From Macrostomum hystrix (lineage: Eukaryota; Animalia; Platyhelminthes), in NCBI GenBank assembly GCA_950097015.1, contig CATNEN010000005.1, positions 1,674,001 through 1,738,000 of the forward strand: 64,000 nucleotides of DNA. The letters are read 5' to 3'. The notes under the pieces are model-generated. The model did not search any database. It had not been told where the DNA came from and worked only from the letters and a program-made list of their open reading frames with translations. The position numbers and the translations under genes were made by a program. Shown here piece after piece: positions 1 through 64,000 of the stretch; the stretch's first letter is position 1, and each line of letters starts with the position of its first letter.

Positions 1-528
1 TCGAAGTCCAAATCCAAATCGGAAGCCAAGCCTAAATCTCCTAGGCCAACTAAGGTTGAGCTTGTCACCCAGAAAAGCACTGAAGCTATTGTCATCGGCA
101 GTATCGAAAAAGAAGATGTTCCTTTCCTTCTTGATACTGGAGCCCAGAATAATTTCCTAAGTAAATCTGTCTGGTCCAAAATCTTTAAACCCGAACAGAT
201 TGAAATGACCGCAAAACGAGTGACCACCTTTGATGGCACATCCGTCCAACTAGAAGGAGAAGTGGTAGCCCCAGTAAAATTCGGAGACCTAGAGATAGAG
301 ACAGAGTTCCTATTGTGTGGTCATGACTGTGACAATATCTTAGGCATGGAATTCTTTGTCGAGCATTGTGAAAGCATCCATTTATCTAAAGGCATGCTCA
401 TTCTGAAGAAAGGCCCATGTATCCCAATGCAGTATACTCGACTCCCCATTAGAATCTGCAGAGTTTACACCCAGCGGCCTGTCACAATCCCCGCTAATTC
501 CGCTCTGAGAATCCAGCTTGAGTCCTAA
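1..528 (+). mobile_element. Ty3/Gypsy-like LTR retrotransposon remnant: end of gag plus aspartic protease, terminated by a stop
   Basis: Frame 1 is open from base 1 and reads ...EDVPFLLDTGAQNNFLS...CDNILGMEFF. The retropepsin DTG motif is at 133-141 and ILGMEF matches the second conserved box. TAA at 526-528; no RT follows. Confidence 0.8.
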
Positions 529-1084
529 ACAGAAAACGTCGTCGATCCCTAATCAGAAAACGTCGATCCCTACCCTGTAAAAAATTCGGCTGCTTCTTCG
601 GCGGTTTTTTTGTGCGAAATAGGAGTGGAATCTACCAAAATCCCCCTATCTCGCAAGAGTTAAAAAAACCACACAGGAAGCTGCCGATATAACCGCAAAT
701 TGTGCGGAAACCGCCGAAGAATCACCCGAACCAGTGGCCCATGGGACAACCAGAGAATTAGTGTGCTACGCACATAATAGTGCAATAAAAGAAACTTCTG
801 AATTTTTTTGTTACAATTGGCATGGCAAACTATGCTTAGTAAATGCTGTTACCTCACAGACTGCCAGGGAGTTAAGCAACCGCAGCGTTTCAAATGAAAC
901 TCCAAGTCTATTGTTTTTCGTCTTATTGTCGGACATTAGTAGCTACAGTTGACTTGAAGTTCCAGGCCGACTGAAAAAAGTTTAATATTTATACAAATTG
1001 GAATATTTTATTTACCGCAAGATATTACTAAATAACCTAGTTAGAGCCGAACTACGATTCCTGCCATGATTAAATGATTATGTC

Positions 1085-1265
1085 CATATTTTGTCTATGA
1101 TTGTCTATGGCTTTAGCTACGATTCCATGAGTGTCTATGACTTTAGCTACGATTCCATGAGTGTCTATGGCTTTAGCTACGATTCCATGAGTGTCTATGG
1201 CTTTAGCTACGATTCCATGAGTGTCTATGGCTTTAGCTACGATTCCATAGGAGTCCATGGCTTTA
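1085..1265. repeat. 30-bp minisatellite, left part
   Basis: Unit CTTTAGCTACGATTCCATGAGTGTCTATGG repeats with 30-bp period. Confidence 0.95.
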
Positions 1266-3452
1266 ATAGGAGTCCATGGCTCATCTGTGACCTCGAGCTA
1301 CGCGATCCGCTCTACCGTCCGCCAAAGCGGCCACCGCGGCGCTACTACCGCGCTCTCAAAGACGCCGGAACGCACTGCCACTTCGCTAGCGCCTTCATCA
1401 CTGCGCTCGGCGGCAAGCGTGGAGGTGCCGAGTACGCGGATGTGAGCGCCGCAGTACGAGCCGCCGCGGAACAAGCGGTCCCGTTGATGCAACCGGCCCA
1501 GCGTGGGCAGCCGGTCTGGCAAGACGACCCCGCGATTCAGCAAGCGAGGGAAGATCTGGAAGAGCTCCGTCTGAGCAGGCGACCTACTCGCGAGGCGGAG
1601 GAGGCTCTGGCGTCTGTCTATCTGCAGCGGCAGCAAGCCGCAGTTGATGAAGTTGTCAGGGCCGTCTCTGCCGCTGGGCCCGACGCCAGAGGGCGCGTGG
1701 CCTGGTCCGCCATTAATGCTCTGACAGGGCGGAAGCGGCGCATCCAACTGAATCTGGCAGGCGACACTGCAGATGAGCGCAGAAACGAGCTACGCGAGTT
1801 CTTCGCCGCCATAGTCAACGCGCCGCCACCCCCGCTGCCCAACATCCTGACGCTGCCGCCAGAGACGCCGTTGCCGTCAGAGGACAGTTTTAACGTTGCA
1901 CCAGTCACCATGGCTGAAGTCTTAATGCTCGCCCAGAAGACGCCGGGCGGCAAGGCGCTGGGTCCGGACGAGGTGCCCATCGAGGCGCTGCGCATCCACT
2001 GTATGGCCAGTGAGGTCGCCCGTGTGATGAACCGCGTGCTCTCCGGTGAGGTGGCACCCACTGAGTGGACCATGGCGCACATCATCGCCATTCCAAAGAA
2101 GCCGGGCACTACGCGGCTAGACGAGCACCGAGGCATCTGCCTGCAATCCTGTGCTGCGAAGTTGTTCAACCGGATGCTGCTATCGCGGTTGCAACCCGTG
2201 CTGGATCCCTACCTGCGACCTGAGCAGAACGGGTTTCGGCCCCCACCGTGGCACAGTGACGCAGATCCTAGCTCTTCGCCGAATCATCGAGGAGGCGCGC
2301 ACGCGCCAGTTGGACCTGATCGTTGTCTTCATTGACTTCATGAAGGCTTTCGACTCGGTTGCGAGGGCTGCGCTCCCACATGTGCTCCGCGCGTACCATG
2401 TGCCAGAACAGCTGATCTCCGCCATCATGGCGTTGTACTGTGCTACGAGAGCAGCTGTGATGACGCCGGACGGCCTGTCGGACCCCTTCGAGACATCCTC
2501 CGGGGTGCTCCAGGGGGACACTCTAGCGCCGTTCCTGTTCGTCCTGGTGCTTGACTGGGTGCTACGAACTGCTCTTCCTACCGACGAAGACGGCTTCCTA
2601 CTGCGGCGACGCGTGGGTCGACGTCAACCGGAGAAGCGGCTCAGCGTGCTTGGCTACGCCGATGACCTCGCCCTGCTGTCCTCGACCGTAGAGGACGCCC
2701 AGCGCCAGCTGGATAAGCTGGTTAGCGCTGCAGCGAGCGTCGGCCTGTTGGTCAACACGAAGAAGACCGTTGTGCTCTGCGTGCCGGGCGACATCGAGGC
2801 CGCAATTTTCTGCCGAAGCGCTGACGGGCAGGTAACGGAGCTTCCGCGCTGTCAACAGTTCGTCTACCTCGGCGGTCTGGTACCTGACGTCCGCGAAGAT
2901 CTGAGGCGTCGCCGCCGGTACGCTTGGGCTGCCTTTCGTTCTGTTAGGGCGGTCCTGCAGTCCGAGGCCCTACCTGATCGCCAGAGGGCGGCGCTGTTCC
3001 AGGCGGTGGTCGAGACCGTCCTGTTGTACAACGCCGAGACGTGGACGCTGACTGATTCGCTAGAACAGCAAGTCAACGCGGCGCACGCTGGCCTGCTGCG
3101 TGCCGCCTTTAAGATCAGCGACGAGCGGATCACTAACGCGGCACTCTATCGTCGCGCCGGCCTGGCCCGTCCGAGTGAACTGCTGCGACTTCGGCGACTC
3201 CAGCTTGCAGGCCACATCATCCGCGCCGAGTCCTACTGCCCGCAGCCGGTGCAGGAGGTGCTGCTGCTAACGCTGCAGGCACCCTACCGGCGCGGCCAGG
3301 CCCGAACTCGGCGTTTCGTCGACTGCCTGCTGGCCGATGCTGGCGCCCCGGACACTGCCGGCGGTGCGGCCTTTGTTCGCGCCCAGGCTCTGAAGCGTGC
3401 ACTGTGACGCTGCCTTTTCCACCTGACAGCGTACTTTGTTGTTGTTGTTGTT
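1266..3452 (+). mobile_element. 5'-truncated non-LTR retrotransposon (RTE-like clade), RT ORF with one frameshift
   Basis: RT motifs KALGPDEV, IPKK, HRGICL, QNGFRP, FIDFMKAFDSV, GVLQGDTLAPFLF, YADDL. An extra C in the C-run at 2240-2244 joins ORFs 1091..2335 and 2151..3407. Stop at 3407, short 3'UTR, (GTT)n tail to 3452. ATGGCTTTA at 1257-1265 and 3453-3461 is a candidate TSD. Confidence 0.9.
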
Positions 3453-3737
3453 ATGGCTTTAGCTACGATTCCATGATTGTCTATGGCTTTAGCTACGATT
3501 CCATGATTGTCTATGGCTTTAGCTACGATTCCATGATTGTCTATGGCTTTAGCTACGATTCCATGATTGTCTATGCCTTTAGCTACGATTCCATGATTGT
3601 CTACGGCTTTAGCTACGATTCCATGATTGTCTATGCCTCTACCTACGATTCCATGATTGTCTACGGCGTTAGCTACGATTCCATGATTGTCTATGGCTTT
3701 AGCTACGACTCCATCATTGCCTATCATGGCTTTAGCT
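3453..3737. repeat. 30-bp minisatellite, middle part (degenerate continuation at 4311-4490)
   Basis: Unit CTATGGCTTTAGCTACGATTCCATGATTGT, same family as 1085-1265; decayed copies resume after the MITE. Confidence 0.95.
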
Positions 3738-4310
3738 CAAGGACAACTTAATAACTTGTTTGAACGAGGCAAGACTGCGGGAATCCGTCGAAAACTGATG
3801 GTGGATGTAGCGGCCTTTCATTTCTTCCCTTTTTTATCATTGGTGCATCTTGAGGCCAGTGCTTAGCACACACGCCCATGTGGTCTGTCACGGTATAAAC
3901 AACAACAAAATTGTTAATGAATTCATGTGGCCAGGCTAAATCTGATTAGCAAAGCACATTTAAAGAAAGTCTTACCGTCAGTTGATTAGGCAGAGACAGT
4001 CGCCAAGCCTCTCGTTCAGTTGCATGTTTAGGAAACGAAAATACTGTAACATTCCGATCACGGTTACTATTGTAGTTTGAACAACAGAAAATGACGCTGC
4101 ATTTTCTCGGCATGATATTTCGTTTCAGCTAGCAAGAATAAAAGTTCTCTGTCTCAATTGCAAGTGCATGCGAATAACTCAATTTTCAGCTCAGATTTCT
4201 TCGCTTTCGTAGCTTTGGATGGGCCATAGAACAATGCTTTTAAACGAGCCTCATACTTTTTTCGCCATGAATTGGCTCGTTTCCGGTCCTGAGTTATTAA
4301 GTTGTCCTTG
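3738..4310. mobile_element. 573-bp MITE, P-element-superfamily-like
   Basis: Perfect 19-bp TIR CAAGGACAACTTAATAACT (3738-3756; reverse complement at 4292-4310). 8-bp TSD CTTTAGCT (3730-3737, 4311-4318). CANRG termini with 7-8 bp TSD are typical of the P superfamily. Confidence 0.85.
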
Positions 4311-4796
4311 CTTTAGCTACAAAATTTTAGCTATAATTTTGCTGTTGTCTATGGCTTTAGCTAGGATTCTATCAGCGATCCCGTAGTTCTGTCTAGGGCT
4401 TTAAGTAGGATTCCATGATTTCCCATGGCTTTAGTTACAATTCTTTCTAGCTACAACAGTAGGATTCTTTCTACGGCCTAAACTAGGATTCAAGTTTTGT
4501 GACGCAAACTATACATGCACTATTCATTTTAATGATGCTTACATTCTATAGCGCGATATAACCAAAAGAAGATTAGTGAAACAACTTTTCAGCATATCAA
4601 TGTCCTATCATTACATATGGTTTATGACGAAAATATATATTTACCTATTTATCGTTAGGTCGCTCGACATATTAATGTCAAGTCTTTTACTTAAATAACA
4701 AACGACAAAAATAAGAAAAATAGAACCACTTTTATAACTAGTAATAAACCGATTTGTTTAAACATATATAAATGATTATATATGTTTATATATGCC

Positions 4797-5207
4797 ACCC
4801 AACTCCCCACCTAGCCAACACCCCACCTAGCCAACTCCCCACCTAGCCACCCAACTGCCCACCTAGCCAGCCAACTCCCCACCTAGCCAACACCCCACCT
4901 AGCCAACACCCTACCTAGCCAACACCCCACCTAGCCAACACCCTACCTAGCCAACACCCCACCTAGCCAACTCCCCACCTAGCCACCCAACTGCCCACCT
5001 AGCCAGCCAACTCCCCACCTAGCCAACACCCTACCTAGCCAACACCCCACCTAGCCAACACCCTACCTAGCCAACACCCTACCTAGCCAACACCCCACCT
5101 AGCCAACTCCCCACCTAGCCACCCAACTGCCCACCTAGCCACCCAACTCCCCACCTAGCCACCCAACTGCCCACCTAGCCACCCAACTCCCCACCTAGCC
5201 ACCTAGC
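4797..5207. repeat. 16/20-bp C-rich satellite (CCAACTCCCCACCTAG family)
   Basis: Tandem units CCAAC(T/A)CCCCACCTAG and CCACCCAACTGCCCACCTAG. Confidence 0.95.
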
Positions 5208-5647
5208 CCTCATCTCATTCTCCAGTCTAAAGTTCTTATTGGATCATTGAGAGCCACACTTGAGAACATTGAAGAGCGGTTTTTAGGCGAACAAATTAAA
5301 GATGATTAATTATTAACGCACTCTTTTAAACAAATACAACCACTTAGGTGGAGAAATACAATTATGGAAGAACATTTAAAACAGAAATAATTCAGCAAGA
5401 CAGGCTAATATCGATTTAATAGGCTGATAACTCATGCTTCTATGGCTACAGGGGTGAAATTTTGACACTATGGTGTGGTGCTGGATCGGCACGATGACGA
5501 TCGGGGGCTTTTTCACCTTGGAAACTGTCGACTCAATACCACCAATACGACTCAATACTCAATTAGAAGTCCCCACGCTGACTCTGGTGCTTGTACAATT
5601 GTCAATTGTTAGTACAGGGATATAATAGCATTATTATTACATTATTA

Positions 5648-8600
5648 TTAAGCAGTAGTTGCTTGTGGAAGCGCCGCAGAGGAAGAGGTAGCAACGGCAG
5701 CAGCTGCTGCTGACGATGCTGTTGAATTAGACGGAGTGGAATTCTCGTCAAGCAAAACTTCACTGAGCGGTCGTTGGCGCCTTCCAGTTGAAATGCGGTC
5801 AGTTGCGGTAATGACAGATCGCTGCTGCTGCTGCTGTTGCTGGGCGGTGAAAGACATTTTAGACATTGCACTGACAGTGGTTGGACTGCTTGCACAGCTA
5901 GCCACTATTGAAGCAGCGGAGGCGGCCGTCAGACAGAATCTTTTCTGACGCTTCGCTTCTGAGCAGGATGAGTCTGAGTCCTCTGCTGTTGATGCCGAAG
6001 ACTCAGATTGCTGCTTTTGCTGCTGAAGTTGGCGTTCGAATTCCAAAAGTTGTCCAAGAAAATTGAAATTCAGACTAATACTAGGCCGGCGAGCCTTAAC
6101 GTAGCTAAAAACAGAAGAAGTCACTTTGTTAGGTTGTGCATAATTAGCCTTTCTAAAAATGCATATCGCTTATAAAAATAAAATTCCGCTCACCGATAAG
6201 CTTGATCTTCAGTCATATTGAGATGCTGCATAATGTATGCAATCACCATGGTTGGAGAGCGAGACACGCCAGCAAGGCAGTGTACAAGGCAGCGACCGTT
6301 GCTACGCCAGACATTGTCTAAAATTCAAGAGAAAAAAGATATATTTGTATATTTTTCGATACATATCGGCTTAATACAAACTTTTAAACTTACTGTCGAT
6401 AAAACTTTTTTCGATACATATAGGCAAAAAATGTACAACTTTTAAGTGCCAATAGCCGAGAAAAAAGTTTTTTAGGTAAAACAAACACATACCCAGAAAC
6501 TGGAAAGCCAGTTTGAAATGCGGCAACAATTTGTCGGAGTAGCCGTCGTTAACTGGAACCCGCATGAAATTAGCCTCGTCGACGTGCTCCGACTGCGGAC
6601 AATTGGCGCTCACATTCAATATGTGGGTAATGCCGTGACGCCGGATCACATCTGAGTCGCAGGCGTCAGTTTGAGAGCCGACGTAGACAAAACTTAATAG
6701 TTTAGACATTGCACTGACAGTGGTTGGACTGCTTGCACAGCTAGCCACTATTGAAGCAGCGGAGGCGGCCGTCAGACAGAATCTTTTCTGACGCTTCGCT
6801 TCTGAGCAGGATGAGTCTGAGTCCTCTGCTGTTGATGCCGAAGACTCAGATTGCTGCTTTTGCTGCTGAAGTTGGCGTTCGAATTCCAAAAGTTGTCCAA
6901 GAAAATTGAAATTCGGACTAATACTAGGCCGGCGAGCCTTAACGTAGCTAAAAACAGAAGAAGTCACTTTGTTAGGTTGTGCATAATTAGCCTTTCTAAA
7001 AATGCATATCGCTTATAAAAATAAAATTCCGCTCACCGATAAGCTTGATCTTCAGTCATATTGAGATGCTGCATAATGTATGCAATCACCATGGTTGGAG
7101 AGCGAGACACGCCAGCAAGGCAGTGTACAAGGCAGCGACCGTTGCTACGCCAGACATTGTCTAAAATTCAAGAGAAAAAAGATATATTTGTATATTTTTC
7201 GATACATATCGGCTTAATACAAACTTTTAAACTTACTGTCGATAAAACTTTTTTCGATACATATAGGCAAAAAATGTACAACTTTTAAGTGCCAATAGCC
7301 GAGAAAAAAGTTTTTTAGGTAAAACAAACACATACCCAGAAACTGGAAAGCCAGTTTGAAATGCGGCAACAATTTGTCGGAGTAGCCGTCGTTAACTGGA
7401 ACCCGCATGAAATTAGCCTCGTCGACGTGCTTCGACTGCGGACAATTGGCGCTCACATTCAATATGTGGGTAATGCCGTGACGCCGGATCACATCTGAGT
7501 CGCAGGCGTCAGTTTGAGAGCCGACGTAGACAAAACTTAATAGTTTAGACATTGCACTGACAGTGGTTGGACTGCTTGCACAGCTAGCCACTATTGAAGC
7601 AGCGGAGGCGGCCGTCAGACAGAATCTTTTCTGACGCTTCGCTTCTGAGCAGGATGAGTCTGAGTCCTCTGCTGTTGATGCCGAAGACTCAGATTGCTGC
7701 TTTTGCTGCTGAAGTTGGCGTTCGAATTCCAAAAGTTGTCCAAGAAAATTGAAATTCGGACTAATACTAGGCCGGCGAGCCTTAACGTAGCTAAAAACAG
7801 AAGAAGTCACTTTGTTAGGTTGTGCATAATTAGCCTTTCTAAAAATGCATATCGCTTATAAAAATAAAATTCCGCTCACCGATAAGCTTGATCTTGAGTC
7901 ATATTGAGATGCTGCATAATGTATGCAATCACCATGGTTGGAGAGCGAGACACGCCAGCAAGGCAGTGTACAAGGCAGCGACCGTTGCTACGCCAGACAT
8001 TGTCTAAAATTCAAGAGAATAAAGATATATTTGTATATTTTTCGATACATTATCGGCTTAATACAAACTTTTAAACGTACTGTCGATAAAACTTTTTTTC
8101 GATACATATAGGCAAAAAATGTACAACTTTTAAGTGCCAATAGCCGAGAAAAAAGTTTTTTAGGTAAAACAAACACATACCCAGAAACTGGAAAGCCAGT
8201 TTGAAATGCGGCAACAATTTGTCGGCGTAGCCGTCGTTAACTGGAACCCGCATGAAATTAGCCTCGTCGACGTGCTCCGACTGCGGACAATTGGCGCTCA
8301 CATTCAATATGTGGGTAATGCCGTGACGCCGGATCTGAGTCGCAGGCGTCAGTTTGAGAGCCGACGTAGACAAAACTTAATAGTTTAGACATTGCACTGA
8401 CAGTGGTTGGACTGCTTGCACAGCTAGCCACTATTGAAGCAGCGGAGGCGGCCGTCAGACAGAATCTTTTCTGACGCTTCGCTTCTGAGCAGGATGAGTC
8501 TGAGTCCTCTGCTGTTGATGCCGAAGACTCAGATTGCTGCTTTTGCTGCTGAAGTTGGCGTTCGAATTCCAAAAGTTGTCCAAGAAAATTGAAATTCGGA

Positions 8601-10399
8601 CTAATACTAGGCCGGCGAGCCTTAACGTAGCTAAAAACAGAAGAAGTCACTTTGTTAGGTTGTGCATAATTAGCCTTTCTAAAAATGCATATCGCTTATA
8701 AAAATAAAATTCCGCTCACCGATAAGCTTGATCTTGAGTCATATTGAGATGCTGCATAATGTATGCAATCACCATGGTTGGAGAGCGAGACACGCCAGCA
8801 AGGCAGTGTACAAGGCAGCGACCGTTGCTACGCCAGACATTGTCTAAAATTCAAGAGAATAAAGATATATTTGTATATTTTTCGATACATTATCGGCTTA
8901 ATACAAACTTTTAAACGTACTGTCGATAAAACTTTTTTTCGATACATATAGGCAAAAAATGTACAACTTTTAAGTGCCAATAGCCGAGAAAAAAGTTTTT
9001 TAGGTAAAACAAACACATACCCAGAAACTGGAAAGCCAGTTTGAAATGCGGCAACAATTTGTCGGCGTAGCCGTCGTTAACTGGAACCCGCATGAAATTA
9101 GCCTCGTCGACGTGCTCCGACTGCGGACAATTGGCGCTCACATTCAATATGTGGGTAATGCCGTGACGCCGGATCACATCTGAGTCGCAGGCGTCAGTTT
9201 GAGAGCCGACGTAGACAAAACTTAATAGTTTAGACATTGCACTGACAGTGGTTGGACTGCTTGCACAGCTAGCCACTATTGAAGCAGCGGAGGCGGCCGT
9301 CAGACAGAATCTTTTCTGACGCTTCGCTTCTGAGCAGGATGAGTCTGAGTCCTCTGCTGTTGATGCCGAAGACTCAGATTGCTGCTTTTGCTGCTGAAGT
9401 TGGCGTTCGAATTCCAAAAGTTGTCCAAGAAAATTGAAATTCGGACTAATACTAGGCCGGCGAGCCTTAACGTAGCTAAAAACAGAAGAAGTCACTTTGT
9501 TAGGTTGTGCATAATTAGCCTTTCTAAAAATGCATATCGCTTATAAAAATAAAATTCCGCTCACCGATAAGCTTGATCTTGAGTCATATTGAGATGCTGC
9601 ATAATGTATGCAATCACCATGGTTGGAGAGCGAGACACGCCAGCAAGGCAGTGTACAAGGCAGCGACCGTTGCTACGCCAGACATTGTCTAAAATTCAAG
9701 AGAATAAAGATATATTTGTATATTTTTCGATACATTATCGGCTTAATACAAACTTTTAAACGTACTGTCGATAAAACTTTTTTTCGATACATATAGGCAA
9801 AAAATGTACAACTTTTAAGTGCCAATAGCCGAGAAAAAAGTTTTTTAGGTAAAACAAACACATACCCAGAAACTGGAAAGCCAGTTTGAAATGCGGCAAC
9901 AATTTGTCGGCGTAGCCGTCGTTAACTGGAACCCGCATGAAATTAGCCTCGTCGACGTGCTCCGACTGCGGACAATTGGCGCTCACATTCAATATGTGGG
10001 TAATGCCGTGACGCCGGATCACATCTGAGTCGCAGGCGTCAGTTTGAGAGCCGACGTAGACAAAACTTAATAGTTCAGTCGGTCCCTGATTCGTGGCGTA
10101 GTTTAGCTCGACTAGAAACTGTCGCTGCTGCTGCTGCTGACTACACGGGCCGACGCCATCGACACTATCAGCTCCGGCTAGGACAGCCGGGCATCTGGAC
10201 TCGCAGTACTGCGGATAGGCCGCGGCGAAGTTGGCGAAAGCTCCTGAAACGATGTTGCGGATCGACGGATTTGTAGCTGACTCGGCTAGGAGAGCCTCCT
10301 GAGCGCCGGTCACTACTGTGGCTGCTGCCACATTCGAAGATAGGCAACAGTTATGCTGACAAAATGTAAGCTTCGGTGGTCGCAATTTTCTGCGATTCT
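5648..10399 (-). CDS. MAP-kinase phosphatase (DUSP8/16-like) 3' portion with five tandem catalytic domains; upstream exons absent; frameshift in domain 3
   Basis: Acceptor at 10401-10400. Exon has the rhodanese C-terminal [19 protein letters not shown], then [13 protein letters not shown] and VPVNDG. 124-nt exons carrying [10 protein letters not shown] at 9688-9565, 8843-8720, 8003-7880, 7160-7037 and 6317-6194. Each is followed by a [10 protein letters not shown](P/L)NFNFLGQL exon. Final stop at 5648. Confidence 0.85.
5855..10075. repeat. Tandem intragenic duplication, 840-845 bp unit, 4 junctions / 5 copies
   Basis: Identical junction AATAGTT/TAGACATT at 9229-30, 8384-85, 7544-45 and 6701-02; spacings 845, 840, 843, 843. 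Confidence 0.95.
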
Positions 10400-10560
10400 C
10401 TGAAACAATGAAAAACTTTAATGTTCAAATGCAAGCAAGCAAGAGTTCGCTGTTGCCGTGCAGAATTGAATTGCTGAACCTTGCAGCATATATGTTTGCT
10501 GCAATGCCAAAGTACATCATTAGGTCAACGAAGAGGTGGCTACAGAAACAATGGGCAAAA

Positions 10561-10960
10561 TCAATTATGGCAACTTGGATTACGCCATCCTATATACTGG
10601 AATCCTTGCTGGAATCGAATGCGGCCAAAGAGGTATTGAAATTTAAATTTACCTATCAAATTAGGTAAATGACAAGAGATTAGACAGTGATCAGAATTTC
10701 CTATTGGTTTAAGAATATTACAATGGGCATCTGTGCCATTTGATTTCAGCCAAGATATATGGGCATTAGAGTGGCCATTAAAGTCTCCAATTAAATGGAT
10801 TGAGCTAGATGGATTAGTTAACCCAATAGGCAATAGCCTGAATTTACAAAGCCACAACTTTGTAACATTGACAAGATAAGAGTCATCAGCAGGAGGAGGT
10901 CTATAGACAAAACAAAAAATAGAGGGACAGGTTTTAAGTTAGAATTTATCAATACAAAAT
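10561..10960 (-). pseudogene. Degenerate non-LTR retrotransposon AP-endonuclease fragment
   Basis: YRPP, LIGDFNGH and GNSDHCLI motifs with indels. Related copies at 15289-15576, 48551-49010 and 50995-51300. Confidence 0.65.
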
Positions 10961-10964
10961 TTGC

Positions 10965-12374
10965 CTAACCCGATCCACGCTGACTCTGGTGCTTGTTGCT
11001 GTCGTGGCAGCCGGTTGGTCCCAGGTTGATGTATTGACTGGCGTCAGGGTCGGCGCGACTAGCAGTAGCTAACTGCTGCTGCTGTTGCTGTGGTGGCAGC
11101 CGGTAAGCGTCTTCGTCAGTGCTGGCCGAAGCGTTTCCAGTCAGCGGTGGAGGCAATCGATAATCGTCTTCAACGAATTCGGGGTGATCAGACGCAACAG
11201 GCGGCAATCGATACTCATCTTCACCAGTTTTATATAAACTTTGGCCCGTAACATGCGGTGGCGGCAATCGATAATCGTCCTCGTCTGTACTAGGAGGCAT
11301 GCGATAATCATATTCGTTGCTAGGGTTACCGCCTCCTCTAGCAACCGTTGGAGGCATGCGATAATCGTCTTCAGGTGCCTGGGCAGTTGGTCGTCTGATC
11401 GAAGAATTTAACGGGAATCGACCGGTTGAGGCGTGGAGCGATCGGTAAAATAGAATTACAGATTTCTCATAGACATGCTTTATTAAATAACTCGTGATTC
11501 TGGTCTTGAAACCCGCTGTAAATCCCTTGATTGTAGCTCAGAAATCTCGCAGTAAATCCATTGATTAAAGCTCAGAAATCCCGCTGTTAATCCATTAATT
11601 ACATCTCAGAAATCCCGCTGTAAATCCATTGATTAAAGCTCAGAAATGCCGCTGTAAATCCATTGATTAAAGCTCACAAATCCCACTGAAAATCCTTTGA
11701 TTATAGCTTAGAAATCCCACTGAAAATTCTTTGATTATAGCTTAGAAATCCCACTGAAAATCCCTTAATTTACAGTTATTTATCAAAGAGTAAAGACCAC
11801 ATTCTAGGCTATAAATAATCTAGGCTAAATCGCGAGCCTAGTCCCACATTTCTTACCTGATAGTGCCATCGATGCTATCGCCTGGAATGTAGCGACCAGA
11901 CGGTGAAAGCATGTTTTGGGAGAGCGGCTGAAATTGCTGCACTTGTAGAAATGACGCACCAGATAGAGGAGGAAATTGTCCTCTATAAGAGGGATCGATA
12001 GTGCTATCATTTATCCCGGACAGATCGTCTTCGCCAAGTCCGCACGCGTTGCTCAGATGGCTGACCCAGCGCTCCATGGTATTGCCCTCTGGCAGGAAAT
12101 AGTAGGTGCGCATCTGCCTGCGGTGGACAGTCTCCAGCAGGAAGAATGCCGTCTGATCCCGTCTGAAGAATGCTGGGGCGCGGAAAAGCCTAGGCTGCAG
12201 CTTGTTCAGCAGATATATTGGCGGAATTACGTAAGTGATGTTATTGGCTTGCTCCAAATCCACCCGGCCCTTGCGCTTAGTCTGCAGTGCGTCTTCATAA
12301 TAGGTCAGTAGGTAGTTGCTAGAGCGGTCTTTAGTTCTGATGCAGCTTAGTACGAAATAGCGACGCCGCCAGCG
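10965..12374 (-). CDS. Gab/DOS-like PH-domain adaptor, copy 1 (lacks the native first exon)
   Basis: Exon 12374-11857 (RWRRRYFVL...YYEDALQTKRKGRVDLEQA...MERWVSHL) and exon 11394-10965 with six Y-R-[LM]-P-P motifs plus YINL. The acceptor and exon 1 seen in copy 2 are replaced by unrelated sequence. Confidence 0.75.
11508..11770. repeat. 34-bp intronic minisatellite (shorter inverted copy at about 50345-50470)
   Basis: Unit about CAGAAATCCCGCTGTAAATCCATTGATTAAAGCT. Confidence 0.85.
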
Positions 12375-12704
12375 ATTGTCGCTATTACTGCTCGTCGACC
12401 TTATTACTTCTGTAATGTTGGTTTACTAAAATATTACATTCTGTAACATAATGTATGATTACATTATAATTGCTATAAGCTAAAGCTGATGTCTTGCTAA
12501 TTGGGAGTCCGCTTTTAGGGTTTGTTTGGCTCATAAAAATTGATAGTTAAAATACAAACTGAATATGTCAGTTTCCAGGTGCCGGGTTGAATCACTCATA
12601 ACGACCAATGGGTTTGCATTTTGCGTTTTTTTCAAATGTCCGGTACCCTGAGCCAATCGGAGAGCCTGACAAGTATGAACTTTCCGCGAGGCACGCGTTG
12701 CCCC

Positions 12705-14962
12705 TCAGAGACCTGCGAGAATGCCAGATAACAACTCGTAGTTGCACAGCGCGTAGTTAAGTTGCGGGTTTACCTTCCGCTTGGCAGCCAGGGCCTCCCT
12801 CGCCGGCTGCGTTTGATGCCTTCGCTTCTGCCTTTTGGTCAGCCGAGGCGGCGGCGGCGGTGTCGGCGGCGGCGGCGGAGGTGTCGGCGGATGCGGCGGC
12901 GGCGGTGTCGGCGGCGGCGGTGGCGGGGGTGTCGGTGGATGTGGCGGCGGCACCAATGGTTGGGGCGGCGGCTGTGTCGGCGGCGGCGGCGGCGGGGGTG
13001 TCGGCGGATGCGGCGGCGGCGGAGGTGTCGGCGGATGCGGCGGCGGCGGTGTCGGCGGCGGCGGTGGCGGGGGTGTCGGCGGATGCGGCGGCGGCACCAA
13101 TAGTTGGGGCGGCGGCTGTGTCGGCGGCGGCGGCGGCGGGGGTGTCGGCGGATGCGGCGGCGGCGGTGGCCCCGCGGTAGCCTCTGCTGCTGCTGCTGCT
13201 GGTGCTGTTGCTGCTGCTGTTGCTGCTGCTGCTGGTGCGGCTGCTCCGGCGCCGGCGGCCGCGACTGCATTCACCAGTGCTTGCGCTAAAAAATATGAAT
13301 GGGCTAATGTTCATAAATTTAGAATGTCATAGTACGAGAGCGATGAGACACGGGAGAGATAAGACACGAGAGCGATGAGACACGGGAGAGATTAGACACG
13401 AGAGCGATGAGACACAGGAGAGATTAGACACGGGAGAGATGAGACTCGGGAGAGATGAGACGCAGGAGAGATTAGACACGGGAGAGATGAGACACGGGAG
13501 AGATTAGACACAGGATAGATTAGACACGGGAGAGATGAGACACGGGAGACATGAGACACGGGATAGATTAGACACAGGAGAGATTAGACACGGGAGAGAT
13601 GAGACACAGGAGAGATTAGACACGGGAGAGATTAGACACGAGAGAGATGAAACAGGACACTGTAGATGTCAGAAGGGGCAACGGGCCGGATTTGGGAGCT
13701 TCGAGGGCCGCATCTGGCCCGCGGGCCGGAGTTTGCCGACCCCTGAATTAAATTATATTAATATTCAAATTAAAATAAGCGAAAGTTCGAATGTCAAATT
13801 TGTGTGCGTACGTCTACTGTACATCTGATACCAAAACTACACAGTTTCAAGACGAGAATGTGAAGACTAATTATTCGTTTATTCTACTTAATCATTGAGC
13901 TACATTTTTTTACTTTATTTCGAGATTTAGTCTGTTTAGCTTTTGTTTTATTAGAGAGGTTAAAATGAACTTAAACTGCAGTTTAGGGTGCGTTCGAGTA
14001 GCTTAAAATGACTTAAACTAAACTTAAACTTAAATTTAAGCTCTCAGCATTTAAGCTCTCAGCATTTAAGCTCTCAGCATTTAAGCTCTCAGCATTTAAG
14101 CTCTCAGCATTTAAGCTCTCAGAATTTAAGCTCTCAGCATTTAAGCTCTCAGCATTTAAGCTCTCGGCATTTAAGCTCTCAGCATTTAAGCTCTCAGCAT
14201 TTAAGCTCTCAGCATTTAAGCTCTCAGCATTTAAGCTCTCAGCATTTAAGCTCTCAGAATTTAAGCTCTCAGCATTTAAGCTCTCAGCACACTTACCAAC
14301 TGGTGGGTCTTCAATTAAGCGGCGCAGAACCATACGCAGCTGCACTTCATCTAGGCGGTCAACGACGGTTGCCGCCTGAAGCCGCTGCGCCTCGACTGGC
14401 TGCTGCTGCGCCTCCAGCTCGACCGGCTGCTGCTGCTGCGGGGCGACCGACGCCTGCAGAATGGCCGGCAGAGTGCGCAGGTCGCTCCCCTTAATTTGGA
14501 CGCCGTGGGTCCATAGTGCCCACCGGGCATCCACGCGCCAGTACATCCTCTGGATTAAAATGGAATGGGTGGGATACAGCTCTCAGGTCAGCAAGAGAGC
14601 GAGAGCGAGAGCGACAGAGAGCGAGAGAGCGAGAGCGACAGAGAGCGAGAGAGCGAGAGCGAGAGAGCGAGAGCGAAAGCGAGAGCGAAAGTGAGAGCGA
14701 AAGCGAGAGCGAAAGCGAGAGCGAAAGCGAGAGCGAAAGCGAGAGCGAAAGCGAGAGCGAGAGAGCAAGAGCGTGCGAGCGAGAGTGAGAGAGCGAGAGA
14801 GCGAGAGCAAGTGGCAGGGAAGGAAAATAATAACATAGGATAAGTACTTACGGCGTTACCGCCAGAATACTGGTAAGTCTGCGGGGCGTGCCTTCTCGCC
14901 GGACCCGCCCCCAGAACGCATTGGCACAATCTATCCCGCAAATGTGCAGGTTTGACTTGCAT
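12705..14962 (-). CDS. Orphan 3-exon gene, about 314 aa, Gln/Ala/Pro-rich C-terminal half with basic NLS-like patch
   Basis: Exons 14962-14852 (phase 0, GTAAGT donor), 14549-14297 (phase 1, GTAAGT donor) and 13285-12705 (TTTTTTAG acceptor) join in one frame: 945 nt ending in TGA. The true start may lie further 5'. Confidence 0.55.
13335..13650. repeat. 18-bp purine-rich minisatellite (copy at about 47090-47405)
   Basis: Unit GAGACACGGGAGAGAT(TA/GA). Confidence 0.9.
14035..14290. repeat. 15-bp minisatellite in intron 2 of the orphan gene
   Basis: (AAGCTCTCAGCATTT)n, about 17 copies. Confidence 0.95.
14595..14812. repeat. GAGAGC/GAAAGC compound microsatellite
   Basis: Direct inspection. Confidence 0.9.
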
Positions 14963-15288
14963 ATTTACCCAGATGGCAAACTTGCCAACTGGGCAAACAA
15001 AATGTCCACCGACAGGTGGACGGCTCAATTATTTGAGCTCCCATGCCTTCAGGGCCCCACTGCAATAGCTCCTCCACCTTCATCTTATATAATGGCTCTG
15101 CAAATATAATGGCTCTGCAAATATAATGGCTCTGCAAATATAATATTCCTTATAGCATGGCGCTTGTAAATAAAACAGCATGGCGTTGTTAATCAGAAAC
15201 AGCATGGCACTGTTCATTAGAAACAGCACGGATATATATATTAAATTTATTATATATAAATGAAATCACAGTTTCTAGGATACATAGG

Positions 15289-15576
15289 CTAGGCTAAAGT
15301 AATATGGGCATTAAAGTGGGCATTAAAGTATCCAATTAAATAGATTGGGCTAGATGGATTTGTTAACCTAATAGGCAATAGCCTGAATTTACAAAGCCAC
15401 AACTTTGTAATGTTGACAAGATAAGAGTCATCAACAGGTCTATAGACAAAACATAAAAATAGAGGGACAGGTTTTAAGTTAGAATTTATCAAGACAAAAT
15501 TTGCCAATTGACAACTGACAAGCAAATAGAATAGGGAGTTCTTAATATAAACGGAAATGCCTATTTTGTTGCCCAT
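15289..15576 (-). pseudogene. Degenerate LINE AP-endonuclease fragment
   Basis: GISVYIK, FVYRP and LIGYFNAH motifs. Confidence 0.6.
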
Positions 15577-16405
15577 GAATTATGCCCCCAAAAGCAGCCT
15601 GGCCGATTGCAGATTGTGTAGAAATCATTGTCTCTTTCCTTCTAGCTAACAGGTAGGGCTCCAAGAGGCCAAGAAGTAGCATGAAAGGAAAATCTTAATG
15701 TGAATGACCATAAAAGAGGTTTCCTTTACACCGATACAATCTTGTCACAGGAAAACACATCTTTTAATGGTTGTTTTTATAATATCCCATGACCCAGTTA
15801 CAAATTTTACAAATGAAAAAGCAACGTCTTTTAGCTCCAAATCCGTAAAAAATGATTTTAACTATGCTAGGAGTCTAAAGTTTATAGGTTAGTAGCATTC
15901 TATTCAAAGGTAGTCAATGGTAGTTTTTGGTGCAGATAGACGTCTAAGATTTTATACATATTTTCTATAAAAATATATCCATTTAAAATATGTTCAATAA
16001 AAACCAATTATTAGGATAATTGTTTACATAACAAAAATAATATATTAGGTTCCACTAGTGAAATCTCAAAGCCATTTCTTATAGTTCAAGGTGCGAGTGG
16101 GAGTGATAAGATGGGAGTGGAGGTGTAGTGTCTCACACTACTAGCACTTGGATTTGAATCTGAATTCTTACACAGTGACCTCAAACAGCTGCACGACACG
16201 CGCCGAAAACGTGCAGCGTTTCAAATATCAATGCTATCTGCATTGAGCTAAGTATAACCATACATTATAACAAAAAAACAAAACGTATAAATATAGCAAC
16301 AAAAATATACTAAAATCTTGCAAATACTTAATTATTTTAAAGCGTTTAAAAATATATTAAAAGGAAACTATTTTCAAAGCTATAAAAATACTTCAACAAG
16401 ACGAA

Positions 16406-17095
16406 ATGTAGGAAGCATTGACTTTATGGAAAGTCAAGGACATTGACTGATAACAAGTCAAACTCATGAAATTCTAAAAATAGCCACAACTTTCTGTCCT
16501 GACCATCTAGAGGTGCCGGACTGGCGCCTCTAGACTCAGGGCGTCAACCTCTAGTCGAGAAATATCATTTCCAACATTGCCCGCCAATGACTGAAATTTC
16601 GATTTGGTCAATTTTCGAATAAGTATTGCTCTTTGACAAGTTAGGTAGCCGCTCAGAGCCCAAGTTGGCACCCAAAAGACAATCTCGGGGGACTCAACCG
16701 GAATCTATAGAGCATCGCCAGGCCTTTCGAACGACACCAAAATCAGTTCCCGGGGACCTCGGGAACTGTCTCGAATCAGCCCGAGAAGGATGTAGGAAGC
16801 ATTGACTTTAAGGAAAGTCAAGGACATTGACTGATAACAAGTCAAACTCATAAAATTCTAAAAAGAGCCACAACTTTCTGTCCCGACCATCTAGAGGTGC
16901 CGGACTGGCGCCTCTAGACTCAGGGCGTCAACCTCTAGTCGAGAAATGTCATTTCCAACATTGCCCGCCAATGACTGAAATTTCGATTTGGTCAATTTTT
17001 GAATAAGTAGTATTGCTCTTTGACAAGTTAGGTAGCCGCTCAGAGCTCAAGTTGGCACCCAATAGACAATCTCGGGGGACTCAACCGGAATCTAT
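16406..17095. repeat. 384-bp tandem duplication (second copy partial), plus a third short fragment at about 17097-17140
   Basis: ATGTAGGAAGCATTGACTTT starts at 16406 and at 16790. Confidence 0.85.
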
Positions 17096-18257
17096 AATAG
17101 CCACAACTTTCTGTCCCGACCATCTAGAGGTGCCGGCTTGGACTTTAAAATTGCAGGAAGTCAAAGTTCTACTTTTCGAGTCTAAGAAATCCAGGGCTTG
17201 GACTTTGAATTGCAAGAAGTCAATATGAGACAAATTCTACAGTAGATATATGAGACGAAATATTTGTAACTCTTTTTGAGATATACAGCTACCACAACTA
17301 AACTGAAATTTTTACAGTTTTGATTAGTTGTAAGTTGCGGGAGCACCTGGCTTTACTTACAGACACTGTAGGGTGTCTGCCAGCGTGTCTGACACTGCTC
17401 TATAGGGTTTTTATAGCTTTGGAGGCCTTTGCACGATTGTTGCCTTCCTAGGCTTACAACTTTTATTAGGTTTACAACGTAATTTACAAAGTAATGCGGA
17501 AAATAAGAAAGACAAAAAGCATCATGAAACATTTCAAGTGGAAAATGGCAAGACAGTTTTATCAAAAACGAAAACAGAAAAAACAGTGACACGAACGTGA
17601 GCATGTGTATATTTTCTTTCCCTCCTCCTTTTTCATCCGGGCTGGGGACCGGCAATGGCGGAGTTAAAAGAGTTGACTAAACGCAAGAATCACGAATTTG
17701 GTGGCCCTGAAAAGGGCCGTTTTTTCGTTAAGGGGTCACTCATTCATAGGTCGGTGACCAAAACCTTCCGCACACCACGACTGCATAAGTGCAGTGGCAG
17801 TGGTCCGCTTCTGCAAGCCGCCAGACTGGCCAGCGTGGCTAGGCTTGGCACTTTGCCAGTTGCGGCACGTTTGGCAGCCAAACGAACGGACCAACGATAT
17901 TTTGCAGAAGCGGTCCGCACAGTGCAGCTTTGCCAGTCTAAACCAGGCTTAGGCGGCGAAGACGGCTTAGAACACGAAGGAACTGGCCCCTCGCACCATG
18001 AATTTTGCCCCCAAAAGCAGCCTGGCCGATTGCAGATTGCGTAGAAATCATTGTCTCTTGGACAATGTTTCCTACGGCACGTATTGGCCAGCAACTTTTG
18101 GCAGCAGCTTAAATGGTGCAAGGGGCACCACTCATCTTCTGCCACCTCAGTGGTGACCTCTGCCACCTCTGCCATCGCAGACTGGCGCGACAATAGACAG
18201 CCCTGGAATCATTTTGTGAACAGAAATGATTTATCCAACAAAAAATAAAAAACTAGC

Positions 18258-19735
18258 CAACATCTAGCCAACTCCCCAACTAGCCACCCAACTGCCCACC
18301 TAGCCACCCAACTGCCCTTTTAGCCACCCAACTCCCCACCTAGCCAACACCCCACCTAGCCAACACCCTACCTAGCCAACTCCCCAACTAGCCACCCAAC
18401 TGCCCACCTAGCCACCCAACTGCCCTTTTAGCCACCCAACTCCCCACCTAGCCAACACCCCACCTAGCCAACTCCCCACCTAGCCACCCAACTGCCCACC
18501 TAGCCAGCCAACTCCCTACCTAGCCACCCAACTGCCCTTTTAGCCACCCAACTGCCCACCTAGCCACCCAACTGCCCTTTTAGCCACCCAACTGCCCACC
18601 TAGCCACCCAACTGCCCTTTTAGCCACCCAACTGCCCACCTAGCCACCCAACTGCCCTTTTAGCCACCCAACTCCCCACCTAGCCAACACCCCACCTAGC
18701 CAACACCCTACCTAGCCAACTCCCCAACTAGCCACCCAACTGCCCACCTAGCCACCCAACTGCCCTTTTAGCCACCCAACTCCCCACCTAGCCAACACCC
18801 CACCTAGCCAACTCCCCACCTAGCCACCCAACTGCCCACCTAGCCAGCCAACTCCCTACCTAGCCACCCAACTGCCCACCTAGCCACCCAACTGCCCACC
18901 CAGCCACCCAACTCCCCACCTAGCCAACACCCCACCTAGCCACCTAACTCCCCACCTAGCCAACACCCCACCTAGCCAACTCCCCACCTAGCCACCCAAC
19001 TGCCCACCTAGCCAGCCAACTCCCCACCTAGCCACCCAACTCCCCACCTAGCCAACACCCCACCTAGCCAACTCCCCACCTAGCCACCCAACTGCCCACC
19101 CAGCCACCCAACTCCCCACCTAGCCAACACCCCACCTAGCCACCTAACTCCCCACCTAGCCAACACCCCACCTAGCCAACTCCCCACCTAGCCACCCAAC
19201 TGCCCACCTAGCCACCCAACACCCCACCTAGCCAGCCAACTCCCCACCTAGCCACCCAACTGCCCACCTAGCCACCCAACACCCCACCTAGCCAGCCAAC
19301 TCCCCACCTAGCCAGCCAACTCCCCACCTAGCCACCCAACACCCCACCTAGCCAGCCAACTCCCCACCTAGCCAGCCAACTCCCCACCTAGCCAGCCAAC
19401 TCCCCACCTAGCCAGCCAACTCCCCACATAGCCACCCAACTCCCCACCTAGCCAGCCAACTCCCCACCTAGCCAGCCAACTCCCCACCTAGCCAGCCAAC
19501 TCCCCACCTAGCCACCCAACACCCCACCTAGCCAGCCAACTCCCCACCTAGCCAGCCAACTCCCCACCTAGCCAGCCAACTCCCCACTTAGCCAGCCAAC
19601 TCCCCACCTAGCCACCCAACACCCCACCTAGCCAGCCAACTCCCCACCTAGCCACCCAACTCCCCACCTAGCCAACACCCCACCTAGCCACCTAACTCCC
19701 CACCTAGCCAACACCCCACCTAGCCAACACCCCAG
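18258..19735. repeat. 16/20-bp C-rich satellite, about 1.5 kb, same family as 4797-5207
   Basis: Units CCAACTCCCCACCTAG, CCACCCAACTGCCCACCTAG and CCAGCCAACTCCCCACCTAG. Confidence 0.95.
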
Positions 19736-19816
19736 CTATACCAAAGCCCACGGCCGAGACCACAAATATCTCAAGAGATTAGTAAGTGCCCTGACTCTGT
19801 TCCACAATATTAACTA

Positions 19817-19874
19817 CAAGGACTACTTAAGTATCGTTTATAGATTAAACGATAGTTTAATTAAGTAGTCCTTG
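19817..19874. mobile_element. 58-bp micro-MITE, P-superfamily-like
   Basis: 14-bp TIR CAAGGACTACTTAA (19817-19830 / 19861-19874). 8-bp TSD ATTAACTA (19809-19816, 19875-19882). TIR is 13/14 identical to that of the 3738-4310 MITE. Confidence 0.8.
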
Positions 19875-20050
19875 ATTAACTATTAAAGGAAGAAAGGAAC
19901 AAGACGTATAAAAATTATAAAATCTCTAAAAAGAAAATAAAAAGGAGAGAAAGAGAGGATTAAAATAAAAAGAATTTTAAATGTCGTGATTTACGCGCCC
20001 GAGGATAACGAGGTTAGAATGAGTCGTGATTTAAGGAATTGAGTTGCCAG

Positions 20051-20128
20051 CCAATAGAAATTTAGCGCCCCGGAAGTAACCCAGAAGTCACCCGCAGCCA
20101 ATGAGATCCCTTCCCCCAGCCTATATAA
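20051..20128 (+). promoter_or_regulatory. Compact Pol II promoter: CCAAT, CCGGAAGT (ETS-like), CCAAT, TATA
   Basis: CCAAT 20051, CCGGAAGT 20070, CCAAT 20098, TATATAA 20122; ATG follows at 20219. Confidence 0.55.
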
Positions 20129-20218
20129 GATTCTCCTACGGCGAAGTGTGAAATTAATTACGCAAGCAATCTCCTAGCCCTCCAACCTGAATCCTTAAAA
20201 CCATCTAAACTACCAACC

Positions 20219-20794
20219 ATGCCCTCCCATAACGAAAGCGAAAAGGAGAATTTTGAAGACGACATCCTTTATCAGCTCCTAAGCGAAGTTGACATTGAAT
20301 TCCCGGAGGAATCTTCAGCTACCTCGAAACCTACCCAACCAGCAAAGCGAGTTGCCTCTCCAACTAAATCATCAGCTGAGCCCGCCTTGAAGAAAGCCGC
20401 CCCTGAAGAGACCACAAGAAACCGGATACTAAGGACTCAATCTGCGATATCAGTCACAGTACCAGAATCCGTAATCCAGCGTCACCCTCCCGGAGCAAGA
20501 TCTAGTGTGGAATTGCCGACCGCACCACTGCCCCGACCTATCGCTCCTCGGTCCTCAAAGCAGCCGCAATTTCAGTCTCGACAGCAGTCACCCGACATTG
20601 CTAGACAGCCCACGCGCCCTCAACTCCCTGCCAAACCTAGAAAACATTACCCAGCCGCCGCGACTTCGTCCCCGGTAAAGACTCCACGCTCTGCAACAAC
20701 ACCCTCAGCAAGCCAGCCGTCAAGCAAGCCCCATCCACCTGTGAGAGACATCCTCCAGGACTTGAGGAAGTTCTACCGGCCGAAACCCATCTCA
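20219..20794 (+). pseudogene. Intronless Pro/Ser/Thr-rich ORF interrupted by the Helitron array; resumes at 45902
   Basis: 192 open codons end in ...KPIS at A20794, immediately before the Helitron TC. Rejoining to T45902 gives TCA TGT TTT TTC TAA. Confidence 0.55.
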
Positions 20795-22059
20795 TCCAAC
20801 TATACTAAATCTCTAAAGTTCCAACTATACTAAATCTCTAAAGTCTGTCTGTCTGTCTGTCTGTGGAATTTCGATACACAGGCTAAATGCCTCAACCAAA
20901 TTTGATCGCGTTTTTTGCTAAACATGCCAAATTTTACTGGCATGAGACCTTGAAAATTTCGTTAGTCTGCTTCAATGCTAACAATATTAAATATTCGAAA
21001 AACGAGTTTTCCTATTGCTTTCAATAGGAGGCCAAACAAGGTTAAATTAGAATAGGTCCGGGCACTGTAAGTTTTATTAGATTGCATCGGTGCTTTTTCT
21101 CGCCCGCGCGTGCATTGGTATAGCACTGAACAGGGCCCGATACTCTCAATTGAATAGGGTTGCGTCAATGCTTTTCGACCCGTACGTGCGTTTATAAATT
21201 TGTCTCTTGGCTGATTGAGTGATTTCAGACGTACGAGTACATAGCAGATTTCATGATTGGGCTTTTATGATGCTCAATGCTAGCGAGACCTCTCCTCCTC
21301 CTTTCTATCCATAAAACTGCAGCCTTTCTATTGTCAAACCTTGTCTCGACTTCGATTTTGCAGAATGCAGATCCAAATTCAGCATCAGCTTTGTTACTGC
21401 TTCTTTTTCTTCAAATCTTCTATCATCAACAGTTAAAAACGTAAGTTACTGTTTATTAGTATTTTTATTGGCAATTTTTTTGGTTCGAGTATAAATAATA
21501 AGCGCTTTTGGTTAGGTACTGTCGAAGCAGATGTTTTTTAGCTTTATTATTACTGTACTCGCTCTCAGAAAAGAATATAAGTATTTTCGAGTGAAGCAGC
21601 AAGTTTTATTCAATACTAAAACTAAGGAAAGAGTTTTTGAGCATAGCTGCAGGCGTTATCAGATTCAGAACTGCAACAAAAAATATTTTATTTATGTATG
21701 TATCTTTGTTTGTATGTTTGCAATCAAACTATCTTCCGAACGGCTCGACCGATTTTCAAAATTCCTTCACCAAAATATGTCAAATGGTCCCGAATCAGTA
21801 CACGTATTTTTATTAAGCTTAATTCCATTGCCAAGGGGATTAACTGGTTTACATAGGCTTTTCCAATGGATTCATTTATTCAACTTGTGCACAGTGAGGC
21901 TCCAGTGCCAATTTGAATGATTGCATCAGAGCCAGTTTTGTTAGGTGAGCGTACTGATAAGAAATTTCTCACCCAAATGTGCATAGCTGTGTCAACCCCA
22001 CTGGCGAGATAATTACTATGATTACTTATAATTCACTTTTGCCTAGCAAAACAATAGTC

Positions 22060-22265
22060 TGAATCATGGCTAACCCAGCGTTTGAATCATGGCTAAACCA
22101 GAGCTTAAATCATGGCTAAACCAGAGTTTGAATCATGGCTAAACCAGAGTCTGAATCATTGCTAAACGAGAGTTTCAATCATGGCTAAACCAGAGTTTGA
22201 AATTGAATTATGGCTAACCCAGCGTTAGAATCATGGCTAACCCAGAGTTTGAATCATGGCAAAAC
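22060..22265. repeat. Short array of the 23-bp Helitron-internal satellite
   Basis: GAATCATGGCTAAACCAGAGTTT units. Confidence 0.85.
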
Positions 22266-23341
22266 CAGCGGTTTTAAACCAGACAATTTATGAAAATTTC
22301 GATAATCTGCTTCAATGCTAACAGTATTAAATATTCGAAAAACCTGCTTTTCTGTCGAGTTAAAGAAAGGTCACCTCGCCAGCTGTTTTGTTGGCAGTCT
22401 GAATTGCAAATTCATGAACATTACATCACCACACTGCTAGCTAGCCGGCCCCACTGTCCCAATGCTTTGCAAGGGCGAGGGCGTGTACTCTGGTAGCTGA
22501 TTTGACTGCTGCCCTGTCTTCTCCAATGCATCAGTACAAACCAGAGTAGGTGGCCGTGATTGCGTCAGCAGTCCTTCGCCCCTGTTCAATGCAGCCAATC
22601 AACCCAATGCTATAGCAGAGTGTACACTACAGAAAGCAGGCCGTCGTGCATGCAAAGTATTATAACCCTAGGGACCCAAAATGGACAAATAATGCATTTT
22701 CAGAATCTAATGACAAAATAGTGCATTCTTGGTGCATTATATGTACGTGCATTTTTAATGCATTTTTAGTAAAAGTTCTATCTACACTATTTAACAAAAT
22801 AAGCATGAATTTAGTTCAAGATTGGCTTTATTGCGCATCTGTGTATTTATAAATTATACTTCCGTTGCTAACTTTGAAGAACAAATAATAAAACGTGGTG
22901 CGATAAAAATGCATTATTTTCTGTAACAATTATCAAATTACAAATGCATTTTTTATATCCAGCCGTAGCGAATTAGACCATCACAAATTGAAATTAAAAT
23001 GGCGGTCTAATTGCGTGCTGGATTATTTTGTTGCTCGAAGCGAAATTCGTAATTAAATTTCTATTTCAGGTTCTTATCTAGCAAACAAACTTACATTCGT
23101 ACGCAAAAATTGGGTCGCTTTTGTTATTTCTCTATAACATAGCTTGTTCAATCGATTTTGATTGTCGAAATAAAAGCTTTGTTTTCTTCACTATTTTATG
23201 ACATCCTCTCAACAATTTAATTGCATTAATCAATCTGGTGTGACAATTATTCCAATTTCTAATTATTCCAATTCAGTTAATATATTATTATTATAGGTTT
23301 GAATTTATTGACTTCAGACACTAAGAGTTGGTGGATCTTGA

Positions 23342-26240
23342 ATGGATCTTGCGGCTGGTTCAAGTAGGCGCTCTTCGAATAGAGTAGTGAAACCAGTGCA
23401 ACGATTGGCAAATTCTGCTGCGTCATTTTATGATTCGAAGTACCTACTATTCTTCATTCGAAAGACAAGAACTTATCATAACTTTTCCCGTGGCAGTCTT
23501 GCACTTAGCCATAATGAGCCTGATGTGAAATTCATTTTTGTAAGTAATTTTTTGCTTACTTACTAGGCCCAGGCCTAATCCTAGTAATTGTTACAAATGC
23601 TATTGCATATTGTATACAAAATTCTGCAGGATTTGAAAAAATAAATAAATTGCTTGAGTGCATATGGCTTAAAATGAATGTAGTTTTGTGTGCCTAACTA
23701 TCAAATATCTATTAACTCCTACAAATATATTTATTAGGGCCTAAAGTTAAATGAAGCTAAATAGTTTTTTATATTGTTTTACTAGTAGGCTGGGCTTCTA
23801 TAGCCATATGCCTAGTTTAGGCCATGTAGGGAGTAGGCCCTGATGCCCAACTATAGAACTAGTTAGGTATTTTTTAGTGAATTAGGCTTATTCTAAGATT
23901 TCATCTTTTTATAGTTTTAGTAATACTAGGCCAAGGCTGTTTAATTTGCAAAAGACTACTTTTTAGTGCTTGAAATAGGCTGTTTAGTTGCTATCAATGT
24001 TAGAGTATGATTAGCTAACTCATGCATAAAGAACTATGGTTGGTTTGGCTAGCTTTCCTTTCTTTTCTATATGTTCTCTATTCTAAGTATAGAGAGAATA
24101 TAGAATTTTGGCCATTTTTAAATGTCTTATTGTCTATTTTTTTAATATATATTTTGTATAATGTATTCATTTTCAAACTTGACTGCCTTCATTGATTTTT
24201 ATAACATTTTATATAGTGGTCTCAGTATGTTTATATATCTATTTATCTATGAGCTATTTTATTCCTATGCTAAGCCTAAGGTGTTCAATTCATAGGAAGG
24301 TCTATTTGCTGATAAGGTAGGCCCTATATTCTATCCAATAGCAAGTTTACTATTTGAACTATTGTCCAGTGCTTTAGTTTTCTATTTTAATATTTCTTAT
24401 ACTTTTAGTTTTCCTAGTATTTTAATAGGCTATATTTGCCAACTCTATTAAGCTATCTAAAGTTTTATTTTAGTTAAGTTTGTCTATTTTTCCAATGGAT
24501 TTATTCTCTTTAGCTTGTCTATCTTTCTAAAGGACTCTTTTGTTTAGTTTGTCTAACTTTCTAATAGGCTATATCTATTTTGTTAACTATTCTAAAAAGA
24601 ATTTTCTATTTAGTTTGTTTATAATTCTTAATTAAAAAATTAATTTGGTCTAATATTAGCTCAAAATCTAATAATGAATCACATTTTTATTTTAGGGTGA
24701 GGACTACCCACTTGCTCTCAAGGATGGCATTTTCAATGGCATGTTCATTGCAGCTGAACCATGGTCAAAAATGATCTACCTTGAGAAGGAGCTTGATGCA
24801 TTCATAACTGAAAACAAGGAGAACTCCGAGCTCTCTGATCATGTCCAGTCTCATATGAAAGTCTTCATGAGACAACAAGAAGACTCAAGTGATGAAGATG
24901 CAGGTGATATTGACGATTCGGATGATGATGAGACCTGGCAGCCTACTCCGCCTCCTACTCAGGTTTCTTTTGTAAGCCCAAGTCCAGTTTCGACACCTAC
25001 AGCTGCTCATTCTCGTGCTAGGAAGCAATCTAAAGGCAGTCTAGCAAACAAGCGGCCAAGGACAGCTGGTACTCATGTTGAAGACAGACACCAAAATTCT
25101 GAGGCATCATTGGCTTTAATTGCAAGTGAGGAACAGCGTGCCTTACCACCGGAACTACTTCCTCAAGTTCTTCAGGCTCATGAATCAGCAAAGGCAGCAA
25201 GTGCAAACGATCCCACAAATTCCAAGCCTCTCACACTGGCTGAATTTCAGGAAGGAATGGGTAAGGTTTAATTATTTCTTTCTTGTGCTTTTGTTTTTAT
25301 GCTTTATTCTCATTATCTCAGTGTAATACAACTTTTTTACTCACAAATCCTGCATTTCGTGCTGCTTTATGTAATCACTATCAGTATAGTACAAATGTGA
25401 AACACCAAATGTTTCAGACAGTTTGAAGCGGTTCATCGCTCACAAACTGAGGAAGATTCGCACTTCATCATCCAGCTTGCATCAAATGGTATCAGCTGAT
25501 TTCCTTAAGGAGGTAGGTTTCTCAGTTTCTGTGCAAATTAATTTACTTTCTTTACTAACCATTTACTATAAAATTATTATATGCTTTACTTTGCCATTTT
25601 ACTTTACTGTTTTTCTTATTTTTCGCTCTTCTTCATGTGGCTTGACGTTTTCACATTTCACTGACATTTATCATGACATAATCCAAACAATCGGTCCTGA
25701 GTACCAATTTTCTTTGTACTTTTTCGTAGGAATTTGAAGGCCACGATGGGCGAGTTTGCAATTTCTCAGATCTGCCTCGTACAACGACGTCGAAGTTCAT
25801 CAGGGCATATGCTTCTGCGAGGTATGGCGTCGAGTATGTGCAATCGCATGTTTTCGGAGAGTACAAAGGCACGACACAAAGGCCAAAGGCTCCAGGAGAA
25901 GTGCAAGACCATCTTAAGAGTAAGCGATACAATTTCTTTGCAACTGAATGTTTTTTGGCAACTGACTTAGTATTGTGGGCATTAGATGGATGCAGGTCAT
26001 TCTATATAGTCTTTTAAAGCTAAAAATTCAAACTGGCTCACTGTAGCCATTCCATTGTTGGAAAATGTTTGTGTGAATTTGCTGCTACTATAAAATCTTT
26101 CTTAAAAAAAACTAGGCATTCTGAACAAGGCCTTCAATATCCCGAGGGATCAGACGGTTTCTGCGTGGACAGCCGTCAAAGACTCTCTGAATCGACTTGG
26201 TCCAGAGTCAACCTTCCGCAAGCGAAAGGCCGGTGATTAG
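23342..26240 (+). CDS. CACTA accessory gene, 5 exons, 390 aa, C-terminal BEN-like domain
   Basis: Exons 23342-23539, 24696-25260, 25418-25512, 25730-25919 and 26116-26240 splice in frame (1173 nt). The C-terminus TSKFIRAYASARYGVEYVQSHVFGEYKG...HLKSILNKAF...AWTAVKDSLN resembles BEN helical spacing (recognised by eye). Confidence 0.65.
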
Positions 26241-26700
26241 ACTGACGGCTAAACGTGTGTCGCAATATTTTAACTGAAGATGCAATCACCCAACTGCCAT
26301 TCGACATGTAACAAACTATAACGTTTTTGAACTGAATCGATCCCTATTTTACGTTATCTGCGCTAAAGTCAAACTCTTACTCTGTAGTGTTTTTTTAATA
26401 TAAAATGAAGCGACTACCTTAATTATTTTTTTAGAATAATAACTGTTGCGTTTGAAAAGTGTTGGCACTCTTTGTATGGGTAGTTAGGATACCCTTAATG
26501 ATTTCCGTAGTCGTTCAAAATGTATATATGTGGAAGAATCTAAACTCCTTCAACTTTAACGCCACCGAGCTAATTTATTCCACTTCATTTCATATTTATC
26601 GATAGATGATGGTGCACATTCTTATTTCGATGGCACGGGTACGTAATTTTCTCCAAACTTTTCAGTCTATCCTAACACTCGTAGAACTGAAGTTGAAATT

Positions 26701-29145
26701 ATGAGTTCGTCGTCGGAAAGTCTGTCCTCTGGGTCGTCGGAAAGTCTGTCCTCTGGGTCGTCGGAAAGTCTGTCCTCTGGGTCGTCGGAAAGTCTGTCCT
26801 CTGGGTCGTCGGAAAGTCTGTCCTCTGGGTCGTCATATGTCTCGATGTCGGTTGATTCAAGTACACATTCGATTGACACATCCATGGGTGAATACAGCGA
26901 TTCGAGCTCTTCCGCTGCAATTCAAGCAAACGTCGGCGAGCAACCGACTATTGCAATTCCTGCTGATGACGAGAATGAAGTGCAGGCAGCTGGTCCATCT
27001 GATATCGAGCACCCTGAAATATTTTCTGCGGATGAGGATAGTAACCTTCTTTCTGTCTTTTGTATCCAAGGTATCTCTATGGAGGTCAAATGTGCCCTTC
27101 TAATGTTGTGGATGATCTTGTCGAACGTTTCCAAGAAAGCTGTTAAAAACATGCTTCGCCTCATTTCCATTCTGTCTCCTCGCGCTGCTTTACCTACATC
27201 TTACAAAGCAATGGAAGCGGTTCTGCTTCGTTCATTCATTTTAAAACCGGACTTCGTTGTGAAAGTTTGTTTAGCGTGTCTACTTATAAACTGTAGTGAA
27301 CATCCAGTCGACTCTTTCGAGGGACTATGGCTCTTAAATGTAAACCATCAGGTGGAGCTTACAGTTGAAAGGCATTTAAATGATATTTTATCTTACCAGC
27401 GTGAGCTAAGGCGAGGATTTCAAACTGACATTCTGAACTCTGCTGTTAGCAATGAACTAGAAACCGGCTCATCTCCTGACATTTTTCACTTGTATTTTCT
27501 TCTTTCGGCTGACGGAGCAAACTTCTTTAAAGTTTCTGAAATGTCTGTGTGGCCTTTCTGTGCACTGTGCCTCAATTTGCCTGTTAGATTACGCCAGAAG
27601 TTTGTCAACATTATCACAATCGCTTTGTTTACCAATCGAGGAAAGCCGAATTTTGAAAAGTTTTTGCCTACTATTTTAAATCGCTTGCCTTCGTGTGTAA
27701 AAGTAAGGAATGTGACGTTTTTTCTTCACTTCTCGTTTTTTACCTGCGATTTGCCCGCTTTATCTCACCTTTTTGGAATCAAGCAATTCAACGGACAATT
27801 TGCTTGTCCCAGATGCATCCTACCTGGCAAGTCTCTAAAGGTGTCAGAAAAAGGCCAAGTTCGTGTCTTCCCCGCTGTCCATGGAATTCCGCTTCGAACT
27901 AATGCCATGCATGCGCAGCATCTCACAGTTCTCAAGGCTCAAGGGCTTAAGGATTATTTTGGAATCAAACGCGAAACTGCTCTTCTCAAAATCATTCGTT
28001 TTCCAGAAAATTTCATTGTTGATTCTATGCATTGTCTCTGGGAAGGTCAAGTAAAACACATTCTAGCCTTCTTGACTGATTCTAAGACTAAAAGCTGCAA
28101 TCCCAATCATTACCGTGTGCTAGGCTCAGCATCTGTCAATGTAATCGACTCTCAGATTATGCAACTGAAACTTCCCCAAGGTATTAGCAATGTTCCTCCA
28201 ATTAGTCAGCTCTCACTTTGGAAAGCGAAAACATACAAGATTTTTGCTCTGTATCTGTTTCCATCAATTCTGCTTCCACGAATCGAAAATCCCGAACTTA
28301 GGGGCCTGCTCCTTCTTCTTAATTCTATTTATAACTTGCTGTACTCGCAAAATTCTTGTGTTTCAACTTTAAAACGTCTGTGCAATATGTTTCTTAACCT
28401 GTGTCCTGAGTTTTTTGGCGAACGTGTTCTGCTTCTTAATTTTCATCTTCTCTATCATCTACCCGACCAGTATGAACGATTTGGTCCTCTGTATTGTGCA
28501 TCAATGTTTCCCTTTGAGTCAGCTATGCATGGCTTTAATATGCTTCATTTTGGCAGTCGATTTCATGGAAAGCAAATTTCCGAAAAGTTTTTCTGGCTAA
28601 AAGTGCTATTGTATTCACTGCAACCTGCTGCAGGCTCCAATCCCTCAATTTCTGATGCACTCCTTGTCATCGCTAAGCACTACTGCAATCCTCCTGAGCG
28701 CGAAAATCGAACTCTAGGCGCTTCTGGGGGTAAAATTTTAACAACCACTTCTGCGGATTGCACTTTAAAAACATGTAGTTCGTATGTCCTGGATGTATCA
28801 AATTCATATTTTGCTATTAATCATTTTGCCGATAGCAAAATCTTTGGCTCTTTTCTGACTCCACAATGTCGTTTAATCGACTTACTGTTCAATGCTGTTC
28901 CGGATTTTACCAATATTGGTGCTAGTGCATCTGAACAAGCAATCTTTCTTGCTTTTTTTACATCTGATGTTCCACTCCGAAATATGCTTATCTTTACGAG
29001 TCAGGAACCCACTCGGGAAAATTACAATTGCATACGTCTCACTGATGTGGCTGCGAGGTGCATTCGAGTCGATGTCAACTTTCCGAACTTGCCATCAGGC
29101 AGTTTTTGTCTGGTACCCCTGTTGGAAGAGTGTGAGCACGATTAG
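26701..29145 (+). CDS. CACTA/EnSpm-type transposase, 814 aa, single ORF
   Basis: SADG...SVWP...LNLP...RQK, CDLPA...FNGQFACPRC, VDSMH and FHLLYHL...FGPL...MFPFE motifs; N-terminal 27-bp (SSESLSSGS) repeat x5. Confidence 0.85.
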   Translation: MSSSSESLSSGSSESLSSGSSESLSSGSSESLSSGSSESLSSGSSYVSMSVDSSTHSIDTSMGEYSDSSSSAAIQANVGEQPTIAIPADDENEVQAAGPSDIEHPEIFSADEDSNLLSVFCIQGISMEVKCALLMLWMILSNVSKKAVKNMLRLISILSPRAALPTSYKAMEAVLLRSFILKPDFVVKVCLACLLINCSEHPVDSFEGLWLLNVNHQVELTVERHLNDILSYQRELRRGFQTDILNSAVSNELETGSSPDIFHLYFLLSADGANFFKVSEMSVWPFCALCLNLPVRLRQKFVNIITIALFTNRGKPNFEKFLPTILNRLPSCVKVRNVTFFLHFSFFTCDLPALSHLFGIKQFNGQFACPRCILPGKSLKVSEKGQVRVFPAVHGIPLRTNAMHAQHLTVLKAQGLKDYFGIKRETALLKIIRFPENFIVDSMHCLWEGQVKHILAFLTDSKTKSCNPNHYRVLGSASVNVIDSQIMQLKLPQGISNVPPISQLSLWKAKTYKIFALYLFPSILLPRIENPELRGLLLLLNSIYNLLYSQNSCVSTLKRLCNMFLNLCPEFFGERVLLLNFHLLYHLPDQYERFGPLYCASMFPFESAMHGFNMLHFGSRFHGKQISEKFFWLKVLLYSLQPAAGSNPSISDALLVIAKHYCNPPERENRTLGASGGKILTTTSADCTLKTCSSYVLDVSNSYFAINHFADSKIFGSFLTPQCRLIDLLFNAVPDFTNIGASASEQAIFLAFFTSDVPLRNMLIFTSQEPTRENYNCIRLTDVAARCIRVDVNFPNLPSGSFCLVPLLEECEHD

Positions 29146-30414
29146 CTCAGATAACTTCAAACGCGCGTCAGTTTTTCAGGGTCATTGTCTTGTCTCGTTT
29201 TCTATTCTGTAAGTAGTCCTGGTTGTCAATGTAATCATTGCATGAAATTTTTTCTGGTACGTATTCCTGATTTATCTGCTGGGTAGCTATTGTTGTGTAG
29301 CTTTTGTCGATGTTAGCCAGCCGATGTGTGTGTGCTAGGCTTATTCTAAAAGCTCTATTGCTAGGACACAGGAAGAAAATATGACTGGGGAATTAGACGG
29401 GACCAAGAAAGAGACACTAACTGGCAAACTTTCGGCTAGCAAACGCCGGCTGGCTAACATCGTAGACCCAGTACCATCTAGTACTTGTACTTAAGCAAGC
29501 TTTGTTTCTTGTTAGTTTTTCTAAACTAAAAAGCCCTTTTTCACAAAACATGCGCGCCTAATGCTCAGCTATATTTATCCTACATGTTATGTTTTACGTT
29601 TTCTCTCATATGCCGTGCGCTTTGTTTAGATACACCTAATTCTTTGTCACATTTTTGCAGTTTTTTATGTTTAATTGCTTTTACGTAAAACTCCGGGGAC
29701 ACAAATTTTTTTTTTACATTTGGCTTCTTTGTTTGGTAATAAATATTACATTTTCGGCTCACTCACTTAGTTGAGACCTGTCTTATACATAAAACTAACC
29801 AATTGTGTTATTTTGAGTGTGTCTTATTGTGTGTACATCGCCCATGGTTTGGTAAGACAAACCAGAATAGAACTAAGTACGGTTTTAATGAGCCGATTTA
29901 AACGAAGGTACGAAGTGCAATGTATTCATATATATACGAGTATATATGGCTCGCAAGATGACTAAAAATGCATTATTTCTAATTAATTGCAACCACATTA
30001 TAAATGCATTTTATATATATAGAATTTGCATTATAATGGCAATTATAATGCCATTAAGTGGCAATTATAATGCCATTAAGTGGCATTCAATGTCATTATA
30101 ATGGCCAGTAAAAATGCATTATTTACCCATTATGGGTCCCTAGGGAAATGTGCTCTATGGTCGCGTCTGTACATTTGGATTTTTCAACAGGCATCCAAGC
30201 TATGTACGCTTGGTCGATTATCGATTTCATTGAAAGGATAAGATGGGCTCTGATTGTTTTCTCTGCGCCAACACCTACTAGCTACTACTTGGTTTACCTA
30301 AGCTAAGTATAACTTGCTTTCATTTCACTTTGTTCCGCTTACATTCATCTGATATTATTCATATATCATATTTCTATTCCATATCTATTATTTAAACTAA
30401 TCACTGTACCCAGA

Positions 30415-33400
30415 ATGGCAAAACGTGGTGCTAAAAGCGCATTGACGAAAAGTCGCGAAGCAAAGAGACGCCGCCGAGAAGAATCAGCCGAAGCTCGAGA
30501 GCAGCGACTGCAAGCAGGAAGGCGAGGAAAACAAGAAAGCGAAAAGAAACGTCGGTCTGGCGAGTCGATATCTGAACGCGAAGCCCGCCTGCTAGCAGAT
30601 CAGGAGCGCTCCAGTCGCCGAAGATCGCTGGAGACGGATCCTGAACGCGAAGCCCGCCTGCTGGCAGATCAGGAGCGCTCGAGTCGCCGCAGATCGCTGG
30701 AGACGGATCCTGAACGCGAAGCCCGCCTGCTGGCAGACCAGGAGCGCTCGAGTCGCCGCAGATCGCTGGAGACGGATCCTGAACGCGAAGCCCGCCTGCT
30801 GGCCGACCAGGAGCGCTCGAATTGGCGAAGAACAGAAGAATCTGATTCGCAGCGGGAAGATCGGCTAGAGTTTCATCGATTGCGCTATCGGGCGTCTCTC
30901 GAGCCGGAACAAAGCCTCAGGTAAAGCGACCAATTTGAAGAAAAAGAAATTCATGCCAATATGTTTCTGAGTGAAAAATGTTTTTCAAATGTTTTTACGC
31001 ACAATCAATGCATTGTTGCCGCTTTTCTAGAGCAATCCTCTTGGTTGTTTTAAAGCCAATAATATGTCATTTTGATCGCGTTTTGCACATGTTTGCCTAA
31101 TTTAGCTAAAGTCTGTAAATGCCAAATTCTCTAAACGTACAGTCAAGTGTGTCTGCCTAGCACTCTGCCAATTAGTGCAACGCAAGTCACGAGAGTGCCA
31201 GGAGATGGAAACTGTTACTTCCATGCAGTGTCTGACCAGCTTATCGGCACACCAATTTACATGGACCATAAGCAACTTCGGCATACAGTTGCTGCCAATG
31301 CAAGGCCACTACTCGAAGCTCAGCATGCCACACTTGATGCTCTTGGCCTAACATTGGACAGAGTGATTGCTGAGACAGAGCAGAATGGAGTTGATGTGCA
31401 TGAGCACATTGCACCGATTCTGAATCAACTTCTGGATGTGGATTATGTAATTTATCAGTATGCTGACCACGACAGTAGACAGCTCCAGCTGGTGCAGCAG
31501 GTTTCAGCAGCAAGAAGGCCTGCAGCTGCTGTGGTGCAACTTCTTTATAACCGCCAGGGTGAGCACTATGAGTCTCTGCGTTTTGTGACTCCTGTTCCTG
31601 AGGCCAATGCTGCATCTGCTCTGCCGGAGTTTCTTGCTGGCAACTCTGCAGGGTGAGTCTTTTCATATTTTTATTTTTACATTATATTCTCCAATCCTCA
31701 AAAATGTTTATACCAGGCCTAAGAAATATATCGTCCTGATTATTTCTTGTTTTAAAGGAGTGAAAGCTGCAGTTTTATTTTTTGTTGCAGCCTCAACCGT
31801 CAGGCTGTGGTCAGTGCTGCATCTGATATGACAGAATTTTCAGATGAGGATGCTGAGTGAGTTCTATGGAAATCTATACTTTTTGCCTCTATAACTATGA
31901 ATTACTAGAGAAATTTCTACTGCATTTTGTATCTTTTATTTTGAAAATAGATGTAGCAGTATTGAGAAAAACTAAAAGTACTAAATGCATTGACCCTCTA
32001 CTTTCGTCGACAGTTCCGATTCCACAGCCAGGCCGGAACCACAAGCCCATCAGGTGGGCCCCATGAACGAGCCCTGCCGGCACTGCAACGCCTTGCACTG
32101 GGAACGAGAACCAGCAGGAATTTGCTGTGCAGCTGGCAAGGTAAAGCTGCCCGTGAAGACCGTGCCGCAAATTCTGGAGAACCTGTTCGTTGGACGCCAC
32201 CGGCTGAGCTCTGATTTCTTGGCAAACATCAGAAGCTATAATGCAGTGCTGCACCTCACCTCACTGAAGGCTACCCTGCGACCCATGCGAGGTTACTGCC
32301 CCAGTTACATCATCAATGGGGAGCTGGTCCACAACATCCCGCCTCTGTATGCTGGGGCTTCGGATGTGCCTCATGGCTGGCAGGTTTATTTCACGGACCG
32401 TGAATTGGAGAGCCGCCAGAGTCTAAGCAAAAGTGTCAAACTGGAGCTGCTGCAGCTGCTGCAGGCCGTGTTGCACGACTGCAACGAATATGTCAGGAGT
32501 TTGAAGGCTGCAGCACAGCGGATTGCCGAAGAGCCCAAGCTAGGAGATGCTCGAATTGTCATTTACCCGAACCGCCGACCGACTGAAGAGCATATCCGGT
32601 GAGTCTGACTAAGGGTTTCAGTTCGTTAGTGAATAATGCATTATCGCGGTTTGGTATTTCGTGTACTGTCTGTAAACAGAGTTGAAAAATTAGTTAATCG
32701 TTTATCAATATTGAATAAAAATTTTGTTGATTCGTGATTTCGTGATTCTAGATTTGCTATCTTTCCAAAAACTTATATGCATGTTCGAAACAGTTCATAA
32801 AGACAGGCTGCGGTGAAGTATTCATTGGCCAGTACCCCAATTTTAGGCGCTACAATTTGCCTGAAGCAAATGAGGTCGGCATCCTTGTTGTTGGCGACAC
32901 CTCTGAAGGCTCCATAACTTCACGCGACGTCTTGATTGAGCTTCGACATCCTGATGATGGAAGCCACAGGCGTCTGCACTCAGTTTCTGTGACGCATCGA
33001 GCCTACGATGCACTGCAGTACGTGCTGTTCCTGCCGTACGGACAGGACGGGTGGCACCCAGAACTGAGAATGACCAACAACGGCAAGCTGACTCCTCGCA
33101 AGTACTATGCTAGCGAGATCATGGTGCGGCCTGGTCAGTTCAATGCGCTTCACTACGGCCGCCGACTGTTTCAGCAGTACCTTGTTGATGCTTGCTGCAA
33201 AATTGAGGGCGAGAGGCTTACGTACCTTCGCACCCATCAGGACGACCTTCGAAGCGAAACGTACAGCGGCCTTCGAGACGCCCTTTTTGCTGCAGACGGA
33301 CTGCGGAAAAATTCTGACCCCAATGAAGTCGGGAAGCGAGTTTTTCTGTCTTCCAGCTTCGTAGGCGGGCCCCGCTACATGATGGAGCGACTTCAGGATG

Positions 33401-36400
33401 CTATGGCCTATGTGCATAAGTTTGGCAAGCCAGACCTGTTCATAACAGCTACCTGCAACCCGAAATGGACAGAAATCAGCGCTGAACTGCTACCTGGACA
33501 GCGACCTGAGGATCGACCGGATATTGTCACCCGCGTGTTTGAGCTGAAGAAGAAGGCTCTAATGGCTCGGCTCACAAAATACTTCGGACAGGTGGCTGCG
33601 CACGTCTGTGCTCTGGAGTATCAGAAGCGCGGTGAGAAAAATCTGTCTAAAGGATTTGATTTTTATATTTGGAACTTCTGCGCATTGTGAAAATAGTTTT
33701 TAGTTTCTGGATTGTGTGAATGATTTTTTTAGGAGACCTTCAGATTTTAGAAGATTCAGATATTTAGTTTATTGCGATTTTGCCTTGGCGTAATTACTCG
33801 TTTTTATCAATCAATTACTGAATGATTTCTGAGCATTTCTGTTGTATTGTCGCAACTCAGGTCTGCCGCATGTGCACATTCTGCTGTGGCTGAAGAGCAG
33901 GCATCGTGTGACTCCTGACCGATATGATGAGATTGTTTCGGCGGAGATTCCGGATCCTCAGACTCAACCGGTGCTGCATGAGCTGGTCAAAACCCACATG
34001 ATTCACGGTCCGTGTGGCAAAGTGAACCCCAATTGCGCCTGCATGGAGAATGGCAAATGCAGCAAGGACTTTCCGAAAGATTTCATGCCCGCTACAATGG
34101 TGACTGATGCAGGCTATCCTCGATACAGAAGGCGCTCCCCGGAAATGGGCGGATTCGAGGTGGACAAGCCGTTCAGAGGTGGAACTGTTCGCATGGACAA
34201 TCGGTGAGTGTCAAGCTAAGAACGAATGGCAAGCGCATATCTGAAATTGCGACTATGTACATTTAAACTACGTACGTATTTTAACCATCACATGTTTTAA
34301 TTCAGTCTTTATAATAATTTATGACTAAAATTCACTCAAGCACACAATCACAATTCCATTTTTCTATTGAATTTACAGTGATCACAATTACATTTTTTTC
34401 TCAACAGTTATCTAACGACCTTACATAAAACTTTAAGGTTTGTCGTGCCCTACAATCCAAGTCTGCTGCTTGAATTTGAGTGTCACATAAATGTGGAAGT
34501 CAGTGCATCGGTCAAGTCAGTCAAGTACATCATTAAGTACTTGCTGAAGAATGGCGATATGGCGACCTTCCGAGTGACACAGGCCAAGAATTCGCCACAG
34601 TCCGAGCCTGCGGCTACTGGGAATGCGCCGCAGTCAGCTGATCGGCAGCAGAATCAGCCTGCGCCAGTTCGAGAAGCACGCGATGAGATCTCTGAGTACC
34701 TTTCTGCCCGTTACATTGGACCCATGGAAGCTGTCAATACGATTCTGGGTTTCGAAGTAAGCTGTATGATTATTGTCTTCGATAACTTTTATGCTTTTAT
34801 TATTGCTTGCCACTTTGTTTCGGCGGCCACTGACCTGGAGCCTTAAGATTTAGCTATAATAGCTTTTATTCCGTGATACTAAAGTAATGCTAAATAAAGG
34901 AAATAAATAAATAAATAAATTCTAACATTGCATCAGGTGCACAACAGGTTCCCAGCTGTAATTCGCCTCTGCGTTCACGAGCGAAATAAACAGTTGGTGT
35001 ACTTCAACGAGGCAACTGCGAGCGCCAGGGCAACGGCGCCAAGAGATTCAACGCTAACCGCTTTCTTTAAGCTGTGTCGAACTGACGAGTTCGCTCGGAG
35101 CCTCCTCTACACTGAGGTACCTTCCTTCTTCATCTGGCACCAGAGCGCCAGGGAGTGGCGCCGCGCCAAGCGGGGCGATGATGTTGAAGGATATCCGGGA
35201 GTGAAGCGAAACACCAACATTTCACGCATGTATACCGTGTCTCCGAGAGCAGGAGAGCTGTTCTTCATCCGCCTCCTGCTGCTGCACGTGCGAGGACCGA
35301 CCAGCTACGAGGCACTGCAAACTGTAGATGGCGTGCTGTACGACGCCAGGGCTGCGTGTATAGCTCTCGGCTTGCTGCAGCGAGACGACCACTGGCACAG
35401 ATGCTTGGCAGAGGCTGTGCAGTCACGAATGCCCAGAGCTGTGAGGCACCTGCTTGCAGTTATTCTTGAATGGGGCGAGCCACAAGATGGCGAAAAACTG
35501 TGGAGCAGCTTCGCGGAAGACCTGAGCGAGGACTTGCGCTACCGCCATCCGAACCTGAGCGTCGATGAGGTGACCGACATGGCACTGCGCGAACTGCAGA
35601 ACATGCTGACCTCCATGGGTGGCCGGAGCTTGCCAGAGTACGGGCTGCCTGTTGCCTCAGCTGCACCTTATGTCGGACCACTGCAGTTCGACACGGTCGA
35701 ACAGACCGAGATCGCCGAGATGCGCGTGCCACAGCTGACTGACGAGCAGCGAGCTGCGTATGAATTCATCACTGCAGACGTGATTACCGGCTCTGGCGGC
35801 CTGCACTTTCTGGATGCGCCGGCTGGAACTGGAAAGACGTTTCTGCTAGAGGTGTTGCTGGCTTTCGTGCGCAGCCGGTGCGAAATTGCCATTGCAGTCG
35901 CTTCGTCTGGTATTGCAGCCACACTGCTGCCGGGAGGACAGACGGCGCATTCAGCGTGAGTTCCGTTGATGAATTGATCAGTGGCATCATGCATATTTAA
36001 TCACTTTTGTGAAAATCGTATACTTAAAAGAGTCTTGCAATATTTGTTTGGTAGATTCAAGATTCCGGTGTGTTTGGTGAGGTCAGAAAGAGGCGTCTGC
36101 TCTGTCGGTGCCCAGTCGCGACAAGCTGGCGTGTTCAGGAGCGCGCGTCTCATTGTCTGGGATGAGGTCTCCATGACCAACCGGCAGGACTTGGAGGCCG
36201 TGGACTGGACTCTGCAAGACATTCGGAAGAATGATGCTCCATTTGGAGGAATTGTCGTCGTGTGTAGCGGAGATTTCCGTCAGTTGCTTCCAGTTGTTAA
36301 AAATGGAACCAGGGCAAACAGCGTCGCAGCGTGCGTTAGCAGGTCCAGGTTATGGAAATCATTCCGACGGCACCGCCTGACAAGGAACATTCGGCTGCAG

Positions 36401-37457
36401 AGCAGTTTCGCTTCTGCGTTATGCCAGCGTTACTCGCAGTTGCTGATGCAGGTGAGCATTTTTCGTTTTTTAAGGATTTAGTAGCTAGACTAGAGCTGAG
36501 CTGGTAGAGTATATTTGTGCTTCTTAGTAGGCGTCATGTTTAGGTGTAAAAATACGCAAACTTTATTTTTTATTTACAATTACACACTGATTTGATGCAC
36601 TCTTGTTTGATATAATTCTGTTGCTAAATTTTCTCCTAATTTGAGTTTCAGAAAGTATAATTGATTGCTTTATACCAATATTTACCTCACAGATCGGCTC
36701 AGGTTCTATTGAGGAGGACTCTGATGGCAACGTTTCGCTTCCGCCTGAGATCCTGATGCCGGCAGGTGCCTCCCTGAAGGACCTGATCGAGTTCGTTTAC
36801 CCTTCGTTCGAAGCAACTGACGCTAGAGACGCCTACTTTGCCAGCAGAGTAATTTTGGCTCCGTATAACGAGGCCGTTGATGCGATCAACGATGAGTGCC
36901 TGGCCATGTTCCCGGGCAGCATGCGGGAGATCAAGTCGATCGACAGCGTGGCTGATGAGGATTCTGCCACGCACTTCCCTCCTGAGCTGCTCAACCGATT
37001 GGAGGCACCGAACTTGCCGAAGCACCTGCTTAAGTTTAAAGTGGGCATGCCGGTGGTGCTTCTGCGAAACATCAACCCGCCACGGCTGTGCAACGGAACG
37101 CGACTGATTGTCCTGGCACTGGGGGACAATGTGCTGCGGTGCAAAGTTGCGGCAGGCCAATTCTCTGGTGACGAGATTCTGCTGCCCCGGATTCCGCTAC
37201 AGCCGAACAATGCGGACCTGCCAGTGTGCTTCAAGAGGCTGCAGTTTCCCGTCCGGGCCAGCTTCTGCCTGACGGTTCACAAAGCTCAGGGCCAGTCTCT
37301 GGAGACCGTGGGCATCGACTTGGCGGAAGGCTGCTTCGCCCACGGCCAGCTGTACACCGCTCTGTCTCGGGCCAAAGATGCAGCCAATGTTCGCATCCGG
37401 ATTTCCGGTAACAAGACGAGAAACATTGTGTACCCAGAGGTGCTTTCTGAAGATTAG
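30415..37457 (+). CDS. Helitron OTU-Rep-PIF1 helicase protein, 10 exons, 1764 aa, no stop or frameshift
   Basis: Exons 30415-30920, 31143-31652, 31791-31856, 32014-32598, 32847-33631, 33861-34203, 34438-34756, 34937-35955, 36055-36451 and 36693-37457 (5295 nt, all GT-AG, phases match). Motifs: 23-aa charged repeats; OTU VPGDGNCYFHAV...GEHYES; CRHC...CC zinc motif; Rep LFITATCNPKW, EYQKRGLPHVHILL, KYIIKY; helicase DAPAGTGKT, VWDEVSM, GDFRQLLPV, TVHKAQGQSL, HGQLYTALSR. Confidence 0.92.
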
Positions 37458-38618
37458 GCTGACCAACAGTTTCTGAAACTTATCGTTGGAGTGCCCTTGA
37501 TTTCATCAGCGGTAAATGTCAGTGGGATAGCTCATTCTCGTACAGAGAGCTGAATTTTTGGGAAGCAATCATGTACAATTGGAAACGGAGCTCATAAACG
37601 CTACTCATAAACAATTCCACGTGGGTTTAGGAATGGAATGTAAGCCTAATCCAAAGCTAAAATGTGCCCGTTAAAAATATCCCGTTTTAATCGTCAATCG
37701 ACGATGACAGCGAATTCATTGGCCCACATGCTTCCAATGTTTATAAACTTGTCTTTAACGGACATTTTTTTACACCTGTCCGCACAGACATGCCGTCAAT
37801 CGACGATGACAGCGAATTCATTGGCCCACATGCTTCCAATTGCTTTCAATGTTTAGACTTCCGTCTTCAAGGGACAGTTTTTCGTAAAGTGCTGTTTTTT
37901 CGTCGAAGTCCAATTCAGTAAACTTTGCTATTGTTTCTATACTATTTTAATGTTATCTGCCCATTTTTCTACTTGGTGACTGCCTTGGTCTCTAAGCAGC
38001 AAGCATTTTTCTATTCAAATCTCAAGGACGCAATTCGCAAATGAATTTTTAAAGGTTCCTGATTTATGATTTGCTTGCTGCTGCATCAGGGAAGGGCCTC
38101 CCTCTCGGTTAACAAAAATCCCTGATGGATAGACGCCAATGCAAAACGGAAGCAGACAGTTTGTATTTTGTAACAAAAGATGATTAAAACCGTACCTCAT
38201 TATAAACAATTAAGTTGCAATCCACTTGCATCGATTTTTTGAATCATTTGTCAATGTTGATGCTTTGTCAATGTTGTCAATGTCAATCGGTTTTTACCTA
38301 AAGCAGCCATGCGACTGTCCGCTTCTGAGTCACGACGAGAGGGAATTGAATAAAAATTTGCTGAAAGCTATCAATGTCAAAAGGCCTAGCTTTCGTACTT
38401 TAACACAATTGAGTCCGAATTGTATACTGCTCGCTCAAATCACTGAATTGCTATTTACACCATGTTGTAAAATGTGCCCCCGAACGGGGGGCTAAATTGC
38501 TATCCTCCATTCCATCCTCCATCCATCATTGTAGCTTAAAAAAATACAGCTGCTAAAAAGTATACACTGGACGAATTAAAAATATTTGTGCTCCCCGGAG
38601 GGGGGCAAAACTTGCTAG

Positions 38619-41215
38619 TCCAACTATACTAAATCTCTAAAGTCTGTCTGTCTGTCTGTCTGTGGAATTTCGATACACAGGCTAAATGCCTCAACCAAAT
38701 TTGATCGCGTTTTTTGCTAAACATGCCAAATTTTACTGGCATGAGACCTTGAAAATTTCGTTAGTCTGCTTCAATGCTAACAATATTAAATATTCGAAAA
38801 ACGAGTTTTCCTATTGCTTTCAATAGGAGGCCAAACAAGGTTAAATTAGAATAGGGCCGGACACTGTCAGCTTTATTAGATTGCATCGGTGCTTTTTCTC
38901 GCCCGCGCGTGCATTGGTATAGCACTGAACAGGGCCCGATACTCTCAATTGAATAGGATTGCGTCACTGCTTTTCGACCCGTACGTACGTTTATAAATTT
39001 GTCTCTTGGCTGATCGAGTGATTTGATTTAAATACGCAAACCGTACATAGCAGATTTCATGATTGGGCTTTTATGATGCTCAATGCTAGCGAGACCTCTC
39101 CTCCTCCTTTCTATCCATAAAACTGCAGCCTTTCTATTGTCAAACCTTGTCTCGACTTCGATCATTGTGCCGCTTTCTTTTCATCTAGCTCCGAAGTAAA
39201 GTACTTTAATGCTATTGTAGAATGCAGGTAGAATTTCAGCATCGGTTTTGTTACTGCTTCTTTTTCTTCTAATCTTCTAAACATCAGCAGTTAAAAACGT
39301 AAGTTCCTGTTTATTAGTATTTTTTGGGCATTTTTGGGTTCGAGTATAAATACGAGTAAGTAAGTAAGCGATTTTGGTTAGCTACTGTCGAAGCAGATAT
39401 TTGTTAGCTTTATTATTCCTGTACTCGCTTTCAGAAAATAGTATTCGTTTTCGAGTAAAGCAGCAAGTTTTATTCGATAATAAAACTTAGGAAATATTTT
39501 TTGTGCATAGCTGCAGGCGCTATCACAATTGAGAACTGCAAGAAAAAAATATTGAGCGCAGCTAAGAGCGTAAATTATTTCCAATTTTTCTATTTTTTAG
39601 CATTGCTTTAAGCGTTATTCGATTAAAAAAATGGCTTATTTTATAATAATAATTATAAAACTTTATTCGACGAAGTCTGATCGAAACCGTTTTCTAAAGT
39701 GCTCAACGATTTTCTAAATGTGTCCAACGATTTTCTAAATGTGTCCAACGATTTTCTAAATGTGTTTAACAGTTTTCTAAATGTATCTACCGTGCCACAT
39801 GTAACAGGAGATGTAACAGGAGATATTTGTTGCCTTCTGGGCTGAGTAAAACGATGGACACATCGTTTCTATGCTATTTGGGGGCAATGGTTTCCTGTCA
39901 AAGAAAAAGGGCAAAAATTTCTTGCTGCGAGTTTGGTAGCCTGCAAGTAGCCTCCATTCTGGTATTATGGAGGTTCTCTTCTGTTTGAAGAACATTAGTT
40001 CTCTGCTGCTGGGGGAATTAGTTCTCGGCTGCTGGGGGAATTGGTTCTCTGTTGCTCGGGGAATTAGTTCTCTGTTGCTGGGGAAATTAGTTCTCTGCTG
40101 CTGGGGAAATTAGTTCTCTGCTGCTGGGGAAATTAGTTCTCATGGCAAAACCAGCGTTTGAATCATGGCTAAACTAGAGTTTGAATCATAGTTAAACCAG
40201 AGTCTGAATCATTCTAAGCCAGAGTCTGAATCATGGCTAAACCAGAGCTTAAATCATGGCTAAACCAGAGTCTGAATCATGGCTAAATTTACGTTTGAAT
40301 CATGGCAAAACCAGAGTTTGAATAATGGCTAAACAAGAGTTTGAATCATGGCTAAACCAGCGTTTGAATCATGGCCAACCAGCGTCTGAATCATGGCTAA
40401 ACCAGAGTTTATATCATGGCTAAACCAGAGTTTGAATCAAAGATAAACCAGAACTGGGGGATAATCGTCAACTGTGGGATAATTGTAAACTGGGGAATCA
40501 TCATCAAATGGGGATCATGGTCAACTGGGAGATCATTGTCAACTGGGTGATCATCATCAACTGGGGGATCATTGTCAACTAGGGGGTAATAGCCAACTGG
40601 GGTAACATTGTCAACTGGGGATCATCATCAATGGGGGATCATAGTCAACTGGGAGATAATTGTCAACTGGGTGATCATCATCAACTGGGGGATCATTGTA
40701 ACCTGGGGGATCAATGTAAACTGGGGGATCATTGTCAACTGGGTGATTATCTTCAACTGGTGGATCATTGTCAACTGTGGGATCATTGTCAACTGGGGGA
40801 TCATTGTCAACTGGTGGATCATTATCAACTGGGGGATCATTGTCAACTGTGGGATCATTGTCAACTTGGGGAACATTGTCAACTGGGGGATCATCATCAA
40901 CTGGGGGATCATTGTCAACTGGGGAATCATTGTCGACTGGGGGACCATTGTCAACTGGGGGATCATTGTCCCAGATCATTGTCAACTGGGGGATCATTGT
41001 CAACTGGGGGATCATTGTCAACTGGGGGATCATCATCAACTGGGAATCATTGTCGACTGAGGGACCATTGTCAACCGGGGGATCATTATCAACTGGGGGA
41101 TCATTGTCAACTGATCATTGTAGCGTAAAAAAGGCTAAAAATACAGCTGCTAAAAAGTGTATACTGGACGAATTAAAAATATTTCTGCTCCCCGAAGGGG
41201 GGCAAAACTTGCTAG
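38619..41215 (+). mobile_element. Non-autonomous Helitron, unit 2
   Basis: Starts TCCAACTATACTAAA directly after the CTAG of unit 1; first about 0.9 kb closely matches 20820-21680; ends with the hairpin and CTAG at 41212-41215. Confidence 0.85.
40140..41115. repeat. 23-bp satellite (about 40140-40450) followed by 18-bp satellite (about 40450-41115)
   Basis: GAATCATGGCTAAACCAGAGTTT, then TCAACTGGGGGATCATTG. Confidence 0.92.
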
Positions 41216-41809
41216 TCCACTATACTAAAAATGAAATGGTTGGTTGGTTGGTTGGTTGGTTGTAATTGATTTTCTCCCGAACGGCTCAACCGATTTTCAC
41301 CATTTCTTCACCAAAAGATGCTAAATATGGGGACAATTTTACACGTATTTTTATTAAGCTGAACTTCATTGCTAAGGGGATTAAATATTCGAAAAACATG
41401 ATTTTTTAAAGGTCAAACCATCTTGGCCTATTGAGAATTTCACTGACAGCCACTGAATTAGAATTGCATCGTCAAATTGCGCAACAACCCCTAGCTGATT
41501 GAATTTGAAGCCTGCACTCTGGAGACAAATTTGAAATAAATGTACACAACCAACTGCGAGACTGAGTGTACTCTATTTTCTTACTTCATTGTACAAAGCC
41601 AGAACTTTGAGAATTCATTTTATAAGGCTGATTTTTGCACCCACTAACCAACAGTCGGAATAGCCGATGTGTAGGCACTAGGAATAGGTTAGGCTAGGCT
41701 AGGGTTCGATTCTGCACTGGGTCAAATCATTTAGACTAATTTTCAGCCAGTAGTGATTGAAGATTATTTTATATTATTTTTTATATTTCGTAAATAAAAT
41801 ATCATAAAT

Positions 41810-44095
41810 CATAGCAAATCTGAGTTTGAATCATGGCTAAACCAGAGTTTGAATCATGGCTAAACCAGCGTCTGAATCATGGCTAAACCAGAGTTTGAAT
41901 CATGGCTAAACCAGAGTCTGAATCATGGCTAAACCAGAGTTTAAATCATGGCTAAACCAGAGTCTGAATCATGGCTAAACCAGAGTTTGAATCATGGCTA
42001 AACCAGAGTCTGAATCATGGCTAAACCAGCGTCTGAATCATGGCTAAACCAGAGTTTGAACCATGGCTAAACCAGAGTCTGAATCATGGCTAAACCAGAG
42101 TTTAAATCATGGCTAAACCAGAGTCTGAATCATGGCTAAACCAGAGTTTCAATCATGGCTAAACCAGCGTCTGAATCATGGCTAAACCAGCGTCTGAATC
42201 ATGGCTAAACCAGAGTTTGAATCATGGCTAAACCAGAGTCTGAATCATGGCTAAACCAGCATCTGAATCATGGCTAAACCAGAGTCTGAATCATGGCTAA
42301 ACCAGAGTCTGAATCATGGCTAAACCAGAGTTTGAATCATGGCTAAACCAGAGTTTGAAACATGGCTAAACCAGAGCTTGAATCATGGCAAAACCAGAGT
42401 CTGAATCATGGCTAAACCAGAGTCTGAATCATGGCAAAACGAGAGTTTGAATCATAGCCCACCAGGGTTTAAAACATGGCTAAACCAGAGTTTGAATCTT
42501 GGCTAAACCAGAGTTTGAATCATAGCCAACCAGAGTCTGAATCATGGCAAAACGAGAGTTTGAATCATAGCCCACCAGGGTTTAAAACATGGCGAAACCT
42601 GAGTTTGAATCATGGCTAAACCAGAGTCTGAATCATGGCTAAACCAGAGTTTAAATCATGGCTAAACCAGAGTCTGAATCATGGCTTAACCAGAGTTTAA
42701 ATCATGGCTAAACCAGAGTCTGAATCATGGCTAAACCAGAGTTTCAATCATGGCTAAACCAGCGTCTGAATCATGGCTAAACCAGCGTCTGAATCATGGC
42801 TAAACCAGAGTCTGAATCATGGCTAAACCAGAGTTTGAATCATGGCTAAACCAGAGTTTGAAACATGGCTAAACCAGAGCTTGAATCATGGCAAAACCAG
42901 AGTCTGAATCATGGCTAAACCAGAGTTTAAATCATGGCTAAACCAGAGTTTGAATCATAGCCAACCAGAGTCTGAATCATGGCAAAACGAGAGTTTGAAT
43001 CATAGCCCACCAGGGTTTAAAACATGGCTAAACCAGGGTTTGAATCTTGGCTAAACCAGAGTTTGAATCATGGCTAAACCAGAGTCTGAATCATGGCTAA
43101 ACCAGCGTCTGAATCATGGCTAAACCAGCGTCTGAATCATGGCTAAACCAGAGTTTGAATCATGGCTAAACCAGAGTCTGAATCATGGCTAAACCAGCGT
43201 CTGAATCATGGCTAAACCAGAGTCTGAATCATGGCTAAACCAGAGTCTGAATCATGGCTAAACCAGAGTTTGAATCATGGCTAAACCAGAGTTTGAAACA
43301 TGGCTAAACCAGAGCTTGAATCATGGCAAAACCAGAGTTTGAATCATGGCTAAACCAGAGTCTGAATCATGGCAAAACGAGAGTTTGAATCATAGCCCAC
43401 CAGGGTTTAAAACATGGCGAAACCAGAGTCTGAATCATGGCTTAACCAGAGTTTGAATCATGGCTAAACCAGAGTCTGAATCATGGCTAAACCAGCGTCT
43501 GAATCATGGCTAAACCAGAGTTTGAACCATGGCTAAACCAGAGTCTGAATCATGGCTAAACCAGAGTTTAAATCATGGCTAAACCAGAGTCTGAATCATG
43601 GCTAAACCAGAGTTTCAATCATGGCTAAACCAGCGTCTGAATCATGGCTAAACCAGCGTCTGAATCATGGCTAAACCAGAGTTTGAATCATGGCTAAACC
43701 AGAGTCTGAATCATGGCTAAACCAGCGTCTGAATCATGGCTAAACCAGAGTCTGAATCATGGCTAAACCAGAGTCTGAATCATGGCTAAACCAGAGTTTG
43801 AATCATGGCTAAACCAGAGTTTGAAACATGGCTAAACCAGAGCTTGAATCATGGCAAAACCAGAGTCTGAATCATGGCTAAACCAGAGTCTGAATCATGG
43901 CAAAACGAGAGTTTGAATCATAGCCCACCAGGGTTTAAAACATGGCTAAACCAGAGTTTGAATCTTGGCTAAATCAGAGTTTGAATCATAGCCAACCAGA
44001 GTCTGAATCATGGCAAAACGAGAGTTTGAATCATAGCCCACCAGGGTTTAAAACATGGCGAAACCTGAGTTTGAATCTTGGCTTACCCAGTGTTT
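41810..44095. repeat. 23-bp satellite, about 2.3 kb, with recurring variant blocks
   Basis: GAATCATGGCTAAACCAGAG(T/C)(T/C)T; the variant CATAGCCCACCAGGGTTTAAAAC recurs. Confidence 0.95.
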
Positions 44096-44099
44096 GAAA

Positions 44100-45800
44100 A
44101 ATCAACGTCAACTGGGGAGTCATCATCAAAATGGGGATCATGGTGAACTGGGGGATAATCGTCAACTGGGGGATCATGGTAAACTGGGGGATAATTGTCA
44201 ACTGGGGGATCATTGTCAACTGGGGGATCATTGTCAACTGGGGATCATTGTCAACTGGGGGATCATTGTCAACTGGGGGATCATCGTCAACTGGGGGATC
44301 ATTGTCAACTGGGGTATCATTTTCAACTGGGGGATCATTGTCAACTAGGGGATCATTGTCCACTGGGGAATGATTGTCAACTGGGTAATCATGTCAACTG
44401 GGGGATCATTGTCAACTGGGGGATCATTGTCAACTGTAGGATCATTGTCAACTAGGGGATCATGGCCAACTGGGGATCATTGTGAACTGGGTGATCATTG
44501 TCAACTGGGGGATCATCTTCAACTGGGGGATCATTGTCAACTGGGAGATCATTGTAAACTGAAGGATCATCATCAACTGGGGGATCATTGTCAACTGGGG
44601 GATCATTGTCAACTGTAGGATCATTGTCAACTAGGGGATCATGGCCAACTGGGGATCATTGTGAACTGGGTGATCATTGTCAACTGGGGGATCATCTTCA
44701 ACTGGGGGATCATTGTCAACTGGGAGATCATTGTAAACTGGGGGATCATCATCAACTGGGGGATCATTGTCAACTGTGGGATCATTGTCAACTAGGGGAT
44801 CATGGCCAACTGGGGATCATTGTGAACTGGGTGATCATTGTCAACTGGGGGATCATCTTCAACTGGGTGATCATTGTCAACTGGGGTATCATTGTAAACT
44901 GGGGGATCATTGTCCACTGGGGAATGATTGTCAACTGGGTAATCATTGTCAACTGGGTAATCATTGTCAACTGGGGGATCATTGTCAACTGGGGGATCAT
45001 TGTCAACTGGGGGATCATTGTCAACTGGGGGATCATTGTAAACTGGGGGATCATTTTCAACTGGGAGATCATTGTAAACTGGGGAATCATCATCAACTGG
45101 GGGATCATTATAAACTGGGGGATCATTGTCAACTGTGGGATCATTGTCAACTAGGGGATCATGGCCAACTGGGGATCATTGTGAACTGGGGGATCATTGT
45201 CAACTGGGGGAACATTGTCAACTGGGGGATCATTGTCAACTGGGAGATCATTGTAAACTGGGGAATCATCATCAACTGGGGGATCATTGTAAACTGGGGG
45301 ATCATTGTCAACTGTGGGATCATTGTCAACTAGGGGATCATGGCCAACTGGGGATCATTGTGAACTGGGGGATCATTGTCAACTGGTGGATCATTGTCAA
45401 CTGGGAGATCATTGTCAACTGGGGGATCATTGTCAACTGGGGGATCATTGTCAACTGGAGGATCATTGTCAACTGGGTGATCATTATCAACTGGGGGATC
45501 ATTGTCAACTGGGGGATCATTGTCAACTGTGGGATCATTGTCAACTGGGGGATCATTGTCAACTGGTGGATCATTGTCAACTGGGAGATCATTGTCAACT
45601 GGGGGATCATTGTCAACTGGGGGATCATTGTCAACTGGGGGATCATTGTCAACTGGGTGATCATTATCAACTGGGGGATCATTGTCAACTGGGGGATCAT
45701 TGTCAACTGGGGGATCATTGTCAACTGGGGGATCATTGTCAACTGGGGGATCATTGTCAACTGGGGGATCATTATCAACTGGGGGATCATTGTCAACTGA
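44100..45800. repeat. 18-bp satellite, about 1.7 kb
   Basis: TCAACTGGGGGATCATTG; produces the spurious LGDHCQ and NWGIIV ORFs. Confidence 0.95.
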
Positions 45801-46014
45801 TCATTGTAGCGCAAAAAAGGCTGACAATACAGCTGCTAAAAAGTATATACTGGACGAGTTAAAAATATTTCTGCTCCCCGAAGGGGGGCAAAACTTGCTA
45901 GTGTTTTTTCTAAAAATACTCGAAAAAAGGCTCCGCCGAAGAAGTCCCCTGAAACCAAAAAGAGGAAACGACATCGTCGTCGTTAGCGTCGTAAAAAGAG
46001 TTGACTTTGAAAAA

Positions 46015-46179
46015 GAATTCGGCACGCTTTGAAGAGCAGGTCGCATCTGCAAGAATTGGGACAGGGAGAGAATTCGGCACGCTTTGAAGAGCAGGTCGCA
46101 TCTGCAAGAATTGGGACAGGGAGAGAATTCGGCACGCTTTGAAAGGCAGGTCGCATCTGCAAGAATTGGGACAGGGAGA
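46015..46179. repeat. 55-bp tandem repeat x3
   Basis: GAATTCGGCACGCTTTGA... at 46015, 46070 and 46125. Confidence 0.9.
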
Positions 46180-46295
46180 GAATTCAGTACTTCGCAAAGT
46201 CAAACACTTCTTCTTCTTCTGCGTCGGCCTGCTGCTGCTCCAGCCTCCTCGCTGTCCTGTCGCTGAGTTGTTACTTCTGTAATGTTAGTAATAAT

Positions 46296-47641
46296 GATAG
46301 TTGAAATACAAACTGAATATGTCAGTTGCCAGGTGCCGGGTTGAATCACTCATAACGACCAATGGGTTTGTATTTTGCGTTTTTTTCTAATGTCCGGTAC
46401 CCTGAGCTAATCGGAGAGCCTGACAAGTATGAACTTTCCGCGAGGCACGCGTTGCCCCTCAGAGACCTGCGAGAATGCCAGATAACAACTCGTAGTTGCA
46501 CAGCGCGTAGTTAAGTTGCGGGTTTACCTTCCGCTTGGCAGCCAGGGCCTCCCTCGCCGGCTGCGTTTGATGCCTTCGCTTCTGCCTTTTGGTCAGCCGA
46601 GGCGGCGGCGGCGGTGTCGGCGGCGGCGGCGGAGGTGTCGGCGGATGCGGCGGCGGCGGTGTCGGCGGCGGCGGTGGCGGGGGTGTCGGCGGATGTGGCG
46701 GCGGCACCAATGGTTGGGGCGGCGGCTGTGTCGGCGGCGGCGGCGGCGGGGGTGTCGGCGGATGCGGCGGCGGCGGAGGTGTCGGCGGATGCGGCGGCGG
46801 CGGTGTCGGCGGCGGCGGTGGCGGGGGTGTCGGCGGATGCGGCGGCGGCACCAATAGTTGGGGCGGCGGCTGTGTCGGCGGCGGCGGCGGCGGGGGTGTC
46901 GGCGGATGCGGCGGCGGCGGTGGCCCCGCGGTAGCCTCTGCTGCTGCTGCTGCTGGTGCTGTTGCTGCTGCTGTTGCTGCTGCTGCTGGTGCGGCTGCTC
47001 CGGCGCCGGCGGCCGCGACTGCATTCACCAGTGCTTGCGCTAAAAAATATGAATGGGCTAATGTTCATAAATTTAGAATGTCATAGTACGAGAGCGATGA
47101 GACACGGGAGAGATAAGACACGAGAGCGATGAGACACGGGAGAGATTAGACACGAGAGCGATGAGACACAGGAGAGATTAGACACGGGAGAGATGAGACT
47201 CGGGAGAGATGAGACGCAGGAGAGATTAGACACGGGAGAGATGAGACACGGGAGAGATTAGACACAGGATAGATTAGACACGGGAGAGATGAGACACGGG
47301 AGACATGAGACACGGGATAGATTAGACACAGGAGAGATTAGACACGGGAGAGATGAGACACAGGAGAGATTAGACACGGGAGAGATTAGACACGAGAGAG
47401 ATGAAACAGGACACTGTAGATGTCAGAAGGGGCAACGGGCCGGATTTGGGAGCTTCGAGGGCCGCATCTGGCCCGCGGGCCGGAGTTTGCCGACCCCTGA
47501 ATTAAATTATATTAATATTCAAATTAAAATAAGCGAAAGTTCGAATGTCAAATTTGTGTGCGTACGTCTACTGTACATCTGATACCAAAACTACACAGTT
47601 TCAAGACGAGAATGTGAAGACTAATTATTCGTTTATTCTAC
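46296..47641. other. Direct segmental duplicate of about 12539-13888 (last exon of the orphan gene plus the 18-bp minisatellite)
   Basis: Near-identical sequence; the ORF 46459..47028 protein equals that of 12705..13274. Confidence 0.9.
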
Positions 47642-47769
47642 AATAAAATTTGATGGGTTTTATTGCTGGCCCAAGCTGCTTTCAAAATCGATGCGGCTGA
47701 GGTGCGGCTAGCTTTTGGTCAGTTTTTAAATGGATATATTTTTATAGAAAATATCTATAAAAATCTTAT

Positions 47770-48863
47770 ATATTTTTAAACGCTTTAAAATAATTAAGTA
47801 TATGCAAGTTTTTAGTATATTTTTGTTGCTATATTTATACGTTTTGTTTTTTTGTTATAATGAATGGTTATGTTTAGCTCAATGCAGATATTTGAAACGC
47901 TGCACGTTTTCGGCGCGTGTCGTGCAGCTGTTTGAGGTCACACGTGTAAGAATTCAGATTCAAATCCAAGTGCTAGTAGTGTGAGACACTACACCTCCAC
48001 TCCCATCTTATCACTCCCACTCGCACCTTGAACTATAAGAAATGGCTTTGAGATTTCACTAGTGGAACCTAATATATTATTTTTGTTATGTAAACAATTA
48101 TCCTAATAATTGGTTTTTTGAACATATTTTAAATGGATATATTTTTATAGAATATATGTATAAAATCTTAGACGTCTATCTACACCAAAGACTACCATTG
48201 ACTACCTTTGAATAGAATGCTACTAACCTATAAACTTTAGACTCCTAGCATAGTTAAAATCATTCTTTAAGGATTTGGAGCTAAAAGACGTTGCTTTTTT
48301 ATTTGTAAAATTTGTAACTGGGTCATGGGATATTTTAAAAACAACCATTAAAAGATGTGTTTTCCTGTGACAAGGTTGTATCGGTGTAAAGGAAACCTCT
48401 TTTATGGTCATTCACATTAAGATTTTCCTTTCATGCTACTTCTTGGCCTCTTGGAGCCCTACCTGTTAGCTAGAAGGAAAGAGACAATGATTTCTACACA
48501 ATCTGCAATTGGCCAGGCTGCTTTTGGGGGCATAATTCATAGGCAACAAAATGGGCATTTCTGTTTATATTAAGAACTCCCTATTCTATTTGCTTGTCAG
48601 TTGTCACTTGGCAAATTTTGTCTTGATAAATTCTAACTTAAAACCTGTCCCTCTATTTTTATGTTTTGTCTATAGACCTGTTGATGACTCTTATCTTGTC
48701 AACATAACAAAGTTGTGGCTTTGTAAATTCAGGCTATTGCCTATTAGGTTAACAAATCCATCTAGCCCAATCTATTTAATTGGATACTTTAATGCCCATA
48801 TTACTTTAGCCTAGCCTATGTATCCTAGAAACTGTGATTTCATTTATATATAATAAATTTAAT
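47770..48863. other. Inverted segmental duplicate of about 15240-16357
   Basis: Reverse-complement match; mirrored ORFs 48223..48411 and 48551..48814. Confidence 0.85.
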
Positions 48864-49541
48864 TTGATATTTGGTAAATTTAACAATTGTTCTTTTAGTA
48901 TGCCCAATATCTTGGCTGAAATCAAATGGCACAGATGCCATGGATGCCCATTGTAATATTCTTAAACCAATAGGAAATTCTGATCACTGTCTGATCTCGT
49001 CATTTACCTAATTTGATGGGTAAATTTCAATTTCAATACCTCTTTGGCCGCATTTGATTAGCAGGTATGGCAATGCTGTCTGCTGCATTTTTTCAGTAAG
49101 TTTAAGATAGCAAGGATTCCAGTATTTAGGATGGCGTAATCCAAGTTGCCATTTCACAAGTTGCCATAATTGATTTTGCCCATTGTTTCTGTAGCCACCT
49201 CTTCATTGACCTAATGATGTACTTTGGCATTGCAGCAAACATATTTGCTTCAAGGTTCAGCAATTCAATTCTGCACAGCAACAGCAAACTCTTGCTAGCT
49301 TGCGTTTGAACATTAAATTTTAAGATATATGAGATTTTGTCTCATATATCTACTGTAGATTTGTCTCATATTATTCAAAATATTTTTGTTGTTCCTAAAT
49401 CTGTTTCCATGACAAAATTAAAGTATTATATTAGTTTAACAATTTATTTGCTTTGTTTCAGCCCATTATACCAAACCAATGTTTCAACTGGCCAACTTAT
49501 TTAGCTGCACCTCTGCCCAAGCAGCAGCTCGACCTGGCACA

Positions 49542-50990
49542 ATGGACCAGAGAGAGACAATATTACAGGGCTGGTTAGTTAAATCGCCACCATTTCAACC
49601 ATCTGGTGGTGGTTCCAGCATTTTCCGTAGGCCACAGCCACTTCAACCAGTGAGTCTAAAGTGCATTGTCATCCATTAGTATTATTGCACCAATGATACA
49701 ATTTCCTCATTTTTTATAGCGCTGGCGGCGTCGCTATTTTGTACTAAGCTGCATCAGAACTAAAGACCGCTCTAGCAACTACCTACTGACCTATTATGAA
49801 GACGCACTGCAGACTAAGCGCAAGGGCCGGGTGGATTTGGAGCACGCCAATAACATCACTACTCACGTAATTCCGCCAATATATCTGCTGAACAAGCTGC
49901 AGCCTAGGCTTCTCCGCGCCCCAGCAAGGCCAGCATTCTTCAGACGGGATCAGACGGCATTCTTCCTGCTGGAGACTGTCCACCGCAGGCAGATGCGCAC
50001 CAACTATTTCCTGACAGAGTGCAATACTCAAATGGAGCGCTGGGTCAGCCATCTGAGCAACGCGTGCGGACTTGGCGAAGACGATCTGTCCGGGATAAAT
50101 GATAGCACTATCGATCCCTCTTATAGAGGACAATTTCCTTTTCTATCTGGTGCGTCATTTCTACAAGTGCAGCAATTTCAGCCGCTCTCCCAAAACATGC
50201 TTTCACCGTCTGGTCGCTACATTCCAGGCGATAGCATCGATGGCACTATCAGGTAAGAAATTTGGGACTAGACTCGCGATTTAGCCATAGATTATTTATA
50301 GCCTAGAATGTGGTCTTTACTCTTTTATAAGTAACTGTAAATTAAGGGATTTTCAGTGGGATTTCTAAGCTATAATCAAAGGATTTTCAGTGGGATTTCT
50401 AAGCTTTAATCAATGGATTTACTGCGAGATTTCTGAGCTACAATCAAGGGATTTACAGCGGGTTTCTAGACCAGAATCACGAGTTATTTAATAAAGCATG
50501 TCTATGAGAAATCTGTAATTCAACCTCAACCGGTCGATTCCCGTTAAATTCTTCGATCAGACGACCAACTGCCCAGGCACCTGAAGACGATTATCGCATT
50601 CCTCCAACGGTTGCTAGAGGAGGCGGTAACCCTAGCAACGAATATGATTATCGCATGCCTCCTAGTACAGACGAGGACGATTATCGATTGCCGCCACCGC
50701 ATGTTACGGGCCAAAGTTTATATAAAACTGGTGAAGATGAGTATCGATTGCCGCCTGTTGCGTCTGATCACCCTGAATTCGTTGAAGACGATTATCGATT
50801 GCCTCCACCGCTGACTGGAAACGCTCCGGCCAGCACTGACGATGACGCTTACCGGCTGCCACCACAGCAACAGCAGCAGCAGTCAGCTACTGCTAGTCGC
50901 GCCGACCCTGACGCCAGTCAATACATCAACCTGGGACCAACCGGCTGCCACCACAGCAGCAAGCACCAGAGTCAGCGTGGATCGGGTTAG
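49542..50990 (+). CDS. Gab/DOS-family PH-domain adaptor, copy 2, 3 exons, 356 aa
   Basis: Exons 49542-49649, 49720-50252 and 50561-50990 (1071 nt, in frame). GWLVKSPP...WRRRYFVL...YYED...GRVDL matches the Gab PH pattern GWLxKSPP...WKRRWFVL. Six YxxP motifs and YINL. Confidence 0.8.
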
Positions 50991-51574
50991 GCAAATTTTG
51001 TATTGATAAATTCTAACTTAAAACCTGTCCCTCTATTTTTTGTTTTGTTTATAGACCTCCTCCTGCTGATGACTCTTATCTTGTCAATGTTACAAAGTTG
51101 TGGCTTTGTAAATTCAGGCTATTGCCTATTGGGTTAACTAATCCATCTAGCTCAATCCATTTAATTGGATACTTTAATGCCCACTCTAATGCCCATATAT
51201 CTTGGCTGAAATCAAATGGCACAGATGCCCATGGATGCCCATTGTAATATTCTTAAACCAATAGGAAATTCTGATCACTGTCTAATCTCTTGTCATTTAC
51301 CTAATTTGATGGGTAAATTTCAATTTTAATACCTCTTTGGCCGCATTTGATTCCAGCAAGGATTCCAGGATGGCGTAATCCAAGTTGCCATTTTACAAAT
51401 TGCCATAATTGATTTTGCCCATTGTTTCTGTAGCCACCTCTTCGTTGACCTAATGATGTACTTTGGCATTGCAGCAAACATATTTGCTGCAAGGTTCAGC
51501 AATTCAATTCTGCACAGCAACAGCGAACTCTTGCTAGCTTGCATTTGAACATTAAAGTTTTTCATTGTTTTCAG

Positions 51575-52835
51575 AGAATCGCAGAAAATTGCGACCACCG
51601 AAGCTTAAATTTTGTCAGCATAACTGTTGCCTATCTTCGAATGTGGCAGCAGCCACAGTAGTGACCGGCGCTCAGAAGGCTCTCCTAGCCGAGTCAGCTA
51701 CAAATCCGATGAACCGCAACATCGTTTCTGGAGCTTTCGCCAACTTCGCCGCGGCCTATCCGCAGTACTGCGAGTCCAGATGCCCGGCTGTCCTAGCCGG
51801 AGCTGATAGTGTCGATGGTGTCGGCCCGAGTTGTCAGCAGCAGCAGCAGCGACAGTTTCTAGTCGAGCTAAACTACGCCACGAATCAGGGACCGACTGAA
51901 CTTTTAAGTTTTGTCTACGTCGGCTCTCAAACTGACGCCTGCGACTCAGATGTGATCCGGCGTCACGGCATTACCCACATATTGAATGTGAGCGCCAATT
52001 GTCCGCAGTCGGAGCACGTCGACGAGGCTAATTTCATGCGGGTTCCAGTTAACGACGGCTACGCCGACAAATTGTTGCCGCATTTCAAACTGGCTTTCCA
52101 GTTTCTGGGTATGTGTTTGTTTTACCTAAAAAACTTTTTTCTCGGCTATTGGCACTTAAAAGTTGTACATTTTTTGCCTATATGTATCGAAAAAAAGTTT
52201 TATCGACAGTACGTTTAAAAGTTTGTATTAAGCCGATAATGTATCGAAAAATATACAAATATATCTTTATTCTCTTGCATTTTAGACAATGTCTGGCGTA
52301 GCAACGGTCGCTGCCTTGTACACTGCCTTGCTGGCGTGTCTCGCTCTCCAACCATGGTGATTGCATACATTATGCAGCATCTCAATATGACTCAAGATGA
52401 AGCTTATCGGTGAGCGGAATTTTATTTTTATAAGCGATATGCATTTTTAGAAAGGCTAATTATGCACAACCTAACAAAGTGACTTCTTCTGTTTTTAGCT
52501 ACGTTAAGGCTCGCCGGCCTAGTATTTGTCCGAATTTCAATTTTCTTGGACAACTTTTGGAATTCGAACGCCAACTTCAGCAGCAAAAGCAGCAATCTGA
52601 GTCTTCGGCATCAACAGCAGAGGACTCAGACTCAAGAAGCGAAGCGTCAGAAAAGATTCTGTCTGACGGCCGCCTCCGCTGCTTCAATAATGTCAGTGCA
52701 ATGTCTAAAATGTCTTTCACCGCCCAGCAACAGCAGCAGCAGCGATCTGTCATTACCGCAACTGACCGCATTGCAACTAAATGGCGCCAACGACCGCTCA
52801 GCTTCATGATTAGTATGATGCATTGGAACAGCTGA
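51575..52835 (+). CDS. MKP/DUSP 3' fragment, copy 2, single catalytic domain, altered tail
   Basis: Exons 51575-52108, 52286-52409 ([10 protein letters not shown]) and 52499-52835. Small deletions shift the tail frame relative to copy 1. No N-terminal exons seen. Confidence 0.75.
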
Positions 52836-53279
52836 ATATGCCCTTAATATGATAATATGAATTTTAATCCCCTTATTTGTTATTTTGTGCCGGTTACTAG
52901 AATATACTCATGTATATTCCTTCTTAAACTTGTATAATACCATAAGTTCTTCTAGGTCCACCCCACAGTTCTTCAAGGAAAGTAAAAATGAATAGAAAGA
53001 CAAGGCTACTGTACATATGGTTTGTGCAAGTTGTGTGGGCTGTAGGATGCTGCATTGGAACAGCTGAATATGCCGATGCAAAAAGTGCAAGTGCAATTGC
53101 AAAAAGTGCAAATAGCTGCGTGTCTTGTGCTCGATAAAATATTGTTTTCAATTTTGTCGGTCGTGTTTTCGTGCATTGAGGCGCAAATAAATATTCTCCC
53201 CTCCATTCTAAGAAGGGCTCTGGTAGAGCCTAGACCCCTCACCCTCCCCTACCCTCTCTCTCCTCTCCCCTCACTGTAA

Positions 53280-53735
53280 GGTCCCAACCCACCCCTCCCT
53301 GTAAGGTCCCTGGTTCGGACCCCCCGCCCCATAAGGCCCCTGGTTTAAACTCCCCTCCCCATAAGGCCCCTGGTTTAAACCCCCCTCCCTGTAAGGTCCC
53401 TGGTTCGGACCCCCCGCCCCATAAGGCCCCTGGTTTAAACTCCCCTCCCCATAAGGCCCCTGGTTTAAACCCCCCTCCCCATAAGGTCCCTGGTTCGAAC
53501 CCCCTCCCTGTAAGGTCCCGGGTTCGACCTCCGTCCCCATAAGGTCCCTGGTTCGAACCCCCTCCCCATAAGGTCCCTGGTTCGAACCCCCTCCCCGTAA
53601 GGTCCTGGGTTCGACCCCCGTCCCCATAAGGTCCCTGGTTCGAACCCCCCTCCCCATAAGGTCCCTGATTTGAACACCCCTTCCTGTTGGTTCCCCGGTT
53701 CGAACGCCCCTCCCCATAAGGTCCCTAGTTCGAAC
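53280..53735. repeat. About 30-bp GC-rich minisatellite, between two copies of a about 200-bp direct repeat (53020-53230, 53990-54190)
   Basis: Unit about CCCTCCCCATAAGGTCCCTGGTTCGAACC. Confidence 0.85.
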
Positions 53736-53809
53736 CCGAATAATCATGTAGCGATATTTTAGTCAACAAAATCTCTGCATCAGCTCTTTGTATCTCAATG
53801 TGTTGTATA

Positions 53810-53972
53810 CAGCAATGAGCATTTAGCAATGAGCTTTTAGTGATAAGTGTTTAGCAATGAGCATTTAGTGATGAGCATTTAGCAATGAGTGTTTAGCGAT
53901 GAGCATTTAGCAATGAGTGTTTAGCAATGAGCATTTAGCAATGAGCATTTAGTGATGAGCATTTAGTGATGA
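53810..53972. repeat. 14-bp minisatellite
   Basis: (GAGCATTTAGCAAT)n. Confidence 0.9.
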
Positions 53973-54334
53973 GTGTGATATGGTGATACGTACAAGTTGT
54001 GTGGGCTGTAGGATGCTGCATTGGAACAGCTGAATATGCCGATGCAAAAAGTGCAATTGCAAAAAGTGCAAATAGCTGCGTGTCTTGTGCTCGATAAAAT
54101 ATTGTTTTCAATTTTGTCGGTCGTGTTTTCGTGCATTGAGGCGCAAATAAATATTCTCCCCTCCATTCTAAGAAGGGCTCTGGTAGAGCATGTTTTGGTC
54201 TTCAACTGTTCATTTATTTTATTTCAGCTGCAGTGAGTGTAGGTGAGGCTCAGGGGCCTAGGTGAGTCTGGTCATGCGACTTGGTCATTAGAGCAACTGT
54301 GCATTTATGAAGTACTGGCGACTTGATCCAAGGT

Positions 54335-54495
54335 GGGGAGTTGCTAGCTGTGGGGGAGTTGGCTGGCTAGGTGGGGAGCTGGCTGGCTAGGTGGGGAGTT
54401 GGCTTGCTAGGTGGGGAGTTGGCTGGCTAGGTGGGGAGTTGGCTGGCTAGGTGGGGAGTTGGGTGGCTATGTGGGGAGTTGGCTGGCTAAGTGGG
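54335..54495. repeat. 20-bp satellite, reverse complement of the 4797/18258 family
   Basis: GGCTGGCTAGGTGGGGAGTT units. Confidence 0.9.
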
Positions 54496-56465
54496 GAGAG
54501 AGAGACAAGGCTGATGGGAGAGAGAGACAAGGCTGATGGGAGAGCGACAAGGCTGATGGGAGAGAGAGACAAGGCTGATGGGAGAGAGAGACAAGGTTGA
54601 TGGGAGAGAGAGACAAGGCTGATGGGAGAGCGACAAGGCTGATAGGAGAGAGAGACAAGGCTGATGGGAGAGAGAGACAAGGCTGATGGGAGAGAGAGAC
54701 AAGGCTGATGGGAGAGAGAGACAAGGCTGATGGGAGAGAGAGACAAGGCTGATGGGAGAGAGAGACAAGGCTGATGGGAGAGAGAGACAAGGCTGATGGG
54801 AGAGAGACAAGGCTGATGGGAGAGCGACAAGGCTGATGGGAGAGAGAGACAAGGCTGATGGGAGAGAGAGACAAGGCTGATGGGAGAGAGACAAGGCTGA
54901 TGGGAGAGAGAGACAAGGCTGATGGGAGAGAGAGACAAGGCTGATGGGAGAGAGACAAGGCTGATGGGAGAGAGACAAGGCTGATGGGAGAGCGACAAGG
55001 CTGATGGGAGAGAGAGACAAGGTTGATGGGAGAGAGAGACAAGGCTGATGGGAGAGAGAGACAAGGCTGATGGGAGAGAGAGACAAGGCTGATGGGAGAG
55101 AGACAAGGCTGATGGGAGAGAGACAAGGCTGATGGGAGAGCGACAAGGCTGATGGGAGAGAGAGACAAGGCTGATGGGAGAGAGAGACAAGGCTGATGTG
55201 AGAGAGAGACAAGGCTGATGGGAGAGAGAGACAAGGCTGATGGGAGAGAGACAAGGCTGATGGGAGAGAGACAAGGCTGATGGGAGAGCGACAAGGCTGA
55301 TGGGAGAGAGAGACAAGGTTGATGGGAGAGAGAGACAAGGCTGATGGGAGAGAGACAAGGCTGATGGGACAGAGAGACAAGGCTGATGGGAGAGAGAGAC
55401 AAGGTTGATGGGAGAGAGAGACAAGGCTGATGGGAGAGAGAGACAAGGTTGATGGGAGAGAGAGACAAGGCTGATGGGAGAGAGACAAGGCTGATGGGAG
55501 AGCGACAAGGCTGATGGGAGAGAGAGACAAGGCTGATGGGAGAGCGACAAGGCTGATAGGAGAGAGAGACAAGGCTGATGGGAGAGAGACAAGGCTGATG
55601 GGAGAGAGAGACAAGGCTGATGGGAGAGAGAGACAAGGCTGATGGGAGAGAGACAAGGCTGATGGGAGAGAGAGACAAGGCTGATGGGAGAGAGACAAGG
55701 TTGATGGGAGAGAGAGACAAGGCTGATGGGAGAGCGACAAGGCTGATAGGAGAGAGAGACAAGGCTGATGGGAGAGAGACAAGGCTGATGGGAGAGAGAG
55801 ACAAGGCTGATGGGAGAGAGAGACAAGGCTGATGGGAGAGAGAGACAAGGCTGATGGGAGAGAGAGACAAGGCTGATGGGAGAGAGAGACAAGGCTGATG
55901 GGAGAGAGAGACAAGGCTGATGGGAGAGAGAGACAAGGCTGATGGGAGAGAGAGACAAGGCTGATGGGAGAGCGACAAGGCTGATGGGAGAGAGAGACAA
56001 GGCTGATGGGAGAGAGAGACAAGGTTGATGGGAGAGAGAGACAAGGCTGATGGGAGAGCGACAAGGCTGATGGGAGAGAGAGACAAGGCTGATGGGAGAG
56101 AGACAAGGCTGATGGGAGAGAGAGACAAGGCTGATGGGAGAGAGAGACAAGGCTGATGGGAGAGAGAGACAAGGCTGATGGGAGAGAGAGACAAGGCTGA
56201 TGGGAGAGAGAGACAAGGCTGATGGGAGAGAGACAAGGCTGATGGGAGAGCGACAAGGCTGATGGGAGAGAGAGACAAGGCTGATGGGAGAGAGAGACAA
56301 GGCTGATGGGAGAGAGACAAGGCTGATGGGAGAGCGACAAGGCTGATGGGAGAGAGAGACAAGGCTGATGGGAGAGAGAGACAAGGTTGATGGGAGAGAG
56401 AGACAAGGCTGATGGGAGAGCGACAAGGCTGATGGGAGAGAGAGACAAGGCTGATGGGAGAGAGA
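54496..56465. repeat. About 2-kb satellite with variable (GA)n spacer, 20-24 bp unit
   Basis: ACAAGGCTGATGG followed by (GA)n; explains the three stacked antisense ORFs. Confidence 0.95.
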
Positions 56466-57114
56466 CAGACAAACAGTCACTTTCTAGTTCGAGTGTGTTG
56501 AAGAAACGGACGCTGTAGCAGTTCAAGATGTGGTCTATTGAAGGCTGATAATGTGCTGTTTCCTGCTCTCACTGTGACAGGAGGACGCACTCGGACGCAG
56601 CACCCTTCAATCAACTGGGAGTAAAGTATACTGGGGAATTTCAATTCCTCGCCAGTGCAGTCTAAATTGCAATGCTTACGGTGAATCCTTAGTTTATATA
56701 AGGCGCCGCACGGGCTAAAGCGAAATGCCAGATTGAAGAGAGACAAATTGTCTCCAACAACACTGCTTCTACCCAAGTTTATCAGCTTTAGACATGAAAC
56801 TTCGAGAAGTGGATTTTGTTCAATACTAAAAAGCTAACTATTAGATAAAGTTAAACTAACAATTCAAAAGGTTAATTTAGGACTTTAAAAAGTACATTTT
56901 ATATGTTCTAAATGTCAATTCGAGGTAGCTGATTTGTTAAAGAAATGTAGTTTTAAAAAATCTAGACACATGAAAATTTTTTTTTAATTGGTACATGCAG
57001 CGTGAACGACAATAATAATAATAATAATAATAATAATGTATAATAATATTTTAATAATAATAATCCGATTTAGAATGAAACTTATATCTAGATCTTTATC
57101 TATACTTAGATCCA

Positions 57115-57560
57115 GAAGACATCTGTTAGATCTAGAAGGCATCTGTTAGATCTAGAAGGCATCTGTTAGATCTAAAAGGCATCTGTTAGATCTAGAAGGC
57201 ATCTGTTAGATCTAGAAGGCATCTGTTAGATCTAGAAGGTATCTGTTATGGAATGGGATGAGATGTGATGGGATGGGATTGCATGGGATGGGATGGGATG
57301 GGATGGGATTGCATCGGATGGGATGGGATGGGATGGGATGGGATGGGATGGGATGGGGTTGCATGGGATGGGATGGGATTGCATGGGATGGGATGGGATG
57401 GGATGGGATTGCATCGAATGGGATGGGATGGGATGGGATTGCATGGGATGGGATGGGATGGGATGGGATGGGATGGGATGGGATAGGACAGGATGGGATG
57501 GGATGGAATGGGATGGGATGGGATATGATGGGATGACTAGGGTCGATGGGATGGGATGGG
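57115..57560. repeat. 20-bp minisatellite (57115-57247), then (GGGAT)n pentamer microsatellite
   Basis: ATCTGTTAGATCTAGAAGGC; GGGATGGGAT... Confidence 0.92.
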
Positions 57561-58307
57561 AGAAAATAATCTAGGGTACAAGGCTTATTAATCGGATGGG
57601 ATAAGGCAGTAAGATAGACGAGTGGAATGAGCGGATCAGAATTAGGGTAGCAAGCCCTAATCAGGGTAGATCTAGGAAAAATCGGTGAATATCAGCCCGT
57701 AGAAGATTATTAAACAGGAGTGGCATTGATAAATCACCTACACAATTTGCCTAGAACTCGGAAATCATAAACAGGAACAATGCCAGCAACAGCTAAAGTA
57801 CACGCGAGCACCCACAGAAAACATTTTTGCTTCCTTTGGCACCCTTAACCAGAGTTCCTTTGATAAATATAAACTAGCTGTCAGCTATTACTTATTACTT
57901 CCCGATATGTAGTGAAAAATTGATTTCTAAAGTATGTTTTCTAAATGTGGTTTACAGTGGAAAGACCACGGGGTATTTCAAATACCCACAATTTCTTGGT
58001 TCTGAGAATCTGAGAATAAAGTTTTGTTCGTCAAGCAAAACTTGACTATTTGATTCAAGTTTAGTCGAGACTCGTCTAGACAAAGTTATTCAAGTTAGTT
58101 GAAAAGCTAACTAACTGATAGACTAGAAATATATGCATTATCTTCTACTCGAAGTAGGATAAACCGGTTTTTTGCGTTCTAAAAAATTGTAACACACAAG
58201 GCAAGTTACTGTGTCAATACAGATTTAGTAAGAAACATTATACAATTTATTATGTAAAGGTGAAACAAGTATTTTGTCATGAGAGAAATCATTTAATTGT
58301 GGGTGCG

Positions 58308-58408
58308 GAGTGAGGTGGGTGCGGAGTGAGGTGGGTGCGGAGTGAGGTGGGTGCGGAGTGAGGTGGGTGCGGAGTGAGGTGGGTGCGGAGTGAGGTGGGT
58401 GCGGAGTG
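58308..58408. repeat. 16-bp minisatellite
   Basis: (GTGGGTGCGGAGTGAG)n. Confidence 0.9.
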
Positions 58409-59049
58409 GCTTCTGCCTAATAGCGCAGCCTTCAAGGGTTTGTTTCTTTCTTTCTATGCCGCTTGATACTACTTATTACAAAAAACGGTCGAAAAAACTA
58501 TATTCAATTATATTATTTTAGAAACACCTTTCCAGAAGCTGGGACAATTTGCTCAACGATTGAGCAGTAAAATTCAACTGTCTCAATTAGCGCATCCGCT
58601 GCAGACCACTGAAGAAGATGGCCGCGATGAACGGAATATCGACACTATTCAAGCTACCAATGAGCATGTGGTCGTACGTTTCAGCGGCCGAGAACGACGA
58701 GGTCATTGCAGACAGCCGCAACCTCCCAGTCCCACAATCGAAAAGATCGATTTGCTGGCCAGAGGCTGCAAGTGGTCAAGAGTACCTACTGCCAGCAATG
58801 AGTCAACATGTTCTCCAACTCACTACCGCCCCCAACAATCGGTTATTACCCGCCTGCGCTCTCGTCCTTCGTCCTTCACATGTGCCGAAGCCCAAGATTC
58901 AGACACAGGATTTGACGAAGACTGCCTATTATATCCTTTCATCGAGGTGTTTCATTTCCGCGGTAGGATAACACTGCCGATCGCGCCATTAAGATAATTA
59001 TTCAGCGCAACTATCACGCTCAAATTGTCATATTCGATTTGTCTGCAGA

Positions 59050-59578
59050 CCAGGAATGAAGGGAGGAAGGAAGGAATCAATGAACGAAGGAAGGAAGGAA
59101 GGAAGGAAGGAAGGAATGCAGGAAGGAAAGAAGGAAGGAAGGAATGAAGGGAGGAAGGAAGAAGGGAAAAAAGGAAGGAAGGGAGGAAGGAATGTAGGGA
59201 GGAATGTAGGGAGGAATGAAGGGAGGAATGAAGGGAGGAAGAAAGAAAGAATGAAGGAAGGAAGGAATGAAGGAAGGAAGGAATGAAGGAAGGAAGGAAG
59301 GTTTGAAGGGAGGAAGGAAGAATGAAGGAAGGAAGGGAGGATTGAAGGGAGGAATGAAGGGAGGAAGAAAGAATGAAGGAAGGGAGGAAGGAATGAAGGA
59401 AGGAAGGATTGAAGGGAGGAAGGAATGAAGGAAGGAATGAAGGAAGGAAGGAAGGTTTGAAGGGAGGAAGGAAGAATGAAGGAAGGAAGGAGGAATGAAG
59501 GGAGGAATGAAGGGAGGAATGAAGGGAGGAAGAAAGAATGAAGGAAGGAAGGAAGGATTGAAGGGAGGAAGGAAGATA
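59050..59578. repeat. Imperfect (GGAA)n polypurine tract
   Basis: Direct inspection. Confidence 0.92.
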
Positions 59579-60646
59579 GAAAGACAGATAGATAGATACT
59601 TGTAGACAGATACTACGCAATCAAAATACAAAGTAGTTTACCAATCCGTTGATCATAGACAGTAGTTTATGAAAACAAATACATTATGAAAATGAATACA
59701 AAGCCGTTGATCATAGACAATATTTATGAAAAATGTGTGCTACGCTCGTACATTCCGCGCTGTAATAAAACTAAGTTAGAGTGTATTGTATAAAGATTTT
59801 TTCTATAGCTTGTCGTCGATTGTATGTCTGAAGCAGTATATTACTTGAAGAAACAATGGGACGGCTCACAATATCTAGTCTTGAAGGGCCCTAGCATCTG
59901 TAAAAGAGTTTTCCATCGGCTGCTAGATTGTCTCTTTGGTTAAGCTTAAAACATTCTCACCACTTACCAAATGTCTCAACAATTGAGCAGTTTATTGTAA
60001 AAGACTGCTCAATTTGAGTTGTATATCTTTTTTAAGTCTCGATAAGCGTAGCACGACGACCACAATATTCTGCCGGCGCAATAATATATACTTCAAAAGT
60101 TTATTTCTAAAAAATTAAGGACCTTGCTTTCAAGTTCTCATCGTAAAAAAGGTAAGTTTTTTTAATCATACGCTTACGTCTCATAACTACGGTAAAAATG
60201 CATTGATTGACAACATGGATTTCCATAGTTTTTTACTGTAGCTTAAAGCTTTTAGCCTATTGGGAATATTTTAACTCTTATATGAGCGGCAGAAGTGGGG
60301 ACAAAAAGCTGGAAAATTGACTTACCTATGCTGAGCAGCAGCGCATGTGCTGATTAAGCAAACAGAAAAACTGTTTGCCCGTTAGAGACGGAACGAAAGA
60401 GATGGCAGTTAGAGAGAGAAAGAGGGAAAATAGACATCACCTGTTGGTGGAGCAGTTGACGGGACTACAATACTTTATAGTTTTTTATAACCTATAGTTG
60501 TGCGCGACTGGACCCATAGCAACTGCGGAGCGGAGTATATGAATGATGAAGCTGGATAGAAGGGAGAAGTTGTGCTCAGATCGATAAAATATAGCCTCTA
60601 AAATCTTTCGTCGCGTGCTTCTCTTCAGACAGCAGAGCTCAGGGAT

Positions 60647-62530
60647 ATGCGTCGACGCTTCGCCCAACGCCCTGCCTGGGACCCCAGCGCCGACGCCGCC
60701 GCTGAGTCGCAGCTGCTCTCTGGTCTGGTGACATTTCGCCGCACAGCAGCCGCTGTCTCTCAGGGACCGGCTGGTAAGCCCCCTCCGTTCAACACTCCGT
60801 CGACGACGCTTGATTTGGACTTTGCCAGGCAGCTGCAGTCGTTGCGGTTGATGAGTAACGCAGGCATTGATGAGGATTCTACGGAGGGCGTCCAGGAACC
60901 TGACGCGTCGAACACAAATTTTCTTGACATTAATGCCGATTTGCTCGTCTCAGCCGCTGATAGCCAACTTGGCAATGGCCTGCGCTGGCTGCAAAGACAG
61001 CGAGAGCGTCAGCAGCAGCAGCTACTAGAACAGCAACGTCAGCATCTGACTCTGTCTTTGCCGCTACTTGGCGGTCGGTTAAACTATTATCTGCCAGCGA
61101 ATCATGCCCCTACACCGCCGGAAACGCCGCCTCAAGAAGTTGCATTGCCCGAGGGAGGCCTGCTGCAGCGAGGTCGGCTCGTCTACCGAACTGGCGCGCC
61201 CGATACAGTCGCTAGGCCACCCGATGCGGAAATCGCACTTCTTCTAAGGTCCCGTACGCCGACGCAAACGCAACTGAAGCAGGATGTTAGCTCGTTACCT
61301 GAAGCAGGTAACGATGCTAGCTTAGGGAAGGTGAAGAAGGCCATGCGAATGCCACCCTTACCGACGCCGCCACAGCCAAAGCCACTAAACGCACCAGCTA
61401 GGTCCCTTCCCGCATCTGATTCAATAAGCGACGTCAAGGACAATCAAAAAGGACGCTTGTCGATTCGTGGAGAAATTGCAACGTCACAAATCAAGCCAGA
61501 TGACGGCAAAGAATCAGATAAACTGGCTGATGTTAAAACGCATGAACCGGACCGAGGCAGCAATTCAAAGAAAGCATCAAAAAAGAGGCGTCGTAAAATT
61601 ACAGGCCTGGAGATGCTCAACAACATCGATGCCAGGCCGAAGCCGCTTCCATCGCCGACAATCGTGCCGCGAGTCTCCTCGCCAAAATCCAGGTCCAACG
61701 AGCCATCGAATCCAGAAACGACTGCGAGCGCAACGGTCTTCACCCGACAAAAGCGCACTTCTCGGCCGATAGCAAACGAACTGGCGCCCGAGCGAGAATT
61801 CAGCGAAAACCTTCGAAGGGATGACAATTCGACTCGCGGACGCAGCTTTTTGAGCAGCAATGAACAAGATGGCAGTCAGCAGTTTATGAAGTCGGAAGTC
61901 GGAAGTCGGCAGCCAACAATGGATCGTCTCACAGTTGGCAGCCGGGAGGATGGAATCACTGCAGAGTCTGCCAGACACTCTGCACAGACAGGACGGTCGA
62001 TGTCGCTTCATTTACAAAGAGACAATGATCGACAAAGAATTGATAAGAAGGCAGAGAAAGCGGTTAGAACATTGGAACAAACAGCTCCAATGAATCAACA
62101 TGACGAAGATCAGTTTGATTACGAGGTCCAGAAGCGGCCGGTGCGGGATCAGTACCGTATTGCTCATCGTTTGGCACAGTCGGCTAACCAGAACGCCCAG
62201 TTTGCTGCCTGGCTCAAAGAAGGTCGCGATCCTGATGAATTTTTCAGCTGCCGAATGAGCGCCAGCGGCTACTTTTCCTACTTCCCGAGGTTGCCTCGGT
62301 ACGATCGCGGCCTCCAGCCGTTCGCCGAATTTTCTTCCGAGCGACATACACAGACGCCACGACACCATGGCAACGGCAATAAAAGAACAGCCGCAACGCC
62401 GACTTTCCTAGCCTACGGTGGTAAAAATCCGGACATCTACCTGCCGCCACCGATTCTGGTGAGAGTTCCTCGGCCGAAGGTGAAGCAAACGGAGGCGGTG
62501 GAATTGGAGCAGTTGGAAACTACTCGCTAA
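60647..62530 (+). CDS. 627-codon ORF, hypothetical disordered protein, possibly a large terminal exon
   Basis: Long non-repetitive GC-rich ORF amid AT-rich flanks; polypyrimidine/AG acceptor at 60618-60628; polyQ, PTPP motifs and KKASKKRRRK; no recognised domain. Confidence 0.6.
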   Translation: MRRRFAQRPAWDPSADAAAESQLLSGLVTFRRTAAAVSQGPAGKPPPFNTPSTTLDLDFARQLQSLRLMSNAGIDEDSTEGVQEPDASNTNFLDINADLLVSAADSQLGNGLRWLQRQRERQQQQLLEQQRQHLTLSLPLLGGRLNYYLPANHAPTPPETPPQEVALPEGGLLQRGRLVYRTGAPDTVARPPDAEIALLLRSRTPTQTQLKQDVSSLPEAGNDASLGKVKKAMRMPPLPTPPQPKPLNAPARSLPASDSISDVKDNQKGRLSIRGEIATSQIKPDDGKESDKLADVKTHEPDRGSNSKKASKKRRRKITGLEMLNNIDARPKPLPSPTIVPRVSSPKSRSNEPSNPETTASATVFTRQKRTSRPIANELAPEREFSENLRRDDNSTRGRSFLSSNEQDGSQQFMKSEVGSRQPTMDRLTVGSREDGITAESARHSAQTGRSMSLHLQRDNDRQRIDKKAEKAVRTLEQTAPMNQHDEDQFDYEVQKRPVRDQYRIAHRLAQSANQNAQFAAWLKEGRDPDEFFSCRMSASGYFSYFPRLPRYDRGLQPFAEFSSERHTQTPRHHGNGNKRTAATPTFLAYGGKNPDIYLPPPILVRVPRPKVKQTEAVELEQLETTR

Positions 62531-64000
62531 TGAGCACAATATCTTTGAGCAGGCTTTGGCAGACTATCTGATTTTATTTAGACCGGTTGAATTCACAATC
62601 CACTCGTTTTTTCTTGCATGAGATTGCTATCCTGAACTTCAAAATTTGAACTTCAGAGATATAGCTAAATGAAAGTAGTGAAATAAGGACATTTTCACAT
62701 TCGCAATTCATGAAATAGCAAATATCAATTAATTTACGAGTATTTACACAGCGAGCAGCTCAATTATATGCTGGAAGCAGCGGCATGATGTAGGCTAGCT
62801 AGGTGATACTCAAAAGATGGTGTCAACTTAAGGCTCCAATAATGAAGCACCAAATGAATTAAATAAGTAGCTTTTCGATCCAGTCGACTATAGAAACGCC
62901 GTGACAGCTCACCCCAGTTCTTCCCAATGATAACACTGGTGATAATGGGATAAAATGGCGATTTCGTTCTCACTTAATTGGCTCTGGTATTAATGGAAAC
63001 TAATGTCAGGTATAAGTTAGCTGTTCGACCACTGGGGTGAGATCTTTCGGCGTTTCTGTTGTCGACTCAGGATCGACTAGCTACTAATTTTAGTCTGTTT
63101 GACTTGTCGATTGACCTCGGGTTTTTGAGGTTTCCGCGTCTGCTGAACGGCGTCTGCCGAAGCACAAATTTTCTATTACACATTGCTATAATTTACAGCT
63201 ACAGACTGTGATATGCCCATACTTATTATTGTATTATTCTCTGAAAAACTACAGGAACGAAACCTAATTAGTTTATAACTTAAGAACACTGTTTATGATA
63301 AGTCTTCGTTATATAATAGTTCTCTTTTGTTTAAATGTGTGATTGCCTAAACAACACGATTTAATTTGTCAGGTAGTCGCAATATTTTTACAATTTTTTT
63401 CGTGTTTGTTGTGTAATATATTACCGGTCAAACCCAGTATAGATTTATATAATTGGTCATTAGACCTATTAATCACTAAAAGCCACTAAAAGAAGAGCAG
63501 ATCAAGGCTTTAAAGACTTTTAAGACATCATTTCGAAACACTATTTCGATTCTGAAGGATAGACAGTATTTCCTTTTTGTTTCTTACCTTGTCTGTTTAG
63601 TATTGATAATTCTAAATAGATATTAAGGTACTGCTAGTAAGATATATATGTATATTTACAACTATTGATATGCATCATATAGATAGTGATAGTAATGTGT
63701 CACTGTAAGTTTAGTAAGTTGAAGTTCATTAAGTTCATTACATTAAGATAAGATTATGTATTTTGATATAATTGTAATAGGCCTAATAGTGAGGTAAATT
63801 AGACATATTATTGGTGATCACCAATAAAGAAGTGGATCATTTTAACATTTTTGAAACTCATGTCCTTACTTTTTGGTCAGAACTTGTTGTGGTAAATTGT
63901 TTGCCCCAGCAAGTTAGCAAGCTTAAAAAAATCAAGTGGATTGTAGTCACTTTGTAAATAGTCATAAACTTTTTCATCAAAAGACATTTTGCAGTTTCAA

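What the first reader, a model, noticed from the sequence alone, without database searches (positions are those of the whole stretch)
5648..10399. Five-domain tandem MAP-kinase phosphatase built by in-frame intragenic amplification
Seen: an 840-845 bp unit holding the three catalytic-domain exons and both introns occurs five times. Each junction fuses ...SAMSK to LLSFVYVG... through a 2-bp microhomology inside coding sequence, so the frame and all GT/AG sites are kept. All five [10 protein letters not shown] loops are intact. Known: MKP-type DUSPs normally have one catalytic domain. Inference: splicing would give a poly-phosphatase with up to five active sites on about 50-aa Ser/Gln-rich linkers. 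A 5-bp deletion at 8335/8336 frameshifts domain 3, so as written the protein stops after two full domains. Domain 5 has SLNF instead of SPNF.
Basis: partly seen in the sequence, partly recalled or inferred. Interest (0 to 1): 0.8.

Follow-up and report, generated by a model that had tools for sequence, protein, structure and literature searches.

The report
Tandemly amplified start-less phosphatase gene copy
The five in-frame repeats of a MAP-kinase-phosphatase-type catalytic domain are really in the assembly, but they sit in a decayed spare copy of a gene whose intact one-domain original lies on another contig. This copy has lost its start codon, so it is most likely an amplified pseudogene, not a five-headed enzyme.

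Summary
OBSERVATION CONFIRMED. Five head-to-tail units of 840-845 bp (5858-10073, gene on the minus strand) are about 99% identical. Each holds the 3' part of exon 1, exon 2, the 5' part of exon 3 and both introns of a DSPc phosphatase. Every splice site and every [10 protein letters not shown] loop is kept, and one module is 579 nt, or 193 codons.

INTERPRETATION MOSTLY NOT SUPPORTED.
- An intact three-exon, 372-codon, single-domain gene lies on contig C3.
- The window's array copy, a second inverted single-unit copy in the window (about 51.5-52.8 kb) and two copies on C2 all share a 10-bp deletion that removes the ATG.
- Each copy has further lesions of its own.
- The copies lie behind a truncated Gab-like gene copy in satellite- and transposon-rich DNA.
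- Inside the array, all four exon substitutions change an amino acid, and there is one 5-bp frameshift.
- The variants are nested (units 1-2 against 3-5). The junction occurs once more, on contig C1. The amplification therefore looks biological, not assembler stutter.

Copy number, the frameshift and expression remain unverified. A start codon donated by a flatworm spliced leader is not excluded.

VERDICT: ordinary, low interest.

The parts
9229..10073 (-). Repeat unit 5 on the + strand, which is catalytic domain 1 in gene order. It holds the exon 1 part (9866-10073), intron 1 (9689-9865), exon 2 (9565-9688), intron 2 (9476-9564) and the exon 3 part (9229-9475).
8384..9228 (-). Repeat unit 4, which is domain 2. 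It is identical to unit 5. The fused exon (exon 3 part plus exon 1 part) is 9021-9475, 455 nt.
7544..8383 (-). Repeat unit 3, which is domain 3. It has a 5-bp deletion at 8332-8336, so the fused exon 8181-8630 is 450 nt, and a premature stop follows at 8258-8260.
6701..7543 (-). Repeat unit 2, which is domain 4. It shares derived states with unit 1 (Q>E, A>S, three intron sites) and has its own E>K change at 7432.
5858..6700 (-). Repeat unit 1, which is domain 5. It has a P>L change in the conserved SPNF motif (6072).
5648..5857 (-). Unique 3' end of exon 3 (…MSFTAQQQ… to the stop codon at 5648-5650). It is homologous to the end of the intact gene on contig C3.
10074..10399 (-). Unique 5' part of exon 1 (…[12 protein letters not shown]… to …GPTE). 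The native ATG is missing because of a 10-bp deletion at about 10393-10394.
10400..10470 (-). Remnant of the parent gene's 5' UTR or upstream flank. It marks the limit of homology to the C3 gene and contains the acceptor-like TTTCAG that ends at 10400.
10968..12374 (-). Truncated copy of a Gab/Dos-like gene upstream on the same strand. It has the PH-domain exon and a YRxPP-rich tail. It lacks exon 1, and its last exon is cut short at the 22-mer at 10975-10996.
51498..52801 (+). Second, inverted copy (B) of the same phosphatase gene, with a single unit. It has the same ATG deletion, 8-bp and 28-bp deletions in exon 3, and a truncated 3' end.
49360..50987 (+). Gab-like gene copy belonging to copy B. 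Here it has exon 1 (MDQRETILQGWLVKSPP…).

Best explanation
The array is a real, recent tandem amplification inside a non-functional duplicate (unprocessed pseudogene) of a short DUSP8/16-like dual-specificity phosphatase gene.

Proposed order of events (shown where cited under evidence, otherwise inferred):
1. The intact gene on contig C3 (3 exons, 372 codons, one DSPc domain) was copied with about 100 bp of upstream DNA.
2. The copy was joined, behind a repeated element, to a truncated copy of a Gab-like gene whose parent is on C34.
3. It lost its ATG through a 10-bp deletion.
4. It was dispersed to repeat-rich sites on C5 (twice, in inverted orientation), C2 (twice) and C1.
5. In one lineage, an illegitimate join at a 2-bp microhomology duplicated an 843-bp piece running from inside exon 1 to inside exon 3.
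6. Unequal exchange or replication slippage between the units later raised the number to five.

The frame is kept by chance (one in three). As written, no five-domain protein is made, and most likely no protein at all.
For: INTACT PARENT. C3 has ATG, GT/AG sites and exons of 538+124+454 nt, which is 372 codons. Against an orthologous spliced transcript from another sample (P0001/L014) its dN/dS is about 0.14.

SHARED ATG LOSS. Copies A, B, C2a and C2b all lack the ATG. Compared with the outgroup transcript, the loss is a simple 10-bp deletion. There is no in-frame ATG in the 222-codon open frame upstream until the middle of domain 1.

PRIVATE LESIONS IN EVERY COPY.
- B: 8-bp and 28-bp deletions.
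- C2a and C2b: deletions of about 130 bp and 18 bp.
- C1: a fragment joined out of frame.
- A: a frameshift in unit 3 and P>L in SPNF.

CHANGES INSIDE THE ARRAY. There are 4 exon substitutions, all nonsynonymous. There are also 4 intron changes and one exon deletion.

BRANCH COUNTS. The family branch has 13 nonsynonymous and 6 synonymous changes, against 2 and 2 on the C3 branch.

NO OBVIOUS PROMOTER. The upstream Gab-like copy lacks its first exon in copy A and is itself a truncated copy of a C34 gene.

SETTING. Satellites and transposons fill the window.

REALITY OF THE ARRAY. The variants are nested: units 1-2 share 5-6 derived states against units 3-5. The 30-nt junction occurs exactly five times in the genome, four times here and once on C1 in a distinct sequence context.
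Against:
- In the catalytic core the family branch shows 2 nonsynonymous and 4 synonymous changes. dN/dS against C3 is only 0.1-0.2 for the repeat unit. This hints at some past constraint, although the numbers are small.
- All splice sites and active-site loops are still intact in five units.
- If the genome is a Macrostomum flatworm, a spliced leader ending in ATG could supply a start (PMC10468722). Four weaker AG sites would put that ATG in frame.
- The very uneven divergence from C3 is unexplained: intron 1 is 22% diverged while exons are 2-4%.
Confidence: 0.72

Rival explanations
1. The copy is expressed and makes a phosphatase with tandem catalytic domains. A spliced leader ending in ATG, or an exon of the Gab-like gene, would supply the start. 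As written, the product would have two full domains and then stop. Skipping the frameshifted exon pair (any exon 2 donor to any later exon 3 acceptor keeps the frame) would give other domain numbers.
For: - All donors, acceptors and HCxxGxxRS loops are intact, and the module is in frame.
- Spliced-leader trans-splicing affects 10-20% of genes, and the leader ends in ATG, in the likely source genus (PMC10468722).
- AGs ending at 10416, 10398, 10371 and 10356 would place that ATG in frame.
- dN/dS in the catalytic core against C3 is low.
Against: - The best acceptor-like site (ending at 10400) puts a leader ATG out of frame, giving a 29-codon ORF.
- The orthologous transcript is not trans-spliced there, because its 5' UTR reads through the site.
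- The Gab-like copy upstream lacks its first exon.
- Sister copies are plainly dead.
- All 4 exon substitutions in the array are nonsynonymous, and one of them hits SPNF.
- The frameshift would expose a transcript to nonsense-mediated decay.
Confidence: 0.1
2. Assembly or polishing error. The junction exists, but the copy number (5), the single-base T-run differences or the 5-bp deletion are artefacts of a noisy-long-read assembly polished with short reads.
For: - That assembly was built with canu from PacBio reads and polished with Arrow and Pilon (PMC10468722).
- Short-read polishing inside five near-identical units and five or more paralogous copies is error-prone.
- Two of the unit differences are homopolymer lengths.
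Against: - Six substitutions define nested unit types, which assemblers do not invent.
- A 4.2-kb array is shorter than typical long reads.
- An independent junction-bearing fragment exists on C1 with its own flanks and its own variant mix.
Confidence: 0.15
3. The dispersed, partly inverted start-less copies, including the array, act as a source of small RNAs that regulate the intact C3 gene. Amplification would raise the dose.
For: - Copies A and B lie in inverted orientation about 42 kb apart in repeat-rich DNA, and the same is seen on C2.
- The copies are 93-97% identical to the parent's exons.
Against: - There is no small-RNA or transcript data.
- The arms are too far apart for a simple hairpin.
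- Nothing distinguishes this from neutral decay.
Confidence: 0.07
4. The Gab-like plus phosphatase composite is cargo captured by a Helitron or CACTA transposon, which would explain both its dispersal and its mix of fragments from unlinked genes.
For: - Fragments of two unlinked genes (parents on C34 and C3) lie in the same orientation with their introns kept.
- Earlier notes place a Helitron and a CACTA element between the two window copies.
Against: - There is no sequence similarity at all between the 20-40 kb transposon region and the composite or its flanks.
- Copies share different extents of flank: C2a shares more than 3 kb of the C3 3' flank.
- The C2 region is not a copy of the window as a whole.
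- No termini were identified.
Confidence: 0.05

Closest known systems
DUSP8 / DUSP16 (M3/6, MKP-7) catalytic domains, the JNK/p38-directed MKP subgroup
   Same: These are the best solved-structure matches: 4jmk at E 1.7e-16 and 4yr8 at E 1.2e-15 for the exon 1 part, and 4yr8 at E 6.8e-11 for exon 2. The copy shares the HCxxGxxRS loop, the SPNFNF motif and the DSPc fold family.
   Different: The whole gene lineage (C3 gene, P0001, P0045) has no rhodanese/CH2 docking domain. The window copy has no start codon and carries five domain repeats.
Unprocessed (duplicated) pseudogenes in segmental duplications, with internal tandem duplication
   Same: There is an intact parent elsewhere, and introns are kept. 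The copies carry shared and private disabling lesions and are dispersed in repeat-rich DNA. The tandem expansion started at a microhomology.
   Different: The amplified piece happens to keep frame, splice sites and active sites, so it mimics a multi-domain gene.
Tandem catalytic domains of receptor tyrosine phosphatases (D1-D2), which arose by intragenic duplication (my own knowledge)
   Same: Repeated Cys-based phosphatase domains lie in one reading frame.
   Different: Those are classical PTP domains: two of them, ancient, expressed and conserved. Here there are five DSPc repeats, about 99% identical, in a start-less copy. None of 7 sampled relatives has more than one DSPc domain, and none of the 150 best relatives shows more than two matched stretches.
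Young chimeric multi-copy genes such as Sdic of Drosophila melanogaster (PMC7475035, title and abstract only)
   Same: Pieces of two genes are joined and then multiplied.
   Different: Sdic is expressed and functional. Here the joined pieces have no continuous reading frame. The Gab-like part ends in a stop, and the C1 join is out of frame.

Membership tests
Dual-specificity phosphatase, DSPc (PF00782) | Match to the DSPc profile across the domain | tested here: met
   The exon 1 part matches profile positions 1-69. Exon 2 matches 66-108 (E 9.4e-15). Exon 3 matches 103-133.
Dual-specificity phosphatase, DSPc (PF00782) | Active-site loop HCxxGxxR(S/T) | tested here: met
   [10 protein letters not shown] is present in all five exon 2 copies.
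MAP-kinase phosphatase (MKP) subfamily in the strict sense | N-terminal rhodanese/CH2 domain carrying the kinase-interaction motif | tested here: not met
   No rhodanese match lies near any family copy, although the paralogue on C37 has one 11 kb upstream. The C3 exon 1 ORF, P0001 and P0045 show only DSPc. Only the last few residues of that domain (…GGFANF…YPQYCE) are kept.
MAP-kinase phosphatase (MKP) subfamily in the strict sense | Closest relatives are MKPs and not atypical DUSPs | tested here: met
   DUSP8 and DUSP16 come first, followed by DUSP7, 6, 1, 4 and 10. Same-genome paralogues on C37 and C7 share the intron positions.
Functional protein-coding gene | Start codon and an uninterrupted spliced reading frame | tested here: not met
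   The ATG is deleted. A frameshift in unit 3 gives a stop at 8258-8260.
Functional protein-coding gene | Transcription and splicing | not testable with these tools
No protein from this species' own gene is in the protein collections.
Unprocessed pseudogene | Intact parent paralogue elsewhere, introns retained in the copy | tested here: met
   The C3 gene is intact with 372 codons. The copies keep both introns.
Unprocessed pseudogene | Relaxed selective constraint | tested here: inconclusive
   The family branch has 13 nonsynonymous and 6 synonymous changes. Within the array the count is 4 and 0. The A-versus-B ratio is 0.9. These fit neutrality, but the catalytic core shows 2 and 4, and counts are small. 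The outgroup is saturated at synonymous sites (dS about 1.6).
Helitron or other transposon gene capture | Shared element termini flanking the captured fragments | tested here: not met
   There is no similarity between the window's transposon region and the composite or its flanks. The copies differ in extent. The test was limited, and termini were not searched for by motif.

The most novel reading that the evidence does not exclude
The start-less copy is rescued by trans-splicing of a spliced leader that ends in ATG. This is a known feature of Macrostomum. The ATG would be placed in frame at one of the weaker AG sites (ending at 10398 or 10356). The animal would then make a phosphatase with two catalytic DSPc domains in tandem, or more if the frameshifted exon pair is skipped or the deletion is a polishing error. 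No such domain arrangement was seen among the 150 closest relatives.
Probability: 0.06. Interest if true: 0.7.

Novelty: new member of a known kind. Interest (0 to 1): 0.2.

Why it matters
As it stands this is a caution. An internally amplified pseudogene can keep frame, splice sites and catalytic motifs, and so pass for a spectacular multi-domain enzyme. Only a look at the rest of the genome shows what it is: an intact parent on another contig, a shared loss of the start codon, and broken sister copies.

It also gives a small, clean, datable example of array growth. An 843-bp array was seeded at a 2-bp microhomology and grew stepwise, with nested variants and a junction-bearing offshoot on another contig.

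Only if RNA showed in-frame expression would it become a rare natural case of tandem DSPc domains.

Tried and rejected

SAME-SPECIES TRANSCRIPTS IN THE PROTEIN COLLECTIONS. Two homologous-protein searches and the representative search returned only orthologues from other samples (P0001, P0045). Even the intact C3 protein is absent. The blank therefore says nothing about expression.

WHOLE-WINDOW SEGMENTAL DUPLICATION ON C2. Rejected: only the 3-4 kb composites and some satellites match.

HELITRON OR CACTA CAPTURE. No support.

REPEATED ELEMENT BETWEEN THE GAB-LIKE TAIL AND THE PHOSPHATASE (10564-10938). By eye it recalls an endonuclease domain of a non-LTR retrotransposon, but Pfam gave no match.

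ATLAS LOOK-ALIKES. Only generic DUSP clusters came back.

LITERATURE. The search on DUSP, tandem duplication and chimeric genes found nothing specific.

MY FIRST GUESS OF AN INSECT GENOME WAS WRONG. The contig count and size match the Macrostomum hystrix assembly, and earlier notes call the genome a Macrostomum flatworm.

EXON BOUNDARY AT THE AG ENDING AT 10244. I first took it for an exon 1 acceptor because the C37 paralogue has an intron there. The orthologous transcript reads through it, so in this lineage it is inside exon 1.

JOINED SPLICED MODEL. I did not hand one to any search tool. All searches were exon by exon, by reference.
Full report
1. WHAT IS IN THE SEQUENCE

The repeat is real and far beyond chance. 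The repeat finder places five copies with start-to-start spacings of 843, 843, 840 and 845 bp. My alignment of units 5858-6700, 6701-7543, 7544-8383, 8384-9228 and 9229-10073 shows 8 variable sites and one 5-bp deletion.

The gene reads on the minus strand. Six-frame translation shows five open copies of '...[16 protein letters not shown]...'. It also shows five fused stretches '...[17 protein letters not shown]...[15 protein letters not shown]...FQFL'. Pfam DSPc is hit piece by piece. All donors (CTGG|GTATGT, TATCG|GTGAGC) and acceptors (TTTTAG|AC, TTTTTAG|C) are present five times.

From those landmarks:
- The fused exons are 9021-9475, 8181-8630, 7336-7790 and 6493-6947. They are 455 nt long, except the second, which is 450 nt.
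- The exon 2 copies are 124 nt.
- One module is therefore 579 nt, or 193 codons, and is in frame.
- The 5-bp deletion (position ambiguous within 8332-8336) shifts the frame of domain 3 and gives a stop at 8258-8260.
- The last domain has SLNF in place of SPNF (6072).
- Comparison with single-unit copies confirms the 2-bp (AA) microhomology at the junction.

2. THE LOCUS IS ONE OF SEVERAL COPIES, AND THE INTACT GENE IS ELSEWHERE

A search of the window's own genome with one unit found further copies:
- a second copy inside the window (51.9-52.7 kb, opposite strand);
- two copies on contig C2;
- one on C3 (93% identical);
- a fragment on C1;
- a distant paralogue on C37.

A protein search returned P0001, a 360-residue product of a 1261-nt transcript-like contig from another sample. 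It is spliced exactly at the predicted exon borders and begins MVLCRKFRPERLTF. Searching the own genome with P0001 gave its best match on C3, from residue 1.

The C3 locus (L011) holds an intact gene. It has an ATG, GT/AG introns at the same positions, and exons of 538, 124 and 454 nt, giving 372 codons and a TAA stop. Against P0001's transcript its dN/dS is about 0.14, so the lineage is constrained.

This lineage has DSPc only. No rhodanese match lies near any copy, whereas the C37 paralogue has one 11 kb upstream. C3's exon 1 ORF, P0001 and P0045 show only DSPc. The closest solved structures are the DUSP8 and DUSP16 catalytic domains.

3. THE WINDOW COPIES ARE BROKEN

In the multiple alignment, the array copy (A), the window's second copy (B) and both C2 copies all read ...GAGAATCGCAGAAAAT... 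where C3 has the ATG. Against the outgroup transcript (...CAGAGAATC-ATGGTTCTGT-GCAGAAA...) this is a plain 10-bp deletion that removes the start codon. Upstream, the open frame is closed by a stop at 10425-10427. It contains no ATG until '...NFMRVPV...' inside domain 1.

Homology to C3 ends about 100 bp upstream of the former ATG, so no parental promoter is likely to have come along.

Each copy has private damage:
- B has 8-bp and 28-bp deletions in exon 3 and a lost 3' end.
- The C2 copies lack about 130 bp of exon 1 and 18 bp of exon 3.
- The C1 copy is a 595-bp fragment.

4. THE SURROUNDINGS

Upstream on the same strand lies a PH-domain gene of the Gab/Dos type. It is also a copy.
- Its parent is on C34, 92% identical, with a last exon that runs more than 150 codons further. 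A more distant canonical paralogue is on C39.
- The dispersed copies are cut short at a 22-mer (10975-10996).
- Copy A has also lost the Gab-like first exon. Homology to copy B stops at 12374.

Between the two gene pieces lies a repeated element with no Pfam match. Satellites of 16, 18-23 and 34 bp and transposons fill much of the window. The C2 region is not a copy of the whole window, because only the composites match. The window's transposon block shares nothing with the composite.

5. IS THE ARRAY BIOLOGICAL?

I could not look at reads. Internal evidence favours a real array.

First, units 1-2 share derived states at five or six sites (two amino-acid changes, three or four intron sites) against units 3-5. 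Units 1 and 2 each have one private change, and unit 3 has the deletion. This nested pattern suggests one early duplication, a period of divergence of about 0.7%, and then re-duplication of each type. Assemblers do not produce such patterns.

Second, the 30-nt junction occurs exactly five times in the genome. Four are here and one is at C1:11965806-11965835. The C1 fragment has its own flanks and its own mix of variant states. It is joined, out of frame, to the Gab-like tail.

Caveat: the genome's size and contig number (220,453,370 bases, 42 contigs) match the Macrostomum hystrix assembly. That assembly was built with canu from PacBio reads and polished with Arrow and Pilon (PMC10468722). Earlier notes of this scan also call the genome a Macrostomum flatworm. 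With that technology, T-run lengths and even the 5-bp deletion could be polishing errors within five near-identical units.

6. SELECTION

- Within the array, all four exon substitutions change an amino acid. One hits the conserved SPNF motif. Exons and introns have changed at similar rates.
- A versus B gives dN/dS of about 0.9.
- Polarised with the outgroup, the copies' branch carries 13 nonsynonymous and 6 synonymous changes, against 2 and 2 on the C3 branch.
- These figures fit relaxed constraint, but counts are small and the outgroup is saturated at synonymous sites.
- Against this, the catalytic core on the copies' branch shows 2 nonsynonymous and 4 synonymous changes. The unit's dN/dS against C3 is 0.1-0.2.
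- One thing I cannot explain: intron 1 and the upstream stretch differ from C3 by about 20-22%, while exons differ by 2-4%, intron 2 by 4.5% and the 3' flank by 3.4%.

7. VERDICT

The most likely reading (about 0.7) is an unprocessed pseudogene. It is start-less, has no evident promoter, and is one of at least five decaying copies. In it, an 843-bp internal piece was duplicated at a microhomology and then expanded by unequal exchange. The kept frame is a one-in-three accident.

The reading that would make it interesting is not excluded. In Macrostomum, 10-20% of genes receive a spliced leader whose last three bases are ATG (PMC10468722).
- The strongest acceptor-like AG (ending at 10400) would put that ATG out of frame, giving a 29-codon ORF.
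- AGs ending at 10416, 10398, 10371 and 10356 would put it in frame.
- The orthologous transcript is not trans-spliced at this place.
- I give this reading about 0.06-0.1.

Among the 150 closest relatives in 1.84 billion representative proteins, none showed more than two matched stretches. The seven I scanned, six of them the ones with two stretches, each have a single DSPc domain. A tandem-DSPc protein would therefore be unusual if it existed.

8. METHOD NOTES

All protein searches were made exon by exon or ORF by ORF, by reference. Selection counts were summed over exons without joining them.

Noticed in passing
window 5573-5594 and 10975-10996: An exact 22-bp direct repeat (CCACGCTGACTCTGGTGCTTGT) brackets the repeated element plus the phosphatase block. 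The parent Gab-like gene on C34 has this sequence once, with one mismatch, and its last exon continues for more than 150 codons after it. Copy B and the C2 copies have it only once.
   Followed up: partly
L011 (C3:15503501-15513500) against window copies, intron 1: Intron 1 and the 60-80 bp upstream of the ATG differ by about 20-22% between the intact gene and its copies. Exons differ by 2-4%, intron 2 by 4.5% and the 3' flank by 3.4%. This mosaic is unexplained (patchy gene conversion, or fast turnover of an A+T-rich intron).
   Followed up: partly
window 12534-13887 and 46289-47641: A 1.35-kb direct repeat, 99.4% identical, lies next to both Gab-like copies but in opposite orientation relative to them. 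It includes a proline/threonine-rich low-complexity open frame.
   Followed up: no
window 4799-5208, 18261-19738, 54331-56467; 40140-45800; 11508-11770: Three kinds of short tandem repeat were seen. A 16-bp unit (CCAACACCCCACCTAG) forms satellite arrays at three places. Arrays of 18-23-bp units span about 5.6 kb. A 34-bp repeat (7.8 copies) lies inside the Gab-like copy, and it is longer in the C34 parent.
   Followed up: no
window 10564-10938, 48536-48811, 51017-51244, 15302-15505: A repeated element has an open frame containing '...GDFN...SDHCLIS...'. By eye it recalls the endonuclease domain of a non-LTR retrotransposon, but Pfam found nothing.
   Followed up: partly
G000:C39:88333-88557 and 89962-90186 (L016): Two 188-bp fragments of phosphatase exon 1, 98% identical to copy B, lie 1.6 kb apart in tandem. 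This is another small offshoot of the family.
   Followed up: no
G000:C37:4404190-4417438 and C7:11428034-11429474: These are two canonical paralogous MKP-type genes with the same intron positions. The C37 gene has a rhodanese match 11 kb upstream. The C7 gene aligns with P0001 from residue 1 and so may share the short MVLCRK-type N-terminus.
   Followed up: partly
L009 2632-4156 and L011 1034-4019: The intact C3 gene and copy C2a share more than 3 kb of 3' flank, including a 43-bp-unit satellite. The 'parent' itself therefore also sits in repeat-rich DNA near the end of its contig.
   Followed up: no

What the first reader, a model, noticed from the sequence alone, without database searches (positions are those of the whole stretch)
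30415..37457. Intact nine-intron Helitron transposase with an OTU deubiquitinase-like domain
Seen: ten exons splice with matching phases into 1764 aa without a lesion. Exon 2 encodes an OTU fold with the catalytic Cys (GDGNC) and His (GEHY) motifs, between charged 23-aa repeats and the Zn/Rep/PIF1 core. Known: OTU domains are reported in some animal Helitrons, often endonuclease-bearing Helentron types. Here the termini are canonical TC...CTAG and no endonuclease follows the helicase. Inference: a potentially active element whose protease may counter ubiquitin-based host control or process the protein; the high intron number is notable.
Basis: partly seen in the sequence, partly recalled or inferred. 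Interest (0 to 1): 0.75.

Follow-up and report, generated by a model that had tools for sequence, protein, structure and literature searches.

The report
Intact flatworm Helitron with OTU protease domain
This is a real, recently copied rolling-circle jumping gene (a canonical Helitron) whose ten-exon transposase gene also encodes a ubiquitin-protease-like OTU domain. It is a clean example, but this domain combination was already reported in Helitrons in 2024.

Summary
Ten GT-AG exons (30415-37457, + strand) join in phase into 1764 codons with no lesion.

- **OTU domain.** Exon 2 encodes a true OTU fold with the catalytic Cys and His. Pfam is just above cutoff; PDB sequence and profile hits point to OTUD3. 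An AlphaFold model (pLDDT 82) matches only OTU deubiquitinases.
- **Junctions.** Five of nine junctions have outside support. Three are collinear with the intronless Helraiser protein and one with Macrostomum lignano proteins. Related families in the same genome conserve exons 6-10 but not the introns between them (Ka/Ks 0.11-0.15).
- **Element extent.** The element is much larger than the stated span, 20795-38618. It starts TC after an A, has a 3' hairpin, and ends CTAG. It has no terminal inverted repeats and no endonuclease.
- **Nested insertion.** A 7.5-kb foreign transposon sits 269 bp upstream of the ATG.
- **Setting.** The element heads a head-to-tail train of three Helitrons.
- **Exon 1.** The 23-aa repeats are STPR-type repeats.
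- **Sister copies.** Of three near-identical full copies, only this one has an open reading frame.

HELIANO (2024) already reported OTU and STPR domains in canonical Helitrons, so this is a new member of a known kind. The scan noted the same kind elsewhere in this genome (s1-262346, s1-332691). Deubiquitinase activity is inferred, not shown.

The parts
20795..20819 (+). Extra exact 25-bp copy of the Helitron 5' terminus, preceded by A at 20794
   Evidence: TRF finds period 25, 2.0 copies, 100% match; sequence read.
20820..22662 (+). Helitron 5' terminal and noncoding part. It starts TCCAAC and holds a 23-bp repeat array at 22049-22268.
   Evidence: 99.8% identical to the C12 copy. The same 5' end occurs in at least 40 scored places, mostly preceded by A or by the CTAG of another unit.
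22663..30145 (+). Nested foreign TIR transposon. It is an insertion into the Helitron, not part of the family.
   Evidence: Absent from the C12 and C14 copies, whose sequence runs straight from 22662 to 30146. Inverted ends start CCCTAGGGACCC. The 814-aa ORF hits DUF1258.
30146..30414 (+). 269 bp between the nested insertion and the start codon
30415..30920 (+). Exon 1: start codon, basic N-terminus, 23-aa STPR-type repeats (69 bp x3.8 at 30572-30831)
   Evidence: TRF. Pfam STPRs E 0.013, 16.3 bits, below cutoff. M. lignano homologues score 28.7-40.6 bits, above cutoff, and align to exon 1. Repeat number differs between copies: +1 in C12, +2 in C14.
31143..31652 (+). Exon 2: OTU cysteine-protease domain (Cys codon 31213-31215, His codon 31564-31566)
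   Evidence: Pfam OTU; PDB OTUD3 3.4e-5, profile 1.1e-7; AF2 pLDDT 81.6; Foldseek top hits are all OTU deubiquitinases.
31791..31856 (+). Exon 3: 66-nt acidic linker exon
   Evidence: AG/GT borders and phase. There is no independent support, so this is the weakest exon.
32014..32598 (+). Exon 4: Cys-rich (zinc-finger-like) N-terminal region of RepHel
   Evidence: Aligns to Helraiser 116-283; 64% identical to M. lignano P0004/P0020.
32847..33631 (+). Exon 5: Helitron_like_N / Rep N-terminal part
   Evidence: Pfam 2.3e-51; Helraiser 318-589, E 1.6e-48.
33861..34203 (+). Exon 6: Rep HUH motif (His codons 33869-33871 and 33875-33877)
   Evidence: Helraiser 591-684, E 4e-28, with LPHVHIL aligned to LPHAHIL.
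34438..34756 (+). Exon 7: Rep two-tyrosine motif (Tyr codons 34526-34528 and 34538-34540)
   Evidence: Helraiser 699-745.
34937..35955 (+). Exon 8: linker region and PIF1 helicase start with Walker A (GKT codons 35831-35839)
   Evidence: Helraiser 777-1107; Pfam PIF1.
36055..36451 (+). Exon 9: PIF1 helicase core (Walker B)
   Evidence: Pfam PIF1 1.6e-34; Helraiser 1110-1225.
36693..37457 (+). Exon 10: helicase 2B and C-terminal domains, stop codon
   Evidence: Pfam; Helraiser 1277-1472; 77% identical to an M. lignano protein.
37458..38618 (+). 3' noncoding part with the terminal hairpin (38590-38606) and CTAG end (38615-38618)
   Evidence: Sequence. The stem is kept and the loop varies among many copies. 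The fold is weak by energy, z -1.8. No Pfam hit in its ORFs.
38619..41215 (+). Second unit of the head-to-tail train: a non-autonomous Helitron with the same 5' end and a CTAG end
41216..45901 (+). Third unit: a non-autonomous Helitron with a variant 5' end, filled with 23-bp and 18-bp satellites. It ends CTAG followed by T.

Best explanation
Window 20795-38618 is an autonomous canonical Helitron (HLE1 type) of a Macrostomum-like flatworm. Its single gene has ten exons and encodes one 1764-aa protein. The domain order is: basic N-terminus, STPR-type 23-aa repeats (probably DNA binding), OTU cysteine protease, acidic linker, Cys-rich region, Rep HUH nuclease with two tyrosines, and PIF1 helicase.

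Shown here: the anatomy, the OTU fold with Cys and His in place, the intact Rep and helicase motifs, the canonical ends and A|T target, recent copying, and purifying selection on the coding exons.

Inferred: Rep nicks at the TC end, the helicase unwinds 5' to 3', the hairpin plus CTAG ends the strand, and read-through gives the head-to-tail trains. The OTU domain most likely acts as a deubiquitinase travelling with the transposase. It would protect the transposase, or factors it needs, from ubiquitin-dependent degradation or silencing. This is by analogy with the tested VTD deubiquitinases of zebrafish Helentrons.

This copy has the only open reading frame among three near-identical full copies, but a 7.5-kb transposon has landed 269 bp upstream of its ATG, so its expression is uncertain.
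For: Gene model.

Junction support:
- Blocks of conservation with the 83% and 73% families stop within 2-6 nt of the borders of exons 6-10, except that the 73% family aligns straight through intron 8. Introns differ in length and sequence.
- Ka/Ks is 0.11-0.15 for exons 6, 9 and 10.
- Junctions 5, 7 and 8 fall on consecutive residues of intronless Helraiser, 589|590|591, 776|777 and 1107|1108|1109.
- Junction 4 is continuous in M. lignano P0004/P0020.

OTU domain. The Cys and His motifs are kept in relatives.

OTU retention: an open OTU exon lies 1.3-2 kb upstream of the Rep exon in at least five diverged lineages of this genome.

Same architecture in M. lignano.

Ends: 5' TC after A in 11 solo copies, CTAG followed by T, many CTAG|TC tandems. 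No inverted terminal repeat. No endonuclease.

Recent copying: copies at 99.4-99.8% identity, and at least 154 candidate 5' ends and 589 candidate 3' ends.

Literature: Helitron VTD deubiquitinases are active, while Helitron OTUs are untested (PMC9741609).
Against: - There is no transcript evidence, and exon 3 (66 nt) and junctions 1-3, 6 and 9 rest on splice signals and phase only.
- Pfam OTU is barely above cutoff.
- The residue two positions after the catalytic His is Glu here and varies in relatives, so activity is not assured.
- The OTU is far less conserved than Rep between lineages, 34-40% against 62-78% amino-acid identity. That could mean weak constraint.
- The nested insertion may have separated the gene from its promoter.
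- The 3' hairpin is not significant by folding energy alone.
Confidence: 0.85

Rival explanations
1. The OTU (and STPR) exons form a separate upstream gene, or a captured host gene fragment, carried by the Helitron. They are not part of the transposase polypeptide.
For: HELIANO states that most extra domains, OTU included, lie in ORFs other than RepHel. Junctions 1-3 have no independent support here. Exon 3 is too short to be seen in other families.
Against: Phases match at all three junctions with no stop. M. lignano predicted proteins P0004 and P0020 hold OTU, the Cys-rich region and Rep in one chain with similar spacing. The order OTU then Rep is kept in at least five lineages.
Confidence: 0.08
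2. The OTU domain processes the transposase itself, cutting the STPR-OTU part from RepHel, rather than removing ubiquitin from substrates.
For: Some viral OTU-like proteases do both. Self-processing was proposed for Helentron OTUs (PMC4067079). A Gly-Gly lies at the exon 2/3 junction.
Against: The tail after the OTU core is not conserved in relatives. The best structural matches are deubiquitinases and deISGylases.
Confidence: 0.12
3. The OTU is a relaxed or inactive passenger, a pseudo-enzyme or ubiquitin-binding module with no role in transposition.
For: OTU identity drops to 34-40% between lineages whose Rep stays 62-78% identical. Pfam scores are at or below cutoff in most relatives.
Against: 56 of the 58 OTU matches in the genome have no stop inside the match. 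Cys and His motifs are kept across flatworm relatives. Against the closest family, 84% amino-acid identity at 80% DNA identity implies purifying selection.
Confidence: 0.15
4. This copy is a dead relic despite its open frame. The nested 7.5-kb insertion has cut the gene off from its promoter, and the family is now moved, if at all, by other lineages.
For: The insertion lies 269 bp upstream of the ATG and is absent from both sister copies. The sisters carry a frameshift or two nonsense codons.
Against: The promoter's position is unknown. The C12 frameshift is one extra A in an A5 run and could be an assembly error. Divergence of 0.2-0.6% shows very recent copying.
Confidence: 0.4

Closest known systems
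Helraiser / Helibat (bat canonical Helitron, PDB 7LCC)
   Same: Collinear from the Cys-rich region to the end of the helicase. HUH, two-tyrosine and Walker A motifs align. Both have TC...CTAG ends, a 3' hairpin and an A|T target.
   Different: Helraiser is intronless and has no STPR repeats or OTU domain. This protein has about 380 extra N-terminal residues and nine introns.
OTU- and STPR-bearing HLE1 Helitrons reported by HELIANO (PMC11417382, 2024)
   Same: Canonical Helitron with OTU upstream of RepHel and STPRs, as that paper describes for HLE1.
   Different: The paper treats OTU as lying in a different ORF. Here it is an exon spliced in phase into the RepHel gene. Flatworms are not mentioned in its main text.
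Macrostomum lignano predicted proteins (for example UniProt A0A1I8GC52, NCBI PAA67824.1)
   Same: Same order STPR-OTU-Cys-rich-Rep-PIF1. Core identity is 64-77%.
   Different: OTU is only 34% identical. Those entries are partial or defective gene models, named helicase or OTU protein rather than described as Helitrons.
Helentrons with OTU (and VTD) domains, for example zebrafish DrT2
   Same: A rolling-circle transposon carrying a deubiquitinase-type domain. VTD activity was shown biochemically.
   Different: Helentrons have a C-terminal AP endonuclease, a T|T target and subterminal inverted repeats. None of these is present here.
OTUD3, DUBA and nairovirus vOTU deubiquitinases
   Same: Same fold (TM 0.6-0.7, probability 1.0), with aligned Cys and His motifs.
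   Different: Sequence identity is 15-22%. There is Glu instead of Asp after the His. Substrate is unknown.

Membership tests
Canonical Helitron (HLE1) | 5' end TC and 3' end CTRR | tested here: met
   The 5' end is TCCAAC at 20795/20820 and CTAG is at 38615-38618. The same ends occur in dozens of copies.
Canonical Helitron (HLE1) | Short GC-rich hairpin about 10-20 nt before the 3' end | tested here: met
   GCTCCCC-loop-GGGGGGC at 38590-38606, 8 nt before CTAG. The stem is kept and the loop varies among copies. Folding energy alone is weak.
Canonical Helitron (HLE1) | Insertion between A and T without target duplication | tested here: met
   A precedes TC in 11 solo 5' ends, including this copy at 20794. 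T follows CTAG at solo 3' ends. A few copies show T before TC.
Canonical Helitron (HLE1) | RepHel protein with HUH, two Tyr and a PIF1-type helicase, and no endonuclease | tested here: met
   Pfam; Helraiser alignments; nothing follows the helicase.
Helentron / Helitron2 (HLE2) | C-terminal AP endonuclease (Helentron) | tested here: not met
   The CDS ends with the helicase. The 1161 bp that follow hold no ORF longer than 89 aa and no Pfam hit.
Helentron / Helitron2 (HLE2) | Asymmetric terminal or subterminal inverted repeats and a T|T target | tested here: not met
   No 12-mer of the reverse-complemented 5' end, with up to 2 mismatches, occurs in the last 500 bp. The target is mostly A|T.
OTU cysteine proteases (Pfam PF02338) | Sequence match above the curated cutoff | tested here: met
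   24.6 bits against a cutoff of 23.3, so marginal. PDB profile hit to OTUD3 at 1.1e-7.
OTU cysteine proteases (Pfam PF02338) | OTU fold | tested here: met
   AF2 model pLDDT 81.6, pTM 0.76. The listed Foldseek PDB matches (to rank 46; 57 at E <= 0.001) are all OTU domains.
OTU cysteine proteases (Pfam PF02338) | Catalytic Cys and His in place | tested here: met
   GDGNC and EHY align with the OTUD3 and vOTU motifs. His is nearly invariant in relatives.
OTU cysteine proteases (Pfam PF02338) | Isopeptidase activity on ubiquitin or a ubiquitin-like protein | not testable with these tools
   This needs an enzyme assay. No Helitron OTU has been assayed according to PMC9741609.
STPR repeats (Pfam PF21107) | Tandem 23-residue repeats matching the profile above cutoff | tested here: inconclusive
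   Period is exactly 23 aa. The window scores 16.3 bits, below the cutoff of 27. Homologous M. lignano N-termini score 28.7 and 40.6 bits.

The most novel reading that the evidence does not exclude
The OTU domain is the fast-evolving face of a conflict between these Helitrons and a ubiquitin-based host control. It keeps its catalytic Cys and His and an open frame in every lineage. Yet it has diverged to 34-40% identity between lineages whose Rep is still 62-78% identical. That pattern could reflect repeated adaptation to, or escape from, host ubiquitin-pathway factors rather than relaxed constraint.
Probability: 0.2. Interest if true: 0.65.

Novelty: new member of a known kind. Interest (0 to 1): 0.4.

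Why it matters
No OTU domain of any Helitron has been tested for activity (PMC9741609), and why rolling-circle transposons keep acquiring deubiquitinase-type domains is an open question. This locus offers a lesion-free, well-delimited canonical Helitron gene with a validated exon structure. Several diverged sister lineages in the same genome allow comparison. The host is related to a laboratory flatworm. It would make a practical starting point for enzyme and transposition assays. In itself it does not change what is known.

Tried and rejected
- **Single-sequence AlphaFold of exon 2** gave a useless model (pLDDT 39). It was replaced by a 13-sequence alignment.
- **First guess at the 5' end.** I first took 30146 as the element's 5' end, because near-identical copies start matching there. 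That was rejected when the C12 and C14 copies were seen to continue into window 22662 and upstream.
- **Bases after CTAG.** I considered that the 14 nt shared after CTAG in several copies belonged to the element. That was rejected: they are the 5' end of the next, variant non-autonomous unit in a tandem.
- **Intronless OTU-RepHel fusions.** I looked for them in the genome. OTU hits inside open frames of 1418-2100 aa do not coincide with Rep hits, so they cannot be claimed as Helitrons.
- **Extra genes.** I looked for RPA-like or zinc-knuckle genes, as in note s1-332691, and found none in this element.
- **Host from a 100% protein match.** I tried to name the host this way. There was no such match; the best named relative is M. 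lignano at 77%.
Full report
**Observation**

Reading the + strand from 30415 to 37457 gives ten exons:

| Exon | Coordinates |
|---|---|
| E1 | 30415-30920 |
| E2 | 31143-31652 |
| E3 | 31791-31856 |
| E4 | 32014-32598 |
| E5 | 32847-33631 |
| E6 | 33861-34203 |
| E7 | 34438-34756 |
| E8 | 34937-35955 |
| E9 | 36055-36451 |
| E10 | 36693-37457 |

A script that never joined the exons confirmed the following:
- Every intron is GT..AG.
- The lengths sum to 5295 nt, which is 1764 codons plus the stop.
- No exon body holds a stop.
- The seven split codons read Ser, Gly, Asp, Arg, Gly, Arg and Ala.

Pfam, exon by exon, finds:
- OTU in exon 2 (24.6 bits, cutoff 23.3).
- Helitron_like_N in exon 5 (2.3e-51).
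- PIF1 in exons 8 and 9.
- Pif1_2B and UvrD_C_2 in exon 10.

The 23-aa repeats are a 69-bp tandem repeat of 3.8 copies at 30572-30831. I did not build or search the joined protein.

**Are the introns real?**

There is no transcript data, but three independent lines support the model.

1. *Exon-limited conservation.* Two diverged Helitron families of the same genome (about 83% and 73% DNA identity) match this copy only in blocks.
   - For exons 6-10 the block ends lie within 2-6 nt of my exon borders, except that the 73% family aligns straight through intron 8.
   - The introns between these exons differ in length and are not alignable.
2. *Purifying selection.* Against the 83% family, exons 6, 9 and 10 give Ka/Ks of 0.15, 0.15 and 0.11.
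3. *Collinearity with intronless relatives.* The intronless bat transposase Helraiser (PDB 7LCC) aligns to each exon so that three junctions fall on consecutive residues:
   - Exon 5 ends at residue 589, the split Gly is 590 and exon 6 starts at 591.
   - Exon 7 ends at about 776 and exon 8 starts at 777.
   - Exon 8 ends at 1107, the split Ala is 1108 and exon 9 starts at 1109.

   Junction 4 is continuous in Macrostomum lignano proteins P0004 and P0020.

Junctions 1-3, 6 and 9, and the 66-nt exon 3, rest on splice signals and phase alone.

**The OTU domain**

- Exon 2 hits OTUD3 (4BOU) at 3.4e-5 and nairovirus OTUs by sequence.
- A profile of 13 relatives raises OTUD3 to 1.1e-7, with the GDGNC and EHY motifs aligned.
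- A single-sequence fold was poor. With the alignment, AlphaFold gives pLDDT 81.6 and pTM 0.76.
- Foldseek then returns only OTU deubiquitinases among its listed matches: CCHFV vOTU, Kupe and Hazara vOTU, DUBA, OTUD3 and OTUD1, with TM 0.6-0.7 and probability 1.0.

The fold and the catalytic Cys (codon 31213-31215) and His (codon 31564-31566) are therefore in place. The residue two positions after His is Glu here and varies in relatives. Enzyme activity is not shown.

**The rest of the protein**

*STPR repeats.* Exon 1 gives a sub-threshold match to the whole STPRs profile (PF21107, E 0.013, 16.3 bits). The M. lignano homologues that align to exon 1 score 28.7 and 40.6 bits, above the cutoff. 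The charged repeats are therefore STPR-type 23-residue repeats, a DNA-binding repeat family.

*Catalytic motifs.*
- Exon 6 carries the HUH motif and exon 7 the two tyrosines.
- Exon 8 carries Walker A.
- All of these align to Helraiser's catalytic motifs.
- Exons 9 and 10 complete the PIF1-type helicase.

*No endonuclease.* Nothing follows the helicase. The 1161 bp after the stop hold no ORF above 89 aa and no Pfam match.

**The element is larger than the finding**

The window is C5:1674001-1738000 of a 220-Mb, 42-contig assembly.

Full copies lie on C12 (99.8%) and C14 (99.4%), and partial copies on C1 and C19. Against C12, homology covers window 20819-22662 and 30146-38633. Window 22663-30145 is therefore a 7.5-kb insertion inside this Helitron, absent from both sister copies and lying 269 bp upstream of the ATG.

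*The 5' end.*
- It reads TCCAAC... at 20820.
- An exact extra 25-bp copy of the terminus lies at 20795-20819, preceded by A.

*The 3' end.*
- A GC hairpin lies at 38590-38606, followed by 8 nt and then CTAG at 38615-38618.
- Across copies the stem is kept while the loop varies.

*The family in the genome.*
- The first 361 bp recur in at least 154 candidate places (40 scored, 94-100% identical).
- The last 94 bp recur in at least 589 candidates.
- Among 5' ends, 11 solo copies follow an A and many follow the CTAG of another unit directly.
- Solo 3' ends are followed by T.
- No inverted copy of the 5' end lies near the 3' end.

These are the defining features of a canonical Helitron (HLE1). Those of Helentron/Helitron2 are absent.

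*The train.* In the window the autonomous copy heads a head-to-tail train of three units. The two that follow it are:
- 38619-41215, a non-autonomous unit.
- 41216-45901, a unit with a variant 5' end, filled with 23-bp and 18-bp satellites.

**State of the copies**

- The window copy is the only one of the three with an open reading frame.
- C12 has one extra A in an A5 run at the position of window 35493. This may be an assembly error. It also has one extra 69-bp repeat.
- C14 has two nonsense substitutions, at the positions of 31537 and 34604, and two extra repeats.
- Divergence of 0.2-0.6% shows very recent copying.
- The nested insertion came later. Whether it cuts the gene off from its promoter is unknown.

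**Retention and divergence of the OTU**

The OTU exon has 58 matches in the genome, and 56 of them have no stop inside the match. In at least five Helitron lineages it lies 1.3-2 kb upstream of the Rep exon.

| Measure | Identity to this copy, lineage by lineage |
|---|---|
| Rep, amino acids | 86, 78, 77, 64, 62% |
| OTU, amino acids | 84, 36, 34, 40, 37% |

Against the closest family the OTU shows 84% protein identity at 80% DNA identity. That implies purifying selection of about the same strength as on the core.

Beyond the closest family the OTU is far more diverged than the core. This may reflect weak constraint outside the active site, lineage-specific acceleration, or domain exchange.

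OTU hits inside very long open frames elsewhere do not coincide with Rep hits, so they were not counted as Helitrons.

**Host and relatives**

- A full HMMER scan of 1.84 billion representatives found only 15 relatives of the OTU exon.
- The named close ones are M. lignano proteins with the same STPR-OTU-Cys-rich-Rep-PIF1 order.
- Exon 10's best named relative is also M. lignano, at 77%. The next named relatives, spider and mite proteins, are at 42-48% (unnamed assembly fragments reach 57-83%), and there is no 100% match.

The host is therefore probably a Macrostomum-like flatworm other than M. lignano. This is an inference from transposon proteins. The sequence is not human.

**Comparison with what is known**

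- OTU-like proteases were long known from Helentrons (PMC4067079).
- HELIANO (PMC11417382) reported in 2024 that OTU also occurs upstream of RepHel in canonical HLE1 elements, that this OTU is distinct from the HLE2 one, and that STPRs are almost exclusive to HLE1.
- Introns in Helitron genes are known from plants and C. elegans (PMC8788227).
- Erven et al. (PMC9741609) showed that Helentron VTD domains are active deubiquitinases. They state that transposon OTU domains have never been assayed.

What this locus adds is modest:
- A lesion-free flatworm example.
- Evidence that the OTU and STPR 'separate ORFs' are exons of the RepHel gene.
- The contrast between OTU retention and OTU divergence.

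The scan noted the same kind on other DNA of this genome (s1-262346, s1-332691). Tandem Helitron trains were noted there too (s1-262253).

**Mechanism**

*Shown:* domain anatomy, catalytic residues, ends, target preference, recent amplification and selection on the coding exons.

*Inferred from Helraiser biology:*
- Rep nicks at the 5' TC.
- The helicase peels the strand.
- The hairpin plus CTAG ends the strand.
- Missed or re-used termini give the CTAG|TC trains.

*Inferred by analogy:*
- The STPR repeats add DNA binding.
- The OTU removes ubiquitin or a ubiquitin-like modifier, to stabilise the transposase or blunt host control. I put this at about 0.55.

The alternatives, self-processing and an inactive passenger, are not excluded.

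**Verdict**

I rate it a new member of a known kind, with interest 0.4.

Noticed in passing
window 22663-30145: The nested 7.5-kb transposon has inverted ends starting CCCTAGGGACCC, not CACTA, and an apparent 3-bp target duplication (TAA/AAA). Its 814-aa ORF (26701-29145) hits only DUF1258. The empty site is seen in the C12 and C14 Helitron copies.
   Followed up: partly
window 38619-45901: Two non-autonomous Helitrons follow the autonomous one head to tail. The second (41216-45901) has a variant 5' end and is almost wholly 23-bp (41807-44098) and 18-bp (44107-45799) satellite. The same 23-bp repeat also sits inside the autonomous element at 22049-22268.
   Followed up: partly
window 20219-20833: A 204-aa Ser/Pro-rich ORF runs straight into the Helitron's 5' end, so the element may have inserted into a host exon. 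It has no Pfam match.
   Followed up: no
G000: C7:1975252, C8:3074080 and 3086779, C38:3039595 and 3052222, C38:21970616 and 21976412: OTU-like matches (37-40% identity) lie inside very long open frames of 1418-2100 aa, in places where the Rep exon does not hit. These may be another OTU-bearing gene or mobile-element class.
   Followed up: no
G000: C38:28197341, C38:19325789, C38:19332213, C38:5981046: Rep matches at 49% identity lie inside uninterrupted open frames of 1702-1840 aa. This looks like an intronless Helitron lineage in the same genome, with no OTU match at those places.
   Followed up: no
window 2151-3407: A 418-aa ORF has a reverse transcriptase domain (RVT_1, 1.2e-21), so it is a retroelement fragment.
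   Followed up: no
window 12705-13332 and 46459-47086: Two GC-rich stretches show the same pattern of overlapping ORFs on both strands. The second is a GGC-rich 24/69/144-bp tandem repeat. This looks like a duplicated low-complexity block.
   Followed up: no
L025, L026 and L040 (G000 C24:4018923-4022283, C7:9850669-9854029, C3:16092726-16096086): Some copies of this family's 5' end directly follow the CTAG of a different Helitron family with another hairpin (CTACCC...GGGTAG). Trains therefore mix families.
   Followed up: no
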